Shown: piece by piece, positions 1-59,549 of the stretch
Layout: every line of letters starts with the position of its first letter
Position numbering within the stretch: the first letter of the stretch is position 1
Source: a virus
Direction: 5' to 3' (one strand)
IMG/VR virus record: IMGVR_UViG_3300032038_004959
DNA: 59,549 nucleotides
The notes under the pieces: model-generated
The model's input: the letters and a program-made list of their open reading frames with translations, nothing else
Told to the model about the DNA's origin: nothing
The model's database searches: none
Program-made: the position numbers and the translations under genes

Positions 1-127
1 TCCTTGCAGAAGTCTTGCAACTGCGCCCCTCCGTATTCGATGAGACCATGCTTGCTTATCCATTCCTCCGCTCGCTGAAATAGTGATGCTGATTTCTTCA
101 TGTCTGCAAATCGATTAGTTTATAGAA
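1..127. repeat. Terminal direct repeat identical to 59423..59549 (circular-closure overlap)
   Basis: Bases 1..127 read identically to 59423..59549. The repeat cuts through the 5' end of the terS-like ORF, so it is not a gene boundary. Confidence 0.9.
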
Positions 128-682
128 CTCTCTTTTGAGTTCAGGATTTTTCTCGAATAACCCTGTGAAGTGAGCCACAGACATATTGCCATCATTCCTC
201 ACGCCTCTCATCGTCTTACAGAGATGCTTTCCTCTCATCACGATAGCGAAGCCGAGAGCATCATCATTCAGAGCCTCTGAAAGCATATTCACAATATCTC
301 GTGCGAGCCGTTCCTGAAGCTGCAATCGGGCAGCGCAATAGCCGACTACACGAGCGACCTTTGAGATGCCGAGGATGCGCCCTTTCGGATTGGGGATGTA
401 GGCAAAATAATACTTACCGAAGAAAGGCAGGATATGATGCTCACACATTGAGTAATAATCTCCTGTATCGAATACCAAATCCGAGATACCTTCCTCATTC
501 GGGAAAGTGGTAATCTTCGGCTTCTGAGCAGGGTCATAGCCTCTGAATATCTCTTTCCACATACGCACAATTCGGTCGGGAGTGCCTTTCAGACCATCTC
601 TGTCAGGATTCTCGCCGATAGCGATTAAGAGAGCTGTTATCGCACTCTTAATATCTTCTGTGTTTGGAGTGATAGTTTCCAT
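98..682 (-). CDS. folE: GTP cyclohydrolase I (FolE type)
   Basis: 194 aa. Motifs GTPDRIVRMW, SMCEHHILPF and GISKVARVV are typical of GCH-I. The stop overlaps the terS start as ATGA at 98..101 when the genome is circularised. Confidence 0.9.
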   Translation of the reverse strand: METITPNTEDIKSAITALLIAIGENPDRDGLKGTPDRIVRMWKEIFRGYDPAQKPKITTFPNEEGISDLVFDTGDYYSMCEHHILPFFGKYYFAYIPNPKGRILGISKVARVVGYCAARLQLQERLARDIVNMLSEALNDDALGFAIVMRGKHLCKTMRGVRNDGNMSVAHFTGLFEKNPELKREFYKLIDLQT

Positions 683-1221
683 TTTGGATTAGCTTTTACA
701 AAGTTTACACAATGCTCGATGATTTCTCTGTTTCGTTGCTCATCGCCTGTATCGCAAGGCTGCACGAAATAATGCGCTGCCGTGATACCCCATGTAGGGT
801 CAGCATAGAGAGTCTTTCCATCGAGAACAATCTTCACCTCCTGAGCAGTCTTGATGACAGGCTTTCCGACTGAGCCGACATAAGTCTCTTTCGGAGATAC
901 CGTCACCCAATCGACATTCGAGGGAACTTCACGAGTGCCGTTCGTCTCGATAGCAACCATCTTTCCGAGGTCGTGAATCTTATCCACGAGCGAGCGAGTG
1001 AGCTGCAAGGTCGGCTCTCCGCCTGTGATGACAACGAGAGATGCAGGATATTTTGCGATTTCAGCGCATATCTCATCCTCTGTGAGGTCTTGGTAAGGCT
1101 GATGCTCAGTATCGCAGAAAGAGCATCTCAGATTGCATCCTGAGAGCCTCAGAAAGATAGCCGCCTCTCCTGAGTGCGCTCCCTCTCCCTGAATCGAATA
1201 GAAAATCTCATTTACTCTCAT
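637..1221 (-). CDS. queE: 7-carboxy-7-deazaguanine synthase (radical SAM)
   Basis: 194 aa. N-terminal IFYSIQGEG and radical-SAM cluster motif CNLRCSFCDT. It sits between queD and folE. Confidence 0.9.
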   Translation of the reverse strand: MRVNEIFYSIQGEGAHSGEAAIFLRLSGCNLRCSFCDTEHQPYQDLTEDEICAEIAKYPASLVVITGGEPTLQLTRSLVDKIHDLGKMVAIETNGTREVPSNVDWVTVSPKETYVGSVGKPVIKTAQEVKIVLDGKTLYADPTWGITAAHYFVQPCDTGDEQRNREIIEHCVNFVKANPKWKLSLQTQKILRVR

Positions 1222-1574
1222 AGCGCACCATCATCTTTGAGTTTGTCATCTACATAAACGGCGAAGTTGCCCTCACTCTCTCTGACTGATGCCTTATAGC
1301 ACTGAGGAATCTGCTCGACAATCCATCGGGCGATATTCTCTGCGGTGGGATTGAAAGGCAGCAGCTCATTCAGGTTCTGATGGTCGAGCTTGCCATGAAT
1401 CTTCTCTTTGATATGCTTGAAGTCACAGACCATGCCATCCTTGTTGAGCTTCTTAGCCTTGCAATAGACGGTGATAATCCAATTGTGACCGTGCAAGTTC
1501 TTACACTTGCTCTCGTAGGATAATTTCAGAGAGTGACTCCCTGCAATCTCCATTCTCTTTGAAACATAGTACAT
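1218..1574 (-). CDS. queD: 6-carboxy-5,6,7,8-tetrahydropterin synthase
   Basis: 118 aa. Contains the SHSL...LHGHNW...CDF pattern typical of QueD/PTPS. Overlaps the queE start by 4 nt. Confidence 0.9.
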   Translation of the reverse strand: MYYVSKRMEIAGSHSLKLSYESKCKNLHGHNWIITVYCKAKKLNKDGMVCDFKHIKEKIHGKLDHQNLNELLPFNPTAENIARWIVEQIPQCYKASVRESEGNFAVYVDDKLKDDGAL

Positions 1575-1607
1575 AAGCGATATTGATTTGATATGATTAA
1601 ACTTGGT

Positions 1608-2267
1608 TTATTCCTCATATTCGGTCGGGTCATCGATGCCTGCATCCCTGAGAGCCTCTTTGCGTTCTATGCAAGTGCCACACTTGCCGCAATGCTTCTC
1701 GCCTCCCTTGTAGCAGGAATAGGTCTTTGAGTAATCAATTCCGAGAACCTTGCCGACCTTAGCAATATCGGTCTTTGAGAACGAGGTATAAGGAGCATAG
1801 ATATTGATATGCTCGTATGTGCCGTATGCCATTGCCTGATTCATTGCATCGATGAATGTAGCTCGACAATCGGGATAGATGGCGTGGTCTCCTGCATGAT
1901 TGGCGATGAGAACCTTTGTCAGACCTCGACTCTCTGCAAGACCACAGGCGATAGAGAGCATGATGCCATTACGGAAAGGAACGACAGTCGATTTCATGTT
2001 CTTATCCTGATAGTGACCCTCAGGAACTGCATCCGCTCCCTCCAAGAGAGACGATTTGAAATACTTGCCCATGAAGTCGAGAGGGATGATGAGATGCTCG
2101 ATACCGAGCCGCTTACAATGATAGGCTGCAAGCTCAGCCTCTCGTTTGTTGTGATTGCTGCCATAGTCGAAAGTGACTGCGAGAGCAATATAATCCTTTT
2201 GGTCGTACAGGAGCGTAACGCTATCCATGCCACCTGAAAGAATGATGATTGAATTCTTCTGTTTCAT
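1608..2267 (-). CDS. queC: 7-cyano-7-deazaguanine (preQ0) synthase
   Basis: 219 aa. PP-loop SGGMDS at the N-terminus and a C-terminal zinc motif CGKCGTCIERK. Confidence 0.9.
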   Translation of the reverse strand: MKQKNSIIILSGGMDSVTLLYDQKDYIALAVTFDYGSNHNKREAELAAYHCKRLGIEHLIIPLDFMGKYFKSSLLEGADAVPEGHYQDKNMKSTVVPFRNGIMLSIACGLAESRGLTKVLIANHAGDHAIYPDCRATFIDAMNQAMAYGTYEHINIYAPYTSFSKTDIAKVGKVLGIDYSKTYSCYKGGEKHCGKCGTCIERKEALRDAGIDDPTEYEE

Positions 2268-2337
2268 AGTCTCTGATATTTTGAATTATTGATGAAGTCG
2301 GCTTTTTATATAGCAAATCCGCATTCTACGCAATCAA

Positions 2338-3231
2338 TCAAAGATGATTCTCAGCATATTTGCCGAATTTCACCCATTCATTGAAATTGTTTACTGCGCC
2401 CTCTCTCGATTTGAGTCTGCATCCCTCTTTGCCTAATTGCTCCAATAGACCTGTGCGAGGATTGAACTTATAGAGATAGCCGCCACGATTGCCGTAGAGC
2501 CATGCGGTACTATCAACGCTATCGAAGTGATATTTCCTCAGATTGGCAACGGTGGTATATCCGAGACCATGTATCTTGCACTTATGCTCATGCGCCGTCT
2601 TGATGAACCACGGAAATGCCGTCTCGTATTTCTTTCGGTCAATCTCTTTCGTGACGATGCCGCCGAGAGCCACATAAGGATAGTTCTCGCACATCTTGAT
2701 GAAATACTCCTTGCCTCGATTGCGATGCCATACAGGGATAGGCTTCTTTCCTGTCAGAGCTTCGAGTTTCTCCCTGAGCCGTTCTACCTCAGTCAGACCG
2801 ACTACGGAATCAATATCAAGCTCGAAAAAGAGCTGCACGTTCCATCGATTGATGAATGCCGCATATTCCTCGACATACTCATCCCAATTTATGCCGCCTT
2901 TGTGCGAGCCTGACATGAACGTGAAAGCTCCTGAATCGAGCAGGAATGAGCCGAAGTGCTTAACAAGCGTCATAAATTCCTCGTTCTTTCTGAGGTAGTA
3001 GAATGATTCGAGGATATTGATGCCTTTCAGAGCATTCTCCCCTGTGAAGAAATCGCATCCATAGAGTTTTTCTCTGTGGATTTTCTTCTTATTGTTATCT
3101 CCTGCGATATATACTTTCATAGCGTCCATTACCTCACCTCGTGAGCGAGGGTCTGCGAGATAGATTTTTATTACCCTTTGCCAAAATTCACGGAGATTTC
3201 CTGAGATGCCTCCTGCGAGAAATATCTTCAT
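2338..3231 (-). CDS. dpdA: DpdA-like DNA 7-deazaguanine transglycosylase (TGT superfamily)
   Basis: 297 aa. LLDSGAFTF and HGLGYT motifs as in phage/bacterial DpdA. Immediately upstream of queC-queD-queE-folE. The true start could be an internal Met (MKVYIAGD). Confidence 0.75.
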   Translation of the reverse strand: MKIFLAGGISGNLREFWQRVIKIYLADPRSRGEVMDAMKVYIAGDNNKKKIHREKLYGCDFFTGENALKGINILESFYYLRKNEEFMTLVKHFGSFLLDSGAFTFMSGSHKGGINWDEYVEEYAAFINRWNVQLFFELDIDSVVGLTEVERLREKLEALTGKKPIPVWHRNRGKEYFIKMCENYPYVALGGIVTKEIDRKKYETAFPWFIKTAHEHKCKIHGLGYTTVANLRKYHFDSVDSTAWLYGNRGGYLYKFNPRTGLLEQLGKEGCRLKSREGAVNNFNEWVKFGKYAENHL

Positions 3232-3298
3232 ACATCTACGCTGAATATATTATCTTGAATTATATATTATATAGCTATATAGTGCTACAATAGCGATA

Positions 3299-3907
3299 TT
3301 ACTTCACCTTGATTCCTGAGTAGTCAGACAGAGCCGATTCGATGAGCGATTTCATCTCATCCTTTTGGTCTGCATACTCATCGGGAATGGTGATTGTCAG
3401 CTTCTCGCCCTTGCTCTTTTCATCCTCGTTGTCGAGAGAATCAAAGAACTCATCCGTATTGATTTCACTCTCCATGATAGGCAAATCAACGCCCCATGAT
3501 GTGAGTTGAGCTGCATCCCATTCGTTGGCGAGCATATCCCAATCCCATTTACCGAAACCATTGTTATCGATGACCGAATAGGCTTTCAGCTGCTCGATAG
3601 AGGTCTCTTTGGGGATGATGATGCAGGGAGCGGTCTTGAAACCAAGTTCGCTCATTGCATGATAGCGCATATTACCGCCGATGATGATATACTTGCCGTT
3701 TTCAAGAGGATAGACGAGCAATCCCCTGAGAGTGAGCATTTCAGGATATTGCTGAATGTTCTGTTTCAGCAAATCCATCTTTGAGTCTGTTATCTGCCTC
3801 GGATTGGATGGCAGACCTTCAAGCTGACCGTCATTCGGTTCTAATTGAGCCAGCTCCATCGATACAAACTGCGTATCGATACTCTTGTTCTGAGTGTCTT
3901 TTCCCAT
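3299..3907 (-). CDS. ParB N-terminal (ParB/Srx) domain protein, possible DpdB-like partner of DpdA
   Basis: 202 aa. The IIGGNMRYHA box resembles the ParB-N GxxR motif. First gene downstream of a TAnnTTTG box and directly upstream of dpdA. Confidence 0.65.
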   Translation of the reverse strand: MGKDTQNKSIDTQFVSMELAQLEPNDGQLEGLPSNPRQITDSKMDLLKQNIQQYPEMLTLRGLLVYPLENGKYIIIGGNMRYHAMSELGFKTAPCIIIPKETSIEQLKAYSVIDNNGFGKWDWDMLANEWDAAQLTSWGVDLPIMESEINTDEFFDSLDNEDEKSKGEKLTITIPDEYADQKDEMKSLIESALSDYSGIKVK

Positions 3908-3942
3908 GATGACAATTGTCTAAAAAAAATGATATATCGGCA

Positions 3943-3950
3943 CAAAGATA
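3943..3950 (-). promoter_or_regulatory. Bacteroidetes-type -7 promoter box (TATCTTTG on the minus strand)
   Basis: Plus-strand caaagata is the reverse complement of TATCTTTG, which matches TAnnTTTG. It lies 35 nt upstream of the ATG at 3907. Confidence 0.45.
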
Positions 3951-3980
3951 CAAAAAAGGATGCTTATTAGGCATCCTTTT
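3951..3980 (-). terminator. Hairpin with flanking A/T tracts (possible bidirectional intrinsic terminator)
   Basis: aaaaaaGGATGCttattagGCATCCtttt: 6-bp stem, 7-nt loop, followed by a T6 run on the minus strand after the VRR-NUC gene. Also contains the 15-bp palindrome ATGCTTATTAGGCAT. Confidence 0.4.
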
Positions 3981-3999
3981 AGGCGAAAAATATATATTT

Positions 4000-4347
4000 T
4001 TAACGCAAATAGGCGTTAATTTGCTCCATAAAGTCCTCAAAAGAGCGACAAATGACGTATTTATACCCTGCATCTTCGACCGCTCGCTGCCAAATCTTCT
4101 GAGATGGCTGCTGCTTGCCCTTTTCTGTCTTCATCTCGATACAGAGACCATGATAATGCTTTGCAGGGAATAGAAGCAATAGGTCTGAGACTCCTTTCGT
4201 CACTCCCTCCGCTTTCATTATCGCTCCCTCAATCCTGCGCCTTGCACCGCCATTGGGAACGGCGAACAAGAGCAATGCGAGCTTAGGATATTGCAGTCGA
4301 AACCACTTCACGCAGTTCTGCTGAATGATACTCTCAACGTGTCTCAT
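4000..4347 (-). CDS. VRR-NUC domain nuclease (PD-(D/E)xK)
   Basis: 115 aa. The GVSDLLLLF...GLCIEMKTEKG pattern matches the VRR-NUC D...ExK core. Confidence 0.75.
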   Translation of the reverse strand: MRHVESIIQQNCVKWFRLQYPKLALLLFAVPNGGARRRIEGAIMKAEGVTKGVSDLLLLFPAKHYHGLCIEMKTEKGKQQPSQKIWQRAVEDAGYKYVICRSFEDFMEQINAYLR

Positions 4348-4350
4348 AGC

Positions 4351-4797
4351 TTAGAATGGCAAATCGTCATCGTCTTTCTTCTGCTCCTGAGCCTGAGGGA
4401 ATGAAGTGCCTCCCTGCACAGGATATTGAGATACTCCCTGAGATTGGCTCTGCTGAGATTCTGCCCTACGGTCGAGCATCTGCATCGATTCGCATTCAAT
4501 CTCCGTCACATATCGGGTCTGACCGTCTTTCTCGTAGGAGCGAGTGCGTATCTTTCCCTGAATATAGAGTGAGCTGCCTTTGCGGACGAACTTCTCGACA
4601 ATCTCAGCAGTCTTTCCCCAACAGACGATATTATGCCATTCCGTCCTATCGGGTATCTGCTGACCGCTCTGAGTGGTATATCCCTTTTCGGTCGTAGCGA
4701 GGGAAAAGCTCGCCACCTTTCTTCCTGATTGTGTCTGATTGATTCTTGGCTCATCCCCAACGAAACCAACCACAATAGCCATATTTACTGATGCCAT
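4351..4797 (-). CDS. ssb: Single-stranded DNA-binding protein
   Basis: 148 aa. OB-fold N-terminus (NMAIVVGFVGDEP...TEWHNIVCWGK), Q/G-rich linker and an acidic DDDLPF tail. Confidence 0.9.
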   Translation of the reverse strand: MASVNMAIVVGFVGDEPRINQTQSGRKVASFSLATTEKGYTTQSGQQIPDRTEWHNIVCWGKTAEIVEKFVRKGSSLYIQGKIRTRSYEKDGQTRYVTEIECESMQMLDRRAESQQSQSQGVSQYPVQGGTSFPQAQEQKKDDDDLPF

Positions 4798-4893
4798 ATT
4801 ATGTTATATTATATATTCTACGGATAAACGATATTGTTATATAGCCGAATTTCGCACAGAAACGGCTCTCTGACGCATTTTCTCGTCATTCCC

Positions 4894-5091
4894 TTAGTGG
4901 TATTCAGGTCTGAACGGATTAGAGCGAATACGAAGCCAATACGAGCGTCTCTGATAATCTCTCCGAGGTCGCATCCTCTCATAGTAGGGTGGTGGCGGTT
5001 CTGAACGATGCCTTATCCTCTCATACCATTCCATCGAGGCATATTCCTCAATCAGTCGGATAGCCTTTGCAATCAGCTTTGATGCTCTCAT
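4894..5091 (-). CDS. Hypothetical protein (Arg/Pro-rich)
   Basis: 65-aa ORF co-oriented with its neighbours and overlapping the upstream gene by 4 nt. No recognisable motif. Confidence 0.4.
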   Translation of the reverse strand: MRASKLIAKAIRLIEEYASMEWYERIRHRSEPPPPYYERMRPRRDYQRRSYWLRIRSNPFRPEYH

Positions 5092-5291
5092 GGCTGACCC
5101 TCCCCGAATAGATTTCCCTGAACAGGCTGAGGTCGCTTGCTCAGGATAGCGTTCACTCTTGCGATTTCAGCATCAATCTCCCTTTCGAGAGCCTTGCTCC
5201 GATTGAGAGCGGCACTACTCCGAGTCTTGAAATACTCCTTTTGTGCCTCTCTCAATTCAGATACCTTGTCGAAAAACTCCTTAGGCTTCAT
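5088..5291 (-). CDS. Hypothetical protein
   Basis: 67-aa ORF in operon context with overlapping start and stop. Helical, charged composition. Confidence 0.45.
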   Translation of the reverse strand: MKPKEFFDKVSELREAQKEYFKTRSSAALNRSKALEREIDAEIARVNAILSKRPQPVQGNLFGEGQP

Positions 5292-5754
5292 CTGCTTTCT
5301 CAGTCTCTTTCGGATGATACTCGAATACGTCCATTATCTGAGTCTCAGCGATGGAGATAATCTCATAATCAATCATCGTGCCTCCCATCACCTCATCGAC
5401 ATTCTTCACGGCTGCATTGAAGTTCTCAGCATGAACGAGATAGGTCACGTTCTGCCGTTTCTCATTGCCTGACTTCTCATCGATGGTGATGAATGCGAGC
5501 TTCGCCTTATAGTAGCGGTCGGCACTCGGATTCTCATCGAAGAATATCTCACCGAACGGAGCGAGGGAAATATCCTTCACCTCGAACTCTCCGCTGATAT
5601 ATGCGGACATTTCCTCTGTGATGCGTTCCTCAGCCTCTGTGAAGCTCACGGCATCGATGACATAACTCTCTGTGACTTTCTTCTGCATACCATCCTCCTG
5701 CATCTTCTCGTAGCGGACTTTGCAGATGAACCATTGTGCTGTTCTTGATTTCAT
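5281..5754 (-). CDS. DUF4494-like protein
   Basis: 157 aa. The N-terminus WFICKVRYEK...SFTEAEERITEEM resembles what I recall of Bacteroidetes DUF4494 proteins. This is from memory, not a search. Confidence 0.55.
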   Translation of the reverse strand: MKSRTAQWFICKVRYEKMQEDGMQKKVTESYVIDAVSFTEAEERITEEMSAYISGEFEVKDISLAPFGEIFFDENPSADRYYKAKLAFITIDEKSGNEKRQNVTYLVHAENFNAAVKNVDEVMGGTMIDYEIISIAETQIMDVFEYHPKETEKADEA

Positions 5755-5787
5755 AATTTGAAGTGTTTGAATGATTAAAAACTCGGT

Positions 5788-6195
5788 TTATTTCTCGCTA
5801 TCTGATTTCTCAGACTTTTTCTTTCGGGTGCGCTTCGCTTTCGGCTTTTCCTGAGCCTCTTTCTCTGCGATGTTCTTTGCCGCATTATCCTTGGCTTTCT
5901 TGATGGCAGCATTACGGAATGCAATCAGGACAATCTGCTGCACCGTATTCCTCTCGCCTGAGCTGAGGGATGATTTCTTCGCCTGAATCAAATCCCATTC
6001 CTTGACGATAGCATCAGGATTGAGGATGCCTTTTTCATCGAGATTGACGAAAGGATTGCGTTTCAATTCGCCGCTCTTGCTTTCTTTGCGGACTTTCTCA
6101 CGATTCTCTTTTGCATTGGCGATGACCTCTGCAATCTGAGCCTTCACTTCCTCAGTAGTGAGACCCTGTTCTTGATTCTGATTCTTTTCTTCCAT
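5788..6195 (-). CDS. Hypothetical Lys-rich protein
   Basis: 135-aa ORF with a very basic C-terminal tail (KPKAKRTRKKKSEKS). Confidence 0.5.
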   Translation of the reverse strand: MEEKNQNQEQGLTTEEVKAQIAEVIANAKENREKVRKESKSGELKRNPFVNLDEKGILNPDAIVKEWDLIQAKKSSLSSGERNTVQQIVLIAFRNAAIKKAKDNAAKNIAEKEAQEKPKAKRTRKKKSEKSDSEK

Positions 6196-6206
6196 TTTGA
6201 TTGATA

Positions 6207-6416
6207 TTAGGAGTTATGTTTCTTGTTTATTTCTTCTGCTCTCTTGCTTATCTCGCACTCAGAGCATCGAGCCTTATCCATTTCGCAGAGCGAGCAGGGA
6301 GCGAGGGCATATCCGCAATGCTGACAGATATAGACCTTATGCCCATCACTCCGAAACTCATTCTCGCTCTCGCAATTCGGACACCACTCATCGAATTTGG
6401 TGATTGTGAATGCCAT
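6207..6416 (-). CDS. Small zinc-ribbon protein
   Basis: 69 aa with CPNC...CQHC and CSLC...CSEC cysteine pairs. Confidence 0.5.
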   Translation of the reverse strand: MAFTITKFDEWCPNCESENEFRSDGHKVYICQHCGYALAPCSLCEMDKARCSECEISKRAEEINKKHNS

Positions 6417-6417
6417 A

Positions 6418-8631
6418 TTAGTCGAATAATGATTTCTGTGATTTCAGTTGCTCCATTCCCTTGATATTCTTGATAGCCTCCTTGAAATAGCTCTCTTTCA
6501 GCTCAAAGCCGATGCCGAAGCGATTGAGCTTGACTGCCTCATAGACCTCTGAGCCGATGCCTAAGAATGGTGTCAGGACGGTATCGCCCTCATTGCTCCA
6601 TAGGGTGATGGCTCTCTCGATAGTGTCGAGCTGCAAAGGACAGATATGTTTCTCGTCTGCTTCATCACGACCTTTGGCTGCATTGAGAGTGTTCGAGTAG
6701 TCAATATCCATCCAAACAGGCGATGCGTACTTCTGCCAAGTATCGACAGAGATATTGCAGTGAACAGGATGCTCATGCTCGCCATCTTTGCGGAAAACCA
6801 TCAAGTAATCAGGAATACCGACACGACTCATGGCTGCATCCTTGCCGACCTGCTTATGCAACAGACCGAGAGCCTTTGTGCGCTGCATCTCCGTGACAGG
6901 ATTCTTCCAGATGGTGACTCTCGAATGATAGATGAAACCTACCTCTGTGAATGCCTGGAGTATCATGCCTGAGAAATCCCTGAGACCGATATATCCCTCC
7001 TTGCCTTTCTGAATAGGCAAATCCATGCAATGTACGGCGATATTTCGCCCCCCCCACATGACACGATAGAGCTCTTTCACGAGGAACTTGAATGCCTTGA
7101 AAAACTCCTGATAATCCTTTGAGTTGCCCATATCCTCCAATTTGTCGGAATAGGTGTAAAGCTCTGCGAATGGTGGCGAGAATATCGAGAAACCGATGCT
7201 CTCGTCAGGGATTGACTGAATGAGCTGCACACAATCGCCAAGGCGAATATCGCAGCGTTCTGATTTATACTGATTGCTTACTTCCATCTTTTTGAGTATT
7301 ATTTTATTCTTGATATTACGATTCATTGCCTCAGTCATAGCCGACTGCATCTCATTAAACGCTTTCTGCTTTGCATCGAAGCTGTATTTCACGTTCTGCA
7401 TCGTATCGGTCGTGATAAGATAGATATTGACCGCCTCTTTCTGTCCGAAACGATAGGAACGGCGGATTCCCTGATAGGTTGCCTCAAATGAGAAATCGAG
7501 AGAGGCATATATCTGATTGTGGCAGTTCTGATAATTGAGACCGAACTGAGCGATTTTGAGCTTGGTGATGAGGATGCGGAAATCACCATTGCCGAAGCCG
7601 AGCAGCTTTTCTTTCTTGTATTCTCTCGAATCAGAGCCTTTCACCTCGATTGCCTCAGGCAGCAGGGAACGGAGATATTTTCCCTCGTCATCGTGACCTA
7701 TCCAAATGATGAAGTTCTCATCGGGTCGAGCTTTCACCATCTCAGCCACTCTGTCAAGACGGATTTTGTAGGTCAAGCGCAGCTCTTTGTGAAACTCGGT
7801 TGCAGATACGGCAGATGTATTGAATAGCATTCCGTTATCTCGCTTGGGAGTCTCGACAATATCCTGAATGACATTGAGAGGTGGCAGGTCGTAGCCTTTA
7901 TCATCGAAGCCTATATCACTCGGTTTGTTGAGCATCACCGCCCAAGTCGAGACGAAATCCCAAAAGCTCTGCTTTGCATGACCTTTGAGCCTCCAATCTG
8001 AGGTTGAGCCTCCATCATGCACGAAATACATTGCGAGCATCTCTGAACGGCTCATCACATCGAGGAACTCAGCATGATTGCAGATTTCGGTCGTATCATT
8101 CGGTGATGGAGTAGCCGTGCAAGCGAGCTTATAGGGAGTGCGCTTGAACTGTTCGATGATATAGGTTCTCGTCTTTCCCTGAAAGTTTTTCAGGATAGAG
8201 CTTTCATCGAGAACGATGCCTCCGAAACATGATACATCGACATTCGGCAGATTATCATAGTTCGTGATGAAGATTCCCAAATCACCGATATAGGTAGATG
8301 CTTCATCATACTCAGTCACCTTGTAGCCGAATTTCTTTCCCTCTTTGATGGTCTGAGAGATAACGGCGAGAGGTGCGAGGATGAGAACAGGCTGGTCGGT
8401 ATGCTCGAAAACCTTTTGCGCCCATTCGAGCTGCTGAATGGTCTTTCCGAGACCGCAATCTTCAAAGAGGGCAAACTTACCGACCGCTAATGCTCGTTTC
8501 ACACAATACTTCTGAAAATCGAAGAGTGCAGGATTGAGGTCTGCATCCTCAACGGCAAATCCGCTCTCGATTCTCTGAGTTTTCTTCTGTTCGAGAAACT
8601 CATTATACTCTTTCTTTTCTTGCTCTGTCAT
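6418..8631 (-). CDS. SNF2/DEAD-like helicase fused to an N6/N4 DNA methyltransferase
   Basis: 737 aa. N-terminal half has GLGKT (motif I), VLDESS (motif II) and RSYRFGQ (motif VI). C-terminal half has SPPF (methyltransferase motif IV) followed by TPFLGIGS (motif I). Confidence 0.85.
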   Translation of the reverse strand: MTEQEKKEYNEFLEQKKTQRIESGFAVEDADLNPALFDFQKYCVKRALAVGKFALFEDCGLGKTIQQLEWAQKVFEHTDQPVLILAPLAVISQTIKEGKKFGYKVTEYDEASTYIGDLGIFITNYDNLPNVDVSCFGGIVLDESSILKNFQGKTRTYIIEQFKRTPYKLACTATPSPNDTTEICNHAEFLDVMSRSEMLAMYFVHDGGSTSDWRLKGHAKQSFWDFVSTWAVMLNKPSDIGFDDKGYDLPPLNVIQDIVETPKRDNGMLFNTSAVSATEFHKELRLTYKIRLDRVAEMVKARPDENFIIWIGHDDEGKYLRSLLPEAIEVKGSDSREYKKEKLLGFGNGDFRILITKLKIAQFGLNYQNCHNQIYASLDFSFEATYQGIRRSYRFGQKEAVNIYLITTDTMQNVKYSFDAKQKAFNEMQSAMTEAMNRNIKNKIILKKMEVSNQYKSERCDIRLGDCVQLIQSIPDESIGFSIFSPPFAELYTYSDKLEDMGNSKDYQEFFKAFKFLVKELYRVMWGGRNIAVHCMDLPIQKGKEGYIGLRDFSGMILQAFTEVGFIYHSRVTIWKNPVTEMQRTKALGLLHKQVGKDAAMSRVGIPDYLMVFRKDGEHEHPVHCNISVDTWQKYASPVWMDIDYSNTLNAAKGRDEADEKHICPLQLDTIERAITLWSNEGDTVLTPFLGIGSEVYEAVKLNRFGIGFELKESYFKEAIKNIKGMEQLKSQKSLFD

Positions 8632-8645
8632 GTTGCGTTGAAATT

Positions 8646-8975
8646 TTATAGTTTATCATGTTCGTAAATCTCTTTGTCGTATATCTTGGCAGCTCGATAT
8701 TCGAGGTTGCAGCCTTTCGATGACTGCCAAGCATGGTCGAGATAGATAGCATCGCATTCGATGACCGCCTGAATGCAGTTACCCATAGCGATAGCCTCTG
8801 AGATATTCTGCGACTTATTCACATCGAAAGAGGAAACAAAAGAATATCCATAGAAACGATGGTCGGTCTTGATAATCTCTTTCAGCTCTCTCACTCGCTT
8901 CTGAGCCGCCTTATACTTATTCCCGAAACCTTGCTCAGGTCGGGCGTTGATTGGTGTTGCAATATAGAGTTTCAT
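8646..8975 (-). CDS. DUF4406 / nucleoside 2-deoxyribosyltransferase-like protein
   Basis: Start trimmed to the internal Met (MKLYIATPIN...), which abuts the stop of the upstream ORF at 8978. The N-terminal MKxYIAxP pattern and C-terminal W..S.G...E are reminiscent of this family. Confidence 0.55.
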   Translation of the reverse strand: MKLYIATPINARPEQGFGNKYKAAQKRVRELKEIIKTDHRFYGYSFVSSFDVNKSQNISEAIAMGNCIQAVIECDAIYLDHAWQSSKGCNLEYRAAKIYDKEIYEHDKL

Positions 8976-8977
8976 GC

Positions 8978-9199
8978 TCAGCCGATGATTAAATAGATGA
9001 TGAATAACTGAACTATCTGCCCGATAATGCCTCCAAGCATGGTTGCAATCCAATCGAGCCAATCCCATTTATTGCCATACTGTGTATCTTTGAACTCCAA
9101 AGCTGATGCTGCACCGAGAACGCAGAGGATAGTGAATACCAATCCTAACGGTATCGCATAGATGAAATGCTTTTTCCTGTTACTTTCATTTAGCCACAT
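8978..9199 (-). CDS. Small membrane protein
   Basis: Two hydrophobic segments (IPLGLVFTILCVLGAA and MLGGIIGQIVQLFIIYLII). The ATG at 9199 is preferred over the TTG at 9205. Confidence 0.5.
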   Translation of the reverse strand: MWLNESNRKKHFIYAIPLGLVFTILCVLGAASALEFKDTQYGNKWDWLDWIATMLGGIIGQIVQLFIIYLIIG

Positions 9200-9201
9200 A
9201 A

Positions 9202-9333
9202 TCAATTATTTTCTTTACAAGGCGGTGTGACCGCATATTCGACATAATGTTTTAATTCATTGCAGTAGCGACCATTCACTCCGAGATATGATTTCGGGCA
9301 TTTGGCGCATTGCTCATTTGTTTGACTGCTCAT
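9202..9333 (-). CDS. Possible 43-aa Cys-rich ORF (below the track length cutoff)
   Basis: Hand translation gives MSSQTNEQCAKCPKSYLGVNGRYCNELKHYVEYAVTPPCKENN*. It fills an otherwise empty 108-nt gap and is coupled to both neighbours. Confidence 0.3.
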   Translation of the reverse strand: MSSQTNEQCAKCPKSYLGVNGRYCNELKHYVEYAVTPPCKENN

Positions 9334-9817
9334 ATCGGTATCTGAATTTAGTGAAATGAATGACTGCAAGCGGTTCTGTCAGGTCGGTTCTCTCAAACCA
9401 ATTATTCCAATCGACCTCAGACAATCCATCATTATGAGCGAGAGTCTTGCAATCTACGGAACAACCATCTACGAGTTTCGGATGAATAGTTGCGCATCCT
9501 GCAACAACCATCTTCTGAATTCCGATACCGTCAGCTTTTGTGAGATTGCAGATGATTTCCTGCTTACTATGATATGGCTTTCCTGACCATTGACGGATGG
9601 AGAGTTGAGCTTCGCCTCTCTCGATTTGCTCGAAACGCTTTGCCCATAGCTCATAGTTCGCCCGAATGGTATGCAGCTTCGGAAACTCGCAGAATGTATC
9701 TGCATCTATCTTGAATGGCTGACCTGCATTGAATGCAGCTCTGAAATTGGTTGGTTCACCTTTTCTGCGATGATAAGCAGGAAAAACCTTTGATAGTGTC
9801 AATACATAAGTTTTCAT
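9314..9817 (-). CDS. Hypothetical protein
   Basis: 167-aa ORF in operon context. A KLHTIR box is weakly ASCH-like, which is not enough for a functional call. Confidence 0.5.
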   Translation of the reverse strand: MKTYVLTLSKVFPAYHRRKGEPTNFRAAFNAGQPFKIDADTFCEFPKLHTIRANYELWAKRFEQIERGEAQLSIRQWSGKPYHSKQEIICNLTKADGIGIQKMVVAGCATIHPKLVDGCSVDCKTLAHNDGLSEVDWNNWFERTDLTEPLAVIHFTKFRYRYEQSNK

Positions 9818-10155
9818 CGTGAGCCTCCTTTCTGTAATTCTTTGATAACTTCATCTGCAATCTCTACGGCATCCATAGCGATGATAGCAGCATGATTACC
9901 GCCTCTTTTATCAATCATGGCGACCATTGCAGCCTTCGTGAGGTCGTATCTACGAATCTCCCAATCAATCTTTCTTCTTTCTCCGTTGATAAGGAGGTTC
10001 TTTTCTCTTTCCTCTCGCTCTTCTTTTGAAAGATGGCGACAGAGGCGAGTTCTTTCTGCGACACACTCCCTGCATCGGTTTTTATATGATTTTGTAAATT
10101 TGGTGATAGGTAGCTCTTTTCCGCATACCTCACATATCTTTGTTTCTTGTGCCAT
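9814..10155 (-). CDS. Hypothetical zinc-finger protein
   Basis: 113 aa with CEVCGK...CRECV near the N-terminus. Confidence 0.5.
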   Translation of the reverse strand: MAQETKICEVCGKELPITKFTKSYKNRCRECVAERTRLCRHLSKEEREEREKNLLINGERRKIDWEIRRYDLTKAAMVAMIDKRGGNHAAIIAMDAVEIADEVIKELQKGGSR

Positions 10156-10159
10156 TTTC

Positions 10160-10777
10160 TTAATGTGTTATATGATTAGCAAATTGCAATAAATCCATTG
10201 CTTTGATTTCTCCAATCTTGATAAATCTATCAAGGCTCCAACCTACCTGAATAGAAGTGATAGAATGACTTTCCATAAAGATGACTACCATCGCTCTCTG
10301 AGCTTCAGTAATTGATGCAGGTTTGCATCCTGCGACTATCAGTCGAGGTTGAAATTTGATATAACCTGCTACTTCGACAGACCTATCATCACTAACCTCT
10401 GTATCAGGAACTCTCTCACTTAGGATGAGTTCCTTTGCAATCATGATATGCTCTGTGGTCTGAGTATAGTTTTCACATCCATATACCTTGCCATCAGGAG
10501 AAATCCATCCGCATAAGCATTCTTTTATATCATTCGGCTTAATCCATCTGTAAGGCTCGATTTCTTTATCATCATCTTCGACAGTTACCTCATTGATGCC
10601 TACGAGCTTTTTCTTGCCTTTTACTACTTCTCTCGCCAAATCCTCAGGAAATCCATTGAGAGCTTTAATGAGAATATCTATCCCTGTTTGAACATCGCCT
10701 GTCTCACAGAACCTCTCACGAGCAAATCTTGTTATAAACTCTCCTGATACTGAAAAATGAAGCACTCCCATACTCAA
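10160..10777 (-). CDS. Hypothetical protein
   Basis: 205-aa ORF in operon context. No motif recognised. Confidence 0.5.
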   Translation of the reverse strand: MSMGVLHFSVSGEFITRFARERFCETGDVQTGIDILIKALNGFPEDLAREVVKGKKKLVGINEVTVEDDDKEIEPYRWIKPNDIKECLCGWISPDGKVYGCENYTQTTEHIMIAKELILSERVPDTEVSDDRSVEVAGYIKFQPRLIVAGCKPASITEAQRAMVVIFMESHSITSIQVGWSLDRFIKIGEIKAMDLLQFANHITH

Positions 10778-11079
10778 TCCTCCTTTCTCTCGAAATTCTC
10801 ACACGCCTTATCATTCCGATTGGCGCAGTAGAATAGTTTTTGATTAGCGAATCGAGGATTGCGGACGGTCTTCGGTTTCAGCTCGCAGACCCAACTCATA
10901 GACCATGCGTTGATAGAGGTCTTTCCCTCCTTGCGATGGATGCAGTCTTTGCATCTCCAATCGCCCTCTTTGATGCGATTATCTTTCTTGATGGAGATTA
11001 TCACCTCTCCACCCATAACGGTCGCCTTGCACCCCTCAGGGATGAGATAGCTGCCGATTTCTAATGTTTGATTCTTCAT
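10774..11079 (-). CDS. Hypothetical protein
   Basis: 101-aa ORF. The start codon is preceded by TTCAACGCAA (11082..11091). Confidence 0.5.
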   Translation of the reverse strand: MKNQTLEIGSYLIPEGCKATVMGGEVIISIKKDNRIKEGDWRCKDCIHRKEGKTSINAWSMSWVCELKPKTVRNPRFANQKLFYCANRNDKACENFERKED

Positions 11080-11126
11080 TGTTGCGTTGAATTTAGAATT
11101 ATTGAATTTCTCGTTTTCCTGCGCTC

Positions 11127-11186
11127 TCCTGCGATTTCTTGTGTTCAGGTGATAAAGTATTCATCTTTGTGCTTAGAATCGCAGGA
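11127..11186. repeat. 10-bp inverted repeat TCCTGCGATT / AATCGCAGGA with a 40-nt spacer
   Basis: Arms at 11127..11136 and 11177..11186, read directly. An extra TCCTGCG copy sits at 11117..11123. Located just after the DnaC-like stop. Confidence 0.5.
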
Positions 11187-11190
11187 AAGC

Positions 11191-11871
11191 CTATTTCTGT
11201 GCGTTCTGACCCCTATATGAGGGATTCTTGAAGATTATCTTCGTCATCATCTCGTTAAAGCGGTCAGCGATTCGGTCTTTATACTTCTCTCGAATCTCCT
11301 GAGGTCGGAGATTGGTAGTGATGACCGTAAAGAGCTGTTCATTGTAGCGATAGGAGAGCAAATCGATTACAGGACTGAGGATATTGCCATAATCGAGAAC
11401 CTCTGTCGGCTCTAACCCCAAATCATCGATGCCGAGCATCTGCCTGTTTCGATATGCCTTGAATTGCTCATACGAATCCTTGTTCAGTCTCGCAATCTCT
11501 CTCGCATCGATTATCGCCAATCCCATATCTCGATTGAAGTCATCTTTCAAATCGAGCATATTGATGCAAGTCTGAATCGCTCTCATTAGTGTGGTCTTGC
11601 CGTTGCCTGGCACTCCGCAAAGAAGCAATCCGAAAGTCTTGCCCTCTTTGAGCCATTGAGCAGCCTTTTCGATGTAAGAATTCATCTCAGGACTCGCTCT
11701 GTACTCTTGATGCCGATATGCGACCTCAGTTATCACGCAAGCCGTTAGCATATCTCTCATCTGCTCATCGGTATAGGGCAGTTCAAAACGCCCCCTCGTA
11801 ATCCTCCGCTGAAGTAGCCGTGACATCAGAGCCTCTACGTTTATTTTCTGATTTTTGTCTATCTGAAACAT
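11191..11871 (-). CDS. DnaC/IstB-like AAA+ helicase loader
   Basis: 226 aa. Walker A GVPGNGKT and Walker B-like LGIDDLG. It follows the replication initiator gene. The start may be an internal Met. Confidence 0.8.
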   Translation of the reverse strand: MFQIDKNQKINVEALMSRLLQRRITRGRFELPYTDEQMRDMLTACVITEVAYRHQEYRASPEMNSYIEKAAQWLKEGKTFGLLLCGVPGNGKTTLMRAIQTCINMLDLKDDFNRDMGLAIIDAREIARLNKDSYEQFKAYRNRQMLGIDDLGLEPTEVLDYGNILSPVIDLLSYRYNEQLFTVITTNLRPQEIREKYKDRIADRFNEMMTKIIFKNPSYRGQNAQK

Positions 11872-12655
11872 TGTTCTTTCGTTTTTCGGCTTCGAGTTGA
11901 ATTCTCAGCCAATCATTAAAATGCCTTCGGGTATCATTGAAGTCCTGATGCTCCGTTCCCCTGCAATCGCAATCGAGAGCAAAGTCATCCAATCGCCTCA
12001 CTATCTCGTCTATCGGAATATGGAATCTCATCGCCATCTGTTCGAGCCATATCTGAGCATTCTTCAATTCTTCGATGAATTTCAAATTTTTCGACTCGCC
12101 CTTAGATGATATAGATGTAGAATTATTATTCTTATATTCTTTATTTCCGTCAACTATGGTATAAACTTGGCCATCAACTATGGTATCAACTTTCGTTTCG
12201 CCTTTATACCCTAAACTATCTGATTTAATGATATTTACCTCCGAAATTGGCTTATCAACTTTACCCCTTATTTTTTCATCATTTTGCCTATTAACGATGC
12301 TGTCAATTTGGGTATTAAGCGTTGAATCATCATTACATTGATATTTCTCATAATTGCAGATAGTTAGGATAGAAGTTTGCCTGTAAATAGTGCTTCGTTT
12401 TATCATATCCTCTCCCTCCAAGAGCCTCAGGAACTTTATTATTGTCGGATGACTCTTTCCCCATCTCTCAGAGAGAAAGGATATTGATGCGATTATCTGA
12501 CCTCTGCGCAATACGAACAGATGAGAATCATGCAGGACTTGCTTATCTTCCCAAGCGGCGAGAAAGAGCAAATCAAGCCACCATCTCAGCCTTTCGGCAT
12601 CCTGCCATAGCCAATGACTTGCAATCTCTCTGCTTATTTTTATCCATCCTGCCAT
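11783..12655 (-). CDS. Putative replication initiator / replisome organiser (winged-helix N-terminus)
   Basis: 290 aa. N-terminus WIKISREI...WLWQD...RRGQ...SISFLSERWGKS..TIIKFLRLLE resembles phage replication initiator wHTH domains. Upstream of the DnaC-like gene. Confidence 0.55.
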   Translation of the reverse strand: MAGWIKISREIASHWLWQDAERLRWWLDLLFLAAWEDKQVLHDSHLFVLRRGQIIASISFLSERWGKSHPTIIKFLRLLEGEDMIKRSTIYRQTSILTICNYEKYQCNDDSTLNTQIDSIVNRQNDEKIRGKVDKPISEVNIIKSDSLGYKGETKVDTIVDGQVYTIVDGNKEYKNNNSTSISSKGESKNLKFIEELKNAQIWLEQMAMRFHIPIDEIVRRLDDFALDCDCRGTEHQDFNDTRRHFNDWLRIQLEAEKRKNNVSDRQKSENKRRGSDVTATSAEDYEGAF

Positions 12656-12666
12656 ATCGTCTCAGT

Positions 12667-13245
12667 TCAAGCAAATAGAAATTTCTCCCAAATATCGATG
12701 AATTGCTTTCCGCAATACTCAGCAAGCTCTCTCGTTTTGAAGGCAAGCCGAGAACCGTTAATCGTACTCGAGTCCGATGACGCATAAACCGCATCCGCAA
12801 AAACGACACCGCCACCCGCATTCGCATTGCTACCCGACCGACCAACGACACGGCACTCTTTCTTCTCATCCTCATCGAGTTCCTCATATTCCTTTTTGGT
12901 GTATATGTAGAACCAAGGATAATAACGGCACTCATCGCCATCGAACTTCGGCTTCCATCCCTCATTCAGAGCCTCTGCGATGATAACGAGGCGAGTATAA
13001 GCGAAAAGATGCAGATTATTGTCAGCCTCTTTGAATGAGCTTTCTATCACCCTGAACTGAGCGACAATAGGATGCTCATCTCCGAGGATTGCGACTGCAT
13101 CCTCAAAGGTCTTGACCTTATCTTTGATGTCCTGAGCAAAGATTTCTTTGCCGAAAAGATGCTCCAAAAGCTCTCTGCCGTTGGCATCTGTATTGTTGTA
13201 AGCTGCAAGTGCATTCCCAGCACTTATCTTCAATTCTTTATCCAT
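12667..13245 (-). CDS. Small DGR target protein (C-terminal variable C-type-lectin/FGE-like region)
   Basis: 192 aa. The C-terminus CRVVGRSGSNANAGGGVVFADAVYASSDSSTINGSRLAF is a third copy of the TR/VR sequence. No signal peptide is seen. Confidence 0.85.
   Translation of the reverse strand: MDKELKISAGNALAAYNNTDANGRELLEHLFGKEIFAQDIKDKVKTFEDAVAILGDEHPIVAQFRVIESSFKEADNNLHLFAYTRLVIIAEALNEGWKPKFDGDECRYYPWFYIYTKKEYEELDEDEKKECRVVGRSGSNANAGGGVVFADAVYASSDSSTINGSRLAFKTRELAEYCGKQFIDIWEKFLFA
12743..12855 (-). repeat. DGR variable repeat 2 (remote VR)
   Basis: A 113-bp hand alignment to TR 30201..30313 gives 13 differences. All are at coding-strand adenines of the TR; none are at other bases. Confidence 0.85.
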
Positions 13246-13390
13246 TGTCTTTTGATTTTTTGATTGTTGAAAATGTTTCTTTATTCACCCAATTATCGGT
13301 GCATTGGAAATATCCTGCCTTATAGCATTCCTCTTGCGTAGCATCAGGATGAGCCAATAGCCACGCTTTCATTTGGTCGAGATAGCTCAT
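13238..13390 (-). CDS. Hypothetical small protein
   Basis: Start trimmed to the internal Met (MSYLDQMKAW...), which abuts the MBL gene stop at 13392. Confidence 0.4.
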   Translation of the reverse strand: MSYLDQMKAWLLAHPDATQEECYKAGYFQCTDNWVNKETFSTIKKSKDNG

Positions 13391-13391
13391 A

Positions 13392-14129
13392 TCAGTAGGG
13401 TATTGATGATAGGTCGATTTCCAAGCCTCTCCGAGCAATATAGGTCGGCTTACCTGATACCGCTTTTATTTCCTTGCGGAAACGCTCTGCATCGCTATTG
13501 TTTCCTGAGAGATGGATAAGGATTATCTCTGACACCTCAGAGAGGTCATTTGCCATGAGAATTCCTTTCGTTGTCTCAATCTCCATGTGCGAGTGCAGGA
13601 GGCGGTCTTTCATCGAGTGCGGCACGATGCCCGATTCTATGTTTTGCAGGAGAATATCATCCGCATAGTTCGCTTCGAGCATGATATGATTGAGTTTCGG
13701 CAATCTGTATTCAAGCATCATCGTATCGGTGACGAATAGCATCCTGCCCATCTCTTTATGCTCTATGACGAAACCAAGACACGGCACATCGTGAGCCACG
13801 CTCAGACAGAAGATTTTGAAACCGCCTACCTGATAGCCGTGCATCGGCTGAACCTCCTTGCAGAATACCCGATTCCTCAGATTATGAGAATCGAACACCT
13901 GAGGCAAAGCCAAGACCTTGATACCATAGGAGAGAATATCTTTCAGGCTTCGGGAATGGTCTCTATGCTCATGCGAGATAACACAGCCGAGAACCTGCTT
14001 TAATTGAAATCTGAGAGCTTTTTTTATCTCGATAGCAGGAATACCTGCCTCGATGATTAAAACGCCGTCAGAGGCTTCTAAAAGATAGCAGTTGCCCGAT
14101 GAACCTGAGCCTAAACATTTGAGTACCAT
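13392..14129 (-). CDS. Metallo-beta-lactamase fold hydrolase (possible recombination exonuclease)
   Basis: 245 aa with the HEHRDH (HxHxDH) motif. Adjacent to recT. Confidence 0.8.
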   Translation of the reverse strand: MVLKCLGSGSSGNCYLLEASDGVLIIEAGIPAIEIKKALRFQLKQVLGCVISHEHRDHSRSLKDILSYGIKVLALPQVFDSHNLRNRVFCKEVQPMHGYQVGGFKIFCLSVAHDVPCLGFVIEHKEMGRMLFVTDTMMLEYRLPKLNHIMLEANYADDILLQNIESGIVPHSMKDRLLHSHMEIETTKGILMANDLSEVSEIILIHLSGNNSDAERFRKEIKAVSGKPTYIARRGLEIDLSSIPY

Positions 14130-14149
14130 TCCCTGTCATGATTTAGATA

Positions 14150-15073
14150 TTAGTAACTTGGAGCTTCTTCTGCATTCTCAGCAGGAGATGCTTCTGATTC
14201 TTTGATTTCGCCTGTCTCTGTATCGACTTCCTCGTATTGAGCGGTATCGAGTTCGATAGACTGACCATTCGCATTCTCGCTGATAAGGTCGTTTCGGCTC
14301 ATCTGAGAATCCTCGACATCCTTTGAGAGAGCGTTCTGCATCTCGACAGAGAGATAGCCATACTTCGAGAGCAAACGGCGGATGACGGTCTTTAACGCCA
14401 TATCATTGAAGTTGCCCTCCCAACCGACCTTGCTTGATGGCTGATTCGCCTGAGCGAGCTTGATGAGAGCTTCTGCACTCGGTTTTTTATTGCCCTTGAA
14501 TGATGGAGAATATCTCAAAGCATAAGCAGCCATATCCTCGACACTCACAAAGAGGGTCTTATTGAAGCCGTTGAGCATCTCGAAATAGCAGAAGTAGCCG
14601 ATAATCTTGTCAGACTTCTTTTCTCCATCGAGAGCGATTTCACCTGTGAGCTTCGATACTTTTCTCATCTCGCCCTCGTAAACGAAATCGGCATTGATGG
14701 TGCGATACTGACCTGTGCGCATAGCGAGTTGGATATATCCCTTGTAGCCAGGCACGAATGTAGGTGTAGGAACTTTCGACCATGAACCATCTGCATTCTT
14801 AACCGAGTTATTGAATACGATGATGTAGGCGAAACCGAGAGCCTTGTTGAGAGGAAGTCTCAGGGTCGCAGCTCTGAGAGCCTCTGCTATCACGAGTGCA
14901 GGCTTGCAGGTTTGCAATTGCTTATCGCCTGTAAAGAGGTCGATGAGCGATGCCACGAAAGCATCTTTGTGTTCACCGAGAGCGTTCTGAAACTGCTCTT
15001 GGACGGATGGAGCGTTGATAACCGACTTCATCAGGTCGATAGGTCGCTCCTGCTTTTGGATTTCATTTGCCAT
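14150..15073 (-). CDS. recT: RecT-family single-strand annealing protein
   Basis: GYKGYIQLAMRTGQY and the surrounding sequence are typical of RecT. Start placed at MANEIQ (15073), because TTCAACGCAT lies 2 nt upstream and the longer ORF would overlap the HNH gene. Confidence 0.85.
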   Translation of the reverse strand: MANEIQKQERPIDLMKSVINAPSVQEQFQNALGEHKDAFVASLIDLFTGDKQLQTCKPALVIAEALRAATLRLPLNKALGFAYIIVFNNSVKNADGSWSKVPTPTFVPGYKGYIQLAMRTGQYRTINADFVYEGEMRKVSKLTGEIALDGEKKSDKIIGYFCYFEMLNGFNKTLFVSVEDMAAYALRYSPSFKGNKKPSAEALIKLAQANQPSSKVGWEGNFNDMALKTVIRRLLSKYGYLSVEMQNALSKDVEDSQMSRNDLISENANGQSIELDTAQYEEVDTETGEIKESEASPAENAEEAPSY

Positions 15074-15110
15074 AATGCGTTGAAATTTTGAATTGTGAAA
15101 CATAAATTGA

Positions 15111-15704
15111 TTATTTATATCTCCATATAAAGGAGTTTGTCTGTTTGAGATAGCCATTTGCAACTCTCGCTATTGATGATGCGTTACTATGCGTCATTTC
15201 TGCTGCCATTTTTACGCTATCATATTCACGGATGAATTGCCTTGATAAATCATATTGCAGAACTTTCTTTGAATTAGGATTGAGAGAGCCTCGTTTCCCA
15301 AACATTCCATTCTTTTCTCCTGTTTGGTTTCGATTGGCGATACCTCTTGCTATACGAGTTCCATAATTCCGATTTTCTTTAATCGTAGCCCATTCGAGAT
15401 TTTCTACTCGATTATCGGTCTTATCTTCGTTGATATGATTGACCTCAGGCTTATTCTCAGGATTAGGAATGAAAGCCAATGCGACTGCACGATGAATAGC
15501 CATTCTCTTAGCTTTTCCGTTTTTACTCAGAAATACAAACATATATCCGCTTTTCTGATACAAGGGCAATAGGATGAAACCTCTTAGATTTTTGGTCGTT
15601 TCGCCATTTCTTCTTACTATTCTATCAATAGAGCGTATCTGCCCTTGATTACTCACCTGATATAATCCCTCGTACTGAGGTATATCTCTCCATTCTTCTT
15701 TCAT
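15111..15704 (-). CDS. HNH homing endonuclease (NUMOD4 + HNH + C-terminal HTH-like module)
   Basis: 197 aa. EEWRDIPQYEGLYQVSNQGQIRS (NUMOD4-like) and VNHINEDKTDNRVENLEW (HNH). Paralogous to 17659..18255. Confidence 0.85.
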   Translation of the reverse strand: MKEEWRDIPQYEGLYQVSNQGQIRSIDRIVRRNGETTKNLRGFILLPLYQKSGYMFVFLSKNGKAKRMAIHRAVALAFIPNPENKPEVNHINEDKTDNRVENLEWATIKENRNYGTRIARGIANRNQTGEKNGMFGKRGSLNPNSKKVLQYDLSRQFIREYDSVKMAAEMTHSNASSIARVANGYLKQTNSFIWRYK

Positions 15705-17647
15705 TTTATAATCAGTTTATCATCTTCGGTTACTACGAGCAAAATCATCTGACTTGCAATCTTCGGCACATTATTGATAGCCTCTGCATTATCCAAGAAA
15801 CAAGGAGCGGTGATTTGCTCATACTTGCATATCGCACTGATAATATCCAATCCTGCGATAATCTTCATGGCATTGTTCAGGTCTGAGTAAGGCACTCCGT
15901 TCACGGTAGCCTCACAGGTCTCGACCTCGCCACCATTGATTTGCTGCTCGAACATCTTGAACTTGACGAGAGAGAAAAGTCCATTGATACGATTCTCAAC
16001 GGCTTCGATGCGAGCTTTCGAGAATGCTGCCATAGTGAACTCGATACCCTCCAACTGAGCCAATTCCTCGCTCTGTTCCCTGAGCTGCTTTTCAAGCTCT
16101 TTGATACGAGCCTCATTGCGCTCGATGGTCTCTTTCTTGGCGAGCTTCGCCTTGATAGCATCAATCTCATCGGTGATGGATTTCTTCTGCTCATTCAGCT
16201 CTACGGTATCAGGCACATCAATAGGAGTATTGACGGTTTCTTCAAGCTCTGCAATCTGTTGGATGAGATTCTTGATTTCCTCATCTGATTCGATAGCAGG
16301 AGCAGCATCAGGAGCAACGAGGGATTTGCTATAAAGAGGATTATTCTTGATAGTCTCGATGCGAGATTCAAGCTCTGAGATACGTTCCTCGCATTTCTTG
16401 ATGAGAGCTTCGGTCTCCTGAGTGTTTTTCTTGACCTGCTGACCTTTGCGATTGTTTTCTTCGAGGTCGGATGCTTTCTTCGTATTGAAGTTGGCGGTCA
16501 TCTCGTTCTGCTTACGCTCAATATCATCAATATCGAGAGGTCGCTTGCAGGTCGGACAGATGAATTCATCATCCTTAAATTGTAGAGTGCGAGCCTTAAT
16601 CTCTCGCCATTCAGCGATGAGAGCTTCACGCTTGGCTTTGAGAGATTCCAAATCTTTTTGATAGCCCTGCATCTCAGAGCGGACACGAGATAGCTCATTC
16701 TGAGCCAAAGAGAGATTATCTTTCAATTCTCTCTGCGATTTGCACTCTGCATAGTAATCGCTCTGAACACTCTCTTTGATTTTGAATTCCCGATTCTGCT
16801 TTTCCTGACGGAGATTCGAGAGCTTCTGTTGCAGCTTCAGTCGGGTATCGCTCGCATTCTTGTATGCCTGAGATTTATCTGCGATAGCTTTCTCAATCTC
16901 TGAGAGCTGAGATTTCTTCGTATTCAGGTCAGTATCGAGTATCAGCCAATTCTCAGCCTCAGGCATATCTCGCTTACGCTCATCGATACGCTCAGGGATG
17001 CCATCGATTTCTGCCTTGATTCTGCGTTTCTTCGCCTGAATCTCTCTCTTATACTCTTCCATCGTCTTACCTGTGAGAGATGCAAGGAGAGCTGTGAAAT
17101 CTTCGTTTCCTGCGGCTATCTCCGCATCGCTGATGTCTCCTGCCATCCTGAAAAGCATCGCTCTCTGAGCATCGGTTTTCTGAGCTGAGAAATAGAGAGG
17201 ATTGGTGATGAACTTAAAGACCTGCTCTGAGCATATAGAGGTGATTTTCTCTCCCCATTCCTTGACAGACATAGGAACATCATTATAGAGCCTTTCTTCT
17301 TCATGCCCTGTGAATTCCTCAGTAGCAGAGCCACGTTTCTTCTGCCATTTCTCAGAGTAACGGCGACAGAGGGATATTTCCTCATCATCGACCGTCAGGA
17401 TAGCCGATACCTCATGCGGAATGCGAGGGATAGCCACGCCCTGAGCATCGAGGGTCTTGATATTGAAACTCTTTCTATCTTCGCTATCCTTGCCGAATAA
17501 GAGCCAAGTGAAAGCATCGAAGATAGTTGTCTTTCCTGAGCCGTTCTTTCCGAGAACGCTCGTCATCGAGTCATTGAACTCGATTTGAAACTCCCTGAGA
17601 CCTTTGAAATTCAAAAGGGAGAGCCGTTTGATAATTACCTTTTTCAT
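15701..17647 (-). CDS. Rad50/SbcC-like AAA ATPase with coiled coil and CxxC zinc hook
   Basis: 648 aa. Walker A GKNGSGKTT, a long coiled-coil middle with CPTC, and a C-terminal hydrophobic-D Walker B-like LLVVTEDD. Confidence 0.8.
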   Translation of the reverse strand: MKKVIIKRLSLLNFKGLREFQIEFNDSMTSVLGKNGSGKTTIFDAFTWLLFGKDSEDRKSFNIKTLDAQGVAIPRIPHEVSAILTVDDEEISLCRRYSEKWQKKRGSATEEFTGHEEERLYNDVPMSVKEWGEKITSICSEQVFKFITNPLYFSAQKTDAQRAMLFRMAGDISDAEIAAGNEDFTALLASLTGKTMEEYKREIQAKKRRIKAEIDGIPERIDERKRDMPEAENWLILDTDLNTKKSQLSEIEKAIADKSQAYKNASDTRLKLQQKLSNLRQEKQNREFKIKESVQSDYYAECKSQRELKDNLSLAQNELSRVRSEMQGYQKDLESLKAKREALIAEWREIKARTLQFKDDEFICPTCKRPLDIDDIERKQNEMTANFNTKKASDLEENNRKGQQVKKNTQETEALIKKCEERISELESRIETIKNNPLYSKSLVAPDAAPAIESDEEIKNLIQQIAELEETVNTPIDVPDTVELNEQKKSITDEIDAIKAKLAKKETIERNEARIKELEKQLREQSEELAQLEGIEFTMAAFSKARIEAVENRINGLFSLVKFKMFEQQINGGEVETCEATVNGVPYSDLNNAMKIIAGLDIISAICKYEQITAPCFLDNAEAINNVPKIASQMILLVVTEDDKLIIK

Positions 17648-17658
17648 TTGCGTTGAAA

Positions 17659-18255
17659 TTAAAGTTTATATTGCCATTTATAATTCCCTGCCGTTTTAGC
17701 CTTACCTCTTGCAACGGCACATATTGAAGTCATACAGATGCCGAGTTTCTCAGATGCTTTTTTGATACAATCCCATTCTTTTATGAATTTTCCATCTTTC
17801 GTGAGTTGTATTATTTTCTTTGCATTGGGATTTAATCCATCCTTATGTTCACGATGCCATTTCCTATCTCTATTTGAATGACCTCTTTCAATGCCTGTCC
17901 CATAATGGAGATTATCATTAAGGCTCATCCATTCGAGATTAGTAGCTCTATTATCTCGCTTATCTTCATTGATATGATTTACGGTACTCAGATTATCAGG
18001 ATTTGGAATGAAAGCCGTAGCAACAATCCGATGAATCAGGTAGTTTTTATTTTTCCCATTTTTACAGAGAGTTACAGAGAGATAGCCATCCTTCCTCTCA
18101 ATAGGGCATAATATCTGACCTTTAATCGTAACAAATCCCTTTTCTCCCCATCGTGTCCGTCTTGGAGTAGTTCTATCAAGAGAGCGGATGTTTCCGAGGT
18201 TGCTGACCTCATATAAATCCTCATATTCAGGTATAGATTTCCATTCTTCACTCAT
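17659..18255 (-). CDS. HNH homing endonuclease (NUMOD4 + HNH), paralog 2
   Basis: 198 aa. EEWKSIPEYEDLYEVSNLGNIRS and VNHINEDKRDNRATNLEW. Confidence 0.85.
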   Translation of the reverse strand: MSEEWKSIPEYEDLYEVSNLGNIRSLDRTTPRRTRWGEKGFVTIKGQILCPIERKDGYLSVTLCKNGKNKNYLIHRIVATAFIPNPDNLSTVNHINEDKRDNRATNLEWMSLNDNLHYGTGIERGHSNRDRKWHREHKDGLNPNAKKIIQLTKDGKFIKEWDCIKKASEKLGICMTSICAVARGKAKTAGNYKWQYKL

Positions 18256-18267
18256 CTTGCGTTGAAT

Positions 18268-18501
18268 TTATTGTGAAACATAATACTGAGCCACTTTCTT
18301 TTTGGTCGCAGTCTCAATCCTATCGACCTTGATGTTTACTTCGGGATGGTCTCTCCGAATATCGCTGATACGAGATGCGAGGCGCATACAACCAAATAGT
18401 TTCAGAGCTTCGAGACTCGTGATGCGATGACCTTCCATCAGATAAGCGAAAATCCTCTTATTCTGACTTTCGGATGATTCGAGATTCTGATTATCATTCA
18501 T
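18268..18501 (-). CDS. Winged-helix/HTH DNA-binding protein
   Basis: 77 aa. ITSLEALKLFGCMRLASRISDIR resembles a wHTH recognition segment. Confidence 0.55.
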   Translation of the reverse strand: MNDNQNLESSESQNKRIFAYLMEGHRITSLEALKLFGCMRLASRISDIRRDHPEVNIKVDRIETATKKKVAQYYVSQ

Positions 18502-18504
18502 AAC

Positions 18505-18792
18505 TTAAAACTTTGGATGGTTAATCACTACATGGGTCGTTGCCTGAGCCTTGATTTCCTGATTGGTCGGTACTCTGTCTTGGAGCATCCAATCCTCAAT
18601 CTCAGACTTCTTGAAATAGGTATTCTTGCCCTGCTTGTAATAGGGAAGTGCTTTCTCGCTCGTCAGATGTCGGACTCTGCTTTCAGAGAGACCGAGCATC
18701 AGAGCGACCTCTGAGACGGTTAGAGCCTCTTTCGATTGAATGAGGATGAGCCTCTCAATCCTTGCAAGTCTTTCATCTGCACTCATTATCAT
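18505..18792 (-). CDS. Excisionase/MerR-type HTH protein
   Basis: 95 aa. LTVSEVALMLGLSESRVRHL...YFKKSEIEDWM is an HTH_17-like pattern. Confidence 0.6.
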   Translation of the reverse strand: MIMSADERLARIERLILIQSKEALTVSEVALMLGLSESRVRHLTSEKALPYYKQGKNTYFKKSEIEDWMLQDRVPTNQEIKAQATTHVVINHPKF

Positions 18793-19043
18793 TCCTCCGC
18801 AATCATTTTTGAGAGTTCAGGAACAAGATTCTTAGATTCCCAATAAGCTACAAGCCTATAAAGACCATATCCTGCACCGAAACCGATAGATTTTGAAACT
18901 AAGAGCATCCATGCCCATCTCATTAGAGGGAGATTCTCATCGGGAATACTGAATACTCCGAGGATTACCACGAAACCGATAATAATCATCACATAATAGC
19001 GATAATTCAGAAATGCCTTTTTCATATTAAAATTTCTCTCCAT
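18789..19043 (-). CDS. Small membrane protein
   Basis: 84 aa with two hydrophobic helices. Confidence 0.5.
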   Translation of the reverse strand: MERNFNMKKAFLNYRYYVMIIIGFVVILGVFSIPDENLPLMRWAWMLLVSKSIGFGAGYGLYRLVAYWESKNLVPELSKMIAEE

Positions 19044-19263
19044 AATTTAAGATTGATATTTTGATTACCATTGAGCGGTTTCCATCGACATCGAATGTCT
19101 GAACATTATCTGTGATACCGCTTTCTTTATTCTCTGCTTTCCTCTTTGAAAGCTCATTCATCCAATCGGATAATTCCGCAGGAACAGGGAAAGTGACTGA
19201 TTTTCGAGTGCGTCCGCATTCAGCGGAAATACACATCTTTTTGATTCCTTTCTTTTCTGCCAT
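19027..19263 (-). CDS. Hypothetical protein
   Basis: The ATG at 19263 (MAEKKGIKK...) is preferred over the GTG at 19293. The upstream extension is made of the TTCAACGCAA motif (19278..19287). Confidence 0.4.
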   Translation of the reverse strand: MAEKKGIKKMCISAECGRTRKSVTFPVPAELSDWMNELSKRKAENKESGITDNVQTFDVDGNRSMVIKISILNYGEKF

Positions 19264-19296
19264 ACTGATGATTTTTGTTGCGTTGAAATCCACACG

Positions 19297-19512
19297 TTAG
19301 CGTTTAGGAAATAAATAATCAACATTTACTCCGAAATGCTCTGCGATAATGCTCTGAGCGAGCGCATCGGGAGTCTGCTGCCCTGAGAGCCACATTCGGA
19401 CGGTCGTTTCTGTTCTCCGAGTAATCTTTGCTACCTCTGAAACGAATTCCTGAGCAGGGGTTGGCTTGCTCTTTTGCTCGTTGTAGAGGTCGAAAAACGT
19501 CTTTTCTGCCAT
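19297..19512 (-). CDS. Cro-like HTH regulator
   Basis: 71 aa. An HTH-like segment (EFVSEVAKITRRTETTVRMWLSGQQTP). First gene of the leftward early operon and divergent from the CI-like gene. Confidence 0.55.
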   Translation of the reverse strand: MAEKTFFDLYNEQKSKPTPAQEFVSEVAKITRRTETTVRMWLSGQQTPDALAQSIIAEHFGVNVDYLFPKR

Positions 19513-19618
19513 ACTTTAATTATTTTTAATGTTAAACTTTATGCTTATTAGGCATTATTTTATTATCTCTGCACCCAAATTTTCATCGAGTGCGGCAATA
19601 ACTTTCCGTATTGCGTTG

Positions 19619-19626
19619 CAAAGATA
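19619..19626 (-). promoter_or_regulatory. Candidate -7 promoter box (TATCTTTG) for the leftward early operon
   Basis: Plus-strand caaagata. On the minus strand it reads TATCTTTGCAACGCAA. It lies 107 nt upstream of the ATG at 19512. Confidence 0.35.
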
Positions 19627-19738
19627 ATAAAAAAAACATTATAGCAAGCCATAATAATAAAAAAAAATGCTTGTCGTTAAGTTTTTTTAAGGATTGAGCA
19701 ATAACAATACGCATTATTAACGCATAAAGATTAGAAAA

Positions 19739-20158
19739 ATGGAAAGAAAAGAAAGACTGCAAACTGCCTACGAGTATTTAAGAAATCAGGGCAGAGTTCA
19801 TACACATAAAGATGTCGCATCTACAATGGAAGCGACACGACAGAATGTATCGGCAGCATTGAAAGGAAAAGACGGAGTACTGACCGATAACTTTCTCAGA
19901 CGGTTTAATCTCGCTTTCGGAGAGCCTTTTAATCTTGATTGGCTCATCAACGGCGATGGCGAAATGCTTTCACGTCCTATTCATCAAGAAATCAATGGAG
20001 ACCATAATACCCAAGTCGCAGGGAACTATCAGACAAATAATCCTGAGACCTTGGATAAAGCTATTGATGAGATTGCAGCTCAGAGAAAGCTCGTAGAAAA
20101 ATCCCAAGAGCAAATCGACCGATTATTATCTATAATAGAGAATATGAATAATAAATAA
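19739..20158 (+). CDS. CI-like repressor (phage CI HTH type)
   Basis: 139 aa. HKDVASTMEATRQNVSAAL is an HTH, and the trailing LDWLINGDGEM motif is typical of Bacteroidetes CI-type repressors. Divergent from the cro-like gene. Confidence 0.6.
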   Translation: MERKERLQTAYEYLRNQGRVHTHKDVASTMEATRQNVSAALKGKDGVLTDNFLRRFNLAFGEPFNLDWLINGDGEMLSRPIHQEINGDHNTQVAGNYQTNNPETLDKAIDEIAAQRKLVEKSQEQIDRLLSIIENMNNK

Positions 20159-20162
20159 CGAT

Positions 20163-20564
20163 ATGGTAGCACTTCAACAATTATATGTTCTCAAAATCGA
20201 ATATCAGAGACGGCAACAGATATTCGATGAGAGTATTGCTATAATGCAAAAGACAAATAATCCTGATGTCTTGATGCGCAGATATTCTGAATTGACAGAT
20301 TTCGTAGATTGGTTCTTTGCTCAGAAAGAGAAAGGGTTGCCTCTCAAAGCTGATAAGACGAAAGAGCAGATGAATAGCGATATTCCTGCTTTCTTTAATT
20401 ATCATTCTGTGAGGATTGCAAACTATATAATAGAGCATACTCCAAAGAAAGAACATCATAACTCTCTTATGCTTCTTTTATCTTCATTAAAAGAATGTAG
20501 AAATAAAGAAGAATCTTATATTAAAATCTCAGAACTTATAAACAAGAATTTGAATAATGGATAA
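20163..20564 (+). CDS. Hypothetical protein (lysogeny-region cargo)
   Basis: 133-aa ORF co-transcribed with the CI-like gene. No motif recognised. Confidence 0.45.
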   Translation: MVALQQLYVLKIEYQRRQQIFDESIAIMQKTNNPDVLMRRYSELTDFVDWFFAQKEKGLPLKADKTKEQMNSDIPAFFNYHSVRIANYIIEHTPKKEHHNSLMLLLSSLKECRNKEESYIKISELINKNLNNG

Positions 20565-20790
20565 TATAAAGCAACTATCTTTCTTCACCATCGATTTGAT
20601 GAAGTCAGCAATCAATCACGATGAGAACCTCTCAGGAAAGGCGAGAGAGCTTCTTTTGCAGACAGGCAAAGAGTTTGACCGATGCAAAGTGAATAACGAG
20701 CCTACGAGCGAAATAGAATACCTATACGACACCGCTCTATGGTTGAGCGAGCAAATCTTCACAGACGATGAGCAGAAGGAGAGTATATAG
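20557..20790 (+). CDS. Hypothetical protein
   Basis: 77-aa ORF that overlaps the stop of the previous gene. Confidence 0.4.
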   Translation: MDNIKQLSFFTIDLMKSAINHDENLSGKARELLLQTGKEFDRCKVNNEPTSEIEYLYDTALWLSEQIFTDDEQKESI

Positions 20791-21031
20791 TCAGAATACT
20801 ATCGGCATCATGGAGCGTTTCTTTCAGGCTTTCGAGCGATGCAAGGAAATGAAGCTCCTGAAAGTCGCCGACTACTGCCGAGATAACAATATCGACAAAG
20901 CGCATTTCTATACTCAGCGCAAAGACCTCAATCGGGGTTTCTTCGAGGTCGGATGGATGCTTCCGCTCATTCGGGATTGCAGAGTCTCATCCTATTGGTT
21001 GATGACAGGCAACGGAGAAATGTTCGGATAA
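20768..21031 (+). CDS. Second CI-type HTH-like protein
   Basis: 87 aa ending in SYWLMTGNGEMF, the same C-terminal signature as in 19739..20158. Confidence 0.45.
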   Translation: MSRRRVYSQNTIGIMERFFQAFERCKEMKLLKVADYCRDNNIDKAHFYTQRKDLNRGFFEVGWMLPLIRDCRVSSYWLMTGNGEMFG

Positions 21032-21035
21032 TAAG

Positions 21036-21081
21036 AGAGGGCAGCTATTAGAGAAAATCTAACAACTGCCCTCTATCTTTT
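21036..21081. terminator. Bidirectional intrinsic terminator between convergent genes
   Basis: AGAGGGCAG (21036..21044) pairs with CTGCCCTCT (21066..21074) and is followed by atcttttt. Lies between the plus-strand gene end and the integrase stop. Confidence 0.6.
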
Positions 21082-21103
21082 TCGTGAGGTCACGAAAATG
21101 GTC

Positions 21104-22297
21104 TCACTTCTTTTTCTTCGGCTTTTCCTTCTTTCCCTTTGGCTCAGGTCTGAGAACATTCGGGATATTGGCGACCGCTTTCTGCTTATTCTTATCCATC
21201 ACCTTTGCATATATCTGTGTCGTGGAAAGCTCACGATGACCGAGTAGCTTGCTGACGGTGTAGATGTCCGTTCCGAGGTCAAGCATCATTGTGGCGAATG
21301 TATGCCGTCCGCAATGGAATGTGATTTTCTTATCTATCTTTGCCCTCAATACCCATTCCTGAATAGCCTTATTCGTGCATGATGGTGAGTGAATATCCTG
21401 AAAGACCTGCTCATTCGGTTTCCCTCTTTCGCCCATCAGCTCCGCAGCCTGTGGAGTGATGTCGAGATACTCCTGCCCCTGAGTCTTTTTCTGCCTGAAT
21501 ATGATTCGGGTGAAATCCCCTTGATGATGAACCTCTCCCCAAGTGAGTTTCAGAATATCGCTCCGTCTGAGACCTGTCAGACATGAGAATAAGAAAGCAG
21601 CCTTGATGCGAGGATATTCACATTCTGTCTGAGCGAGCTTTCTAACCTCATCGATGGTGAGATACATTCTCGTTCCTTCTTCTGCTTTGAAATTCTCGAC
21701 ATTGCGAGCAGGATTGATGGGGATAATCCTATCCTCGAAAGCCTGATTGAGACACGCCCTGAGCTTATTGAAGTAACTGAGTTTAGAGTTTCGGGCGAGA
21801 GGCTTATCTTTGATACGAGTGCGATAATCATGCGCCCAGGCAACCGCCTCGTTTTCGAGATAATCGTGAAATCCCTGCACCCATTCCTGAGTGATATTGG
21901 CAAATGTCAGTTTCTCATTCTTATCATAGATTAGAAGATGATGCAGACACGAGAACCAATTTCCCCAATTACTACGGCTCTCAGCTCCGAGCCTCTTTTG
22001 GCACATAGCACGATAATAAGGATAGAATAGGGTATCGGTCGCAAATTCTGATTTGAACCCATATTCGCCGTTCTGCATCTCGACAATCCTCTTTGACTTG
22101 ATGGAGTTGGCGAGCTGCATGGTCTGTCGATTCGTTTCCTTATCCTCTTTGGTGCGCTCAGGGATGAGATAGAGCTTCAGGAATTCATAAGTTCTCTTTC
22201 CGTCTCTATATATATCAAGATAGAGACTGATGTTACCGTTCTGCAAAGGCTTCTGTCTGACCTTTATCGGCTCTTTAATTTTCTTTTCTTTCGCCAT
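21104..22297 (-). CDS. int: Tyrosine integrase (Bacteroidetes phage/CTn type)
   Basis: C-terminus has HCGRHTFATMM...LLGHRELSTTQIYAKV (R-H-R-Y catalytic pattern). Start placed at MAKEKKIKEP (22297), with TTCAACGCAT 6 nt upstream. The longer ORF adds an implausible leader. Confidence 0.9.
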   Translation of the reverse strand: MAKEKKIKEPIKVRQKPLQNGNISLYLDIYRDGKRTYEFLKLYLIPERTKEDKETNRQTMQLANSIKSKRIVEMQNGEYGFKSEFATDTLFYPYYRAMCQKRLGAESRSNWGNWFSCLHHLLIYDKNEKLTFANITQEWVQGFHDYLENEAVAWAHDYRTRIKDKPLARNSKLSYFNKLRACLNQAFEDRIIPINPARNVENFKAEEGTRMYLTIDEVRKLAQTECEYPRIKAAFLFSCLTGLRRSDILKLTWGEVHHQGDFTRIIFRQKKTQGQEYLDITPQAAELMGERGKPNEQVFQDIHSPSCTNKAIQEWVLRAKIDKKITFHCGRHTFATMMLDLGTDIYTVSKLLGHRELSTTQIYAKVMDKNKQKAVANIPNVLRPEPKGKKEKPKKKK

Positions 22298-22326
22298 ATA
22301 CTGATGCGTTGAATATCGATGTCTTT

Positions 22327-22625
22327 TTGTTACTTTTGTGACCCGAAATAATCGAGTAACAAAATGGTAACGCAAATATAGCACTTTCCTGACATAATAA
22401 CGGCATAGATAATAGATTTATTGTATTTGCATCCGAAATACTGATTTCAGAGGCTTTTGTGCTGATTTGATGCTGGTTCTATGCTGATAGAGTGCCATTC
22501 TAATTTGCTGAGAATTTCCGTCATTACTTACCCACGCAGGATATTTGTAACTATATTATAACTCAGTCATTTACAGAACGATTAGAGCATATTAGAGTGA
22601 GTCGGAGTAACAAACGAGTAACAAA
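22327..22625. promoter_or_regulatory. Putative attP region with arm-type repeats AGTAACAAA
   Basis: Copies of AGTAACAAA at 22356..22364, 22606..22614 and 22617..22625, plus an inverted copy at 22327..22335. They flank about 240 bp of non-coding DNA next to int. Confidence 0.45.
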
Positions 22626-22629
22626 ATCG

Positions 22630-22680
22630 AAAAAAAAGAACCGCACGACCGATGATGAATCTCTCATTTCAGCCGTGCGG
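22630..22680 (-). terminator. Candidate intrinsic terminator after the lysis operon
   Basis: CCGCACG (22641..22647) pairs with CGTGCGG (22674..22680). On the minus strand the hairpin is followed by TTC and then a T8 run (22630..22637). The loop is long (26 nt) and has an internal ATGA/TCAT stem. Confidence 0.45.
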
Positions 22681-22804
22681 ATTTCAACGCAACTGATGAA
22701 GAGTTTATCATCAGTGCGACAAAGGTATGAAAATTATTTCATTCCACAAAGAAAAAGCACCGAAATTCACATTCCGATGCCCTCTCTTAACCTTAAAACT
22801 AATA

Positions 22805-23380
22805 CTATGGTTTACACAAAAGCCTTTTCGTAATCTTCAAAATCGGTTTCCTGAATATATAACCGATAGCGATGATAAGCAGGATGAGACACCAAGGAAA
22901 CCACTTGATGCAAGTATGCTGCCACCATGTCAGCTCTCTCTCGACCTCTTTCTTATCTATCAGAGTGATATATTTTGTTTTGGTCTTATATTCAGTCCTG
23001 ACACTATCATTCCTCTCGACAGGCTTCTGAAACTCCGAAGCTATCTCCTGCGGCTTCGTTTTCAGGTCGTGATACAGAGTGCCATCCTGATTGATGCGAG
23101 CATCTGAGGTCGCATAATCATTTTCGAGATGAGAGGTACTATCCTGAGTCGTGCGCTCTGCCATCTGAGCAGGGATTTTGATATAGACGGTATCTGTCAG
23201 ATACTCGATGACCTTTTCAACCCTGACTTCGGTATTCGAGCTATCTTTCTGCTGAATGACGGTCGTATTCTGTTCGACCACTCGCCGCTGAGTGCAGCAC
23301 CCCGACACTATAAAGAGCATCGAGACCAATACTGCACTCAGCACATACATCGATATATGGTCACGAAAAAAAGTTTTCAT
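22805..23380 (-). CDS. Lipoprotein with a C-terminal TM helix (unimolecular spanin candidate)
   Basis: 191 aa. Signal plus lipobox MLFIVSGC at the N-terminus and a C-terminal hydrophobic segment WFPWCLILLIIAIGYIF. Last gene of the holin-amidase cassette. Confidence 0.5.
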   Translation of the reverse strand: MKTFFRDHISMYVLSAVLVSMLFIVSGCCTQRRVVEQNTTVIQQKDSSNTEVRVEKVIEYLTDTVYIKIPAQMAERTTQDSTSHLENDYATSDARINQDGTLYHDLKTKPQEIASEFQKPVERNDSVRTEYKTKTKYITLIDKKEVERELTWWQHTCIKWFPWCLILLIIAIGYIFRKPILKITKRLLCKP

Positions 23381-23961
23381 AATCTGATATATTTTTGAAT
23401 TGCATCGGCATGGAGATTGACGATTTCCTGCTTCCCTCTCTCTGACATCAGGAACTCGACCTCAGCCTTATTGTCTTGAAATAGATTCTCTGTCAGAACG
23501 GCAGGGCAGTTGGTATCTCTGACGATAGCGAAATTGCCTACCCAATATCTGCACGATGGCACAGAACGATTCCCTTTGAGATTCCTCTTTGCCGCTTCAT
23601 CATAGAGAGTCTGAGCGAGAATCTTGCTCTTTTGGCTCGCATTTGGAGCTATCCATCCGCTCCATCCGCTTGCATCATGCCAACGACCATCACTCTTTGC
23701 TGCATTGATATGGATGGAGATTAGCATCACATTCTTTGAACCGAGTTTCGCACAGATAGCATTGACCCTACGGCAACGCTCTCTGAGTGATATATCTGTT
23801 TCTTCGGTCACGATACGCTCTGCATCGAGACCTCTCTTTTTCAGCTCTGCAACCAATCGGGATGCAATATCTCTCGCCCAAGCATATTCCCTGAGCTTTC
23901 CATCAGGAGAGCATTTTCCCAATGTATTAGAGCCATGTCCGTTATCAATCAGGATTTTCAT
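23377..23961 (-). CDS. N-acetylmuramoyl-L-alanine amidase (endolysin)
   Basis: MKILIDNGHG..., ISIHINA and LTENLFQDN are typical of Amidase_3. Start trimmed to MKILID. Confidence 0.85.
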   Translation of the reverse strand: MKILIDNGHGSNTLGKCSPDGKLREYAWARDIASRLVAELKKRGLDAERIVTEETDISLRERCRRVNAICAKLGSKNVMLISIHINAAKSDGRWHDASGWSGWIAPNASQKSKILAQTLYDEAAKRNLKGNRSVPSCRYWVGNFAIVRDTNCPAVLTENLFQDNKAEVEFLMSERGKQEIVNLHADAIQKYIRL

Positions 23962-24529
23962 TAGATTTCTGTTTTTGGCGTTCATATTCTGCGAGCATCT
24001 CACGAGCAGCAGCAATCTGTTCCTCTGTGACACGACCGCCATTCTTTAACTCATCGAGGGTGACATCAAAGTGCCTCTCAGTCTTATCTACCATGATTCT
24101 TTGCAGAGCCTTCCAAAAACGGCTCTCGTTTTCATCCCGACATGAACTTTCATTTTCAAGGATAGACCATGCTTGTTCAAAGCATATCGCTCCTGTGATG
24201 ACATAAGATAATGGAATCGATACATGAATGAATACCCAATGCTCAACGAGATATGCGAGCAGGATGAGCCATAATCGCTTTGGGATGGTCGATTTCACCA
24301 CCTTGCCGAAAGCGAAGCTCGCGAAATGAGCTTTCTCACGACTCGTTTTCTCAGGGTACTTTTGATGCACTCGCTTGTCGAGCTGATAAGCCGTCCAAGC
24401 ATCATAGACGATGAAGATAATCGTCACAATAATCAGAGGGAAAGTCGGCTTGAACTCACCGATGAGCCAACCGATACCGCCTCCCAATAGGCAGACCATT
24501 CCTTTCCAAAACTTATATATCAATTCCAT
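23945..24529 (-). CDS. Holin-like membrane protein
   Basis: 194 aa with several hydrophobic helices in the N-terminal two thirds and a charged C-terminal tail. Directly upstream of the amidase. Confidence 0.5.
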   Translation of the reverse strand: MELIYKFWKGMVCLLGGGIGWLIGEFKPTFPLIIVTIIFIVYDAWTAYQLDKRVHQKYPEKTSREKAHFASFAFGKVVKSTIPKRLWLILLAYLVEHWVFIHVSIPLSYVITGAICFEQAWSILENESSCRDENESRFWKALQRIMVDKTERHFDVTLDELKNGGRVTEEQIAAAREMLAEYERQKQKSNENPD

Positions 24530-24548
24530 GCCGAGCTGAATTTTGGTA

Positions 24549-24556
24549 CAAAGATA
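24549..24556 (-). promoter_or_regulatory. Candidate -7 promoter box (TATCTTTG) for the lysis cassette
   Basis: Plus-strand caaagata, 19 nt upstream of the holin ATG. The palindrome ATGCTTAATAAGCAC lies 8 nt further upstream. Confidence 0.4.
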
Positions 24557-24656
24557 ATAAAAAGATGCTTAATAAGCACCTTTTTATGGTGATATTTTAT
24601 GATTTTTTGTATAAGAGAGACGGAAATCTGTAAATAACCGTCTCCCTCATTACAAT

Positions 24657-27600
24657 TTAATCATGCAAAGTATAGCTCCAATCAATACCGAATACTATAA
24701 ATTCAAATCCGGCATCATTCAAGGATGAATCATCTGCAACCCTGATTTCGACATAGCTTGAATCTCCATCGAAAACAACATTATACACATTTGCAAATAC
24801 TGCATTACCTGCGCCTGTGCCATCCACGCCTCCAAATCCGCATACCATGAAATGAGAACCTGAAGGAATATTACTCGTGCTGAATCCCATTCGATAGACA
24901 CCTTCCGATACTCTTGATATGCTCAATATCGAACTCATCGGAAGATTATTCCACCAATGCCCTGTGAATTGTCCTTCATGGGCTGAGTATCTTCCCTGAC
25001 CTAAGATTAAGGCATACCGACCTCTCACTCCGCTATCTGCCTTAAAGTCGGTTTGACTGAAACGTGATGTGATTTCCCATGAGCCTTTGACCGAGCCATC
25101 GGTTGATGGTCTTTGGAAACAGGTCGCCTCTAACACCTCCTGAGGTCTCAAAACCGCCTCATAGTTTGTGCTTATCGAAGTCATAGAACCTCCCTCATCC
25201 TCTGTGACTGAGAAATTCGTCAATCTTATACGATAATCTCCTTGCGAGAATGTTCCTGTATTGATGACCTTTATCACTTTGCCGATATGCTCTACTCCAG
25301 AGTTTACCACAATGGTAGTTGTTTGCGAAACTCCTTGCAGATAAAATATATTATAATCTTCAAGATGTTCATGTCCTCCATATCCTGTTGACATCAGCAA
25401 TGTTCCACCAAGTCGAGCACCTCCATGAACTCCATCGAGGTACATCGCTCCGTTCTGAGATTCGAGACGATTATTCCTGAATATCCATCCTCCGATATTC
25501 GCTCCATTCGAGAAAAGGAAATCGAGATTCAATACGCCATTCTGATAGAGTAATTTTGAACCGAGTTTCATTCCACCTGTCAGGAGGTCGATATAACTCT
25601 GCCCATCCGCACTCACTATCCTATCGGTCGTGATTCTTGCAGGGAGAATCTCAGTGAATCCATAGAGCGACACATAAGACCTCTGCTCATCGAGTTCTGA
25701 GTTCAGAACGCCGACTAACAGATGATAATAGCCTGATTCTCGCTCCATATCGATAGGAGTCTCAGAAAGCAGGAACTCGCCATTCTGAGCCGCTGCCGTA
25801 TCGACCTTGGCATAGAGATAGTATTTCTTGCTTCCATCTTCAAGACGAGCCGATACATAAGCGGTCATCTCCCATGTCTTATACTCATCGATAGAGTGTG
25901 ATGACTTGATGGCATCGATGCCAAGTGTCATGTGTCTCAGGAATGAATGAGGCACAGAGAGCTGCTTATTGGCTGCATCATAGGTCACTTGGAATGATGA
26001 GTCGATAGTCGCAGAATCGATAGCGGTCACGAATTGGAATTGCAGCGACTCATCACCAACGAGCATCGCCATAGTCTGCACGGTGACAGGATTCACGCTG
26101 CCTGAGAAATTATCAAAGGCATCCTCTAACATCGAGAGCGATTCCTGAGCATCTCTGAATCGTCTGCGAGTGAACTGCAACGCATCTTTGTGGTTTTCCT
26201 CGATGATGACCTCCTGAGAGTCAATCTCCCTGAGCTTCGATGTGAGCGATTGCCCTGTGACATTATTCGAGATTTCGACCGTAGGCGAATAGGGAGAGGT
26301 GAGAAAATCCTTGATGCCTGTGATGCGAATATCCACACCATCAGGAACGAATTGCGTATCTGAGAAATGAACATAACCGCCGACAATCAGTTTGCCGCCG
26401 ATATTTATCCAATTCCTCTTAGCATAGAGAGATTGCAGCGTACCTGTGAACGTGAACTTCTGATTCTCATTCTCCCACAGATGCCTGATAGCCTCTCTCA
26501 TCATATCCCATGATGCGCCTTCTTTGGCTGCATTATCACAGATATATGACGGAGGCAGCATGATTCCGAATATAGCATAAGTATCATTCACGGCAGGAAT
26601 GAATGTCGCATTCGGCATGGTCTGTCCGTCTATCTCCTGAGGCACAATCTCAAATCGTCTCTCAGGATGCTTATACTTGAATTCAAACTCTTTCTCTCCT
26701 GCAAGCATTCCCGACTGAAATACGATGGTCGGAGTCTCGCCCTCGATGATATAGTCATTGATATTCAGGTCGGCAGGGATAGTGTTATCGATGAAGTCGT
26801 AGAAATTCTTTGCAGGCTTCACTGCGATTACCGATGTGACCTTTCCGATACGAGATGGATAATGTTCTGAGCAGTCAAGACTATCCTCTTTGACCGCATC
26901 AGAGATGACATCAGAACGCTCGATATAATAGCCATTCGCATCGCTCGTATAGATATGCCCTATATTCGCATTATAGCCTTGCTCATCTGAGAAATGAGTG
27001 CCATCATATCCCAATGACTGAGACTTAGGCAAAAGCAGCTCAGGTGAGCCATATTCCGAGCGGTCGATATTCCTATCTCCACCCTGCACATAGAGTCGCT
27101 TGATAGGTAGCTCATTCGATGGAGTTGTTCTGCCCACTCCTGGCATGAAGCCGTTTCCCTTGCCGTATGAGAGTGGGAGAGGGTCACTCTTATAGTATTC
27201 GACCTTATGGAGATGGATAGTCGTGCCGACAATCTCCCATTCAGTTTCAAAGGTATCTGCTACCTGAGAGAGAGCTGAATCGATATTCGTATGATTGAAT
27301 TCGATGGTCTTTTCATTGGCATCGATACATGTTCCGATACTCCACACTCCTGCACCATCACGCTCATTCAGATTGGCGACAATCTCCGCAATGAATTCAT
27401 GCGGCTTTGCGCACATCGAGTATTTGAGCCGCTTATCAACCGAGTTTCTCATCTTGTAGAGAGCCATATTATCCTGCCTCGTTCCCATATTCAGGGTGTA
27501 CTCGATATGACGAGTGCCCTGTTTCTTTATGTTCTGAGGTGCATTGAGGAAATATCTCTCTCCCATATAGTCACAATATGCCCCGACAGGAATCTCAACG

Positions 27601-27716
27601 TATCGAGGCAGCGAGAACTTCAAAACGAGCTGAGGTTTCGCCATCAGGGAACGATAGCGGTAGCTGCTATCATTCGGCTGCACTTCGAGAGTGGTATTAT
27701 TGAAATGTAGTATCAT
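24657..27716 (-). CDS. Large tail tip / baseplate protein (siphovirus Tal-like)
   Basis: 1019 aa. The N-terminal roughly 200 aa resemble prophage tail (Tal) N-domains as I recall them. Its position is at the end of the tail module. Confidence 0.5.
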   Translation of the reverse strand: MILHFNNTTLEVQPNDSSYRYRSLMAKPQLVLKFSLPRYVEIPVGAYCDYMGERYFLNAPQNIKKQGTRHIEYTLNMGTRQDNMALYKMRNSVDKRLKYSMCAKPHEFIAEIVANLNERDGAGVWSIGTCIDANEKTIEFNHTNIDSALSQVADTFETEWEIVGTTIHLHKVEYYKSDPLPLSYGKGNGFMPGVGRTTPSNELPIKRLYVQGGDRNIDRSEYGSPELLLPKSQSLGYDGTHFSDEQGYNANIGHIYTSDANGYYIERSDVISDAVKEDSLDCSEHYPSRIGKVTSVIAVKPAKNFYDFIDNTIPADLNINDYIIEGETPTIVFQSGMLAGEKEFEFKYKHPERRFEIVPQEIDGQTMPNATFIPAVNDTYAIFGIMLPPSYICDNAAKEGASWDMMREAIRHLWENENQKFTFTGTLQSLYAKRNWINIGGKLIVGGYVHFSDTQFVPDGVDIRITGIKDFLTSPYSPTVEISNNVTGQSLTSKLREIDSQEVIIEENHKDALQFTRRRFRDAQESLSMLEDAFDNFSGSVNPVTVQTMAMLVGDESLQFQFVTAIDSATIDSSFQVTYDAANKQLSVPHSFLRHMTLGIDAIKSSHSIDEYKTWEMTAYVSARLEDGSKKYYLYAKVDTAAAQNGEFLLSETPIDMERESGYYHLLVGVLNSELDEQRSYVSLYGFTEILPARITTDRIVSADGQSYIDLLTGGMKLGSKLLYQNGVLNLDFLFSNGANIGGWIFRNNRLESQNGAMYLDGVHGGARLGGTLLMSTGYGGHEHLEDYNIFYLQGVSQTTTIVVNSGVEHIGKVIKVINTGTFSQGDYRIRLTNFSVTEDEGGSMTSISTNYEAVLRPQEVLEATCFQRPSTDGSVKGSWEITSRFSQTDFKADSGVRGRYALILGQGRYSAHEGQFTGHWWNNLPMSSILSISRVSEGVYRMGFSTSNIPSGSHFMVCGFGGVDGTGAGNAVFANVYNVVFDGDSSYVEIRVADDSSLNDAGFEFIVFGIDWSYTLHD

Positions 27717-27720
27717 CTGC

Positions 27721-28005
27721 TTACTTTTTATAATTGAAATAGAAATTGCCGAAAAGCCTCACTCCTACGAAATAGAGCGAAGCAATGAAAGTGAACCATA
27801 TCACCGCAAACAGATTCTTATTCTCTTTCTTCACGACTTTCATCATATTCACATAAAGATTCATATCTGCATCGAAACGGTCATCACTATCGCCTCCCCT
27901 GTCATAGTCATCATCGTGCATGACACACGGAGTATAGAATTTCTTAGCATAGGGAGGCTTAATATATTTAAGCACTCCCTTTTGGCAACCGCATCCCTTA
28001 CTCAT
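27721..28005 (-). CDS. Small membrane-anchored protein with a C-x-x-HD-x-x-Y motif
   Basis: 94 aa. PCVMHDDDYDRGGDSDDRFD followed by a C-terminal TM helix (FAVIWFTFIASLYFVGVRLF). Confidence 0.4.
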   Translation of the reverse strand: MSKGCGCQKGVLKYIKPPYAKKFYTPCVMHDDDYDRGGDSDDRFDADMNLYVNMMKVVKKENKNLFAVIWFTFIASLYFVGVRLFGNFYFNYKK

Positions 28006-28510
28006 CGCTCACAACGAAAAGAGAGTAATCGATTGAATCTTTCTCCTGCCATCCCTCTTTGAGAGCGTTATTGATGAATGCAAAAGCTCTCATCACGAAA
28101 TCAGCAAGCACCTCAGTCTTGGTGAATGTGTGATAAACAGGATTGCCCTCTGCATCCTCTCCGAGCTTGAATTTCGCAGGGAGATTTGCGCCCTCTGTCT
28201 GAAATGCGAGGTCGTAGGCAGCTTTGAAATTGAACTGATTTTCCGATGAGAGATATACAGGCTTTCCGTTCCATGAGAACCCTGTGAGGATAGTCGCATC
28301 GGTATGAGCATTGATGAGTGCCTCGATGTCTGCTTTGACCTCTGCGATGGTCGGGATATGGTCGTAGTCCTTACGCCAATTATAGCCACTCTCTGCATCC
28401 TCTGAGTCTTTGCCGAAACCTACATAGATGCAAGCCTTTGTCGATGACAATTTCACGATGCCATCCTGACGCTCAGATGCGCCATAAATCTTGAAAAAAT
28501 CTGTATTCAT
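27998..28510 (-). CDS. Hypothetical tail-module protein (DUF4376-like?)
   Basis: 170 aa. FSWNGKPVYLSSENQFNFKAAYD resembles what I recall of DUF4376 tail-fibre-associated domains. Not Avd-like: it is neither a short basic protein nor predicted to be a helical bundle. Confidence 0.4.
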   Translation of the reverse strand: MNTDFFKIYGASERQDGIVKLSSTKACIYVGFGKDSEDAESGYNWRKDYDHIPTIAEVKADIEALINAHTDATILTGFSWNGKPVYLSSENQFNFKAAYDLAFQTEGANLPAKFKLGEDAEGNPVYHTFTKTEVLADFVMRAFAFINNALKEGWQEKDSIDYSLFVVSDE

Positions 28511-28511
28511 A

Positions 28512-29990
28512 TTACCTGATTTTTAATTGGGTGAATAATCTGTTTATTTCATCATCTGACGGCATCTGAAATCCGAGAGCGACCGCCGAGCAGAAAGTAT
28601 ATTTCGGATATTGACCTTGGAAATCGACCTCCATAGAGCAGAAGAAAGGGAATCCGTCAGGCTCTTGCTTTCGCCTGTCAAGCTCATCCCAATTTTCTTT
28701 GTCGCCTGTCCAAAGTTTCCTGAGCTGACCCTGATAGATGATACTCACGACATATTTATCTCGTGGTTTCTTCACGAGTGATGTATCACCACCTCTCGCA
28801 AGAGTATCATCAACCTCTCGCTTATATCTTTCCTGCTCGACCAAAGGCACGACACCTTTCTCGTAATCAACCACGATAAAAGGCTTGTGGTCTAACTCAC
28901 GACCGCTTATCTTCGAGCCTCTGAAACTCTTTTTGCCGTTGAAGGTCTGAGGACTGCTCAGAGCCTTTCCAAAATCTTTCATTCTTTTCTTCTTTTTCTT
29001 TAATTTGTTATACTCGCTTGGATATAGAATCGTCTCCATAAGATGCCAACCATTGCAATGCTTTGTCATGCCCCACAGAGAACCGATAAGCTCAATCCTG
29101 CGCTTTCTTGACTTAACTTTTCTCAGCTTCTGAGCGAAGTTCTGCTTCACTCTCTTTCTGAGTAGTGAATGAGTCGGGAAAATCACATATCCGAGGAAAT
29201 CCAATCCATCAGACAAAGGAAATACCCTCTCATTATATTTTATCTCCTGACCGATGACTTCAATCTGCTCATGGACGATTCCTCTGCTCTCCCATAGATA
29301 GAGCTTCGAGCCGCTCGCAATCACTCCGTCATCGCAATACCGATAGAAATGCCTTACTCCGTATCGGTCTTTGAGATAGTGGTCGAGGAATACCGATAAT
29401 AGAAGATTTCCGAGACCCTGAGATGAACGCATCCCCATTGAGATTCCCTCATCGAGAAATCTCACGAAACTCTCCAATATCGAAATCAATCTCTCATCCT
29501 TGAAAACCTTTCTCACACAATACATGATGAAATCCTGCTTCACCGTATCATAGAATTTACGGACATCGAATTTATAGATGTATCTCATCCCCTCAGGGTC
29601 GATACGAATATCTCTTTCGATATAGGCTTTCAGGTCGTGCATTCCTCTTTTCTTGATAGATGCAGAGGTAGTCCTGATAAATCGCCTCAGATGCTTATCG
29701 ACAATCTGCATGACTGCACCGACCTTGATTCGGGTTTTCATGTCGAATACTTGAAGATGCCGCTCTTTCCCTGCCTCTACAATATCCTTAGGATGCCACT
29801 TTCCGAGATTGACCTTTCCTGACGCAATTTCTTCTGCTACACCATCAAGGAACGCTTCCCGATGGGCGAGTAACCATCTGCCTTCACTCAGACTCTTTCT
29901 CAGAGTGCCTCTCAGAACCGTATCAAACGCTTCTTCGAGATTGGGACGCTCGATGATTTCCTCAATCACATAGCCATCTCTTTTCGCCAT
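28512..29990 (-). CDS. DGR reverse transcriptase with a roughly 165-aa C-terminal extension
   Basis: 492 aa. YCDD catalytic box (aa 218-221) and MGMRSSQ (GxxxSQ-type DGR motif). It lies 210 bp downstream of the TR on the same strand. The RT core ends near aa 325, followed by KKKKKR and unassigned sequence. Confidence 0.9.
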   Translation of the reverse strand: MAKRDGYVIEEIIERPNLEEAFDTVLRGTLRKSLSEGRWLLAHREAFLDGVAEEIASGKVNLGKWHPKDIVEAGKERHLQVFDMKTRIKVGAVMQIVDKHLRRFIRTTSASIKKRGMHDLKAYIERDIRIDPEGMRYIYKFDVRKFYDTVKQDFIMYCVRKVFKDERLISILESFVRFLDEGISMGMRSSQGLGNLLLSVFLDHYLKDRYGVRHFYRYCDDGVIASGSKLYLWESRGIVHEQIEVIGQEIKYNERVFPLSDGLDFLGYVIFPTHSLLRKRVKQNFAQKLRKVKSRKRRIELIGSLWGMTKHCNGWHLMETILYPSEYNKLKKKKKRMKDFGKALSSPQTFNGKKSFRGSKISGRELDHKPFIVVDYEKGVVPLVEQERYKREVDDTLARGGDTSLVKKPRDKYVVSIIYQGQLRKLWTGDKENWDELDRRKQEPDGFPFFCSMEVDFQGQYPKYTFCSAVALGFQMPSDDEINRLFTQLKIR

Positions 29991-30435
29991 TTCAATGAAA
30001 CTCCTTCAGTTCCTCAGGTCTGAGGTGTTCGAGAATGAACCTACCAACCTCTACCTGCATTCGTGATTTTTCAGTTTTCCGATTTATTATCGCTTTTACT
30101 GAGGCTCAGGTCTCTCGCCCTCAGCTATTCTCTATCTCGTAGGGATATGTCGTAGAGACGATTATTCGGGGAGTTTCGCCCCTATATTTCTTTTCTGTTT
30201 GCAAGCCGAGAACCGTTATTCGTATTCGAGTTCGATGACGCATTATTCGCATTCGCATAAACGACACCGCCATTCGCATTCGCATTGTTATTCGACCGAC
30301 CAACGACACGGCAAATGAGACCCTCTACCTTTCGCCTTTCGGCATCGCTCACGCAGGAGAGCGAGCGGTCTTTTCAGACCGCAACGCCCTGCGCTTTTTC
30401 GCTTTATTATTTTTCTGTTTCATATTCCTTACCTT
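29991..30435 (-). ncRNA. Presumed DGR template RNA region (TR plus structured spacers)
   Basis: No credible ORF here. The TR is flanked by hairpins at 30365..30382 (GCGGTC/GACCGC), 30168..30182 (GGGG/CCCC), 30099..30124 (CTGAGG/CCTCAG) and 30012..30025. Confidence 0.5.
30201..30313 (-). repeat. DGR template repeat (TR)
   Basis: Intergenic copy. In the VR frame it reads CRVVGRSNNNANANGGVVYANANNASSNSNTNNGSRLA, rich in AAY codons. It has 27 coding-strand adenines, and both VRs differ from it almost only at these positions. Confidence 0.85.
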
Positions 30436-33400
30436 TTATTCAGAGATTGATATTTCGCCACGGAAGGCAAGCCGAGAACCGCCATTCGAAAACGAGCGCG
30501 ATGACGCACTACCCGCACCCGCACAAACGACACCGCCATTCGCATACACATCGCTATCCGACCGACCAACGACACGGCAGCGAGAGGATGTGTAATATTG
30601 TCCGTCTGCATAATGAGTAGCGAATCTTGAATTATCATTCACAAACTTCGATGCTACAATATCACAGAATCGACCATGCTTGGTACGAGCGACACAATAT
30701 CCTGAGTTAGTGGTGAGAGCCTGAACAACTCGCTCTGTCTCATTGATTGGGTCGTAGATATGATATTTCGCATCGATAGGATAAGTACCGATGCCGTCCA
30801 ACATCTTATCCTTGAATGCCTGAACGAATGACGGAACATTCACGGCTACCATATCCATCCATTCATAGGTGCAAGCGAAGAAAGACTCAAAGCCCATACA
30901 CTTATTGCCCTGTCCGCTCGTAGAACCGAGATTGGTTGAAGTAGTATTTCCGAGGCTATCGAGATAACCTGTCGTGCCTCCTGCACTCTTGCCATAGCCG
31001 CAATACTTTGAAGAATCACGAGTTCCTGACAGAGAGAAGAAAAGGATTGCGAGCAGCTTACTCATCTCATAGTCGATGAGCTGATAGCCTGCACCTCTAC
31101 GGCGAGCGAGATTTTGGAAATCCTTAGCCGTATAGTTCATCGAGCCTGTCGGAGTGTTGATAGGATTGCCATCCGCATCATATTGCCATTCAATAGATGT
31201 GGTTGATGTTCCTGTGCCGACACGAACCGAAACGCCCGAAACAGAACGGAGTCTTATCAGAGAATCGATGCTTCCCTGATAGATAGCTCCGAGGCACTCA
31301 TCACTCTCTACCCAATCAGGCTCAATCGCCTCAATCTCTGTGCTATCTACGGCGATAGCCTCGATGTCTGAGGAAATGCCGCTTGGCGAAGTGAATACAA
31401 AGGTCTTTGCCTCCGATGGTACGTTGATGAAGATATAATCTCCATTCACGAAATCAAAGAGATTATTTGCGACCGCCATATTATACTTCGAGATGATGAC
31501 ACCGCTCTCATTGAGGAAACAAGCACCGATTGCCTCATTATTCAGTCCTGGGTATCTCACTTGCTTCATGCCCTCGACATCAATCTGATAGGTATTGTGA
31601 TTCGCAGTCTCAGAGACAACTCCTGAGCTTTCGAGAGTGCTGACATTCTCTGTGATATTCGATACCATGATAGCTGCATTCTCTCTCATCAGGATTTGTG
31701 AGAGCTTCTTTCGATTGATACGGCTTGCGCTCGAAATAGGCTCAGAGGATAGAGAACTCCAAGCGATATACTTCTTCTGATTCTTGAAGTCATTGATACC
31801 CTTATACCACAGATGAGGAATGCGCATCATAGCATCATTGCCTGAGCCGAGATTATCGGAATAGTCGAAGTCTGAACCATCCTTGAGCTTCTTATAGTCG
31901 CTCTCGCTCATCTTCACTCCTTCCCATCTGCCCGAAGTCGGATTGAGCTTTCCTGTGACAGGAATCATCAATGAGCGAATCTTCGAGATGTGACCGCTTG
32001 GCTCGTAGCTATCTCCTGTGGTGTTGTTATCCTTATTGGTGATATTCTGAGGGTCTGTCAGAGTATCATCCATCTCTATCAAAGTATATTGCGACTGATG
32101 AATAGTCAGGTCTGCGAACTCACTCTGCCATGCAGAAAGAACCGCATTATCAGTATATTTGGAGAGCATATAAGTACCAACAATGGCAGGAGCAGTCTGA
32201 GCCGTCAGATTCGCATCAAGACCGCTCAGATGGAGCGCAGAGATGGTCGTGAGGTCTGAGCCATCGTCACTTACATTGTAAGGCGTAGCACGAACCACTC
32301 TCAGATTATTGCCACTCGTTCCTGCAAGCTCTCTGAGTAAATCGACAGAGCTGATTTTCGCACAATTCTCAATGATGAGAGTCGTGATACTTCTCTTGTC
32401 TGCGAGAATCAATCCTGAGCGTTGCAGATTAGGCAGATAGCGCAGTCTGAGATAGGTATATGTCGATGGCAGCTGCATATAGGTGAGCTTCGCACCATCG
32501 GCAATATCGGCTCTCGCAAGCTGAGAATTCGCAGCATAGAGCGATTCCAATCGAGGACATCCGCTACATACCACATTCGTGATGAGAGTGCCTCGAATAT
32601 CGAGTTTCTTCAAGAACGGCAATTCTCCGAGATTGACATTGGTGAGCAGGGTGTAAGCTCCGATAGTGAGATTCACCTTGCCGACCTTTCCGAGATAGAT
32701 TTCCTCAGCGAGAGTCATCACAGAGAAATCAAAGTTATTCGACAGGGTGATTTCCGAGAGGTCAATCATCGACATTCTGTCTGCCTGATAGATATAGAGC
32801 AAAGCTCCTTCCTCGTGCGAGAAATTCGTGAAGTTATGGCTCTGTCCTGCTTCGAGATATACACTCTCCGAGATTGAGCCTGAGCTATCGTTACCGATGC
32901 CGAAATAACCTGTCTTAGCAGCCGTGATACGAATCTTTGCGCCGCTTGGAGCATTGACACGACCTGAGAGAACGCCACTAAAGAAATTACCTGTTCCATA
33001 GAAGCCATCACGAATGCGCCATCTTCTTTCGATGAATGCAGGGAGAGAGGTTAATCCCAATCCTTGCAGGGCATAGAAATAGATATTATTGGCAGTCGTA
33101 GATGTGAAATCGATATACTTACGCTCTCCGTCATAGCTCGATACTTTCTTCTGCCAACGCTGGATGCGAGCGGTCAGGAAGAAATAAGTCGCTCCCTCAG
33201 GAGAGAATGGCTGCAAGGTCTGTCCGTCAATGGTAGCCGTGCAGCTTCGCATAGCAGAAGCAACAGTCCTCAGAGATAGCTCTGTATTCTGAGCATCGAT
33301 ATAGACGGTCTGCTGCAAATAGATATTGCGGAACAAAACCGAGTTATATCCTGCATACGGATTAGTATATCCTGTCTGAGCATCAGGCATCTTGTTAGGG

Positions 33401-36400
33401 TCAACCTCAGCATCGACCGTCTGACCGCCATCATTATCCTTGCCATTGCAAGTATCGCAGTCATAGACTTTGTTCAGATACATTCGCATTGCGAGCGTTC
33501 CTGTGGTCGAATCGCTTTCCTCATTGGCATCATTATAATAGACACCATTCACGACCTTACAACCATCCTCCAAGAACCACATCGGCTGCATATTCTTGGC
33601 TCTTTGGTCAACGGCAGCGCAATAGTCGGTGAATACATCGTAAGAGAGGCATGAGTGAGGCGATGCGTACTTATAGAGGTCTGTTTTCCAGAGATTGAGA
33701 CCTGTCTGCTCATGCTTATCATAATCGCATGAATCGCAGAACTTCATCCAACGATAGAGATTGTAAGGCACTTTCTTTCCGAGCGCATAGGCGATAGCGA
33801 GATTATCATCATCAACCAAGCACTCGAAATAATAAGTCCATGCAGGAACGGTCTGAACCGAAATATCGCCTCCATCGATGAGAGCCTGCACCCACTTAGA
33901 GAATGAGGTGCTTGGAGCCATCATGTCAGCCACCGAAGAAACTCCCTTGAACCAATCCATGCCCTGATAATTCAGCAGCTCAAATCCATCGGTCGGATTG
34001 ACAACAGAGCCTGTGACCGTCCATCTGCCGTTTGCATTCTGAACCATCGAGCCTGTCTGCTCAATCCATGATGTGCCGTTATGCTTCATCACCTTATAAG
34101 ATGAACCGCAATACATCGAGAGGACATAAGTTGCAGAGGTATCAAGACCGCTTGTAGCAAGGAAACGGCTCTTTGTCTGAGCGAGAGTCTCGCCATCCGT
34201 TCCGAAGAACTCGATGAAGTCTCCGTAATTGAGGCATCCCTTGTTATAGCCAGGCACATCATTGAAACCGAGTGCGACCTGCTCTTTCTTATCCTCTTTC
34301 CAATTTCCCTTTGAATGGAAATACGGACTGCTGCCTGTGTCGCTCTTTGAGCGATACATTGCCACAGGGATATTGGCGGTTGAGTGATTCATCACGAGAC
34401 CATCAACCACGAGCGAGCCTTTCGTCCAAGTACCATCGAAAGCTCTTTGAGCAGGAGTCATATAATTACGACCCAATGCCCTGAATGTTGCATTCATCAT
34501 GTCGCAGATGCCGCAGTCATTCGCATTCGAGCTATCTGAATAATCGACCTTGACCGTGATAATATCCACAGGGATGGAATTATCGTGAATCTGCACCTTA
34601 TTGATAGCAGCGAGAGCGATTGCCCTGCGTCCTGCTTCGGTTGTCTCGTCAGGATTGAGCAGAGTGATGGTAGTGCCGCCTGTCTTGGTAGCCTTATCAT
34701 AGGTCGAACCTTTCTTCTGAGCGAGATAGTAGCGAGGATTCTTCACAGGTCTCTGAGCCGATGTCGTTCCCTGATTCCTGCGAGCCACATCACGAGCCAC
34801 AAAGTTAGTCCAAGGTCTTGCAGGGTCGATATAGTAGAGGGTGACATATATTTGGTCTTTCGTTGATACGGTCGTATCGAGAGCCTCGATGTCTGAGCCG
34901 TTGAAAGGACATTCGATGATATACGCCATCCCTCTATCTGAGAGCTGCGAAGCCTGAGGACGGAGCTTTGTTGTGGTGATTCCGAGTTCGGTCACTTGCT
35001 GAGATGCCATGACATTCTCGAAATTGAACTCCTGCACCATATCCTCTGTATTGGTGAGCTTCACGAGGTAGTTTTGGAATGCTTGGTCGAATTGGAAGTA
35101 ATCTTCCCATGCCAACAGATAATAGAGATAGAAATCACCCTGAGAGCCATTGAATGAGATTGGCTTTTCCTGAATGAGGTTACTCTGACCTGCGACATAT
35201 CCGATAACTGCTACTTCCTCACCATTGAGATAGAGCTTGATGAAATAGTAGGTCACACCGCCACGAGTCTGACCGAGACCCTCGATTGCAGGCTCAACCA
35301 CAATGGCAACTGAGACTTTCTCTCCCTGCTTATAGGCTCTTTCCTCTGCATGATTTGAAAGACCTGTCGCACAATAGATGCCGACCGCCCTTCCTGTCAC
35401 ATAGAAGCCAGCTCCTACGCCCTCATTGAAGCACTCCATCAGGATTGCATCATCATCAACGAGATTCTTTGCAGCGAAAGCGAACTGAATACCCAAACCA
35501 TTACTCTCGATAGATGTAGGCTTGAATGGTTGATGATTGAGCGTTGCAGTCACATCTTCTGCGATTCTCAGAGCTTTCTCACCCAAGAATGATACAAAGC
35601 CTGTTGAACTCCAATTCGAGCCGTTCACGGCGATTTCAAAGCCATTATCGATGATAGAATGGTCTGTTTCCTCATTACTTCTGTTCGAGAATTCAAAGCC
35701 ATAGATTGCGCCTGATTTCAGAGCTGCCTCGATGACCGTTCCGCTAACAAGGAAAGTCGCCTCTACGCCATAGGTGCTTCCGCATTGAACCTTGACGATA
35801 TGAGAGAATGTGCCATCGGATGCCACTCCTGAAACCTGATGTGAATAGGTATAGGCAGCAGAGCGGTATGCGGTATGGCTCTGAATGGCAGTTCCATTCA
35901 GATAGACAGTCGCAGTCGGAGCATTGCTTGTCGGGTCATAGACCGCATAATTGACGGTGATAGTCTCGTAGAGCTTCACGACAGGAGAGATGCCATCACT
36001 CATCCAACTCTCGACCACGAGCGGAGTATTTCTCGTATCATCGATACAGAAAATGCCCGAATAGAGATAGTTGCCGACCACTCCTGAAGCTACATCGACA
36101 CCATGAACACGAATAGGATATGAGCCATGAGCGAGCGTATATCCGAGGCAGTTGTTCGGGTCGATTGAGATACCATGAGAATAGGTATCTTGAACAATCG
36201 TATTGCCCAATTCACGCCATGCACCATCGATATAGATTTCCACGATAGCATTGATGCCCTTATCGCTCGCATTGTTGGCGAACTTGAACAGAGGAATACT
36301 CTTTGCAGTTCCTCCGACAGAGAGAGCCGTGCTTGATGTGTATTGCAGGGTCTGAACGCTGCTCACGGTCACATCTACGGCAGTCACACTGATATTGCGA

Positions 36401-38298
36401 GAGCCTGTGTTTCCTGCATCATCGGTGATGAGACACTTGAAACGGCGCACTCCTGCATTGGCGAAATACTTAGTGACATCCATCACGAAATCATAGGTAC
36501 TCATAGATGGAGATGAAGCCTTATTGAAGTTGAATACCTCCAAAGTGGTATTCGTATCTCTATCGATGAGAGCGATTGTCGCAATCATATTCTCCTGCTC
36601 AGTCTGTCCTACGGTAGTAACCGAGCGGACAGCAGCACGGAGAATGAATGAGCTTCCTGCATTGCCATAGAGAGGCGAGGTCTCAAAAGCCATAGCAACG
36701 ATAGTGCCGCCACCGCCGCCACCGCCGCCTGAGCCGACTGCAAACTGAATCTCATCGCCGATTCCCTCATGCTCTGCGTTTTCGAGCTGCAACTTCACGA
36801 TACCCTCTGTCTCAGTATCGAGCTTGATTCCTGTCGGGAGATGGGTATATGCGCCACCTGTGGAGAAAGCATCATCTCCATCTTCCTCAGGCTCATCTGA
36901 GGTCTCCACCTGAGAACCACCTCCTCCGAAATCCTGCCACAAAGAAGGCTCTCCGAAATCAGATACCACTCCTTTGAACTGCTTGCATTCCCATGTGTTT
37001 TCTGCAATCTGATAGGTGATGACGAGACCGCTCTTTGCATAATCAATCCCTGTGTCGGTAGATAGCTTACGGATTGCAGCAATGGCATATTCGAGAGTAT
37101 AGAAAGCAGCAGATGTGCAAGCTCCACAAAGAGCATCGACATTGATGAGTGTCTCAGCTCCTGCGCTCATTCCTGCAAGGTCGAGCCAATTATTGATATT
37201 CTTGAAGGTCGCCTCCTGAGAATCCTCACCGATATACTGATAAGTCTTCCATGAGCCACGAGCGATAGCGAAAGTTATCTGCATACCGATTGAGGTAAAT
37301 CCTTTCGAGAATGTCACATTGATAGCATTCTGCAAGGTATAGTAACCGCTCTGCAAAGGAACTTCATTCGTGACATTGTAGCAGTTGCCGACTGCTGCCG
37401 TTCCTCCGAATTTCGTCCAAGTGGTAGTGTCGGTGAAATTAACCTTTGCGCTGCCATGCCATTGCCAACTCTCCATCTTTCCATTCGTTCCGAGGAAAGT
37501 GATGACAACACCCTGAGCTTTGTAATATCGGGATTCGTCATTATCATAGAGCAATCCCAAAGCCGTACCAAGCGACATCGGGGTACTCGTGCTGAACATC
37601 TTATTGACATTGATGAACAGAGCAGCAACGATTTCTTCCTGCAACTCTGCTTTTGCATCATCGATGGATTGTCTGATTGCTGCGAGTTCCTCAGGGTCAT
37701 TGCCTACGACTTCGAGAGCTTCATCATCTTCATTCCACGAATAGATAAGACCATCATAGGTATAGAGCTTATCAGCGATAGGATAGGTACGAGTACCATC
37801 CATATATTCATCTGCACCATCCCAATTAGAATAGTACTTGAAGCTGCCTCCTGAATCTACTCGCAGAGCGAACTTGCCACTATTTTTCACATAAACCACC
37901 ACGCCCGATGCAGTCGTTGACTGATTGAGGATAGTAGCAAGTTCAACGATGCCATAGAATCTCTTAGTAGATGTATTCTTGGCAATAGAAAGAGCATCGG
38001 TCGCCTTATCGTCTGCATCTCCTGCGGTTTCCTCTGCCGAAGCAGCAGCCTCTTGCGCTTGCGAGGCAGCTTGTGAGGCACTATTCGCAGTCTGAGTAGC
38101 CGAAGCAGCAGCCTGTTGAGCAGCATTTGCGGTCTGTTTCGCCTGAGCTGCATCCTGAGCCGCTTGGTCATACCCTGCCAAGATAGAACCGAGAGGCACT
38201 TTGACACTCTCATTCTGAGAGTTCACACCGATAGTATATAATCCTTGTGTGGATTGACTTTCGGGCAACTCTGAAATTCTTTTCTTTTGGTCTGCCAT
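30436..38298 (-). CDS. Giant tail fibre / receptor-binding protein, primary DGR target
   Basis: 2620 aa. Fibre-like N-terminus with an Ala/Gln-rich coiled coil, a Gly8 linker (36706..36729), leucine-rich repeats (about 32250..32800) and a C-terminal lectin/FGE-like end carrying VR1. Confidence 0.85.
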   Translation of the reverse strand: MADQKKRISELPESQSTQGLYTIGVNSQNESVKVPLGSILAGYDQAAQDAAQAKQTANAAQQAAASATQTANSASQAASQAQEAAASAEETAGDADDKATDALSIAKNTSTKRFYGIVELATILNQSTTASGVVVYVKNSGKFALRVDSGGSFKYYSNWDGADEYMDGTRTYPIADKLYTYDGLIYSWNEDDEALEVVGNDPEELAAIRQSIDDAKAELQEEIVAALFINVNKMFSTSTPMSLGTALGLLYDNDESRYYKAQGVVITFLGTNGKMESWQWHGSAKVNFTDTTTWTKFGGTAAVGNCYNVTNEVPLQSGYYTLQNAINVTFSKGFTSIGMQITFAIARGSWKTYQYIGEDSQEATFKNINNWLDLAGMSAGAETLINVDALCGACTSAAFYTLEYAIAAIRKLSTDTGIDYAKSGLVITYQIAENTWECKQFKGVVSDFGEPSLWQDFGGGGSQVETSDEPEEDGDDAFSTGGAYTHLPTGIKLDTETEGIVKLQLENAEHEGIGDEIQFAVGSGGGGGGGGTIVAMAFETSPLYGNAGSSFILRAAVRSVTTVGQTEQENMIATIALIDRDTNTTLEVFNFNKASSPSMSTYDFVMDVTKYFANAGVRRFKCLITDDAGNTGSRNISVTAVDVTVSSVQTLQYTSSTALSVGGTAKSIPLFKFANNASDKGINAIVEIYIDGAWRELGNTIVQDTYSHGISIDPNNCLGYTLAHGSYPIRVHGVDVASGVVGNYLYSGIFCIDDTRNTPLVVESWMSDGISPVVKLYETITVNYAVYDPTSNAPTATVYLNGTAIQSHTAYRSAAYTYSHQVSGVASDGTFSHIVKVQCGSTYGVEATFLVSGTVIEAALKSGAIYGFEFSNRSNEETDHSIIDNGFEIAVNGSNWSSTGFVSFLGEKALRIAEDVTATLNHQPFKPTSIESNGLGIQFAFAAKNLVDDDAILMECFNEGVGAGFYVTGRAVGIYCATGLSNHAEERAYKQGEKVSVAIVVEPAIEGLGQTRGGVTYYFIKLYLNGEEVAVIGYVAGQSNLIQEKPISFNGSQGDFYLYYLLAWEDYFQFDQAFQNYLVKLTNTEDMVQEFNFENVMASQQVTELGITTTKLRPQASQLSDRGMAYIIECPFNGSDIEALDTTVSTKDQIYVTLYYIDPARPWTNFVARDVARRNQGTTSAQRPVKNPRYYLAQKKGSTYDKATKTGGTTITLLNPDETTEAGRRAIALAAINKVQIHDNSIPVDIITVKVDYSDSSNANDCGICDMMNATFRALGRNYMTPAQRAFDGTWTKGSLVVDGLVMNHSTANIPVAMYRSKSDTGSSPYFHSKGNWKEDKKEQVALGFNDVPGYNKGCLNYGDFIEFFGTDGETLAQTKSRFLATSGLDTSATYVLSMYCGSSYKVMKHNGTSWIEQTGSMVQNANGRWTVTGSVVNPTDGFELLNYQGMDWFKGVSSVADMMAPSTSFSKWVQALIDGGDISVQTVPAWTYYFECLVDDDNLAIAYALGKKVPYNLYRWMKFCDSCDYDKHEQTGLNLWKTDLYKYASPHSCLSYDVFTDYCAAVDQRAKNMQPMWFLEDGCKVVNGVYYNDANEESDSTTGTLAMRMYLNKVYDCDTCNGKDNDGGQTVDAEVDPNKMPDAQTGYTNPYAGYNSVLFRNIYLQQTVYIDAQNTELSLRTVASAMRSCTATIDGQTLQPFSPEGATYFFLTARIQRWQKKVSSYDGERKYIDFTSTTANNIYFYALQGLGLTSLPAFIERRWRIRDGFYGTGNFFSGVLSGRVNAPSGAKIRITAAKTGYFGIGNDSSGSISESVYLEAGQSHNFTNFSHEEGALLYIYQADRMSMIDLSEITLSNNFDFSVMTLAEEIYLGKVGKVNLTIGAYTLLTNVNLGELPFLKKLDIRGTLITNVVCSGCPRLESLYAANSQLARADIADGAKLTYMQLPSTYTYLRLRYLPNLQRSGLILADKRSITTLIIENCAKISSVDLLRELAGTSGNNLRVVRATPYNVSDDGSDLTTISALHLSGLDANLTAQTAPAIVGTYMLSKYTDNAVLSAWQSEFADLTIHQSQYTLIEMDDTLTDPQNITNKDNNTTGDSYEPSGHISKIRSLMIPVTGKLNPTSGRWEGVKMSESDYKKLKDGSDFDYSDNLGSGNDAMMRIPHLWYKGINDFKNQKKYIAWSSLSSEPISSASRINRKKLSQILMRENAAIMVSNITENVSTLESSGVVSETANHNTYQIDVEGMKQVRYPGLNNEAIGACFLNESGVIISKYNMAVANNLFDFVNGDYIFINVPSEAKTFVFTSPSGISSDIEAIAVDSTEIEAIEPDWVESDECLGAIYQGSIDSLIRLRSVSGVSVRVGTGTSTTSIEWQYDADGNPINTPTGSMNYTAKDFQNLARRRGAGYQLIDYEMSKLLAILFFSLSGTRDSSKYCGYGKSAGGTTGYLDSLGNTTSTNLGSTSGQGNKCMGFESFFACTYEWMDMVAVNVPSFVQAFKDKMLDGIGTYPIDAKYHIYDPINETERVVQALTTNSGYCVARTKHGRFCDIVASKFVNDNSRFATHYADGQYYTSSRCRVVGRSDSDVYANGGVVCAGAGSASSRSFSNGGSRLAFRGEISISE
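30467..30579 (-). repeat. DGR variable repeat 1
   Basis: A 113-bp alignment to the TR gives 18 differences. Seventeen are at TR coding-strand adenines and one is not (TR 30282 g versus 30548 a). Confidence 0.85.
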
Positions 38299-38304
38299 AT
38301 TGCT

Positions 38305-39330
38305 TTAATTTTGATTATTGATATAAATTTTATCGCTATCGCTTTCTGTGATGATGTATTTTCCATCCTCTGTGACGAGTAAGGAAATGCCGTATTTCGG
38401 ACGAACCTTGATACGAGCAGGATTCTCTGCATCTTCTGTGATGACCCAATCGAAATCTTCTGTCGCAAGCAGCATCCATGAGCTTTCAGGACGATATGCA
38501 GTGAATGTCAGAATCACAGAGAACTCACACCAAATCTTCCCATCTCTCAATATCTCGAATTTAGAGACGCTCATGCTCTTATAATAGCAGTCATATTCAG
38601 CAGGTAGATTTGCGAAATAGAGGATGCGAGATTCTGACTGCATGAGGATGGCAAAGAGAGAATTGTATCGTCTCCAAAACTCGGTTATATTCGCTGCATC
38701 GATGAGTAGTTTCAGAGTGACATCTTTTGCCTTGAAATGCACTTCCTCATCATCATAATCGATTCCTGAGATAGATTTCACGCTTATCTTCAAAGCATCA
38801 CGGATATTCGCCGCTTTCCTGATACTATCATCTGAGCCTCTGAGAATGTATGAGCCGAACTGAGAGAAATCGATTCCGTCAAGCTCATATCCCGATTGTC
38901 GGACTTCGCTCTTACCAAGCTGATACGGATTTCCTGATGGCACAACAGGGAAATCATCAGCAAAGGTAAGAGTGAGTTTTCCGAGCTTTATAAACGATGA
39001 GAATGAGCCATTCGACACCATCCTCAGTCGATAGGTCTTTCCGAGTTCTGTGAATTGGAAATTATGATATGCGCCTGTGGCAAGGTCATCGAAGAAATCC
39101 TCAGCATATCGCACATTCGTGATGCAGAACTGAATCTGAAATTGTCGGGTATCGAGAACAGGAGAAAGCAAATCAACCTCGACACCATCGAATTCCTCCC
39201 ATTCGGTCGTATCGAGTGTTTTGAAAGATGGCATCTGAACGACTCCCTTATAGCCGCCCTTCTCAACAAAGATGCCATATTCGAGCATAGCATCCCGACC
39301 ATCGACAAATAGTTTTCCTGTCTCTCTCAT
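38305..39330 (-). CDS. Distal tail protein (Dit)-like
   Basis: 341-aa ORF in the position after the tape measure where siphoviruses encode Dit. No strong motif. Confidence 0.45.
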   Translation of the reverse strand: MRETGKLFVDGRDAMLEYGIFVEKGGYKGVVQMPSFKTLDTTEWEEFDGVEVDLLSPVLDTRQFQIQFCITNVRYAEDFFDDLATGAYHNFQFTELGKTYRLRMVSNGSFSSFIKLGKLTLTFADDFPVVPSGNPYQLGKSEVRQSGYELDGIDFSQFGSYILRGSDDSIRKAANIRDALKISVKSISGIDYDDEEVHFKAKDVTLKLLIDAANITEFWRRYNSLFAILMQSESRILYFANLPAEYDCYYKSMSVSKFEILRDGKIWCEFSVILTFTAYRPESSWMLLATEDFDWVITEDAENPARIKVRPKYGISLLVTEDGKYIITESDSDKIYINNQN

Positions 39331-39812
39331 TGCAATACCTTAGCATAATCAGATTTCACGATTTCTACCTTTGAGACATCATCTTTCTCTATCTTCACGA
39401 TGGAATATCCCGAAGCTTCAATATGAGCAGATGCCCCACACATCAGAATCAAGCGATTTCCTGCGATTTGAGAGTATTTCATCTCTGCAATAGTATTACC
39501 TACCAAGAAAGCTTTTCGAGCCTCTGAGAGCGTGATTTTCCCTGCATCGATATAGACTCCGAATCGCTCAGGATGATATTTCTTGAACTTTCGGAATGTT
39601 GCGATGTCGGGGAAATGGTTTTCTGTGAGGAATTCTGCGCCCTGAGGTGAAAACATGAGGTTAATCATTTCCTCCATAGATTCCTCGCCTGTGAACATCT
39701 GACACGCTCCGAGCTTACGAGCCATCTCATAATTATGAGATTTCTCGCATCGGTTCTGAGCTGCATTCTTGGCAGCTTTCCATTTCTCTTGTGCTTCTTT
39801 AATCTCTTTCAT
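39327..39812 (-). CDS. Hypothetical tail-module protein
   Basis: Start trimmed to MKEIKEAQ, 4 nt after the tape measure stop. Confidence 0.4.
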   Translation of the reverse strand: MKEIKEAQEKWKAAKNAAQNRCEKSHNYEMARKLGACQMFTGEESMEEMINLMFSPQGAEFLTENHFPDIATFRKFKKYHPERFGVYIDAGKITLSEARKAFLVGNTIAEMKYSQIAGNRLILMCGASAHIEASGYSIVKIEKDDVSKVEIVKSDYAKVLQ

Positions 39813-39816
39813 CGCT

Positions 39817-42800
39817 TTACACTTTAATCTTGATTCCTGCTCGCTGAATATCGTCCACACTATCCTCGATACGCTTGATACGAGTATTCATATTATCGAG
39901 CTTATTATTTGTCTCATCGGTATTTCGCTCGATTCCTGTTACACGAGCGAGAATCTGATTACTCGTAGCATTGAGTTCGGTCACTCCCTGCACGAGTGAA
40001 TAGGTATGCCCCTGAATGGTCGTGAGGCGAGCATTATTCTCATCGACACTATCCTGAGATGCGGTCGCTATACCTCTGCTCTCTCCCTGCCTCTCTGCGG
40101 TATCTTCAAGCAAATTCTTTGTTGCTTCATCAAGTGCAGAAAATATACCCGAAAACATTTCTCCTGCTTGATTCAAGTCATTAGCGAAATCATTAGCAGA
40201 ATTACGCACAACTTCAATACCTTGGAATTGCCCATTCTTAAACCAACGGCTACGATATTTATCAAAGATTTCACCGATTTTTGGCTCTAAATACTGAGTA
40301 ATGAGCATCCGTTTAAGAATATCTCTGACTATTTCATTGACCTTTTGATGCCATGCCTCCATAGCATCCTCTCCCTGAGCGACTGCATCAAAGAAAGCAT
40401 CTCCTAATGTCTGAGCCAAATCCTCTGCGGTTGAGCCTATAATATCATCCATAAGCTCATTGATAAGGTCAGCCATTTCTCCAGCCAATTCCCTTATCTT
40501 GTCCTCCATATCAGAGACAGAACCCCAATCGGTATCCTTTTTATCTTTCTCTGCATCGATTTGCTCTTGGATGAGCAGTTGTTGCTCTGCCATATTTTTG
40601 AGCTTATCACGAGCTTCGTCATACTTGACTGAGCCGAGCGCACGATTGGCAGTATAATCTACGTTTGCCCAATAATCAGCAATTTTTTCGATAGACTTTT
40701 GGTAAGCTTCACTCTGCGCAATCATTCGAGTTCTTCTCTTCGTAATGATGTCTGCGCCATTCATTTCTTCTTGATGCAGGGCATAGCAAGCATTTAGAGT
40801 CTCATTATATATATCCCTAACCCTTGCAACCGCATCGCCATATTTTTCTTGAAGCCTTACAACGTCTCTATTATCCAATTCCCATTGCAGTTGGTCGATA
40901 CGCTGCTGCAAACTCTCGATTTCCTCTTGCTTCTCATCATCATTGTTGAATAGATTAGCAATAGCGGTAGCCACTTGCAGAGCTGCTGAAATGACTGCGA
41001 GAATGACAGATGCTTTCTCGATAGTGGAGATAGCTGACGCTCCTGCTGCTGCGGATGCCGTTGCACCCTGAGCTGCTGCATCAACGGTCGCCTCAATTCC
41101 TTTTGCAGCACCCTTTCCGACATCTGAAACTGCATTGATGACATCGGTAGCAGCTCCCAAAATCTCATCCATGAAGTCGAGACCTTTGCCGATTCCGCCT
41201 GCAAGGTCATCCGAGAATACTTGAGCGAGATTCTTAGCCTTTCCTCCGACATCTTTAATCACGCCTCCTGCATTCTTCAAGTTCTGAGCAAAGCTCTTAT
41301 ATGATTGAGTGAGATTATTTCGGGAATTGATTACACTATTCTCAGCCTGTGCATTCTTTTTCTGAGCCGCTGCAAGCCTTTCGGTCGCATCTCTCAGCTT
41401 ATTGGCTGCATCCGCTTGTTGTTGGCAATCCTGAGTGAGTTCACCTCTCTCAATAGCCTCGATGACCTCTCTCTGCTCCTGCATAGCGAGTTTATACGCT
41501 TCCTCTGCTGCATTCAACTCGGTTTGAGCGGTTGAGAGTTCTTTAAGAGCATTCAGGAGTTCGGTCTTTGCCGCCGACATATCCTTGATGGATTTGTGCA
41601 TGGCTGCAAAGGGATTGCGAGAGGCAATCTCATCCTCCATCTGCTTGATAGCATCGGTATATTCCTTGATTTCCTTGCCATCCATCGTAGCCTTGTTTTC
41701 CTCGAAATACTTTTTCACTCTTTCGAGGTTGATTTGCAGGGATTGGATAGATTGCTTATCGAGAGAACCGAAAACGCTCTCCCAATTTATGAGTTCTTTG
41801 AAATTCTCTGAATTGAGTTTGGCGAATTCTTCATCCATCTGCCTTGATGCCTCTGCGACATATTCAGCAGGGAGGAATTTCATCTTATTCATCCATTTAC
41901 GATACAGAAGTTCCTGCTTTTGCAGATTCGTTCCATATTGCTCAATCAGCATATCATCGTATTTCTGACGGATGAGCATGATTTCATTCTCTCCATTCTC
42001 TGTGATTTGCTGACGGACACGATAATACTCCTTAGAGATATTCTCATCAGCGAGCAAATCTTTCATGTATTGCTCGATAGATTTCTTTCCTGCATCAGAT
42101 TCAGACCAACCGACCTCAGTAGCTCCTTTCTGCTGCATATATACAGCTTTGAGCATTGCTTTCCTCTGCTCTGCGAGCTGCCTGAGCTGATTTTCCCAAT
42201 CTTCGAGTCTTCTGCGAGTAGCACTCCGAGATACATTGAGTTCCTTGACAAGACCTTCCTCCTGAGAATCGATGATGAGCTGATTCACCTCATCATTCGC
42301 TCCTTTGAGATACTTCTTGACATTATCTTTGTAGTCATCGATAGCTTTCTGAGTTTCGAGAGCAGCTTTCTTCGGGTCGAAGTCTGAGCCACTCTTTCCA
42401 CCGCCCTTATTGCCTGATTTCGGGTCGGTATGACCGCCTATATTGAAATCGAGCTTCACGTTCTGAGCTTCTGCCATCTTATCCTTATAGGCTTGCATCC
42501 AATAGTCTGCCGTTGCCTGAGCATCTGCAACCGCCTCTTTCTTTCGCTGCTCATCCCCTGCTTTGGTGGTGTACCAATGTCCGTAATCGCTCGTTTTCTT
42601 ATTACGAGCTTCTTCAAGAGCGATGAATGCCTCAGTATATTTATTCAGGATAGCCTGTGCCTCTGCCTCTTTGAGCAGCATCGTACAATAAGCTTCGCCC
42701 TTGGTAACGAGAACATCTTTCCATTGAGAGAGGGAATCATAATATCCGAGAGCCTCTCCATATTTAGAGTTAAGCTCTTTGACTAATTCTTTCTCCTGCT

Positions 42801-44160
42801 TCTTTGTGCCGTTGAATTTCTCTATCTTGGTGATATATCCCGAAATCTCTGCCTGAGCCTTTCCGTAGGCTTTTGCGCCCTCATCCATCACCTCATTAAG
42901 GTCTTTCTCTCGTTCCTCTGCCTCTGATATAGTATCAAAGAGAGTGGTGAGCCATGAAACCAACTCTCCGACAAGCACGATGATTGCACCGATGCCTGTT
43001 GATATGAGAGCCGCTTTCAATCCTTTCAGAGCGATAGATGCAGCCCTTGTTGCGATAGTTCCTGCTACGGTTGCTGCGGTTGCCGATTTTGTTGCAGCGG
43101 TATTAGCGACCTGTGCAGCCGTTCCTGCTACGGTAGATGCGTTATTCTTTGTCTGAGCTGCCGTATCGGTAGTGGTCGCTGCCGCATCGAGTTCCTGAGC
43201 TGCTGCATTCTCCGTGATGGCTGCATTCTCAGTAGCGATGACATCAGAACTTTCTCCGATGAGCTTATTCCAAAGTTGTTTGAGACCATTGAGGGTGACG
43301 AGACGGAATGCAGAATCTTTATCGAGAGCTGCCTGAAGCTGCTGCAATCCCATCGTGATAGCCATGAGAGACTGCACTTTGAGCATTATCTTTTGCAGAT
43401 TCTCATTCTCTCCTGCAAAGAGACCGACTGCTCCCTGAGCTGCCGACATTGCGCCCGATACACCTGAGAGACCAACAATGATACCCTGCATTCCTCTTTG
43501 GTCGTGAGCGAGGATAGTAGCCTGAGCAGTCGCATCACTCCAAGCATCGGTCAATCGACCGACTTCCTCTTGGATTTCCTTGTATTTATCAGTATTTCTC
43601 TGACCTGCTGCCTCCATCTCCACGAGTTCAAGTTTCAGCTCACGGATTTTGGTACGCAGATTCTCATGCTTGGATGCGTTCTTTGCAGCTTCCTCAGCCT
43701 CTTTCTTCAACTGCCTCTCTGTTGCAGCGAGAGCATCAGCAGTCTTTGCAGCTTCATCATTGACTTTCTTTCGGATTGCGATATTCTCCTGAATAGCTCT
43801 CTTTTCCTCTTTGAGACGCTTGACCTCTCCTGAATCACCTTTTCGGGATGCTGCCTTAATCTTGTCAGCCAAAGCAGCATATTCTTTTTCGAGGTCTTTG
43901 ATTGCTGCCTTATTGGTATCGACAACCCTATCAATCTCATCGAAACCTTGCTGAATGACGGCGAGCGACTCAGAGGCATTGGTGATAATATCGATATTGA
44001 CATCAGGGATATTGGTTAAGAGTTCAGATATTCTCGAACTCTCAGCCTCTGCCTTTTCTCCTATCTCAGAAACCTTGCCCTCGATGTGGTTCATGCCCTC
44101 ATCGAAACCGCCCATATCAATGGCAGTGCCAAAACTCAAAGTACCGTCATCTACGTTCAT
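39817..44160 (-). CDS. Tail tape measure protein
   Basis: 1447 aa, highly helical with coiled-coil segments and an Ala-rich TM-like central segment. It follows the G/GT chaperone pair. Confidence 0.85.
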   Translation of the reverse strand: MNVDDGTLSFGTAIDMGGFDEGMNHIEGKVSEIGEKAEAESSRISELLTNIPDVNIDIITNASESLAVIQQGFDEIDRVVDTNKAAIKDLEKEYAALADKIKAASRKGDSGEVKRLKEEKRAIQENIAIRKKVNDEAAKTADALAATERQLKKEAEEAAKNASKHENLRTKIRELKLELVEMEAAGQRNTDKYKEIQEEVGRLTDAWSDATAQATILAHDQRGMQGIIVGLSGVSGAMSAAQGAVGLFAGENENLQKIMLKVQSLMAITMGLQQLQAALDKDSAFRLVTLNGLKQLWNKLIGESSDVIATENAAITENAAAQELDAAATTTDTAAQTKNNASTVAGTAAQVANTAATKSATAATVAGTIATRAASIALKGLKAALISTGIGAIIVLVGELVSWLTTLFDTISEAEEREKDLNEVMDEGAKAYGKAQAEISGYITKIEKFNGTKKQEKELVKELNSKYGEALGYYDSLSQWKDVLVTKGEAYCTMLLKEAEAQAILNKYTEAFIALEEARNKKTSDYGHWYTTKAGDEQRKKEAVADAQATADYWMQAYKDKMAEAQNVKLDFNIGGHTDPKSGNKGGGKSGSDFDPKKAALETQKAIDDYKDNVKKYLKGANDEVNQLIIDSQEEGLVKELNVSRSATRRRLEDWENQLRQLAEQRKAMLKAVYMQQKGATEVGWSESDAGKKSIEQYMKDLLADENISKEYYRVRQQITENGENEIMLIRQKYDDMLIEQYGTNLQKQELLYRKWMNKMKFLPAEYVAEASRQMDEEFAKLNSENFKELINWESVFGSLDKQSIQSLQINLERVKKYFEENKATMDGKEIKEYTDAIKQMEDEIASRNPFAAMHKSIKDMSAAKTELLNALKELSTAQTELNAAEEAYKLAMQEQREVIEAIERGELTQDCQQQADAANKLRDATERLAAAQKKNAQAENSVINSRNNLTQSYKSFAQNLKNAGGVIKDVGGKAKNLAQVFSDDLAGGIGKGLDFMDEILGAATDVINAVSDVGKGAAKGIEATVDAAAQGATASAAAGASAISTIEKASVILAVISAALQVATAIANLFNNDDEKQEEIESLQQRIDQLQWELDNRDVVRLQEKYGDAVARVRDIYNETLNACYALHQEEMNGADIITKRRTRMIAQSEAYQKSIEKIADYWANVDYTANRALGSVKYDEARDKLKNMAEQQLLIQEQIDAEKDKKDTDWGSVSDMEDKIRELAGEMADLINELMDDIIGSTAEDLAQTLGDAFFDAVAQGEDAMEAWHQKVNEIVRDILKRMLITQYLEPKIGEIFDKYRSRWFKNGQFQGIEVVRNSANDFANDLNQAGEMFSGIFSALDEATKNLLEDTAERQGESRGIATASQDSVDENNARLTTIQGHTYSLVQGVTELNATSNQILARVTGIERNTDETNNKLDNMNTRIKRIEDSVDDIQRAGIKIKV

Positions 44161-44908
44161 ATTCTTACGATTTCTTCTTCTTCAAAATTGTTGAACTTAT
44201 TGAAATTATCAGGATTGTTTGCATCGAGAGAATCATCATATAGAGGCTTGTCGCTATCTGATTTGTCATTAGGCATCGGCATCGCACGGCTATACATCAC
44301 GGCATTCTTATAACTGATGTCATAGAGAGCCTGTTTGTCGGTCATCCCGAATAGTTTTGCAATACCGAGAACGGTCGCCCAAATGCTATCATTTAGTGCT
44401 GCACCACTTCCTTTGTCGGTTTCAGAATGTTTGCCTCTGACAGGGAAGTGGTAATGGAGAAAAAATGCCCTATCTCCATATCCTGCAATCTCTGAATGAT
44501 TAAATCAAAGATGGTCGATGGCTTGATATTTTCGAGTATGAGCCTCGATAATTCTGCTTGCTTATCAACTATCACCTTAACCTTTTTCTTGCAGGGAAAC
44601 AAGCCGAGAATGCGCTTTTCTTCGATGATTTCCTTTTCTTCTCTGAGATTCTTTGCTCCGAGAATGAGAATTGCGCATATATCTCCGATTGCGCTATAAT
44701 CTTTTGCGTAATGGAGAGCTGAGTAAACTCGCAATTCTTTCGGAATCTCCTTATCTACCACAGGGAGCGTAGAGATAAGCTCAGAAACGAGAATGAGCGT
44801 GGCAATAGATGGGTCTGCAATAGGATAGACCACACCGCCAAGCTCAATCTTATTGGTCGCTTTTTCAAGAATGGCAGATGCGACCCTCTGCTCTATTGTC
44901 TGTGCCAT
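44157..44908 (-). CDS. Tail assembly chaperone GT-like product (-1 programmed frameshift)
   Basis: Slippery heptamer T_TTT_TTC in the zero frame at 44459..44465. I read the -1 frame as open from there to the stop at 44157, joining ORF 44157..44345. Confidence 0.55.
44393..44908 (-). CDS. Tail assembly chaperone G-like protein
   Basis: Start trimmed to MAQTIEQR (44908), because the longer ORF runs through the tRNA. Lies between the tail tube and tape measure genes. Confidence 0.6.
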   Translation of the reverse strand: MAQTIEQRVASAILEKATNKIELGGVVYPIADPSIATLILVSELISTLPVVDKEIPKELRVYSALHYAKDYSAIGDICAILILGAKNLREEKEIIEEKRILGLFPCKKKVKVIVDKQAELSRLILENIKPSTIFDLIIQRLQDMEIGHFFSITTSLSEANILKPTKEVVQH

Positions 44909-44929
44909 ATTATAAAAAACTGAGTTTAG

Positions 44930-45002
44930 TTGCAGGAGACGGACTCGAACCGCCGACTTCAAGCCAATGAGACTTGCGAGCTACCAACTGCTCTATCCTG
45001 CG
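44930..45002 (-). tRNA. tRNA with CAT anticodon (Met, or Ile2 if lysidine-modified); non-canonical anticodon loop
   Basis: Hand-folded 73-nt cloverleaf. Acceptor stem 2-7/66-71 with a C1-A72 mismatch. D arm GAGC/GCTC with G18G19. Anticodon stem CAAGT/GCTTG with loop CTCATTG. T arm GGCGG-TTCGAGT-CCGTC. No encoded CCA. Confidence 0.7.
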
Positions 45003-45007
45003 ATGAA

Positions 45008-45032
45008 GGCAGTTTTCTCCTACCAAACTGCC
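45008..45032 (-). other. 8-bp hairpin between the tail tube gene and the tRNA
   Basis: GGCAGTTT (45008..45015) pairs with AAACTGCC (45025..45032), with a 9-nt loop. Confidence 0.4.
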
Positions 45033-45069
45033 AAAGGGTGTCTATTCCACTCGCCATTAGGATGTGCCG

Positions 45070-45579
45070 TTATTGGGTCGCCCAATCGGCAGCCTTGACC
45101 TTGAACTTCTTATAAAGCTCACCATCCTCGCAAGCGAGAATCTTGAAAGTCAAGTCCACATACTGACCCTCTTCCTCAGACGAGCCAGGACGGAACGATA
45201 CATGAGTACGGCGAGCCTTGATGCCGACCGCTCCGATATTCTTCGGAGTGAGCTTCATTGAGAAATCATCAGAAACGATATTCGTCTTGACGGTCAGCTC
45301 ATCACTGGAAGCGACTGCGCCTGTGAACAGGGTCTCGACCGCAAAGGACATTTCCTTTACTCGGGTCGTGATGGAGATTACAGGCTCGCCCTCTTCCTCT
45401 GCGACTACTACGCCGCCTGTGGCAGTTGCGGTCAATGTCTCGCCATCTTCTGCGGACATTGTGGTCGATTTGTCGTTGATAACGCCGATGTCGGTCAGTT
45501 CAGCAGCCATCGCATCATCTGCGCCTGTCTTGCCGACCTCAATCTTACACTTCGACCATGACATGATAATCTTGCTCAT
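45070..45579 (-). CDS. Major tail (tube) protein candidate
   Basis: 169-aa ORF immediately upstream of the chaperone/tape-measure genes. The call is based on position. Confidence 0.5.
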   Translation of the reverse strand: MSKIIMSWSKCKIEVGKTGADDAMAAELTDIGVINDKSTTMSAEDGETLTATATGGVVVAEEEGEPVISITTRVKEMSFAVETLFTGAVASSDELTVKTNIVSDDFSMKLTPKNIGAVGIKARRTHVSFRPGSSEEEGQYVDLTFKILACEDGELYKKFKVKAADWATQ

Positions 45580-45583
45580 AATC

Positions 45584-45994
45584 TTATTGTGCTAAACGAT
45601 TAAACTTAATTCTTGCAGTGATGAGATGCTGCTCTATTCCCTCTATCTTCATGGAGGTAGGAGAGGTATCTGTCTGCATCCAATACTCGGTATCATCATT
45701 CTCATCGATGAACTGCTGAATGAGCGTTTCGAGAGCTTCTACACGGCTCAAATCCTCTACCTTGCGCCCATCCTTGCCGAATGGCACATCAGGCACATAG
45801 ATATTCAGGAGAACGACTCCGCTCTGTATCTGCTCATCGAGACCTGCGAGGAACTTCACAATCAAATCCTCAGTCTTAGCATTGGCAGGACGCATCTCAG
45901 GACGATAGACCTTCCCCCTGATACCCTGACCGAGAACGCTCTGACTGACGAAAGAAAAGAAGTCTCGTTCAATCTGTTTTTCACTCTTTATCAT
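45584..45994 (-). CDS. Tail completion / terminator-like protein
   Basis: 136-aa ORF between the connector genes and the tube gene. The call is based on position. Confidence 0.35.
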   Translation of the reverse strand: MIKSEKQIERDFFSFVSQSVLGQGIRGKVYRPEMRPANAKTEDLIVKFLAGLDEQIQSGVVLLNIYVPDVPFGKDGRKVEDLSRVEALETLIQQFIDENDDTEYWMQTDTSPTSMKIEGIEQHLITARIKFNRLAQ

Positions 45995-46485
45995 TTCGAT
46001 GTAATGATTCCGTTTAATAGTTGCTTCATCAAACTCTCCGCTTTCAGCTCTGCGGAAGTGAGTACATCTTTATGGTGAACATTCTCGACATAAGCCGCAT
46101 AGTTCATTCCTGCACAGACGATGAGGACGATGCCCCAGGGGAATTTCGCTTGCAGCTTTTGAAGTAGAGCTTCGGCAGCAGGTGCACCCTGCTCTCCATT
46201 GCCTTTCTCTCCGCTATACTGCTTACTCGCTCCCTGCTGAACAGGCTTTCCATCATAGAGTATCACATATCCGATGGATGACCTCAGATTTCCTGTGATG
46301 TCATTATAGCTGCCATTCTTACGAGCTATCCTGATACATTCCTCTCCGATGAAAGAGAGCTGCTCTATTATCAGGTCGGCAATATCTTTCATCTTCGCCT
46401 GTAATTCCGACCTCAGCTTTCGCATATCGGTCTTACTGACGATGATTCCTTTATATTTGCCATGTGTCTGAGTTACGACTGCCAT
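45991..46485 (-). CDS. HK97 gp10-like neck/tail-joining protein
   Basis: 164 aa. The C-terminal AAYVENVHHKDV pattern is reminiscent of the gp10 family, and the gene is in the connector block. Confidence 0.4.
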   Translation of the reverse strand: MAVVTQTHGKYKGIIVSKTDMRKLRSELQAKMKDIADLIIEQLSFIGEECIRIARKNGSYNDITGNLRSSIGYVILYDGKPVQQGASKQYSGEKGNGEQGAPAAEALLQKLQAKFPWGIVLIVCAGMNYAAYVENVHHKDVLTSAELKAESLMKQLLNGIITSK

Positions 46486-46486
46486 A

Positions 46487-46828
46487 TTACACCATTATCT
46501 GAATTCTCCCTACGGTCGTAAGAGGCTCAACAGACATCACCCGATGCTCGCCGAGGTCTTCGCCCAATCGCTCTAACTTGATGCGGACTGCATCGAATTC
46601 CGACATCTCAATCAGGATGAGGAATGATGCTTGCCGAAACTCGCCATCCTCATATTTGCCTAATCGGGTATCGCTATTCGTCTTGATAGAGCAAGGGATT
46701 TCTTCGCCCCAACTTTCCTGCTCGCCTGTGATAGGCTCACCATACTCATTGACCGAATCTTCGCCCTCTGAGACAATCAGAGCTTTCAGATGTCCGTTAT
46801 ACCTCATACTACCATAGTTTAGAGCCAT
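46487..46828 (-). CDS. Head closure / head-tail adaptor candidate
   Basis: 113-aa ORF in the connector block. Confidence 0.35.
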   Translation of the reverse strand: MALNYGSMRYNGHLKALIVSEGEDSVNEYGEPITGEQESWGEEIPCSIKTNSDTRLGKYEDGEFRQASFLILIEMSEFDAVRIKLERLGEDLGEHRVMSVEPLTTVGRIQIMV

Positions 46829-47141
46829 CCTCCATAACTCGGAGATAATCGCTCAGAATTTCGTCAGCATCGAGACCATAGATATTGCACCAATAACGGA
46901 TGCTCTTTTCGACTGTATCGGGCATGACAGAAGTAGAAACGCCATTCTCAGAACGGCTACCCTCTACATATCCCATCACAAGAGACACGGCTATCCGAAA
47001 GAGTTTTTCATCTTTCGGAGTAGCCTCTGCCTCTGCTTCGATGCCCTCGTTGAACAGAGCAAGGTCGATGGTTGCGTTATCGGGATAGAATGTGTTGGCG
47101 ATAGCGTTACACAGATTCCTCAATGCGACTGAATTCTTCAT
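46809..47141 (-). CDS. Head-tail connector candidate
   Basis: 110-aa ORF directly after the capsid gene. Confidence 0.35.
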   Translation of the reverse strand: MKNSVALRNLCNAIANTFYPDNATIDLALFNEGIEAEAEATPKDEKLFRIAVSLVMGYVEGSRSENGVSTSVMPDTVEKSIRYWCNIYGLDADEILSDYLRVMEDGSKLW

Positions 47142-47144
47142 CGA

Positions 47145-48251
47145 TTAGTTCTGAGTTTTGAGGGTGTAGATACCATTCATCTCTGTGATAACAGGAAGTG
47201 CGAGAACCTCTGCCTTGGTGAACTCAACGCCATTGCTGCCCTGAGTCTCGCCTACGCCCCACTGAGATACTCGGATTCTTCCATAGTTAGAGTATGCGAC
47301 TCCTGCCTCAGGCTTCAGCTCGTTGTTCGCCCAAGCGTTCTTAACGAGACCGAGCTTGCCCTCAGGAATGAAGACCATGTTCTTCTGATTCCAAGGATTG
47401 TAAGGAGTGCGCTGAGTGCCATTCTGAATACGAACCTGACGGCGGATAGGCTCGAAGATTGGGAAGGAGTTTTCCTCCATGTAAGCATTGATGTCCTTCA
47501 ACTGAACAATCTTAGAAGATTTGTCCGTGCCGTGAATCATCTGCTTCATCTTCTTGCTGCGGCACATATACGAGATAAGTGCAGGAGCGCAAAGAATCTT
47601 AGAGAATACCACCTTATCCTGAGCGGCATCGATGATGCCCTGAATATCCTCGAAGCAGTCAACCGTCTCGATGTTGGCATCCGTCCACTGAGTGCTTGCC
47701 GAAGCGATGTTGTCGGCAGGCTGATTGAAGTTAATCAAGCCACGAGCACCGCCCTCAGGGTTGGTTGTCTCATCGAGAGTGAACTTGCCCTCATTGGAGA
47801 GTGCGCCACAGAAGATGAGGTCGAGCTTGCCGAGAACAGACTTAACGACCGTCTCAACATCGCCCCACATGAGCTTGATGAGCTGCTGAGTCTTTACCTT
47901 GTCAGGCAGAGACTTGGAATCGAGGATTTGCAGCACCTTACGATAATCCTTGACCGTCATCGGGAGAGTGATGGCATGGTTCAGGATGGTCTCTTTCAGC
48001 GTCTCCATACCCTCAGTTCCGAGGATAGCCTCCTTAGCATCTGTGCCGATGGTAGGAGCAGCGACCGTGATGTTATACTGACCAATCAGCTCCTCGAAGT
48101 CGAGACCAACGGTAGGAACATCCCAATCAATGAAACGCTCGAAGATGATGTTGTCAAAGAGCTGCTTATTCAGCTCAGAGGCAGCATCGAAGCGAATCTG
48201 AACATTCTTAGTCAGTTCGCCGAAAATCGAAGAATAAAGAAATTCAGGCAT
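47145..48251 (-). CDS. Major capsid protein
   Basis: 368-aa ORF preceded by scaffold-like and decoration-like genes. Its size and position fit an HK97-fold/protein-E-like capsid protein. Confidence 0.7.
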   Translation of the reverse strand: MPEFLYSSIFGELTKNVQIRFDAASELNKQLFDNIIFERFIDWDVPTVGLDFEELIGQYNITVAAPTIGTDAKEAILGTEGMETLKETILNHAITLPMTVKDYRKVLQILDSKSLPDKVKTQQLIKLMWGDVETVVKSVLGKLDLIFCGALSNEGKFTLDETTNPEGGARGLINFNQPADNIASASTQWTDANIETVDCFEDIQGIIDAAQDKVVFSKILCAPALISYMCRSKKMKQMIHGTDKSSKIVQLKDINAYMEENSFPIFEPIRRQVRIQNGTQRTPYNPWNQKNMVFIPEGKLGLVKNAWANNELKPEAGVAYSNYGRIRVSQWGVGETQGSNGVEFTKAEVLALPVITEMNGIYTLKTQN

Positions 48252-48256
48252 AGTGA

Positions 48257-48994
48257 TTACTGCTTAATGAACAGAATGTTCGGGTTAGACTTGAGGCAGC
48301 AGCCGTTCAACCACTCAGGCAGCACAGGGAAGCTCAGACTCGGATAGAGTACAACTGCTTCAAAAGCTGCATCGATGGTCGGGAGACCTTTGCCGTTAAA
48401 TTCTTTCACTGCTCCGTTTACCATATTCGGAGTGTACTTTGAGCCTGCGGTCTGCAAAACGACATAATCGTTTGCAGCGAGGGTCTTTTCTCCGAGGTAA
48501 GGAGTTACGCTTGCGAGAGCAATCTGCCCATCAGAGGGATTTGACTCGACAATCTTCAATGCGCCTTCCGTGGTGGAGGTTGCATCGATATAGCCGTAAT
48601 CACGAGACTCGATGAGAACATCATTGGTAGTCAGACCTGTGATGGCAGCAGAGAGATTGAGGACATCGTAATCTGCATTCGATGTGTCGATAGTAGAGAT
48701 GGAAACAGACTTATCGGTCTTTCCTACCTTTGCTACCACATCACCCGCTGCGAAAAGATGACCCTTAGCAACACGAGCCTTAGAGGTCGTGCCGCCTGCA
48801 AGAACCTTTGCGAGCTTGATAACTGCTGCGCTCATCTCATCGAAGTTCACCTCAACGAGAACGCCACGATGAAGCACCGTTCCGTTTGCGATGTTATTCT
48901 TCGGCTTGAATCCGCCAGGCAGCATCTTACATTCGCCACGCCAAATCTCAGGAGTGTGTCCTTTGACAGCCGTTTTCTTAAATTCGATAGCCAT
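48257..48994 (-). CDS. Head-associated structural protein (decoration-like?)
   Basis: 245-aa ORF between the scaffold and capsid genes. No protease motif seen. Confidence 0.35.
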   Translation of the reverse strand: MAIEFKKTAVKGHTPEIWRGECKMLPGGFKPKNNIANGTVLHRGVLVEVNFDEMSAAVIKLAKVLAGGTTSKARVAKGHLFAAGDVVAKVGKTDKSVSISTIDTSNADYDVLNLSAAITGLTTNDVLIESRDYGYIDATSTTEGALKIVESNPSDGQIALASVTPYLGEKTLAANDYVVLQTAGSKYTPNMVNGAVKEFNGKGLPTIDAAFEAVVLYPSLSFPVLPEWLNGCCLKSNPNILFIKQ

Positions 48995-49032
48995 TGTTTA
49001 CTGCGAATTAAAGGGTGAATAATTACGGATGC

Positions 49033-49632
49033 TTACTTATTCGGGAGAGATTCTGCCCAAGCCTTTGCATCGGCTTTCATGGCATCTTCTTTCTGCCCTG
49101 TTTCTGACGCTGCATCCTTTGGCATCAGATTGTTGCTCACCAAGTCCTGTTTGAAATCTGCGAGTTCTTTTGCGATGTCTGCATCATCAGCGATAGCGAT
49201 ACGTTTCATCAGGTACTCAGGGATTCCGAGTTTCTTGGCTTCTGCTGCGATGAGTGCGGAACGCTCGCCCTTTGCTTTCTCAGCTTTCAGAGCATCATTC
49301 TCAGATTGCAGATTTTCGAGCTGCTCCTTGAATGGTGCAAGCTGCTTGGCAATAGCCTGAGCGATAGCATCATCACCTTCACCCTCATCTCCGCCCTCTC
49401 CATCGGATTTCGGAGTCTGATTGTGGTTTGACTTGCGTGTCTTCCTCGTGATTTCACCCTGCATGAGTTTAGCATAGGGAACGAGAGAATCCGCTGCTTT
49501 CTTGATGTCCTCATCAGAGGCATCGGTGGCAAGACCTTGTGCGCCGATTTCACTCAGCTCATCCAATGCCTTGTCAGTTAATCCCATATCCTTGCAAAGC
49601 TCGGATAAGGTCTTACGGAGTTTGGTTTTCAT
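49033..49632 (-). CDS. Scaffolding protein
   Basis: 199 aa, acidic, with coiled-coil segments (QLENLQSENDALKAEKAK). First gene of the capsid operon. Confidence 0.55.
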   Translation of the reverse strand: MKTKLRKTLSELCKDMGLTDKALDELSEIGAQGLATDASDEDIKKAADSLVPYAKLMQGEITRKTRKSNHNQTPKSDGEGGDEGEGDDAIAQAIAKQLAPFKEQLENLQSENDALKAEKAKGERSALIAAEAKKLGIPEYLMKRIAIADDADIAKELADFKQDLVSNNLMPKDAASETGQKEDAMKADAKAWAESLPNK

Positions 49633-49678
49633 ATTATCTTTAATTAAAAAAATGATGTAGAATTCGAGTTCTTTGGCG

Positions 49679-49686
49679 CAAAGATA
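49679..49686 (-). promoter_or_regulatory. Candidate -7 promoter box (TATCTTTG) for the capsid/tail operon
   Basis: Plus-strand caaagata, 46 nt upstream of the scaffold ATG. The palindrome ATGCCTATTAAGCAC lies at 49704..49718. Confidence 0.4.
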
Positions 49687-49840
49687 CGATTTTTCTTTGA
49701 TATATGCCTATTAAGCACCCAAAAATTTTTTTATATTTAACATTGTGCAGACCACGCAGTTATAGCGTTTATCAAGATATTATTAAGATTTTTTAAGAAA
49801 AATAATCGCTCAAAAAGTTGCCTATTAAGTAAATAGTCTA

Positions 49841-49848
49841 TATCTTTG
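49841..49848 (+). promoter_or_regulatory. Candidate -7 promoter box (TATCTTTG) for the plus-strand accessory island
   Basis: Exact TAnnTTTG match, 83 nt upstream of the ATG at 49932. Flanked by palindrome-like sites at 49818..49832 and 49862..49876. Confidence 0.4.
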
Positions 49849-49931
49849 CACACAGAAAGAGATACCTAATAGGCATTTCAATCGAAAACGAGAATGTAAA
49901 ACGGAAGTTTCAAAATTAAAATTTCAACGCA

Positions 49932-50444
49932 ATGTTAATTTCAGAATTCATCGACAGAACAGGTTTCAGACCAACAGAGGACTACTATCACACAGTGATT
50001 GATCCTGAGTATAATCGTAGCAACCTTGATAAGGATGCTTGGTGCAAGCAATGGAAAAAGAACGGAGGCATTCAGAAAGCCTATGATGCTCTCAAAGAGC
50101 AAGCCGCCAATGAATATGCCAATGCCCTGAGTCTCGAAAATGAGGTTAAGAAGCTCAAAGAAATGAATGACAATCAGTCTCAGGTCATCCGTGATGAGCG
50201 AGAGAAATCCTTTGAACTCAGTCAGACTCTCGATAATGCCATGAGCGACCTGAATGCAGCTCAGGAAAGAGAGCAATCAATGATGTATGAGCTTCTCGAA
50301 ATCTCTGAGAAATACTCATCTGCTGAACTGAGAGAGATTGTCATCAACGCCATCGGCTTCAAAGAATATATCTCATATAAATTCGAGCATGATATGGCTA
50401 TATGGCAGCTCGATAGAGATAAAATCATCGAGAATCTGAAATAA
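49932..50444 (+). CDS. Hypothetical coiled-coil protein
   Basis: 170-aa ORF. TTCAACGCAA (49923..49932) abuts the ATG. Confidence 0.5.
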   Translation: MLISEFIDRTGFRPTEDYYHTVIDPEYNRSNLDKDAWCKQWKKNGGIQKAYDALKEQAANEYANALSLENEVKKLKEMNDNQSQVIRDEREKSFELSQTLDNAMSDLNAAQEREQSMMYELLEISEKYSSAELREIVINAIGFKEYISYKFEHDMAIWQLDRDKIIENLK

Positions 50445-50458
50445 ACTAAGTTTAATCA

Positions 50459-50478
50459 GGGGAGGCTCAGTCCTCCCC
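50459..50478 (+). other. GC-rich hairpin after ORF 49932..50444
   Basis: GGGGAGG ctcagt CCTCCCC: 7-bp stem and 6-nt loop. No U-tract follows, so terminator function is uncertain. Confidence 0.35.
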
Positions 50479-50494
50479 ATAAATCAACGCAACA

Positions 50495-51325
50495 ATGGAG
50501 AAAGTAAATGTTTATCAGATGGTCACAGACCGCATCATCGAGGAACTTCAAAAAGGTATCATTCCTTGGCATAAGCCTTGGTCAGGTGCAGGTCTCGCAG
50601 ACGGAGGCGCAGTGAACTATGTTTCACGCAAGCCTTATTCAATGCTCAATCAGATGCTTTTGGGTCGAGAGGGCGAGTATCTCACATTCAAGCAGGTCAA
50701 AGACTTGGGAGGCGACATCAAGAAAGGCGCAAAATCATCGATGGTCGTTTTCTTCACGATGATTTCTCACGGCAAGAAAAAGACTCAGGATGAGAACGGA
50801 AACGAGGTCGAAGTTACGACCGCCAAAGAGCATCTTATCCCTGTCCTGAAGTATTATCGAGTATTCCATATTGATGACACAACAGGAATCGAGAGTAAGA
50901 TTAAGGCAGACGAGCCAATCGAGCCGACAATCCTTCCAATCGAAGCTGCTGAGAATGTCATCAACGGCTCTCCTGAGCCTGAGAAAGAGCCTCAGAGCGA
51001 AGATTTATCTCCGATGATGAAGCAGTTTCAGGATTTGAAAGCCACGCATCCTGATGCGACTATCTTATTCCGATGCGGTGATTTCTACGAGACCTATCAA
51101 GAGGATGCAGAAGTGGTCGCCAAGATACTCGGTATCACCCTCACCAAGAAAGATGATATTAAGATGGCAGGATTCCCACATCACGCCCTCGACCAATATC
51201 TCCCGATGCTCATCCGTCATGGTATGAGAGTCGCTATCTGCGACCAGCTCGAAGACCCTAAGACCGCTCAGAAGCTCGCAAAGCGAGGCATCACAGAGAT
51301 TGTTTCATCCGATAATAATAATTAA
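50495..51325 (+). CDS. ArdC-N (DUF1738) ssDNA-binding domain fused to a MutS domain I (mismatch-binding) module
   Basis: 276 aa. N-terminus PWHKPW...[15 protein letters not shown] as in ArdC-N. C-terminus [29 protein letters not shown]...[33 protein letters not shown] aligns by eye with the E. coli MutS N-terminus. Confidence 0.8.
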
Positions 51326-51330
51326 AGATT

Positions 51331-51525
51331 ATGGCACAAGAAGAAAAAAGAGAACAGGTTATTCAGAATATCGCAGATATGCTGAGAACAAATCCATTCA
51401 CATTCGAATTCAAAGTGAAGAAAAATCCGAAAGGCATCAAAGTCATCTACGAGGTCACTCAGGACGAGATGGATGCCATGATGAAGAAAGCCGCAGAGGA
51501 ACATAAAGCGAAGAAAGGGCAGTAA
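51331..51525 (+). CDS. Hypothetical small protein
   Basis: 64-aa ORF, tightly spaced in the plus-strand island. Confidence 0.4.
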   Translation: MAQEEKREQVIQNIADMLRTNPFTFEFKVKKNPKGIKVIYEVTQDEMDAMMKKAAEEHKAKKGQ

Positions 51526-51527
51526 TT

Positions 51528-51695
51528 ATGGCAACACAGAAAGAAAAGCTCATCAAAGCCACATTGATGGCTCAGAGAGTGAAGAATATCGCAAAGAATC
51601 TTCGCAATGCAGCAGATGAATATGGAGTGAGATTCCCTCATGTCTATGCTGAACAGATGGAAGAAATCGCAAATGATTTCCTGGAACTCAAATGA
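51528..51695 (+). CDS. Possible 55-aa ORF (below the track cutoff)
   Basis: Hand translation gives MATQKEKLIKATLMAQRVKNIAKNLRNAADEYGVRFPHVYAEQMEEIANDFLELK*. It starts 2 nt after the previous stop. Confidence 0.3.
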   Translation: MATQKEKLIKATLMAQRVKNIAKNLRNAADEYGVRFPHVYAEQMEEIANDFLELK

Positions 51696-51806
51696 CAATC
51701 AGAAATGGCGTTTCCTGCGATTTTCTCTGTTTGAGGTGATAAAATCCTCATTTCTGAGTCAAAATCGTGGGAAATCGCCGAAAAAATAGTAATTTTGCAG
51801 CATGAA

Positions 51807-52034
51807 ATGAAAGTAGTACATCTTAAATTGAATGAACCTCACGATGGAGAGACTGATTTCTATTTCGGTTCTCTGAAAGCCATCTACGATGCAATCCCTC
51901 AGAAAGAAATCGGGATTGCCTATAAATCGCTTACCAATGCGATACGAGGCAAGAATGAATATCAGAATAAGCGATGCACGATTAAGGTCGGGCAACTCAA
52001 ACAGAAGTCTCAATCTAAATTCAACGCAACATGA
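51807..52034 (+). CDS. Hypothetical protein
   Basis: ATG at 51807 (MKVVHLKL) is preferred over the TTG at 51795. A TAATTTTG box at 51790..51797 would make the mRNA nearly leaderless. Confidence 0.4.
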   Translation: MKVVHLKLNEPHDGETDFYFGSLKAIYDAIPQKEIGIAYKSLTNAIRGKNEYQNKRCTIKVGQLKQKSQSKFNAT

Positions 52035-52861
52035 TAGGAGCTATTATCGGTGATATTGTAGGCAGCACCTACGAATTTCACAACACAAGAGATTATGATT
52101 TCCCCCTCTTTCCTGAGGGTAGTACATTCACGGATGATACCATCTGCACCATAGCGATTGCAGATGCCATCCTGAAAAGCTTCGCCCCTTATCGGGATAG
52201 CCTGATAGAGTGGTGTAGGCGATATCCTGAAAAAGAGGCAATGTTCGGAACGGCTTTCTCAACTTGGTTTAAGAGCGATGACCCTCATCCCTATGAATCA
52301 TTCGCCAATGGAGCCGCCATGCGATGCTCACCTTGCGGATGGGCTGCAAAGAATCGCCTTGATGCTGCATTGGAGGGTGAGGATTCTGCTGGGTGCAGCC
52401 ACAATCATCCTGAGGGATTGAGAGGGGCGAGAACGATATCGGATGCGGTCTATATCCTCAGCAATTATCATTGGAGAAAGGCGAGGGCTATGGTATATGA
52501 CTTGGTCTGCAAGGAATATGGAGATGATTGGGAGGAAAAGATTCCTCAGAGAGGTCAATGGGATGCGACTTGCAGGGGATGCGTTCCTCTCGCATTTCAT
52601 ATCTTCTTTGAATCTGAGAACTTCGAGGATGCTATCAGACTTGCAATATCCTACGGAGGGGATTCCGATACGATGGGAGCCATCGTAGGCTCATTGGCGG
52701 GGGCTTATTATGAAATCCCTGAGCATATCTATTCGGAGGCTCTTGATAGGCTCCCAAAGGAGATGATTGAAATCATCTATACCTTTGCCGAGAAATTTCA
52801 GCCTTGCTGCGAATATAGCTTCTATATCAGAGAAAAGTTCAATATCGGGAATGATAACTAA
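52031..52861 (+). CDS. ADP-ribosylglycohydrolase (ARH/DraG family)
   Basis: 276 aa. N-terminal GAIIGDIVGSTYEF, FTDDT, and C-terminal GGDSDTMGAIVGSLAGAYY are typical ARH metal-binding motifs. Confidence 0.85.
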   Translation: MIGAIIGDIVGSTYEFHNTRDYDFPLFPEGSTFTDDTICTIAIADAILKSFAPYRDSLIEWCRRYPEKEAMFGTAFSTWFKSDDPHPYESFANGAAMRCSPCGWAAKNRLDAALEGEDSAGCSHNHPEGLRGARTISDAVYILSNYHWRKARAMVYDLVCKEYGDDWEEKIPQRGQWDATCRGCVPLAFHIFFESENFEDAIRLAISYGGDSDTMGAIVGSLAGAYYEIPEHIYSEALDRLPKEMIEIIYTFAEKFQPCCEYSFYIREKFNIGNDN

Positions 52862-52868
52862 TTGATGA

Positions 52869-53090
52869 ATGAATATGGAAAAAGACCCTGATTTCAAATC
52901 CCTCCATGCTGACCCTAATATGGAATGGGATGATACCCGAATCTGCCATGACTGCCTGAATCGGGTTCCCTTGGAGGGTAGTGAATGTGATGTATTGGAT
53001 GATGTCGGAGATGTGAATGAAGCAATCAGAAAGAATCAATGCGAATTCTACATCAAAAGACAATCAACAGAGAAAAAGGATGGTAAATGA
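52869..53090 (+). CDS. Hypothetical small Cys-containing protein
   Basis: 73-aa ORF, the last gene of the plus-strand island. Confidence 0.4.
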   Translation: MNMEKDPDFKSLHADPNMEWDDTRICHDCLNRVPLEGSECDVLDDVGDVNEAIRKNQCEFYIKRQSTEKKDGK

Positions 53091-53102
53091 GCCATCCTTT
53101 TT
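53073..53102. terminator. Bidirectional intrinsic terminator between convergent operons
   Basis: AAAAAGGATGG (53073..53083) pairs with CCATCCTTTTT (53092..53102), with an 8-nt loop. A/T tracts on both sides. Confidence 0.6.
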
Positions 53103-53103
53103 C

Positions 53104-55986
53104 TTATGGAACCAATCTGCATCTGATAACGAGATGGTCGTATGTTTGCCAATCTCCCTTTGTCTTTCCCATCGATGATGATAAATATTGCAACTTGGTT
53201 GCTCTGCCTAAAACCACCTCACTCTCAGAGTAGTTATTGGTGAAATAGAGAGGTGTATTTGGTGGAACCTCTATCTGTAATTTGACGGCATAGCTATCAT
53301 AGAATACATTCTGAATCTCATTGGTAGATGCGCTGAGGAAAGCTGGGTCTTGCGACAAATCCTTTCCACTTGATAGCTTGGATAACTGAGATAGCATATT
53401 CTGCTTTGATGACATAGCCGATGAAGGGAATGATATTCCGAATACAGACTTTAACGCACTAAGCTCCACATATCGGGTGATGAGGATAGGGAATGGCAGG
53501 GAGAATCCCGCTATCTTCTTATCGAGAAGTTTGATGGTCTTGATATCATCATCGGTTGCACCATGAGCTTTGAGCATTGATTCGACATTTCCATCCATCT
53601 TTCCCCTGATATCATGAGCACGGAATATTCGGTTGATATAGAAAGAATTTCCCGTCTGAACATATCCGCCTCTGCCTCCATGACCTCCACCGCTCTGCAT
53701 GTGGTTCCAAAGTCGCCTTCTCTCGGTCGGGGTCTCGATTGGATTATTATCATAGAGTTCCCGATGCTGAGTACCCTGCAAATGGATGAATCCCTTATCT
53801 ACCACCACATTACTCGGTGATACCTTTGCACCGATGGATTTCATGTAATCGAGATAATCCTGCTTGGTCTCTGCATCCGATTTCGGAATGAATCCTCCGA
53901 TGCTCTGACCCTTCTTCTGTGCTGCAATCTTAGCGGAACTCCTACGATGAGCCTCCAACTGCTTTACCTTGGCAATCATATCCTTACCCTTTGCACTGAG
54001 TTCATCGATGGTCGTATCATTATTGGCAAATAGGGCATCGAACTCGGCAAGGAGTCTCTGTCCGACCTTTCCATTCGAGTTTTTCAGGACATCAATCTCA
54101 TGCGCAAGGCTATTCTTGACGAACTTCATCTCGATTCTATGCTCAACCAATTCGAGCCGCTTCTTATATGCATCCTGAGATACCTTCCATGTGGCATATT
54201 TGGTTCCCTTGGTTCCCATCCATTGAATCTCATGTTCGAGACCTTTCTTGAGTTTATCCAAGTTGGTATCTGAATCGAAATCCCATGAATAGCGGTTGAA
54301 GAATTCCTGAATCTTTCCATTGACCGTGATGGCATCCTGCATGGAGAATTGCTTGGCAACCTCCAAGGGATTCTCGATATTGGATAGTGCAAGAATCTCA
54401 TTCTTCATCTTTGTGAGGGCATCAATCTGAGCCTTGATGATATTGAGCTTATCATTCTTGATGGCATCCTGAATGGCGGTCATATCGATATCCTTGATTC
54501 CTGATAGCTCATTCCTGATATCAATACCGCTCTCGATGATTCCACGCTTCGCCTGAGCGAGTTTCAGAGCCTCAGAACGCACATCATCCCATCTGCCATG
54601 ATTATAGGCTTCCTGCAAGGCTGAGGTATCGAATCCATCCATTCCCTCGAAATCTTTGAGATATCTCTGAGCCACATCCATAGACTTTGCCCTGAATCTC
54701 GCTTTCTTGGTAATCTCATCAATCTGCTCAGGAGTGCGATTCTCATGTCTGAGCTTCGCTTTTTCGAGGATAGAGAGTTCTTTCGGCTGAGGATTGATAA
54801 TCTCATCGATTGCCTGAGCATTATTGCGGATGAAATACGGCTCTGTGCCTCTCTCACGAGATGCTGCAATATCTTCGGCATGGTCTCTCACCCAGTCCTT
54901 GAAAGCCGCAGGATAATCGGTTATCTGCTTCCCCTTCATCCTCTTTGCATGTTCCGCTCTCCAATCTTTCCCTGCTAAGAAATCCTCTGTCATCTTTGCC
55001 ATAGTATCCTCATCAACGAGGATAGGAGTGCAGAAACAGAAGCATTGAGGATGCCAACCATCAAAGACGAAATCCTTTGGATAGTCACCTTGCAGCTTAT
55101 CGCAGATGTCTTTCTTCGGATGCTTCTTTGAGAGCTGCACCCTCTGACCGAGAACGAAATCCATATCCTGCCATCGGGCATTGTCAGCACGGCGATAGGC
55201 GATATTTGTCTCAGTCCGAGCCACACGCATTGCATTACGAGCAGATGACTTATATACTCCTGCACCTGTCTTGTAGGAATCTCTATCATAGTCAATCCAC
55301 TTATATTTGCCTGTGACCTCATCTTTGATGCGTTTCTTCCATTTCTTGCCATAGACAATCTCTTTCCCTGTGATTTCTCCTGTCTCAGGGTCGATGATGT
55401 CTTTCTCGCCTTTCTTATAGCGGAAACGGCGAAACATATCATCGGGATTGTTCAGGTATTGGCGCACCTTTCGGCTCATTGAGCTTGATGATTCGCCCTC
55501 TCCGATAGATACGGTCATTGCGACCTCCATTTCATCCCTGAGCTGACGAACGGATTTCCAAACCCTATCAGAGAGATTCAGACCATGCTCAGAGCGAGAG
55601 AGGAAAGCATCACGAGCCGCCGTATTCCTGCCCATCCAAGCCGAGAACTCAGGACTTTCGAGGACTTTCTTTCCGAATACGGATTGAACGAGCTTATCGC
55701 ATTCCTGATTGGCTGCATCCCATTCGAGTTTCACTCCCTGCTGAATAGCCATCGTAACGGCAGAATGCAGTCGGCGAAGCAAGACCTCGACCTCTTTCTG
55801 TTTCTTGACACTCTCTCCATCGAAAGAGAACATCACTCCCTCATCGAGTGAGGGCATGGTCTTATTGAGAGCGAGAATATCGTTCACCGTCTTAGCGAAC
55901 AATAATCTCACTTTCTCTGCGTATGCCTCTGTTCGCCTGATTCGGGCGAGAGTTGCAGCCTTTGGGTCTGAGCCTTGCTTTGCCAT
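53104..55986 (-). CDS. MuF/SPP1 gp7-like head morphogenesis protein with a C-terminal ADP-ribosyltransferase toxin domain
   Basis: 960 aa. The MuF core has ARTETNIAYR and WHPQCFCFCTP. The C-terminal roughly 190 aa have FYINRIFR, ITRY (Arg), SAST (STS-like) and SESEVVLGR (ExE), which is the R-S-E ART pattern. Confidence 0.75.
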   Translation of the reverse strand: MAKQGSDPKAATLARIRRTEAYAEKVRLLFAKTVNDILALNKTMPSLDEGVMFSFDGESVKKQKEVEVLLRRLHSAVTMAIQQGVKLEWDAANQECDKLVQSVFGKKVLESPEFSAWMGRNTAARDAFLSRSEHGLNLSDRVWKSVRQLRDEMEVAMTVSIGEGESSSSMSRKVRQYLNNPDDMFRRFRYKKGEKDIIDPETGEITGKEIVYGKKWKKRIKDEVTGKYKWIDYDRDSYKTGAGVYKSSARNAMRVARTETNIAYRRADNARWQDMDFVLGQRVQLSKKHPKKDICDKLQGDYPKDFVFDGWHPQCFCFCTPILVDEDTMAKMTEDFLAGKDWRAEHAKRMKGKQITDYPAAFKDWVRDHAEDIAASRERGTEPYFIRNNAQAIDEIINPQPKELSILEKAKLRHENRTPEQIDEITKKARFRAKSMDVAQRYLKDFEGMDGFDTSALQEAYNHGRWDDVRSEALKLAQAKRGIIESGIDIRNELSGIKDIDMTAIQDAIKNDKLNIIKAQIDALTKMKNEILALSNIENPLEVAKQFSMQDAITVNGKIQEFFNRYSWDFDSDTNLDKLKKGLEHEIQWMGTKGTKYATWKVSQDAYKKRLELVEHRIEMKFVKNSLAHEIDVLKNSNGKVGQRLLAEFDALFANNDTTIDELSAKGKDMIAKVKQLEAHRRSSAKIAAQKKGQSIGGFIPKSDAETKQDYLDYMKSIGAKVSPSNVVVDKGFIHLQGTQHRELYDNNPIETPTERRRLWNHMQSGGGHGGRGGYVQTGNSFYINRIFRAHDIRGKMDGNVESMLKAHGATDDDIKTIKLLDKKIAGFSLPFPILITRYVELSALKSVFGISFPSSAMSSKQNMLSQLSKLSSGKDLSQDPAFLSASTNEIQNVFYDSYAVKLQIEVPPNTPLYFTNNYSESEVVLGRATKLQYLSSSMGKTKGDWQTYDHLVIRCRLVP

Positions 55987-55999
55987 TTATCGTTTTTGC

Positions 56000-57526
56000 T
56001 TATTTTCCTGCGTTCTGAGCCGTTTTCTTTTTCTTCTTAGCATCTTCATCATCCTCGTCATCTTCATCGCCGTCAGAGAAAGATGCAGCACCTCCATCGT
56101 TACCCATATTGAAGATAGCCTCCTGCTGCTTCTGCCTTTCTTCTGCCTCTGCTGCAAGACGCTCAGATTCACGATTCGGGTCTTTGACGATAGGATTGAG
56201 TTCGACTGCACTTTCTGTTGAGAGGATTCCTGCATCGACTGAGCGGATGATATTATTCAGAGCATCCTCGATGTCCTCACCGAATGGCTCTTGGAATTCA
56301 TGCCCGACCTCCAAAGCCTCACATTGAGAGTGCAGGGAAACATCGAGTACATTTCCGATGATAGAGGTGATGAGCGATGATGTGCGGTCGAGCATCTCAT
56401 CATAGGTCTCTTTGCGCTTCGATGCCTTGATGTCTGCAAGCATCATCACCGTGCGGAGAGCCTTTGCTGAAAGCTGAGAGATTGATTTCAGGGTATCGGT
56501 CGTGATATTAGGAGTGAATGTCTTTTGCAGGATTTGAGTCTGCAACCATTCAAGCTCATCTTTCTTTGACTGAGGCGCATTATCCCAAGTGAGATACTTT
56601 GCAGCCTTTTCGACTCCATCCTTATCATTCGTGATGAGCAGCTTTGCAGCCTCTTTCTTCTCAGGCATATTCTTGATAATATCCTGAGCCATGATGGCGA
56701 TTGGGTCAGCGAAATAATCATTCGTATCAGCAGTTCTCGATGCGATGCTTTCCTCACGATGGATGAGGGCTTCCACACCATCCCATTCCTTTTCCTGACG
56801 GAAATAGATAAGAGGGATTTTCCCGATGAAGTTGATTTCCTCTACAACCTCCCATCCGAGAGCTTTCTTCACGCAATGATAGATGGTCTTAGGCGTGAAT
56901 ACATCGAAATGATATGTCGCTCCTTCTTCAGTATCTCTCACATAATATCCCCAAGCGAGAGCAATCAGATTCTCGTATTGGTCGAATCGGGTATAAATCT
57001 CATCTCCCTTTGAGCGAGCGAGAACCCTGAGCTGACAATCAGGCTTGCCCTCATCATCCTTAAATACACGGAAAAGCAATGCAGATTCCGTCTCTGCTCC
57101 TGCGAGACGCTTGCATTGGCGAATCTTGGCATTGAATCGGGTATTCTTGATGAAATCCTGATAAGCCTTGAATGCGTCATCTGTTCCATCTGAGAGCTGC
57201 GTCCATTTCACAGGGCGACCAAAGAGGAATACAAGCGCAATCTCATTGATGAACACAGGATAAGGGATAGGCAGCTTCCAAACAGGCTCTTTCCTGAGGA
57301 ACTTGCCTTTCTTATCGGTGATAATCTTGTCCTCTCGCTTCATAATCTGATGCTCTTTTGTGATATACTCTTTGAGAGCATCCATCACGAATTCAACACG
57401 AGAGACCATTTTCTCCTTGACTGCGGAAATATCCTTTGCAGCCAACAATTGCTCGAACTCTTGATTTCTTCCGACCAAGGCGTTCACGTAGTTACGAAAC
57501 AAATCTACCAAAAACATAATCTTCAA
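56000..57526 (-). CDS. Portal protein
   Basis: 508-aa ORF between terL and the MuF-like gene, with an acidic/basic C-terminal tail. Size and order are typical of SPP1-type portals. Confidence 0.75.
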   Translation of the reverse strand: MKIMFLVDLFRNYVNALVGRNQEFEQLLAAKDISAVKEKMVSRVEFVMDALKEYITKEHQIMKREDKIITDKKGKFLRKEPVWKLPIPYPVFINEIALVFLFGRPVKWTQLSDGTDDAFKAYQDFIKNTRFNAKIRQCKRLAGAETESALLFRVFKDDEGKPDCQLRVLARSKGDEIYTRFDQYENLIALAWGYYVRDTEEGATYHFDVFTPKTIYHCVKKALGWEVVEEINFIGKIPLIYFRQEKEWDGVEALIHREESIASRTADTNDYFADPIAIMAQDIIKNMPEKKEAAKLLITNDKDGVEKAAKYLTWDNAPQSKKDELEWLQTQILQKTFTPNITTDTLKSISQLSAKALRTVMMLADIKASKRKETYDEMLDRTSSLITSIIGNVLDVSLHSQCEALEVGHEFQEPFGEDIEDALNNIIRSVDAGILSTESAVELNPIVKDPNRESERLAAEAEERQKQQEAIFNMGNDGGAASFSDGDEDDEDDEDAKKKKKTAQNAGK

Positions 57527-57535
57527 TTTTTAAGT

Positions 57536-59017
57536 TTATAATCCGAACATTGACTTATCGATATTTTCGTAGTCAGTATCATCATCTTCTTCGTAGAGGT
57601 CATTTATCGCATATCCGAGAATATCCACGAATTCATCATGTTCCATTGCAGGGAATCCGCATACCTCATCGAGGAAATCATCATTCCAAGAGCCATCAAC
57701 GAGAAAGACACGACCGCATTCAACACGAGGCGATACTACCCTAAACCGAGTTTCCTTTGAATCGACAGGAGTAGGAGTCTCTTTCACATTGAGCGAGGAT
57801 ATTGCTTTGAGCATCTGAACTACGCTCTCGCCATTGGCTTTCGGCTCAACGTGCAGCTTACTCTCTGCATTTCCCTCATGCGCTGCCATATACTCAGGCA
57901 GGAATCGAAGCAAATCAGGCATCTCTTTCCATACTTTCTGAGCATTGTAGATATAGACATATCTGCCTATCCTGCAAGCTGCCAAAATGCCCGATGGGTC
58001 ATTTCCTGTCGGCTTTTTCTTGCCGTATGCAGTATCGAGATAGAAGTGCATCGGCTCATTGAACCTGAGCGACTTGAACTCTGCGAGAGAGATATGCTGA
58101 AACCAATCCCTTTTCACGATATTACCGCCCTCGATGACAGGATGCTGCTGATACAGAGCTGAGAACTCACGAGGTGAGCGATTTTTCTGCTTGATGAGCT
58201 TCTGCACGGAGTGATGCGATGCCCAAAGAGCCTCTCCGACCTTTCGATTACTCAATCCTCCGTCATTCTCTTTCTCGCAGATGGCAGGGATAGCGAGAAC
58301 TTTCCATTCATCTGCCTCTGCTTTCAGGATGCGCCCTGCAAGGTCATCCTCATGCCATCGAGTCATAATAAAGAGCTGTCTCGAATGATTGTGCAATCGG
58401 GTAGTGAGGACGGTATTATACCACTCCCAAACCTTTTGCCGATAGGTCAGCGAATAGGCTTCTGCTGCATCTTTCACAGGGTCATCGATAATCGCTATAT
58501 CGACAGGCGTACCTGTCAGAGGACCACCGACACCGACTGCCTTATAGAATCCACGATGCCCGACCGTTTCAAAGAAATCTACATTCTTGATATAGGTTCG
58601 AGGGTCATTCTTCGCTTTCAGAGAAGTACTGAGATAGGTATCAGGGAAGATTTCTTGATACTCAGGACTCTCAATGATACGCTGCACAGAGCGAGAGAAT
58701 TGCTCTGACAGGTCGGCAGCATACGAGCAGGATGCAATCTTCAAATCAGGGTCTCGACCTAACGCCCAGGCAGGGAAGTTACGAGAGATGATTTCAGATT
58801 TGCCGTGCTGAGGTGGAACGAACACCATCAAGTTCTTTATCTTGCCCTCCAAAAGCATCTGACAATGCTCTGCGATGACACGATGAAACCACTCCAACTC
58901 ATACTTGGGATTGCTATAACCGAGGAAATGCGAGAATGAGGCTGGTGCTTCGAGTTTGAGTCTCATCTGCATCAACCGCATTAGCTTCTGTTGTCTCTCG
59001 ATTTCCGTCAGTTTCAT
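57536..59017 (-). CDS. terL: Terminase large subunit
   Basis: 493 aa. Walker A-like PPQHGKS, plus IIDDP and TRWHEDDLAGR motifs typical of TerL ATPase domains. Confidence 0.9.
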   Translation of the reverse strand: MKLTEIERQQKLMRLMQMRLKLEAPASFSHFLGYSNPKYELEWFHRVIAEHCQMLLEGKIKNLMVFVPPQHGKSEIISRNFPAWALGRDPDLKIASCSYAADLSEQFSRSVQRIIESPEYQEIFPDTYLSTSLKAKNDPRTYIKNVDFFETVGHRGFYKAVGVGGPLTGTPVDIAIIDDPVKDAAEAYSLTYRQKVWEWYNTVLTTRLHNHSRQLFIMTRWHEDDLAGRILKAEADEWKVLAIPAICEKENDGGLSNRKVGEALWASHHSVQKLIKQKNRSPREFSALYQQHPVIEGGNIVKRDWFQHISLAEFKSLRFNEPMHFYLDTAYGKKKPTGNDPSGILAACRIGRYVYIYNAQKVWKEMPDLLRFLPEYMAAHEGNAESKLHVEPKANGESVVQMLKAISSLNVKETPTPVDSKETRFRVVSPRVECGRVFLVDGSWNDDFLDEVCGFPAMEHDEFVDILGYAINDLYEEDDDTDYENIDKSMFGL

Positions 59018-59523
59018 TCTTTGGTCTCAAGTTTGCTGAGTCTCTCGATTTCTTTGTTTATTTCATCAATTGTCATCTCTTTCTCGCCCGATGGTTTCAG
59101 AGTGATGTCGCTCTTTTGGCGGTTCTGATAATGCTCAGGGTCGAGATTGGTGAGCAGGAATATCGCAGCTCCCACATTAGGCTGAATGACGATTTTCTTC
59201 TTTACCATCTTCGTGATGGTCGGCTTGTCGGGATTCTTGGGATTGGGTCGATATTCAGTTGTCGTTTCCTCATGCTCGCTGCCCTTTGCCACCTTAGCGA
59301 GTGTCTCATGCAGGTCGTGAGCGAGAGAGAGCCTGAATGCCTCCCTGCCTTTCTCGATAGCCTTTTTGAAGTCATCCTCTTCATTCAGCCAACGGCGATA
59401 GGTCTTATCGTTGATGCCGAGTTCCTTGCAGAAGTCTTGCAACTGCGCCCCTCCGTATTCGATGAGACCATGCTTGCTTATCCATTCCTCCGCTCGCTGA
59501 AATAGTGATGCTGATTTCTTCAT
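59014..59523 (-). CDS. terS: Terminase small subunit candidate
   Basis: 169-aa ORF overlapping the terL start by 4 nt, with an HTH-like N-terminus. Its first 101 nt are duplicated at 1..101 by the closure repeat. Confidence 0.6.
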   Translation of the reverse strand: MKKSASLFQRAEEWISKHGLIEYGGAQLQDFCKELGINDKTYRRWLNEEDDFKKAIEKGREAFRLSLAHDLHETLAKVAKGSEHEETTTEYRPNPKNPDKPTITKMVKKKIVIQPNVGAAIFLLTNLDPEHYQNRQKSDITLKPSGEKEMTIDEINKEIERLSKLETKE

Positions 59524-59549
59524 GTCTGCAAATCGATTAGTTTATAGAA
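59423..59549. repeat. Terminal direct repeat identical to 1..127
   Basis: Read directly; see feature 1..127. Confidence 0.9.

Follow-up and report, generated by a model that had tools for sequence, protein, structure and literature searches.

Why would a phage carry a variable repeat (VR) of its DGR inside a group of recombination and replication genes, many kilobases from the cassette that would diversify it? Apart from adaptive immunity, DGRs are to our knowledge the sole means by which nature hypermutates chosen proteins, and tail-fibre tropism switching is the only use of them by phages that is understood. The window analysed here, the whole 59,549-nt stretch of IMG/VR virus record IMGVR_UViG_3300032038_004959, encodes a DGR reverse transcriptase (RT), a template repeat (TR) and a tail-fibre-like primary target, and, in another part of the genome, a stand-alone protein of 192 aa that contains a further copy of the repeat (Table 1). 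The locus raises the questions of whether this protein is a genuine second target, whether it is still being diversified, and what it might bind.

Table 1 Features of the window that bear on the second DGR target
Feature	Coordinates	Strand	Remarks
DnaC-like loader	11191..11871	-	downstream replication genes (11191..12655)
DnaD-like replisome organiser	11783..12655	-	downstream replication genes
Remote DGR target, stand-alone variable protein, 192 aa	12667..13245	-	phrog_11581
3' anchor CGGTTCTCGGCTTGC followed by VR-specific CTTC (TR: AAAC)	12739..12757	-	putative IMH-like; VR1 = VR2
VR2, mutagenised variable repeat	12743..12855	-	codons 131-168 of the target; 13/13 TR mismatches at adenines
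5' A-free anchor TGCCGTGTCGTTGGTCGGTCG	12835..12855	-	same sequence in TR, VR1 and VR2
Small upstream ORF, 50-66 aa	13238..13438	-	8-nt overlap with target start (ATGGATAA)
MBL hydrolase	13392..14129	-	upstream recombination module (13392..17647)
RecT	14150..15163	-	upstream recombination module
HNH	15111..15704	-	upstream recombination module
SbcC-like ATPase	15701..17647	-	upstream recombination module
170-aa ORF directly downstream of RT	27998..28510	-	phrog_19239, E=2e-48; weak DUF4376 match
DGR reverse transcriptase, 492 aa	28512..29990	-	RVT_1; phrog_1423, E=3.5e-74
Small hairpin GGGGCGAAACTCCCC directly 3' of TR	30168..30182	-	seen in sequence; kept in related TR loci
TR core	30201..30313	-	VR1 homology runs on to 30184
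Primary DGR target, 2620 aa, tail-fibre-like	30436..38298	-	phrog_14959, E=3e-160; phrog_5302 'tail protein' also matched
VR1 core	30467..30579	-	C-terminus of the 2620-aa protein; 17/18 mismatches at A

A repeat search identified a three-copy family in the window, at 12726-12855, 30184-30313 and 30450-30579, which correspond to the copy in the 192-aa target (VR2), the TR and the copy in the fibre gene (VR1), with VR2 and TR separated by 17,458 nt start to start. Compared base by base on the minus (coding) strand, VR2 differs from the TR at 13 positions, every one of them a TR adenine; as the TR holds 27 A per 113 nt, the probability of this outcome is P = 5e-10 (hypergeometric), and a chance repeat as the origin of VR2 was rejected on these grounds. 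The earlier note had read the third copy as a remote second DGR target and had held that mismatches at other bases would undermine that call; on realignment all 13 remain on adenines. VR1 differs from the TR at 18 positions, 17 at A and one a C>T change at 30548, with a substitution pattern different from that of VR2. At A sites, VR1 and VR2 share an identity of 0.41 when both come from one genome and of 0.39 when they come from different genomes, and on this equality a coupling of their specificities was rejected. The two repeats are diversified independently of each other, as the earlier note had proposed from their substitutions.

The 21-nt 5' anchor, shared by all three copies, pulled out TR/VR1/VR2 triplets from related contigs. 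At the other end, TR, VR1 and VR2 have a 15-nt GC-rich sequence in common, followed by CTTC in the VRs and AAAC in the TR, an arrangement that is invariant across genomes. Positions 12740..12742 (VR 'CTT' versus TR 'AAA', the same in VR1) thereby add three differences at A sites; since they occur in both VRs and the residues that cover them, A168 and F169, are invariant in the population (H=0), they represent a fixed VR-versus-TR (IMH-type) difference and not mutagenesis. TR homology of VR2 stops at 12738, and the fixed differences of VR1 reach to 30450. By comparison with IMH/IMH* of BPP-1, the CTTC-ended 3' anchor would be a putative IMH-like element that marks a VR as the recipient, and the retention of adenines in the TR suggests that transfer runs from TR to VR. 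Folding revealed no BPP-1-type hairpin or cruciform 3' of VR2 or VR1 (z=+1.2 and +0.45). The small hairpin 3' of the TR may be part of a DGR RNA spacer; the 91-nt stretch that holds it has a non-significant folding score (z=-1.2).

The RT shares 47% identity with the DGR RT of Hankyphage, and its start is preceded by the TR at a distance of about 210-320 nt. A search for an Avd gene found none: the coding strand has no ORF of at least 80 aa in the interval from fibre gene to RT, and the 170-aa ORF that follows the RT, which also adjoins it in related loci L032, L034, L041, L046, L069, L078 and L088, has no Avd-like match among Pfam and PHROGs profiles. The window shares with the BPP-1 DGR adenine-specific TR-to-VR transfer and an AAY-rich TR, and its GC-rich 3' anchor, which differs between VR and TR, would be the analogue of IMH/IMH*. 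Unlike in BPP-1, the second target is no tail fibre, lies 17.5 kb from the cassette and continues for 23 codons after the VR, and neither an Avd gene nor a downstream hairpin or cruciform was found. By analogy with BPP-1, the RT would copy TR RNA into cDNA mutagenised at adenines, and this cDNA would replace VR1 in the tail fibre and the distant VR2, each independently, both recipient sites presenting the A-free 5' anchor, the GC-rich 3' anchor and then CTTC. Read in the frame of VR2, TR adenines fall mostly within 12 AAY codons, and the scheme would randomise VR2 at 14 codons (these 12, one TAT and one ACG), which would give some 2e15 possible protein variants, with stop codons excluded.

Judged from one genome alone, a target still in use looks no different from an inactive one, and VR2 might be a bystander or relic, a fragment of the fibre C-terminus caught in an early gene that is either no longer homed into or diversified without consequence. 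The earlier note had regarded a lack of variation at VR2, with VR1 varying, as the sign of such a relic. A population set comprised 115 proteins with 90-94% identity, almost every one a singleton cluster and from a different assembly, and in this set variation was found almost only at TR-adenine codons. Where a TR-A occupies position 1 or 2 of the codon (14 codons), entropy ranged from 1.2 to 3.2 bits; it was 0.11 at VR codons free of A and 0.07 in the remainder of the protein. The 192-aa length was intact in all 115 variants. When each repeat was compared with its own TR, VR2 of 8 genomes had 94 A-site and 1 non-A mismatches and VR1 across genomes had 141 and 6. Where the TR of a genome was polymorphic at non-A sites (1 to 14 of them), both of its VRs carried exactly the same changes, and in one genome VR2 was nearer its TR (7 mismatches, all at A) than VR1 was (15). 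At the level of sequence, these patterns show that TR-to-VR2 copying continues in the population and that VR2 is a live target; a dead relic is largely refuted by the variation at TR-A codons and by the copied non-A changes. The low entropy of the scaffold and the intact length of every variant further indicate strong constraint, which argues against a bystander as well as a relic. The failure to detect a BPP-1-type hairpin downstream of VR2 could be taken to favour decay, but the hairpin is missing at VR1 too, and a family with the VR signature that, clustered at 50% identity, still comprises some 1,900 groups in many Bacteroidales lineages also speaks against this explanation, which we regard as very improbable.

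The 192-aa protein matches phrog_11581, a large family of uncharacterised phage proteins, over its full length (E=5.1e-54, with residues 6-191 aligned to positions 5-192 of the 200-position profile). Its homologues number 4703 at 90% clustering and form 1949 clusters at 50% identity, and more than 550 contigs in IMG/VR encode members of the family. It has a pI of 4.9 and a maximum KD19 of 0.84, and sequence analysis found no signal peptide, lipobox or TM/hydrophobic segment, in keeping with its earlier description as a small stand-alone ORF without signal peptide or TM segment. BLASTP likeness to the fibre is confined to the VR (residues 131-170), and the C-terminus also matches the fibre family phrog_14959. 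No Pfam match was obtained for the protein even at E 10, nor for any of the 83 members of its alignment; a PADLOC search gave no match, and PDB sequence searches gave none for either the family profile or the fibre C-terminus. Ten longer, N-terminally extended homologues carried no Pfam domain, and the six of them compared with PHROGs matched phrog_11581 only, plus phrog_14959 in two, with no informative fused domain. Two AF2 models, built from 83 diverse sequences (A3) and from 51 sequences comprising diverse members and close variants (A5), had mean pLDDT values of 82.5 and 77.1 and a mostly helical scaffold, with residues ~134-164, in the VR, below pLDDT 50 in both. Foldseek searches of the PDB with the AF2 model of the protein returned nothing at E<=0.001, only noise (globins, E>2), and searches of BFVD returned uncharacterised phage proteins only, structural neighbours that carry coarse Sipho-, Podo- and crAss-like virus labels. 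The lectin fold mentioned in the earlier note was an assumption; the protein is small, acidic and predicted to be soluble, and its scaffold is mainly helical in the models.

Profile matches of the neighbouring genes place the target between the MBL/RecT genes and the replication genes, and the 8-nt overlap upstream and the 11-nt gap to the next ORF downstream bear out its reported translational coupling within a recombination/replication operon. The small ORF that it overlaps is kept in close relatives only and has no family match. A helicase-methyltransferase is encoded 4 kb from the target gene. Megablast of the first 24 kb of the window yielded no match among GenBank phages.

This arrangement is common in Bacteroidales phages, and the family spans many Bacteroidales lineages. 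We examined 159 related loci (±10 kb each), found with a profile from a 15-sequence alignment, and A-depletion together with an amino-acid signature served as a proxy for RT presence in loci of this span. The VR-equivalent segment was A-poorer than the rest of the gene in all 159 (medians 0.12-0.14 versus 0.31-0.32), and its median K/Q/E/M/W content was zero, versus 0.29 elsewhere. Four IMG/VR loci had an RT cassette in reach, and in these the VR mismatches fell at A in 10/10, 12/13, 12/12 and 13/13 cases. A RecT/MBL/SbcC module lies beside the target gene in 54 of the 159 loci, a second, unrelated module in 31, and DnaD/DnaC genes alone in 15; in L033, L068 and L076, the three loci of the second type that were inspected, the target has a phrog_3657 protein on one side and a RecE/YqaJ-like exonuclease on the other. 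The target gene is usually co-directional with the adjoining recombination or replication genes, and across the 159 loci the nearest structural gene is never less than 3.3 kb away. Neighbours were unrecognisable by homology to the query proteins in 56 loci, so the synteny claim spans about two thirds of the sample.

A remote, non-structural DGR target is a kind already reported, and the window locus adds another example. Quimbyvirus has a distal non-structural second target, ORF 80/84, for which the authors suggested a part in phage–host conflict rather than in the virion (Benler et al. 2021, PMC8008677), and such targets were described in four Bacteroidota prophages (Nature 2025, PMC12629997) in a paper without protein-family assignment or synteny analysis. 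LoVEphage, which is probably of the Quimbyvirus type given that the descriptions match, encodes a full-length homologue of the window target (QVQ57199, 33613..34197; 35% identical, with 98% of the query aligned), and the C-terminal VR of this homologue matches the LoVEphage TR and fibre VR. Like the target in the window, that of LoVEphage and Quimbyvirus is a small protein encoded on its own, at a distance from the RT cassette and not among the structural genes. The neighbours of its gene, in contrast, are methyltransferases, a nuclease and an RtcB tRNA ligase, a 'defence island' type of neighbourhood that is absent next to the window target with its RecT/MBL and DnaD/DnaC modules; the RT is a single ORF in the window and in three frames in Quimbyvirus and LoVEphage; and the window phage, with a 59.4-kb genome, belongs to another lineage. 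In Versailles (WAK79127), the homologue is also a remote DGR target (14/14 mismatches at A) with synteny as in the window, and it is annotated as a 'tail protein'; as likeness to the fibre ends at the VR boundaries, this label most likely derives from the VR alone. The same remote target, for which the earlier note had proposed a survey of related phages, is present in Versailles, LoVEphage and the four IMG/VR loci. The use of one TR for several independently diversified VRs is shared with tentaclin two-target cassettes (PMC10743442) and with the multi-target bacterial DGRs of Treponema and Legionella. In those systems, the target genes lie in or beside the cassette and encode structural or surface proteins with Ig domains or signal peptides, whereas the second target of the window is remote, has no signal peptide and is located in a DNA-metabolism operon. 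No virion proteomic data turned up in PMC8008677, PMC8525569, PMC12629997 or PMC12694917.

One explanation for these observations, to which we assign a probability of roughly 0.6, is that the phrog_11581 protein is a second working DGR target and most likely an intracellular binder of evolvable specificity in phage–host conflict. The gene would be co-transcribed and translationally coupled with early recombination and replication genes; gene order and the features of the protein point to early expression, a cytoplasmic location and a non-virion nature. The protein would then most likely bind a ligand inside the infected cell, the most plausible being a variable factor of the host or of a rival element that threatens recombination or replication of phage DNA. 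Lambda gam, P22 abc1/abc2 and Rac lar encode small non-structural proteins at the SSAP/exonuclease module that neutralise host nucleases or restriction, and we know of none among them that is hypervariable. The analogy with the window target is positional only, with no sequence or structural likeness detected; by this analogy, its position suggests a role in counter-defence. A more specific version, in which phrog_11581 proteins are DGR-driven 'adaptive binders', evolvable inhibitors of or decoys for variable host nucleases or defence sensors that attack phage DNA during recombination or replication, is put forward tentatively; it would account for the presence of the gene, in Bacteroidales phages, within recombination modules of two kinds that are unrelated to each other.

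One may postulate alternative scenarios in which the protein acts outside the cell or at its surface. It could be a virion component, for instance a small auxiliary adhesin or a decoration of the tail tip whose gene lies apart from the structural genes, and its VR would then diversify a second receptor-binding surface. VR2 is written from the same TR as the fibre VR and hence yields the same type of variable surface, the C-terminus matches the fibre family, the Versailles homologue bears its 'tail protein' annotation, and the phage DGR targets that are understood experimentally are all receptor-binding proteins (BPP-1 Mtd; PMC8144416, and general background). Likeness to the fibre ends at the VR boundaries, however, and VR1 and VR2 diversify independently; moreover, in about 100 of the 159 loci the gene is co-directional within recombination/replication modules of two unrelated types, never beside structural genes, and the Sipho/Podo/crAss-like spread of BFVD labels, coarse as they are, would be unusual for a tail part. 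We therefore consider a virion role unlikely. A soluble lectin-like factor at or outside the envelope, either released at lysis or binding envelope or capsule intermediates from inside, seems a doubtful proposition, although release at lysis is compatible with the data and such a factor could possibly mask receptors on debris or lysogens or act in superinfection exclusion. Bacterial DGR variable proteins are mostly surface-directed binders (PMC8144416), and the highly variable surfaces of Bacteroidales, with their phase-variable capsules, would reward diversification (PMC9727126). Against this stand the lack of any signal peptide, lipobox or TM segment and the tight coupling of the gene to DNA-metabolism genes rather than to genes of lysis or lysogeny; the VR1 and VR2 sequences are also uncorrelated, so the 192-aa protein is no soluble copy of the fibre specificity. 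The earlier note had left open the choice between an intracellular binder and a misplaced virion adhesin, and rightly so; synteny favours a non-structural protein but stops short of proof.

The window locus is a clean and demonstrably active example of a remote DGR target, and the synteny of its family sharpens a published remark that such targets are found 'near counter-defence genes' into a specific link with recombination modules. Cultivable relatives, namely Versailles (Bacteroides caecimuris) and the LoVEphage-type BI-TP1 and PV4-TP1, allow experiments on such targets. Should the adaptive-binder reading prove true, these proteins would provide the first viral DGR target with a defined function that is intracellular and non-structural. 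A second class of targets, present in hundreds of Bacteroidales phages with a VR signature and a recombination or replication context, would imply that phages employ hypermutation for a purpose other than adsorption as well.

A repeat search of the window returned one three-copy family (12726-12855, 30184-30313 and 30450-30579), with the coding orientation of all three copies on the minus strand; within it lie the template repeat (TR) of the diversity-generating retroelement (DGR), the variable repeat of the tail-fibre-like gene (VR1) and a variable repeat in the ORF of the 192-aa target protein (VR2). The earlier note had described this last copy as differing from the TR at adenines only, and a base-by-base comparison bears this out: there are exactly 13 mismatches and all 13 fall on TR adenines, for which the chance probability is 5e-10 (27 A in the 113 nt of the TR). 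Of the mismatches in VR1, 17 are at A sites and one is a C>T; the substitutions in the two VRs are unrelated to each other. The C>T, at 30548, also occurs in VR2 of contig UMHR01005178, so non-A errors may recur at this position.

Both VRs share a 21-nt A-free 5′ anchor and, at the 3′ end, a GC-rich anchor with CTTC after it, and the TR homology of VR2 stops at 12738. Three further A mismatches at 12740..12742 read CTT in VR1 and VR2 alike and are invariant in the population; the CTT is most readily taken as a fixed difference between recipient and donor, like that of IMH and IMH*, and mutagenesis accordingly ends at 12743. Two other loci (IMGVR_UViG_3300013830_000249 and ERZ808240.909) have DGRs with the identical 5′ anchor, TGCCGTGTCGTTGGTCGGTCG, and TRs that are divergent beyond it; the A-free anchor thus seems to be kept across TR lineages.

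Coordinates of the features discussed
Feature	Coordinates	Strand	Description
Target ORF	12667..13245	-	192 aa, phrog_11581
VR2	12743..12855	-	in target ORF
VR1	30467..30579	-	in fibre-like gene
TR	30201..30313	-	adenine-rich, non-coding, adjoins RT
Reverse transcriptase (RT)	28512..29990		RVT_1, phrog_1423
ORF beside RT	27998..28510	-	170 aa, phrog_19239, weak DUF4376; begins 1 nt past RT stop
Late/structural block	~59.5 kb down to 24.6 kb		PHROG and Pfam scans
Fibre-like protein	30436..38298		2620 aa, inside late/structural block
Integrase	21104..22384		in lysogeny region; PHROG and Pfam scans
Early DNA-metabolism block	~18.3 kb down to 0.1 kb		PHROG and Pfam scans
7-deazaguanine/queuosine-type cluster	98..3231	-	GTP cyclohydrolase, QueE-like, QueD-like, QueC-like, TGT/DpdA-like transglycosylase
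Helicase-methyltransferase protein	6418..8631	-	737 aa; helicase region (phrog_16/62), C-terminal DNA methyltransferase region (phrog_67/498)
HNH endonuclease paralogues	15111..15704, 17659..18255	-	on either side of SbcC-like gene
Inverted repeat	19542-19581 / 24539-24578		40 nt, 85% complementary; encloses ~5-kb integrase-containing block
Perfect direct repeat	1-127, 59423-59549		127 nt, both window ends

Searched against 5.8 billion protein clusters, the target protein had 4703 relatives, the best 120 of which are 192-202 aa long, 90-94% identical and almost all singleton clusters from separate assemblies, a pattern expected from one short hypervariable segment. In an alignment of 115 of these 120, Shannon entropy reached 1.2-3.2 bits, with up to 14 residue types, at the 14 codons whose first or second position holds a TR adenine (12 AAY, TAT and ACG); it was 0.11 bits at the 22 VR codons without a TR adenine and 0.07 bits outside the VR. 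We then compared related contigs fetched from IMG/VR and metagenomes by means of a 21-mer that TR, VR1 and VR2 share. Across eight genomes that have both a TR and a VR2, mismatches to the genome's own TR numbered 94 adenine and 1 non-adenine for VR2, and 141 and 6 for VR1. Non-adenine TR variants relative to the window (one site in 7 of 14 recovered TR copies; 14 sites in two contigs sharing identical TR, VR1 and VR2) recur exactly in both VRs of the genome concerned, which is explained only by repeated copying from the TR into both. The possibility that VR2 is a dead relic, raised in the earlier note, is rejected on the strength of these mirrored variants together with a population variability concentrated at TR-adenine codons. 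Homing into VR2 is ongoing, one TR feeds both recipients, and we consider it nearly certain (probability about 0.97) that the ORF is an active remote DGR target. Independent homing of VR1 and VR2, also proposed previously, is upheld, since their likeness at A sites is no higher within one genome (0.41) than between genomes (0.39).

Genome Ga0326511_10000151 has a VR2 nearer to the TR than VR1 is. Six adenine sites in the 5′ part of its TR show VR-like substitutions, mirrored by VR2 and absent from VR1, which looks like VR2-to-TR gene conversion eroding template adenines.

The target protein is a full-length match to phrog_11581 (E=5e-54), a family of 1949 clusters at 50% identity in an exhaustive HMMER scan, mostly stand-alone proteins of 180-200 aa. 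Our survey covered 159 loci, 80 from viral contigs and 79 from species genomes (nearly all Bacteroidales), and the VR signature was present in every one: the adenine fraction was lower in the VR-equivalent segment than in the rest of the gene in 159/159 (medians 0.12-0.14 versus 0.31-0.32), this segment was the gene's lowest-A stretch in 156, and its median content of K/Q/E/M/W, residues unreachable from AAY codons, was zero. An RT cassette lay inside the ±10-kb flank in four of the 80 IMG/VR loci, each with a matching TR and with mismatches at A in 10/10, 12/13, 12/12 and 13/13 cases. The homologue in phage Versailles (Bacteroides caecimuris) has the same synteny as the window's target (SbcC-like, RecT, MBL, NinB, target, replisome organiser, DnaC-like) and a VR with 14/14 mismatches at adenines of that phage's own TR, which differs from the TR of the window; in LoVEphage, another Bacteroides phage, the C-terminus of the homologue matches that phage's own TR and fibre VR. 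Phrog_11581 looks to be a family of dedicated DGR variable proteins.

The surroundings of the ORF match those first described: it overlaps a small upstream ORF by 8 nt, is separated by 11 nt from the ORF that follows, and sits between RecT and MBL hydrolase genes upstream and a DnaD-like organiser and DnaC-like loader downstream. We probed neighbours across the 159 loci by tblastn with window proteins and two proteins from other loci, counting co-directional genes within 3.5 kb of the target. A RecT/MBL/SbcC-type recombination module adjoined it in 54 loci and an unrelated module (a phrog_3657 protein and a RecE/YqaJ-like exonuclease, phrog_434) in 31, while 15 had DnaD/DnaC-like genes only, 3 a VRR-NUC-like nuclease only and 56 no neighbour recognised by these probes. 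Three loci of the second type were examined (L033, L068 and L076), and in each the target has the phrog_3657 protein on one side and the exonuclease on the other. Of the functional hints at hand, this tie to two recombination modules that are not homologous to each other is the strongest. Structural proteins of the window had no homologue nearer than 3.3 kb to the target in the 159 loci.

The Versailles homologue (ON453897.1 10181..10762) is annotated as a tail protein via HHpred against PHROGs, probably an artefact that stems from fibre-family matches of the VR segment and not from whole-protein homology; similarity of the target to the tail fibre is limited to the VR (residues 131-170). The putative lectin fold is plausible only because the VR copies that of the fibre. 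Two AF2 models (pLDDT 82.5 and 77.1) both show a mostly helical scaffold, with VR residues ~134-164 below pLDDT 50. Foldseek gave no PDB match for the modelled target and only uncharacterised gut-phage proteins in BFVD; sequence searches found no match in PADLOC or the PDB, no Pfam domain in any family member scanned and no informative fused domain in longer homologues. No hydrophobic segment was found (pI 4.9), in agreement with the lack of a TM segment reported earlier. We favour a non-virion, intracellular protein, which seems reasonably probable.

By analogy with Bordetella phage BPP-1, the RT would copy TR RNA into adenine-mutagenised cDNA that replaces the VRs. Operon structure and sequence suggest an early product that remains cytoplasmic and could there present ~2e15 possible binding surfaces; its position suggests that it would bind some factor of the host or of a competitor that varies and that matters to recombination or replication of phage DNA. 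Lambdoid phages encode small anti-nuclease and anti-restriction proteins beside their recombinases, and the target might be their evolvable counterpart, although a role as a counter-defence binder is a tentative and rather doubtful proposal.

Because the two ends of the window are identical, it is a complete, circularly assembled phage genome of ~59.4 kb; nearly every gene is on the minus strand. GenBank phages gave no megablast match to its first 24 kb, and the closest chromosomal relatives of the target protein are in MAGs of Prevotella and other Bacteroidales. The queuosine-type cluster suggests DNA hypermodification against restriction. The HNH paralogues share 71-72% DNA identity across 100-156 nt, related loci have zero or one copy, and the pair look like mobile homing-endonuclease insertions. 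Neither an Avd gene nor a hairpin downstream of the VRs was found in the window; as the canonical Avd gene is absent, the ORF beside the RT, whose counterpart adjoins the RT in at least seven related loci, may be a DGR accessory protein that has gone unrecognised, or else a fibre-assembly protein.

In Quimbyvirus a second DGR target lies far from the structural module, with methyltransferases, a nuclease and a tRNA ligase around it, and a non-structural role in phage–host conflict was suggested for it (Benler et al. 2021, PMC8008677). LoVEphage fits that description (three-frame RT, same neighbourhood), and its distal target is a homologue of the window's target protein. Four Bacteroidota prophage species have a second distal VR near counter-defence genes (Nature 2025, PMC12629997), and the DGR targets in PMC12694917, PMC10743442 and PMC8144416 are fibre-like or cassette-internal only. 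A distal non-structural second target is thus of a kind already reported, which the window extends to a new lineage and to a different set of neighbouring genes. From our survey come the phrog_11581 assignment, the presence of a VR signature in every member surveyed and the link to recombination modules, none of which was found in the papers cited here. Cultivable relatives open the target to experiment.

What the first reader, a model, noticed from the sequence alone, without database searches (positions are those of the whole stretch)
28512..30579. Diversity-generating retroelement in the tail module: RT, 113-bp TR and an adenine-mutated VR at the end of a 2620-aa fibre gene
A 113-bp unit occurs at 30201..30313 (intergenic), at 30467..30579 (last codons of ORF 30436..38298) and at 12743..12855. 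The coding strand is minus.
- In the shared frame the intergenic copy reads CRVVGRSNNNANANGGVVYANANNASSNSNTNNGSRLA. It is dominated by AAY codons, as DGR templates are.
- It lies 210 bp upstream of an RT ORF with a YCDD box and a GxxxSQ-type motif.
- By hand alignment VR1 differs from the TR at 18 positions. Seventeen fall on the TR's 27 coding-strand adenines, and one does not (30282 g versus 30548 a).
- The adenine-free ends are invariant in all three copies: TGCCGTGTCGTTGGTCGGTCG at the 5' end and GGTTCTCGGCTTGC at the 3' end. The 3' block is an IMH-like candidate.
- Immediately 3' of that block both VRs read CTTC where the TR reads AAAC.

The variable segment maps to a C-terminal G-S-R-L-A-F ending typical of lectin/FGE-fold DGR targets.
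Basis: partly seen in the sequence, partly recalled or inferred. Interest (0 to 1): 0.8.

Follow-up and report, generated by a model that had tools for sequence, protein, structure and literature searches.

The report
Hankyphage-type DGR with two targets
This is a genuine diversity-generating retroelement in a roughly 59-kb temperate gut phage (probably of Prevotella) that rewrites the tips of a giant tail-fibre protein and of a small second protein; it is a clear example, but it belongs to a type already described in Bacteroides phages.

Summary
The 113-nt template repeat (TR, 30201-30313, minus strand) has two variable copies. VR1 (30467-30579) differs at 18 positions, 17 of them TR adenines. 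VR2 (12743-12855) differs at 13 positions, all adenines.

The RT (28512-29990) is intact, with D143, GMRSSQ and YCDD. Between TR and RT lies a full-length Rfam RT-3 RNA.

The whole cassette is homologous to the experimentally active Hankyphage DGR. This covers the giant fibre with its GSRLAFRG end, TR, RT-3, an RT with a C-terminal extension, and an acidic 170-aa ORF. There is no Avd. That fits the Avd-less Lineage 3 and the 'CH1' accessory class of Wu et al.

VR2 is not in the tail module. It ends a 192-aa protein in the recombination/replication module, homologous to the distal small DGR target of LoVEphage and BT-TP2.

In related genomes, 225 of 232 TR/VR mismatches fall on adenines. Non-adenine TR polymorphisms are copied into both VRs. 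116 near-identical copies of the small target vary almost only at adenine-templated codons. The element has therefore been active recently.

Not confirmed here: the lectin fold, any IMH function, and a hairpin 3' of the VRs.

Verdict: new member of a known kind, of modest interest.

The parts
30201..30313 (-). Template repeat (TR), 113 nt and non-coding. It has 27 adenines, 26 of them in codon positions 1-2 of the VR frame (12 AAY codons plus TAT, ACG and TCA).
   Evidence: It is identical or near-identical in related genomes while the VRs differ.
30467..30579 (-). VR1: the variable repeat encoding residues about 2573-2610 of the 2620-aa fibre protein. 18 mismatches to the TR, 17 at adenines.
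   Evidence: Nine homologous VR1 copies in relatives are all different, at adenine sites.
30436..38298 (-). Target gene 1: a 2620-aa tail-fibre-like protein directly downstream of the tape measure and tail genes. Its C-terminus is homologous to the Hankyphage DGR target and ends in GSRLAFRG.
30467..30480 (-). Adenine-free, G+C-rich 14-nt 3' block of VR1 (GGTTCTCGGCTTGC) followed by CTTC. Candidate IMH. The same block lies at 12743-12756 in VR2 and at 30201-30214 in the TR, where AAAC follows (candidate IMH*).
   Evidence: The same VR-versus-TR divergence point is seen in relatives and in Hankyphage. Function is inferred, not tested.
30015..30163 (-). RT-3 RNA (Rfam RF03068), a structured RNA filling most of the TR-RT spacer. 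Presumed counterpart of the Bordetella DGR spacer RNA.
   Evidence: 89.1 bits against a gathering score of 40.5, full length 1-148. It occupies the same position in Hankyphage and six relatives. Conserved blocks and variable-length hairpins appear in 55 distinct spacers.
28512..29990 (-). DGR reverse transcriptase, 492 aa. Holds the RVT_1 domain (75-268) with D143, GMRSSQ and YCDD, a thumb, and a basic C-terminal extension (about residues 335-492, pI 9.5).
27998..28510 (-). Acidic 170-aa ORF (pI 4.67) immediately after the RT. It is 45% identical to the ORF that follows the Hankyphage RT, and it fits the 'CH1' accessory class of Avd-less DGRs. It is not an Avd homologue.
   Evidence: description of CH1 in PMC5758913
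12743..12855 (-). VR2: the variable repeat encoding residues 131-167 of the 192-aa protein. 13 mismatches to the TR, all at adenines.
   Evidence: Population entropy is concentrated at adenine-templated codons.
12667..13245 (-). Target gene 2: a 192-aa acidic protein (phrog_11581, no Pfam family). It lies between the RecT/SbcC-like/hydrolase genes and the DnaD/DnaC-like loader genes.

Best explanation
The locus is an intact and recently active diversity-generating retroelement of the Hankyphage type. That type is Avd-less, corresponding to Lineage 3 and the CH1 architecture of Wu et al. It is carried by a 59.4-kb temperate tailed phage, probably of Prevotella.

Proposed mechanism. Steps 1, 2 and 4 are inferred from the Bordetella BPP-1 and Hankyphage systems. 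The outcome in step 3 is shown here.
1. The TR and the adjacent RT-3 RNA are transcribed as one non-coding RNA.
2. The RT, together with its basic C-terminal domain and possibly the acidic downstream ORF, binds the RT-3 element. It then copies the TR into cDNA, misincorporating opposite template adenines.
3. The cDNA replaces the homologous 113-nt segment in two genes in trans. One is the 3' end of the 2620-aa tail-fibre gene, 154 nt upstream of the TR. The other is the 3' part of a 192-aa gene about 15.7 kb downstream of the RT. Only codons templated by TR adenines change: 12 AAY codons plus TAT and ACG. That allows up to about 2e15 peptides per target without ever creating a stop codon.
4. 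Directionality would come from the 3' junction. An identical 14-nt adenine-free block is followed by CTTC in both VRs and by AAAC in the TR.

The fibre target most likely diversifies receptor binding. The role of the small target is unknown. Its genomic position suggests an early, non-structural binder.
For: - **Adenine bias.** 17 of 18 mismatches in VR1 and 13 of 13 in VR2 fall on adenines.
- **TR design.** 26 of the 27 TR adenines sit in codon positions 1-2.
- **RT.** It is an intact RVT_1 enzyme with D143, GMRSSQ and YCDD. These motifs are conserved across 40 homologues.
- **Spacer RNA.** A full-length RT-3 RNA lies between TR and RT, here and in Hankyphage and six relatives.
- **Homology to Hankyphage p00.** The RT is 47% identical over 94% of its length, the downstream ORF is 45% identical, and the fibre C-terminus is 27% identical with the same GSRLAFRG end. 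DGR activity of Hankyphage was measured in culture (PMC12135933).
- **Recent activity.** Across 12 related genomes, 225 of 232 TR/VR mismatches are at adenines. The TR is constant while every VR differs.
- **TR alleles copied into VRs.** The non-adenine alleles GTCGTTTAT, GTCGTGTAT and GTCGCTTAT each appear in the VR copies recovered from the same genome or sample.
- **Small target in public data.** It has 4703 homologue clusters. Among 116 same-length copies at 90-94% identity, mean entropy is 1.03 bits inside the VR and 0.07 outside, with peaks exactly at adenine-templated codons.
- **Same family elsewhere.** Homologous small targets with their own cognate VRs occur in LoVEphage (17 of 17 mismatches at adenines) and BT-TP2 (10 of 10).
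- **Context.** The genome encodes terminase, portal, capsid, tape measure, a tail protein, endolysin and integrase.
Against: - There is no direct evidence of activity in this particular genome, which is a single consensus sequence.
- VR1 carries one non-adenine change.
- No Avd homologue exists anywhere in the genome, so the BPP-1 mechanism cannot be transferred unchanged.
- No stable hairpin follows either VR.
- The lectin fold of the targets could not be confirmed.
- No Bacteroidetes-type promoter box was seen just upstream of the TR in this clade, although Hankyphage-like loci have one.
- Assigning the 170-aa ORF to 'CH1' rests on size, pI, position and lineage as described in the literature, not on a sequence comparison with CH1 members.
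Confidence: 0.95

Rival explanations
1. The element is a fossil DGR. The repeats record past mutagenic homing, but the element in this genome no longer works.
For: Only one consensus genome is available. VR1 has one non-adenine mismatch. No Avd was found. No promoter box was seen before the TR.
Against: The RT ORF is full length with all catalytic motifs, and RT-3 is intact. Genomes whose RT is 92-94% identical all carry different VRs around a constant TR, and TR point alleles have been copied into both VRs. Avd-less DGRs of this lineage are active in culture.
Confidence: 0.05
2. The repeats are ordinary paralogous segments kept similar by gene conversion and diversified by positive selection. 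No reverse transcription is involved.
For: Recombinant-looking junctions between repeat copies exist in metagenome contigs (L085/L101, L102), and one TR appears to have been converted by VR2 (L103). Homologous exchange between copies may therefore happen.
Against: Selection or conversion cannot confine 225 of 232 differences to positions that are adenine in a non-coding copy. The non-coding copy sits next to a DGR-clade RT and a DGR-associated RNA. Outside the 41 VR columns the two targets are not detectably homologous.
Confidence: 0.01
3. VR2 is a bystander. A VR-like segment is written by the DGR, but the 192-aa ORF has no function that benefits from variation.
For: No function, family or fold could be assigned. 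The gene lies far from the cassette.
Against: The scaffold outside the VR is almost invariant across 116 variants. The family has 1949 clusters at 50% identity. Homologues keep a cognate VR in phages whose TR sequence is entirely different (LoVEphage, BT-TP2). That implies long-term co-evolution of this target with DGRs.
Confidence: 0.04

Closest known systems
Hankyphage (Bacteroides phage p00, BK010646) DGR; Benler et al. 2018 (PMC6199706); activity shown in PMC12135933
   Same: The cassette order is the same: giant fibre gene with a C-terminal VR, then TR, about 210 nt containing RT-3 RNA, then the RT, then an acidic ORF of 160-170 aa. The RT is 47% identical, including the C-terminal extension. 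The downstream ORF is 45% identical. The fibre C-terminus is 27% identical with the same ...GSRLAFRG end. The repeat length is similar, 113 versus 116-117 nt.
   Different: Only one VR is annotated in p00. The phage backbone is different: a Mu-like transposable 43-kb phage there, against a 59.4-kb genome here with a tyrosine integrase and RecT/DnaD-type replication genes, and no megablast match for 24 kb of the genome spanning the DGR and tail module (20000-44000) in the phage collection. The likely host is Prevotella rather than Bacteroides or Phocaeicola. The window RT has an insertion of about 50 aa in the C-terminal domain.
Quimbyvirus ('Quimbyviridae', Benler et al. 2021, PMC8008677) and LoVEphage (MW660583) two-target DGRs
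   Same: One target sits beside the tail genes and the RT. A second, small target lies far away among DNA-metabolism or defence-type genes. The LoVEphage distal target (QVQ57199, 194 aa) is a full-length homologue of the 192-aa protein (35% identity) and carries its own VR, with 17 of 17 mismatches at adenines.
   Different: The RT is only about 31% identical and matches in three pieces in LoVEphage. There is no RT-3 hit. The TR/VR sequence is unrelated. The structural target is a 'tail collar fibre' of about 440 aa, not a giant fibre. That LoVEphage equals Quimbyvirus was not verified.
Bacteroides phage BT-TP2 (PQ571279)
   Same: It has a Hankyphage-type RT and a DUF4376-annotated downstream ORF, and two VRs. 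One is in the giant target. The other is in a homologue of the small target, 59% identical over the matched residues 89-191. Mismatches are 11 of 11 and 10 of 10 at adenines.
   Different: The genome is 45 kb. The small target is split across the ends of the linear record and is not annotated. The TR sequence is different.
Avd-less DGR Lineage 3 / architecture E with the CH1 accessory gene (Wu et al. 2018, PMC5758913)
   Same: There is no avd. An acidic accessory ORF of 160-170 aa (pI 4.7) lies next to the RT. The RT has a C-terminal extension of up to about 150 aa. Hosts are Bacteroidales. A non-adjacent second target lies within the same prophage.
   Different: Membership was inferred from described properties. 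No CH1 or Lineage 3 reference sequence was compared here.
Bordetella phage BPP-1 DGR (prototype)
   Same: TR-to-VR adenine mutagenesis of the C-terminus of a tail fibre, AAY-rich TR design, a structured RNA between TR and RT, and a 3' G+C-rich junction that differs between VR and TR.
   Different: BPP-1 needs Avd, uses a different spacer RNA (Rfam RT-10), has a single target, and has a hairpin 3' of the VR. Here there is no Avd, the spacer RNA is RT-3, there are two targets, and no hairpin was found.

Membership tests
Diversity-generating retroelement (DGR) | Reverse transcriptase with an intact catalytic core and the DGR-type motif [LIV]GxxxSQ | tested here: met
   RVT_1 at E = 1.2e-8. D143 in KFDVRKFYD, GMRSSQ at 186-191 and YCDD at 218-221. 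All are nearly invariant in 40 homologues.
Diversity-generating retroelement (DGR) | TR/VR repeat pair whose differences are confined to TR adenines | tested here: met
   17 of 18 mismatches in VR1 and 13 of 13 in VR2. Pooled over relatives, 225 of 232.
Diversity-generating retroelement (DGR) | Non-coding TR next to the RT, with adenines placed in codon positions 1-2 (AAY) of the target frame | tested here: met
   The TR lies 210 nt upstream of the RT. 26 of 27 adenines are in positions 1-2, and there are 12 AAY codons.
Diversity-generating retroelement (DGR) | VR in frame at the 3' end of a protein-coding target | tested here: met
   VR1 ends 10 codons before the stop of the 2620-aa ORF. VR2 encodes residues 131-167 of the 192-aa ORF.
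Diversity-generating retroelement (DGR) | VR embedded in a C-type lectin (or Ig) fold | tested here: inconclusive
   There is no Pfam, NCBIfam or PDB-sequence hit for either target. AlphaFold on the small target failed (pLDDT 42). The fibre C-terminus is homologous to the Hankyphage target, which its authors report as lectin-containing. The motif GFESFFACTYEWMD recalls the FGE-type GxxDMxGNVWEW motif, but that is from memory and is a lead only.
Diversity-generating retroelement (DGR) | Accessory variability determinant (Avd) | tested here: not met
   There is no Avd-family hit in the neighbours or in 46 small ORFs across the genome. The ORF labelled 'Avd' in Hankyphage records is acidic (pI 5.0; window homologue 4.67) and DUF4376-like. 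Avd is absent from 26% of catalogued DGRs and from Lineage 3, so this does not exclude DGR membership.
Diversity-generating retroelement (DGR) | IMH / IMH* asymmetry at the 3' end of VR versus TR | tested here: met
   This is met at the sequence level only. An identical 14-nt adenine-free block is followed by CTTC in both VRs and by AAAC in the TR. The same break point occurs in relatives and in Hankyphage. Function is not testable with these tools.
Diversity-generating retroelement (DGR) | Hairpin or cruciform 3' of the VR (BPP-1-type target recognition) | tested here: not met
   DNA folds of the 86 nt spanning each VR 3' end are no more stable than shuffles (z = +0.50 and -0.54). This feature is not universal among DGRs.
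Diversity-generating retroelement (DGR) | Evidence that VRs diversify while the TR stays constant | tested here: met
Hankyphage-type DGR cassette (Avd-less Lineage 3 / CH1 architecture) | RT of this clade, including the C-terminal extension | tested here: met
   47% identity over residues 3-466 to the p00 RT. The C-terminal domain is present in all 120 listed homologues.
Hankyphage-type DGR cassette (Avd-less Lineage 3 / CH1 architecture) | RT-3 RNA in the TR-RT spacer | tested here: met
   Window: 89.1 bits, full length. Hankyphage: 146.6 bits, at the same position.
Hankyphage-type DGR cassette (Avd-less Lineage 3 / CH1 architecture) | Acidic ORF of about 165 aa directly after the RT (CH1-like) | tested here: met
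   170 aa, pI 4.67, 45% identical to the p00 ORF. Equating it with CH1 is inferred from the published description.
Hankyphage (the phage itself) | Mu-like transposable phage of about 43 kb with near-identical DNA | tested here: not met
   There is no megablast match for 24 kb around the DGR. The genome is 59.4 kb with a tyrosine integrase. Only the DGR cassette is Hankyphage-like.
Quimbyvirus/LoVEphage-type two-target DGR | Second target is a small protein encoded away from the structural module and homologous to the LoVEphage distal target | tested here: met
   35% identity over 98% of the length. It lies among recombination and replication genes.
Quimbyvirus/LoVEphage-type two-target DGR | RT encoded in three overlapping frames | tested here: not met
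   The RT is a single 492-aa ORF.

The most novel reading that the evidence does not exclude
In this DGR lineage, mutagenic homing does not use Avd. The RT's own basic C-terminal domain would take over Avd's role. That domain is confidently folded, is alpha/beta rather than Avd's all-helical four-helix bundle, and has no match among solved structures. It would act together with the RT-3 RNA and the acidic CH1-like protein. The same machine also writes a stand-alone, non-virion binder of about 190 aa, from a family of about 1,900 clusters at 50% identity. That binder would act inside the cell during early infection, for example against host defences.
Probability: 0.3. Interest if true: 0.6.

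Novelty: new member of a known kind. Interest (0 to 1): 0.3.

Why it matters
As a DGR call this adds little. Gut Bacteroidales phages are the richest known reservoir of DGRs, and this cassette type has been described and shown to be active.

It is useful as a very clean natural example. It is a complete circular genome with one TR writing two unrelated scaffolds. Many near-identical relatives are public, in which TR alleles can be seen propagating into both VRs.

It also brings together three loosely connected facts:
- the Rfam RT-3 RNA is the TR-adjacent spacer RNA of the Hankyphage-type, Avd-less DGR lineage;
- the ORF annotated 'Avd' in Hankyphage genomes is not Avd-like;
- the small distal target known from Quimbyvirus-like phages is a large, unannotated family that also serves Hankyphage-type DGRs.

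The open questions are how Avd-less homing works and what a hypervariable non-structural phage protein binds. Both are directly testable in this lineage.

Tried and rejected
- **Lectin fold by sequence.** Pfam, NCBIfam and PHROGs searches on both targets gave only function-unknown PHROGs and nothing from Pfam or NCBIfam.
- **PDB sequence and profile searches** with the fibre C-terminus, the small-target family (55 sequences) and the fibre C-terminal family (11 sequences) gave no meaningful hit.
- **AlphaFold on the small target.** The only alignment allowed was 18 sequences, all at least 89% identical. The model was unusable (pLDDT 42).
- **Foldseek of the RT C-terminal domain against the PDB.** The best E-value was 0.27 and TM-scores were below 0.35. 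There were only weak similarities to OB-fold ssDNA binders. The domain is not all-helical like Avd.
- **Genome-wide Avd search.** Nothing was found. That tool lists only 25 of the 32 families hit, so a very weak hit could have been hidden.
- **Hairpins 3' of the VRs.** The folds were not significant.
- **MFE fold of the TR-RT spacer alone.** It was not significant (z = -0.79). The structure became evident only through comparison with relatives and Rfam.
- **Near-identical phage in GenBank phages.** None was found.
- **hhalign of the two target families.** They are homologous only across the 41 VR columns. I therefore rejected the idea that the small target is a duplicated fibre tip.
- **The 24-aa basic ORF (30349-30423) between the fibre stop and the TR** was considered as a mini-accessory protein. 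It is not conserved in Hankyphage, so I did not pursue it.

Full report
**1. The observation**

- The window is a circular assembly. Bases 1-127 equal 59423-59549, giving a 59,422-bp unit.
- The 113-nt unit occurs exactly three times, all on the minus strand: 30201-30313, 30467-30579 and 12743-12855.
- The intergenic copy (the TR) has 27 adenines. In the VR frame it reads CRVVGRSNNNANANGGVVYANANNASSNSNTNNGSRL.
- VR1 differs from the TR at 18 positions. Seventeen are TR adenines, and the other is a C>T at TR index 31 (Fisher p = 2e-12).
- VR2 differs at 13 positions, all adenines (p = 5e-10).
- The 21-nt 5' block and the 14-nt 3' block are identical in all three copies. They are followed by CTTC in both VRs and AAAC in the TR.
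- Twenty-six of the 27 adenines occupy codon positions 1-2. There are 12 AAY codons plus TAT and ACG, and one silent TCA. Mutagenesis can therefore never create a stop codon, and it can encode about 15^12 x 4 x 4, or roughly 2e15, peptides.

**2. The enzyme and its neighbours**

- ORF 28512-29990 (492 aa) matches Pfam RVT_1 and phrog_1423.
- It carries the motif A aspartate (D143), GMRSSQ (the DGR-type GxxxSQ) and YCDD. All of these are nearly invariant in 40 homologues.
- Its best annotated relatives are the RTs of Hankyphage p00 and related Bacteroides prophages, at 45-49% identity over residues 3-466.
- The Hankyphage record has the same layout: a 2245-aa target with a C-terminal VR, then the TR, about 209 nt, the RT, and a 161-aa ORF.
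- The window's 170-aa ORF after the RT (27998-28510) is 45% identical to that 161-aa ORF.
- The last 299 residues of the 2620-aa protein align with the end of the Hankyphage target, at 27% identity and with the same ...GSRLAFRG ending. The full protein aligns over 64% of its length, and over 86% with BS-TP4 and BKO1-TP3.

**3. The spacer RNA**

- The 210-nt TR-RT gap contains a full-length match to Rfam RF03068, the RT-3 RNA, at 30015-30163 on the minus strand. It scores 89.1 bits against a gathering score of 40.5.
- The same family sits between TR and RT in Hankyphage (146.6 bits) and in six other relatives. It is absent from LoVEphage.
- Across 55 distinct spacers from IMG/VR relatives, the conserved blocks are interrupted by variable-length hairpins.
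- Weinberg et al. 2017 defined the motifs RT-1 to RT-19. They showed that RT-10 occupies the BPP-1 TR-RT spacer, and they speculated that other RT motifs serve other DGRs. This locus fits that idea for RT-3.
- A single-sequence fold of the spacer was not significant.

**4. Accessory proteins**

- No Avd homologue was found in the cassette or among 46 small ORFs of the genome.
- The 170-aa ORF is acidic (pI 4.67). It matches phrog_19239 and, weakly, DUF4376.
- Its Hankyphage homologue is labelled 'Avd' in PV107405 and 'DUF4376' in BT-TP2.
- Wu et al. 2018 report four relevant points:
  - Lineage 3, whose sublineage 3A is restricted to Bacteroides and relatives, lacks avd.
  - An acidic accessory gene, CH1 (160-169 aa, pI 4.7 +/- 0.2), occurs only in DGRs without avd.
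  - About 20% of DGR RTs carry a C-terminal extension of up to 150 aa with no recognisable motif.
  - Phage DGRs often have a second, non-adjacent target within the prophage.
- All four descriptions fit this locus. The CH1 assignment is by description only.
- The RT extension (residues 335-492, pI 9.5) gave a confident AlphaFold model (pLDDT 86.7). It is an alpha/beta domain, not an all-helical bundle like Avd, and it has no significant PDB match (best E = 0.27).

**5. Genome context and host**

- Reading along the minus strand, the genome encodes terminase, portal, major head protein, a 1447-aa tape measure (39817-44160) and a tail protein (38305-39330).
- Next come the 2620-aa target, the TR, the RT, the 170-aa ORF and a 1019-aa protein.
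- After these come endolysin, a tyrosine integrase (21104-22297), and a recombination/replication module.
- That module holds an SbcC-like gene, RecT, a metal-dependent hydrolase, the 192-aa target, a DnaD-like loader and a DnaC-like loader.
- So the RT, the TR and VR1 are in the tail module, and VR2 is not.
- There is no near-identical phage in GenBank phages.
- Relatives whose RT is 92-94% identical occur in IMG/VR and in a 373-kb contig of an uncultured Prevotella MAG. This points to a temperate Prevotella phage.

**6. Evidence for recent activity**

- Scans for the 21-nt 5' block recovered TR, VR1 and VR2 copies from about a dozen related genomes.
- The TR is constant, while every VR is different. 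225 of 232 mismatches fall on TR adenines (p about 1e-153).
- Three TR alleles at non-adenine positions (GTCGTTTAT, GTCGTGTAT and GTCGCTTAT) are each mirrored in the VR1 and VR2 copies recovered from the same genome or sample. This is the signature of repeated TR-to-VR transfer after the lineages split.
- The 192-aa protein has 4703 homologue clusters at 90% identity. Among 116 same-length members at 90-94% identity, mean entropy is 1.03 bits inside the VR and 0.07 outside, with peaks of about 3 bits exactly at adenine-templated codons.

**7. The small target**

- It has no Pfam or NCBIfam family and no PDB relative.
- It belongs to phrog_11581 and to a large family: 1949 clusters at 50% identity at E <= 1e-3.
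- The family has conserved motifs, ERVKTFEDAC.ELG, AALNEGW.P.F and ELAEYCGKQFIDIWADF.
- Full-length homologues occur in LoVEphage (35% identity) and BT-TP2 (59% identity over the matched residues 89-191). Each carries a VR cognate to that phage's own, unrelated TR, with 17 of 17 and 10 of 10 mismatches at adenines.
- Benler et al. 2021 described exactly this layout for Quimbyvirus: a structural target plus a distal non-structural target among defence and DNA-modification genes.
- Two-target DGRs are also reported for Bacuni phages and for the 'tentaclin' phages.
- Profile-profile comparison shows that the fibre tip and the small target share only the 41 VR columns.

**8. What was not confirmed**

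- The lectin or FGE fold was not confirmed.
- Any function of the 3' block as an IMH was not tested.
- A target-site hairpin was not found.
- No promoter for the TR was identified in this clade.

**9. Verdict**

This is a real, intact and recently active DGR. It combines a Hankyphage-type, Avd-less cassette with a Quimbyvirus-type distal small target, in a phage backbone that is not in GenBank phages. Each component and each architectural feature has been described before, so I classify it as a new member of a known kind, of modest interest.

Noticed in passing
window 1-127 and 59423-59549: The two ends are an exact 127-bp repeat. The window is a circularly closed assembly of a 59,422-bp genome (127 nt is a common assembler k-mer overlap).
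   Followed up: partly
window 98-2267 (minus strand): There is a cluster of 7-deazaguanine / queuosine-precursor biosynthesis genes. GTP cyclohydrolase I is at 98-682, and QueC, PTPS (QueD) and radical-SAM hits fall among the neighbouring small ORFs. This suggests the phage modifies its DNA. Only the first ORF was mapped explicitly.
   Followed up: no
window 15111-15704 and 17659-18255: Two paralogous ORFs of about 197 aa (DNA repeats at 71-72% identity) flank the SbcC-like gene. The Pfam summary shows two NUMOD4/HNH_3 members, probably these ORFs, which would make them homing-endonuclease-like genes.
   Followed up: no
L103 2808 (- strand) and L104 (contig Ga0326511_10000151): In one relative the TR itself has lost six adenines in its 5' third. 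There it matches VR2 of the same contig, while VR1 now shows three non-adenine mismatches. This looks like VR-to-TR conversion or self-homing eroding the template.
   Followed up: partly
L102; L085 and L101: Some contigs join the VR2 5' flank to the TR and its 3' flank. Others join the VR1 5' flank to the VR2 3' flank. These are either recombinants between repeat copies or assembly chimeras across the repeats.
   Followed up: no
window 30548 (VR1) and L109 (VR2 of UMHR01005178): The same rare non-adenine change (GCG to GTG at TR index 31, flanked by AAT codons) occurs independently in two different VRs of two genomes. This may be a minor misincorporation hot spot.
   Followed up: no
window 30314-30335 (minus strand), and the equivalent site in L001-L080: A conserved leader, GGTRGAG...CCATAG-like, lies immediately 5' of the TR in all relatives. 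Hankyphage-like loci have a Bacteroidetes -7 box (TAnnTTTG) about 20 nt upstream of it. The window clade instead has two small hairpins and no such box.
   Followed up: partly
window 28515-28988 (RT residues 335-492): The RT has a basic C-terminal domain that gives a confident AlphaFold model (pLDDT 86.7), is alpha/beta, and has no significant match among solved structures. It is conserved but divergent (21-31% identity) across the Hankyphage-like RTs.
   Followed up: yes
L112 3799-4284 (PV107405) versus window 27998-28510: The ORF annotated 'Avd' in recent Hankyphage records is acidic (pI about 5) and DUF4376-like, unlike Avd proteins (basic, pI about 9.5 according to Wu et al.). The label is probably wrong, and CH1-like is a better description.
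   Followed up: yes
L187/L188 (BT-TP2, PQ571279 ends): This cultured B. thetaiotaomicron phage has an unannotated second DGR target, a homologue of the 192-aa protein. The gene is split across the ends of the linear record.
   Followed up: partly
window 30349-30423 (minus strand): A 24-codon, very basic ORF (MKQKNNKAKKRRALRSEKTARSPA) lies between the fibre stop codon and the TR. It is not conserved in Hankyphage, which has an unrelated 64-aa ORF there.
   Followed up: partly

Follow-up and report, generated by a model that had tools for sequence, protein, structure and literature searches.

A chimeric gene in a gut Bacteroidales phage that joins an ArdC-type ssDNA-binding domain to MutS domain I

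How does a phage come to encode the mismatch-recognition head of MutS on an ssDNA-binding domain, and what could such a protein do? Both questions are raised by a small protein of a gut Bacteroidales phage, the gene for which lies in the window, by which we mean the whole 59,549-nt stretch of DNA that was analysed. The original prediction, made from the sequence, had read this gene as a fusion of an ArdC-type N-terminal domain with MutS domain I, and both its coordinates and the motifs it quoted proved accurate.

Domain content of the chimeric gene

50495..51325, plus strand: chimeric gene, ATG start, 276 aa, comprising ArdC-N, linker and MutS domain I (ORF, Pfam, PDB, NCBIfam)
50507..50866, plus strand: ArdC-N (ssDNA-binding) domain, residues 5-124 (PF08401)
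50867..51007, plus strand: hybrid acidic, proline-rich interdomain linker, residues 125-171, its first part from ArdC and its second from ParB-MutS_I
51011..51310, plus strand: MutS domain I, residues 173-272 (PF01624, fold match)
51077..51091, plus strand: GDFYE motif with F197 and E199 (residue-level alignment with E. coli MutS)

Profile searches bore out both domain calls. In Pfam, the ArdcN profile PF08401 matched residues 5-124 over profile positions 2-123 of 123 (E=4.1e-26) and the MutS_I profile PF01624 matched residues 173-272 (E=1.2e-34), each domain being complete, and a PDB sequence search returned R388 ArdC (6i89, residues 6-136, E=7e-12) and E. coli MutS (residues 11-115, E=7e-21). 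The anti-restriction family phrog_7245 also matched the chimera (E=5e-26). The linker between the two domains has 47 residues, including 13 D/E and 6 P. An AlphaFold model of residues 159-276 had core pLDDT values of 88-97, and the top PDB matches to this model in Foldseek were all MutS/MSH domain I with a probability of 1.00. A full-length model built from a mixed-architecture alignment was unusable (mean pLDDT 47), with only the MutS_I half well modelled.

Within MutS domain I the Phe-x-Glu motif is kept, as had been claimed: it reads G195-D-F197-Y-E199, and F197 and E199 are equivalent to the mismatch contacts F36 and E38 of E. coli MutS. Every allele examined in this phage group carries GDFYE or GDFFE. 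The module shares its fold and this motif with bacterial MutS (E. coli 1e3m and Bacteroidales), and its identity over the aligned region is 42-50% to E. coli and other solved bacterial MutS proteins.

The domains said to be missing are indeed missing. The chimera stops 4 residues past domain I, MutS domains II-V are absent from the ORF, and the NCBIfam MutS equivalog model matched only at positions 2-106 of 793, with 134 bits against a cutoff of 480 bits. As the connector, lever, clamp, ATPase and dimerisation domains are missing, the protein is unable to close into a clamp, to hydrolyse ATP or to bring in MutL. The zincin metallopeptidase of ArdC (MPTase-PolyVal, HExxH) is likewise absent from the ORF; the Pfam search found nothing significant beyond ArdcN and MutS_I, with no match to PF18818. 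Across the whole window, a relative's MPTase domain, its orf141 and residues 1-262 of its ParB protein gave no tblastn match at E<=1, and when the MutS_I HMM was run against all six-frame ORFs of the window the target gene was the sole match.

Origin of the fusion between neighboring genes

The cassette that holds the chimera is syntenic in L001, L002, L005, L006, L030, L112 and L196, and a full ArdC occupies the same slot in at least eight syntenic relatives. Five of these (L001, L002, L005, L006 and L030) encode ArdC, then orf141, then a ParB_N-HTH-MutS_I gene of 368-394 aa, and the remaining three have shortened ParB::MutS_I alleles after the full ArdC. Two cut loci, L007 and L008, have an ArdC cut short where the locus stops, followed by orf141 and ParB_N-HTH-MutS_I. 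Three-way DNA alignments of the window with L002, L001 and L005 located the point at which the two parent genes meet.

50963..50969, plus strand: deletion junction, a 7-nt microhomology (AACGGCT) present in both parent genes

On either side of the junction the window follows one parent, with 50419-50986 being 94.7% identical to ardC of L002 and 50963-51329 being 90% identical to parB-mutS_I of L002. At the protein level, residues 1-158 are 98.1% identical to ArdC of L002 and L005, and MutS domain I is 95% identical to the C-terminal domain of ParB-MutS_I from L005. The start and upstream region of the chimera come from ardC and its stop from parB-mutS_I. Relative to L005 the deletion spans 1,797 nt and is in frame, and the site of the junction lies between domains in each parent, ArdcN and MPTase in ArdC and HTH_ParB and MutS_I in the neighboring gene. 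Retained on the 5′ side are 474 nt of ardC, which hold the complete ArdC-N and half its linker, and on the 3′ side the end of parB-mutS_I, which supplies half a linker and all of MutS domain I. What the deletion took away was the metallopeptidase domain of ArdC, orf141 and, from ParB, the N-terminal and HTH domains. These alignments indicate that ardC and the neighboring parB-mutS_I were merged into the chimera when a microhomology-mediated deletion removed ~1.8 kb in frame.

The exact chimera protein was found once among ~15 billion proteins, on the window contig only. A search for the junction pattern gave 0 matches in IMG/VR, and in the GenBank phage collection megablast found nothing matching the cassette, nor did any record span both protein halves. 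Two junction matches in JGI metagenomes (L003 and L004) were rejected as chance, since they have no similarity to the window.

A junction on one contig only, when the relatives are all longer or differently deleted, could also have arisen in assembly or sequencing, as an artificial join of two genes that lie apart in the real phage. However, only 7 nt are common at the junction, far under any assembler k-mer, and a de Bruijn misjoin is disfavored because such a repeat is too short at usual k-mer lengths. The contig also closes on itself through a 127-nt terminal repeat, which is typical of a closed circular assembly and consistent with assembly from long k-mers, the reading frame runs exactly through the join and the flanks are clean, and comparable deletions occur in independent samples. 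We consider an artefact extremely improbable.

The same deletion could instead have been a neutral event that removed dispensable genes and left a tolerated fused ORF, the fusion itself being functionless, with at most one half working or the gene decaying. Consistent with this, the chimera was found once only, the locus is prone to deletion, with several other alleles and an ArdC split into two ORFs in L030, and an in-frame product is not rare: with L005 as a proxy, 81 of the 128 possible microhomologies of at least 7 nt are in frame. Both breakpoints nevertheless lie in interdomain linkers, and an in-frame junction inside both linkers would arise from only 5/128 of the candidates (~4%).

The MutS domain I module in related phages and its source

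Selection on the two halves also bears on a neutral origin. The dN/dS of ArdC-N against relatives was 0.05-0.08 and that of the chimera MutS_I was ~0.2, in both cases the same as between intact relatives, although these ratios may miss decay if the deletion is too recent, and a recent relaxation of constraint would be invisible to them. The MutS_I domain has only three window-specific substitutions and no stop codons or frameshifts. Because the fusion is a singleton, selection is seen for its parts and not for the fusion itself.

Other members of the phage group have kept the same module. In P0116, P0270, P0273, P0269 and P0068, an N-terminal remnant or an unrelated sequence is fused to a MutS_I tail; the four of these fusions that were mapped at the DNA level are all in frame, several occur on multiple contigs, and dN/dS among them was 0.26-0.48. 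The mapped alleles indicate at least three further independent in-frame deletions that keep MutS_I and drop ParB, or at least four independent rearrangements with the window included. We do not claim a 3′ breakpoint hotspot at nt 816-830, as P0270, P0273 and P0269 are possibly nested and only two independent events were counted. An "isolated" MutS domain I is, judging from these gene structures, common in this phage group, in ParB-fused form or as short remnants. The retention of MutS_I under purifying selection in independent alleles argues against a functionless by-product of deletion, as does the wide occurrence of natural proteins with both ArdC-N and MutS_I. We regard that explanation as a real possibility, if a doubtful one.

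The module was first acquired from a Bacteroidales mutS. It is 56-72% identical to domain I of chromosomal Bacteroidales MutS; the best 80 species-genome matches fall in this range, and the 25 of these that we inspected were the N-terminal domain I of mutS genes, full-length in 24 of 25 cases (861-887 aa). Three "standalone" MutS_I candidates on long bacterial contigs (P0369, P0313 and P0321) were rejected, being frameshift-split chromosomal mutS genes and neither mobile-element proteins nor Msl; because of such split genes, raw counts of short MutS_I proteins exceed the number of true standalone copies. In large polyvalent proteins, GDFYE was present in only 12 of 38 internal MutS_I copies, suggesting that mismatch-type recognition is not universal among mobile-element MutS_I domains.

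Genomic setting, known systems and possible function

49932..53090, plus strand: accessory cassette with orf170, the chimera, three small ORFs, an ADP-ribosylglycohydrolase (ARH, 52031-52861) and orf73 (ORF list, Pfam, PHROGs)

This plus-strand cassette is embedded between minus-strand head genes. The chimera lies between the major head protein gene (47145-48251) and the MuF-ADP-ribosyltransferase (MuF-ART), portal and terminase genes (53104-59017), and the cassette adjoins the MuF-ART and portal gene (Pfam, PHROGs). PADLOC defence models gave no match for the chimera, ParB-MutS_I, orf141, orf170 or ARH.

The pairing of ArdC-N with MutS-I was already described in 2017, and the chimera is a further member of that class. 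Iyer, Burroughs, Anand, de Souza and Aravind (2017, J Bacteriol; PMC5512222) reported that polyvalent proteins encoded by elements of Bacteroidetes and Firmicutes contain MutS-I, accompanied in ~80% of cases by ArdC-N, and proposed DNA binding for both domains; the MutS-I of these proteins is thought to derive from cellular MutS. Like them, the chimera carries two domains of the repertoire in one polypeptide with ArdC-N at the N terminus, and belongs to a Bacteroidetes-lineage mobile element in which it lies beside virion and packaging genes. It differs in having only 276 aa with no MPTase or other effector domain, and in stemming from a recent deletion between neighbors, not from an established architecture. 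Proteins of this class are described as entering the host together with the DNA, frequently freed by the MPTase domain that the chimera lacks. Natural ArdcN-MPTase-MutS_I proteins of 453-1115 aa include P0147, P0185, P0124, P0160 and P0263, with P0164 in a different domain order. ArdcN with MutS_I and no MPTase was found in 0 of the multi-match proteins of up to 1,422 aa scanned among the best 150 of 1.84 billion representatives, a scan that left out five proteins of 864-6,471 aa. By analogy with the class described by Iyer et al. (2017), and because the cassette includes an ADP-ribosylglycohydrolase and adjoins the MuF-ART and portal gene, an anti-restriction or anti-defence reading would fit this setting.

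Two further systems are close to one or the other half of the protein. ArdC of R388/pSa (6i89/6sna; PMC7213743) carries at its N terminus a domain for ssDNA binding that is homologous to that of the chimera, and the protease-site mutant E229A of R388 ArdC is still active in anti-restriction (PMC7213743); in the chimera, which is encoded by a phage and not a plasmid, MutS domain I replaces the whole C-terminal metalloprotease domain. The ParB_N-HTH_ParB-MutS_I proteins (L001, L002, L005, L006, L007, L008 and L030; P0063, P0113 and P0119) take the same cassette position as the chimera and represent the donor of its linker and MutS_I, with 90-95% identity, but their tether is of ParB/KorB type (TIGR00180, 96 bits, above the cutoff) where the window has ArdC-N. 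We found no mention of MutS, of ArdC or of this ParB fusion in a 2025 survey of ParB-CTPase fold fusions.

We propose that the chimera acts as a non-catalytic, two-headed DNA binder. ArdC-N would tether it to single-stranded or unwound phage DNA, and the MutS-I head, with its intact Phe-x-Glu wedge, would dock on mismatched or distorted sites. Intermediates of entry, replication or RecT recombination might thus be occupied, and such occupancy could keep out host proteins: restriction nucleases, as has been proposed for ArdC, and also MutS. The tether appears to be interchangeable, being ParB in the relatives, ArdC-N in the window and almost nothing in the short alleles, and the MutS_I module would then be the conserved working part. 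To our knowledge, MutS domain I on its own is not known to bind DNA tightly when the clamp domains of the full protein are missing. We put the probability of the full explanation of origin and function, in which the fusion is a derived singleton encoding such a binder, at roughly 50%.

A tentative extension, which we consider somewhat unlikely, is that the MutS_I module, derived from a host mutS (56-72% identity), is a portable anti-mismatch-repair effector that swappable tethers aim at phage DNA, where it blocks host MutS locally. If so, DGR retrohoming would go up, as would RecT-driven recombination between diverged phages, and the window fusion would be a natural experiment in tether swapping.

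A more dedicated role in mismatch repair, the specific idea of the original prediction, was also weighed, in which the chimera is an antagonist serving the DGR and RecT of the phage, analogous to Msl, with the MutS-I head shielding A-to-N heteroduplexes at the VRs from host MutS. The phage does carry a DGR RT (28512-29990), a TR/VR pair (30184-30579) and RecT (14150-15163), and the module keeps Phe-x-Glu at 56-72% identity to MutS domain I of the host lineage. In published work, deletion of mutS in Bacteroides raised DGR retrohoming 5-10-fold, the Bfr, Bth and Bun DGRs encode Msl, a homolog of the MutS mismatch-recognition domain, and a DGR engineered in E. coli was set up with a cassette for RecT and dominant-negative MutL. 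Because Bacteroides MutS restricts DGR homing to this extent, an anti-mismatch-repair role is plausible by analogy, and small MutS_I proteins are candidate phage-encoded modulators of mismatch repair. Msl/MSL proteins (Wu et al. 2018, PMC5758913; Macadangdang et al. 2024, bioRxiv 10.1101/2024.11.15.621889), to which we liken the chimera by their description, are likewise small Bacteroides-element proteins with homology to this MutS domain, and a published survey counted MSL accessory genes in 16 of 372 DGRs.

However, Msl genes lie inside DGR cassettes, whereas the chimera is ~20 kb from the TR/VR pair, hence outside the DGR cassette, in an ArdC/ARH/MuF-ART island of anti-defence type. None of 25 IMG/VR MutS_I loci had a window-like RT in the stored flanks (up to 4 kb). 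RT relatives are encoded by 344 IMG/VR stretches, and the 80 listed among these shared only two contigs with the 25 MutS_I loci, both of them close relatives of the window phage; with 80 of 344 covered, this overlap is uninformative on a wider link. Moreover, polyvalent MutS-I is found mostly in conjugative elements, with ArdC-N (PMC5512222), and an HMM search found no MutS_I similarity in the long C-terminal extension of the window RT. A dedicated DGR role is thus unlikely.

Finally, the module could act through protein mimicry, as a host-like domain I that binds host MutS, MutL or the beta-clamp in a dominant-negative manner and poisons repair. Its unusually high identity to host-lineage MutS domain I (up to 72%) and its activity beside widely differing N-terminal partners, or hardly any, would suit such a role, but the residues conserved in it include the DNA-contacting Phe-x-Glu, and it is consistently fused to DNA-binding tethers (ParB, ArdC-N). 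Domain I is also not known to be a major dimer or MutL interface in the solved MutS structures, and mimicry seems very unlikely.

As a fusion, the chimera is an ordinary case of domain shuffling among DNA-binding proteins of mobile elements, a class already known. More useful is its context, in which a host-derived MutS_I has been kept repeatedly under purifying selection while its partner was lost or swapped, in Bacteroidales phages that carry a DGR and RecT. Should the modulator role prove true, it would amount to a novel way of acting against the host and might serve recombineering or the engineering of DGRs; if false, the MutS_I proteins remain DNA-shielding anti-restriction accessories.

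Upstream of the cassette, inspection of the sequence and a motif scan identified a candidate promoter element, a motif with 42 occurrences in the window where 27 would be expected.

49841..49848, plus strand: candidate Bacteroidota-type -7 promoter box, TATCTTTG

Domain content of the chimeric protein

The gene under study encodes an ArdC N-terminal domain (ArdC-N), an acidic linker and MutS domain I:

50495-51325, plus strand: chimera gene, 276 aa (ORF call and translation)

In Pfam, the protein matched ArdcN (PF08401) at residues 5-124 across the entire 123-position profile (E=4e-26) and MutS_I (PF01624) at residues 173-272 (E=1.2e-34), without overlap between the two. PHROGs placed the N-terminal half in an anti-restriction family, and the C-terminal half matched positions 1-110 of a family 853 positions long. 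Against solved structures, the N-terminal half aligned to residues 6-136 of R388 ArdC (E=7e-12) and the C-terminal half to residues 11-115 of E. coli MutS (E=7e-21), with GDFYE opposite F36/E38. Only the first ~106 positions of the NCBIfam MutS equivalog models were matched, far under cutoff. An AlphaFold model of residues 159-276 had a confident core (pLDDT 88-97), and each of its best PDB fold matches was domain I of MutS or MSH. Domain searches of the ORF detected neither a metallopeptidase (MPTase) nor MutS domains II-V. By all of these comparisons, the original prediction was accurate as to the ORF, the two domains, both of which the profile searches matched strongly, the GDFYE motif and the missing domains.

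The ArdC-N/MutS-I pairing is already known, because Iyer et al. 2017 (PMC5512222) described MutS-I among the DNA-binding domains of polyvalent proteins in Bacteroidetes and Firmicutes elements, with ArdC-N also present in ~80% of those proteins, and because our domain scans found ArdcN-MPTase-MutS_I proteins of 453-1115 aa. Compared with polyvalent proteins, the chimera is a minimal two-domain form that lacks the MPTase and arose recently by deletion.

Origin by deletion between ardC and parB-mutS_I

When the chimera was searched against 5.8 billion protein clusters, none of the 120 best matches held both domains. Its N-terminal half, ending at '...AENVING', shared as much as 98% identity with ordinary ArdC proteins of 300 aa (ArdcN and MPTase). 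From 'SPEPEKEPQ...' onward, it shared 84-92% identity with the C-terminal part of 368-396-aa proteins that carry ParB_N and HTH_ParB/KorB domains and end in MutS_I. Both parent genes adjoin in one plus-strand cassette of syntenic relatives (L001, L002, L005, L006, L007, L008 and L030), in the order orf~160, ArdC, orf141, ParB-MutS_I, small ORFs and ADP-ribosylglycohydrolase, with head genes on one side and a MuF/ADP-ribosyltransferase gene (MuF-ART), portal and terminase on the other. In DNA alignments, the ardC of L002 matched window positions 50419-50986 at 94.7% and its parB-mutS_I matched 50963-51329 at 90%.

50963-50969, plus strand: deletion junction, 7-nt microhomology AACGGCT (sole overlap of the two DNA alignments)

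Relative to L005, 1,797 nt, a multiple of three, are absent from the window, and no match to the MPTase domain, orf141 or ParB residues 1-262 was found anywhere in it. Both breakpoints fall in interdomain linkers, so that both retained domains are complete. With L005 as a proxy, the two genes share 128 direct microhomologies of 7 nt or longer, only 5 of which (4%) yield an in-frame junction within both linkers. We conclude with high confidence that the chimera is a genuine, intact ArdC-N/MutS domain I protein, that an in-frame deletion at a microhomology joined ardC to parB-mutS_I, and that the product is confined to this contig.

The exact protein occurred once in a 15-billion-protein collection, on a JGI contig of 59,549 bp identical with the window, the junction sequence was not found in IMG/VR, and no GenBank phage record held both halves; the chimera is therefore a singleton. 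Among 185,579 species-representative genomes, the best 80 loci listed cover the MutS_I half only. Two JGI metagenome matches to the junction, the sole ones there, proved unrelated to the window. An assembly artefact joining two separate genes is unlikely, as the sequence shared at the junction is just 7 nt and the overlap of the contig ends fits a closed circular assembly from long k-mers:

1-127 and 59423-59549: exact terminal direct repeat, 127 nt (identical contig ends)

The contig is probably such a closed circle, with a genome of ~59,422 bp. Gene order wraps round its ends as in L002, which puts the queuosine genes at the contig start next to orf169 and terminase at the other end.

Two related ardC genes are also rearranged. 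At L030 3140-4041, ArdC reads as two ORFs, ArdcN (159 aa) and MPTase (111 aa), split in the same interdomain linker where the window deletion starts; the break may be due to a frameshift or may be genuine. The closest ArdC homologue (P0001, 'anti-restriction protein [Caudoviricetes sp.]' in nr, 375 aa, 98% identity) has an internal tandem duplication of ~75 residues in ArdC-N, the segment ending 'HIDDTTGIE' occurring twice; this is another sign of a rearrangement-prone gene.

Retention and source of the MutS_I module

In relatives from the same phage group, a short gene directly after a full ArdC joins a few N-terminal ParB codons in frame with the linker and MutS_I, and one further protein has a different N-terminus:

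L197 1012-1494: P0116, ParB codons 1-6 joined to codon 240 onward
L112 10001-10462: P0270, codons 1-33 joined to codon 275 onward (cluster of 17 member sequences; 44-kb contig)
L196 4001-4435: P0273, codons 1-26 joined to about codon 275 onward
L198 1519-1923: P0269, codons 1-16 joined to codon 277 onward
P0068: N-terminus of 46 aa with unrelated sequence, fused at residue 228

The four loci carry four different in-frame internal parB-mutS_I deletions of 702-780 nt that leave 6-33 ParB codons, and orf141 is missing from each. The 3' breakpoints of three of the four, and that of the window, lie within nt 816-830 of intact parB-mutS_I. Since P0270, P0273 and P0269 could form a nested series, we count at least four independent events, window included.

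A rival reading takes the chimera to be a neutral by-product. The dN/dS of MutS_I was ~0.2 between intact genes, 0.18-0.20 between the window and intact relatives and 0.26-0.48 among ParB-less alleles; that of the window ArdC-N was 0.05-0.08. Together with the deletion alleles and the microhomology count, these values argue that the MutS_I module is a selectively retained unit whose N-terminal partner is replaceable, and they are not proof that the ArdC-N/MutS_I combination itself is selected. Every phage-group allele examined retains GDFYE or GDFFE. Internal MutS_I copies of very large polyvalent proteins often lack GDFYE, which is present in 12 of 38.

Nearly all of the best 80 species-genome matches of the MutS_I half (56-72% identity) came from Bacteroides, Phocaeicola, Prevotella, Paraprevotella, Paludibacteraceae and Muribaculaceae, and 24 of 25 inspected were the N-terminal domain I of full-length mutS (861-887 aa), the remaining one reading as a 481-aa ORF. 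This fits an origin of the module by capture from mutS of the host lineage, in line with the proposal of Iyer et al. It likewise fits a Bacteroidales host, for which further support comes from an integrase with an Arm-DNA-bind_5 domain and from TAnnTTTG promoter boxes, which are enriched across the window (42 observed, 27 expected; 42 reached in 0/100 shuffles). The divergent intergenic region at 49633-49931 holds putative Bacteroidota-type -7 boxes (TATCTTTG) in both orientations:

49841-49848, plus strand: putative -7 box (motif scan)
49679-49686, minus strand: putative -7 box (motif scan)

MutS_I takes further forms on more distant phage contigs: standalone genes of 108-178 aa adjoining an orf79 homologue and MuF-ART (L012, L013, L021), a 117-aa gene 2.4 kb downstream of ArdC (L017), a 685-aa protein with N-terminal MutS_I followed by a ParB-like region (L014), and MutS_I inside ORFs of >2,670 aa (L019, L025). 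Three apparent standalone genes (L111 10001-12624, L114 6001-8620, L115 6001-8699) were rejected as frameshift-split chromosomal mutS, each a 155-193-aa MutS_I ORF plus the remainder; such splits inflate counts of 'standalone MutS domain I' in metagenome-derived databases. The ParB_N-HTH_ParB/KorB-MutS_I family (368-394 aa; e.g. L001 11451-12620, L005 4682-5860) was never accompanied by a ParA at the loci examined and goes unmentioned in a 2025 survey of ParB-fold domain fusions. The 141-aa orf141 matched nothing in Pfam, NCBIfam or PADLOC.

Possible function and neighboring genes

Iyer et al. suggested that, in single-stranded or mismatched DNA, the features recognised by ArdC-N differ from those recognised by MutS-I (PMC5512222). 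The ArdC N-terminal domain binds ssDNA, and the protease-site mutant E229A still overcomes HsdRMS restriction (PMC7213743), so an ArdC-like role could persist without the protease domain. We infer, with moderate to low confidence, that the chimera would bind DNA with two heads and without catalysis, occupying ssDNA and mismatched or distorted intermediates of phage DNA; this occupancy would shut out host nucleases and/or MutS. The conserved part that does the work would be the MutS_I module, and the tether could be exchanged. A rival explanation is protein mimicry of host MutS.

A link to the diversity-generating retroelement (DGR) was conjecture in the original prediction and remains so, as does a dedicated DGR role like that of the accessory protein Msl. 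The phage does carry the relevant genes:

14150-15163: RecT
28512-29990: reverse transcriptase (DGR)
30184-30313 and 30450-30579: TR/VR repeat pair, 130 nt, 80% identical

With this repeat pair, a 2,620-aa ORF (30436-38298) has one variable region at its 3' end. The reverse transcriptase is long (492 aa) with its RVT_1 match limited to residues 74-267, and no MutS_I similarity was found in its C-terminal extension. The published basis for a DGR/mismatch-repair connection is that MSL accessory genes occur in 16/372 DGRs (PMC5758913), that Msl of some Bacteroides DGRs is described as homologous to the MutS mismatch-recognition domain and host mutS deletion raises VR diversification 5-10-fold (bioRxiv 10.1101/2024.11.15.621889), and that an engineered E. 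coli DGR used a cassette expressing RecT and dominant-negative MutL. However, the chimera gene lies ~20 kb from the DGR, inside an ArdC/ADP-ribosylglycohydrolase/MuF-ART island, and a window-like reverse transcriptase was present at 0/25 IMG/VR MutS_I loci (stored flanks up to 4 kb). Among 80 listed loci with relatives of that enzyme, only two, from close relatives of the window phage, were shared with these 25, and conjugative elements carry most known MutS-I polyvalent proteins (PMC5512222). The chimera suggests a candidate for phage modulation of mismatch repair that is accessible to experiment.

Other genes of the window include the following:

53104-55986, minus strand: MuF/head-morphogenesis protein, 960 aa (Bxa ADP-ribosyltransferase family, phrog_16625, E=1.5e-129)
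52031-52861, plus strand: ADP-ribosylglycohydrolase, in the cassette back-to-back with the MuF-ART gene
98-2267, perhaps to 3231, minus strand: four ORFs of 194, 194, 118 and 219 aa, in the same order and length as the GTP cyclohydrolase I, radical-SAM, PTPS (QueD) and QueC genes of L002
6418-8631, minus strand: SNF2-related helicase with N6/N4 DNA methylase domains, 737 aa

MuF-ART and the ADP-ribosylglycohydrolase could be an effector/antidote pair; the former varies between relatives in identity (72% in L007 vs 95-96% in L008 and L030) and length (875-960 aa). Synteny alone suggests that the four ORFs form a 7-deazaguanine (queuosine-precursor) pathway, possibly for DNA modification. The SNF2-helicase/methylase protein is another polyvalent-type anti-restriction architecture in this phage.
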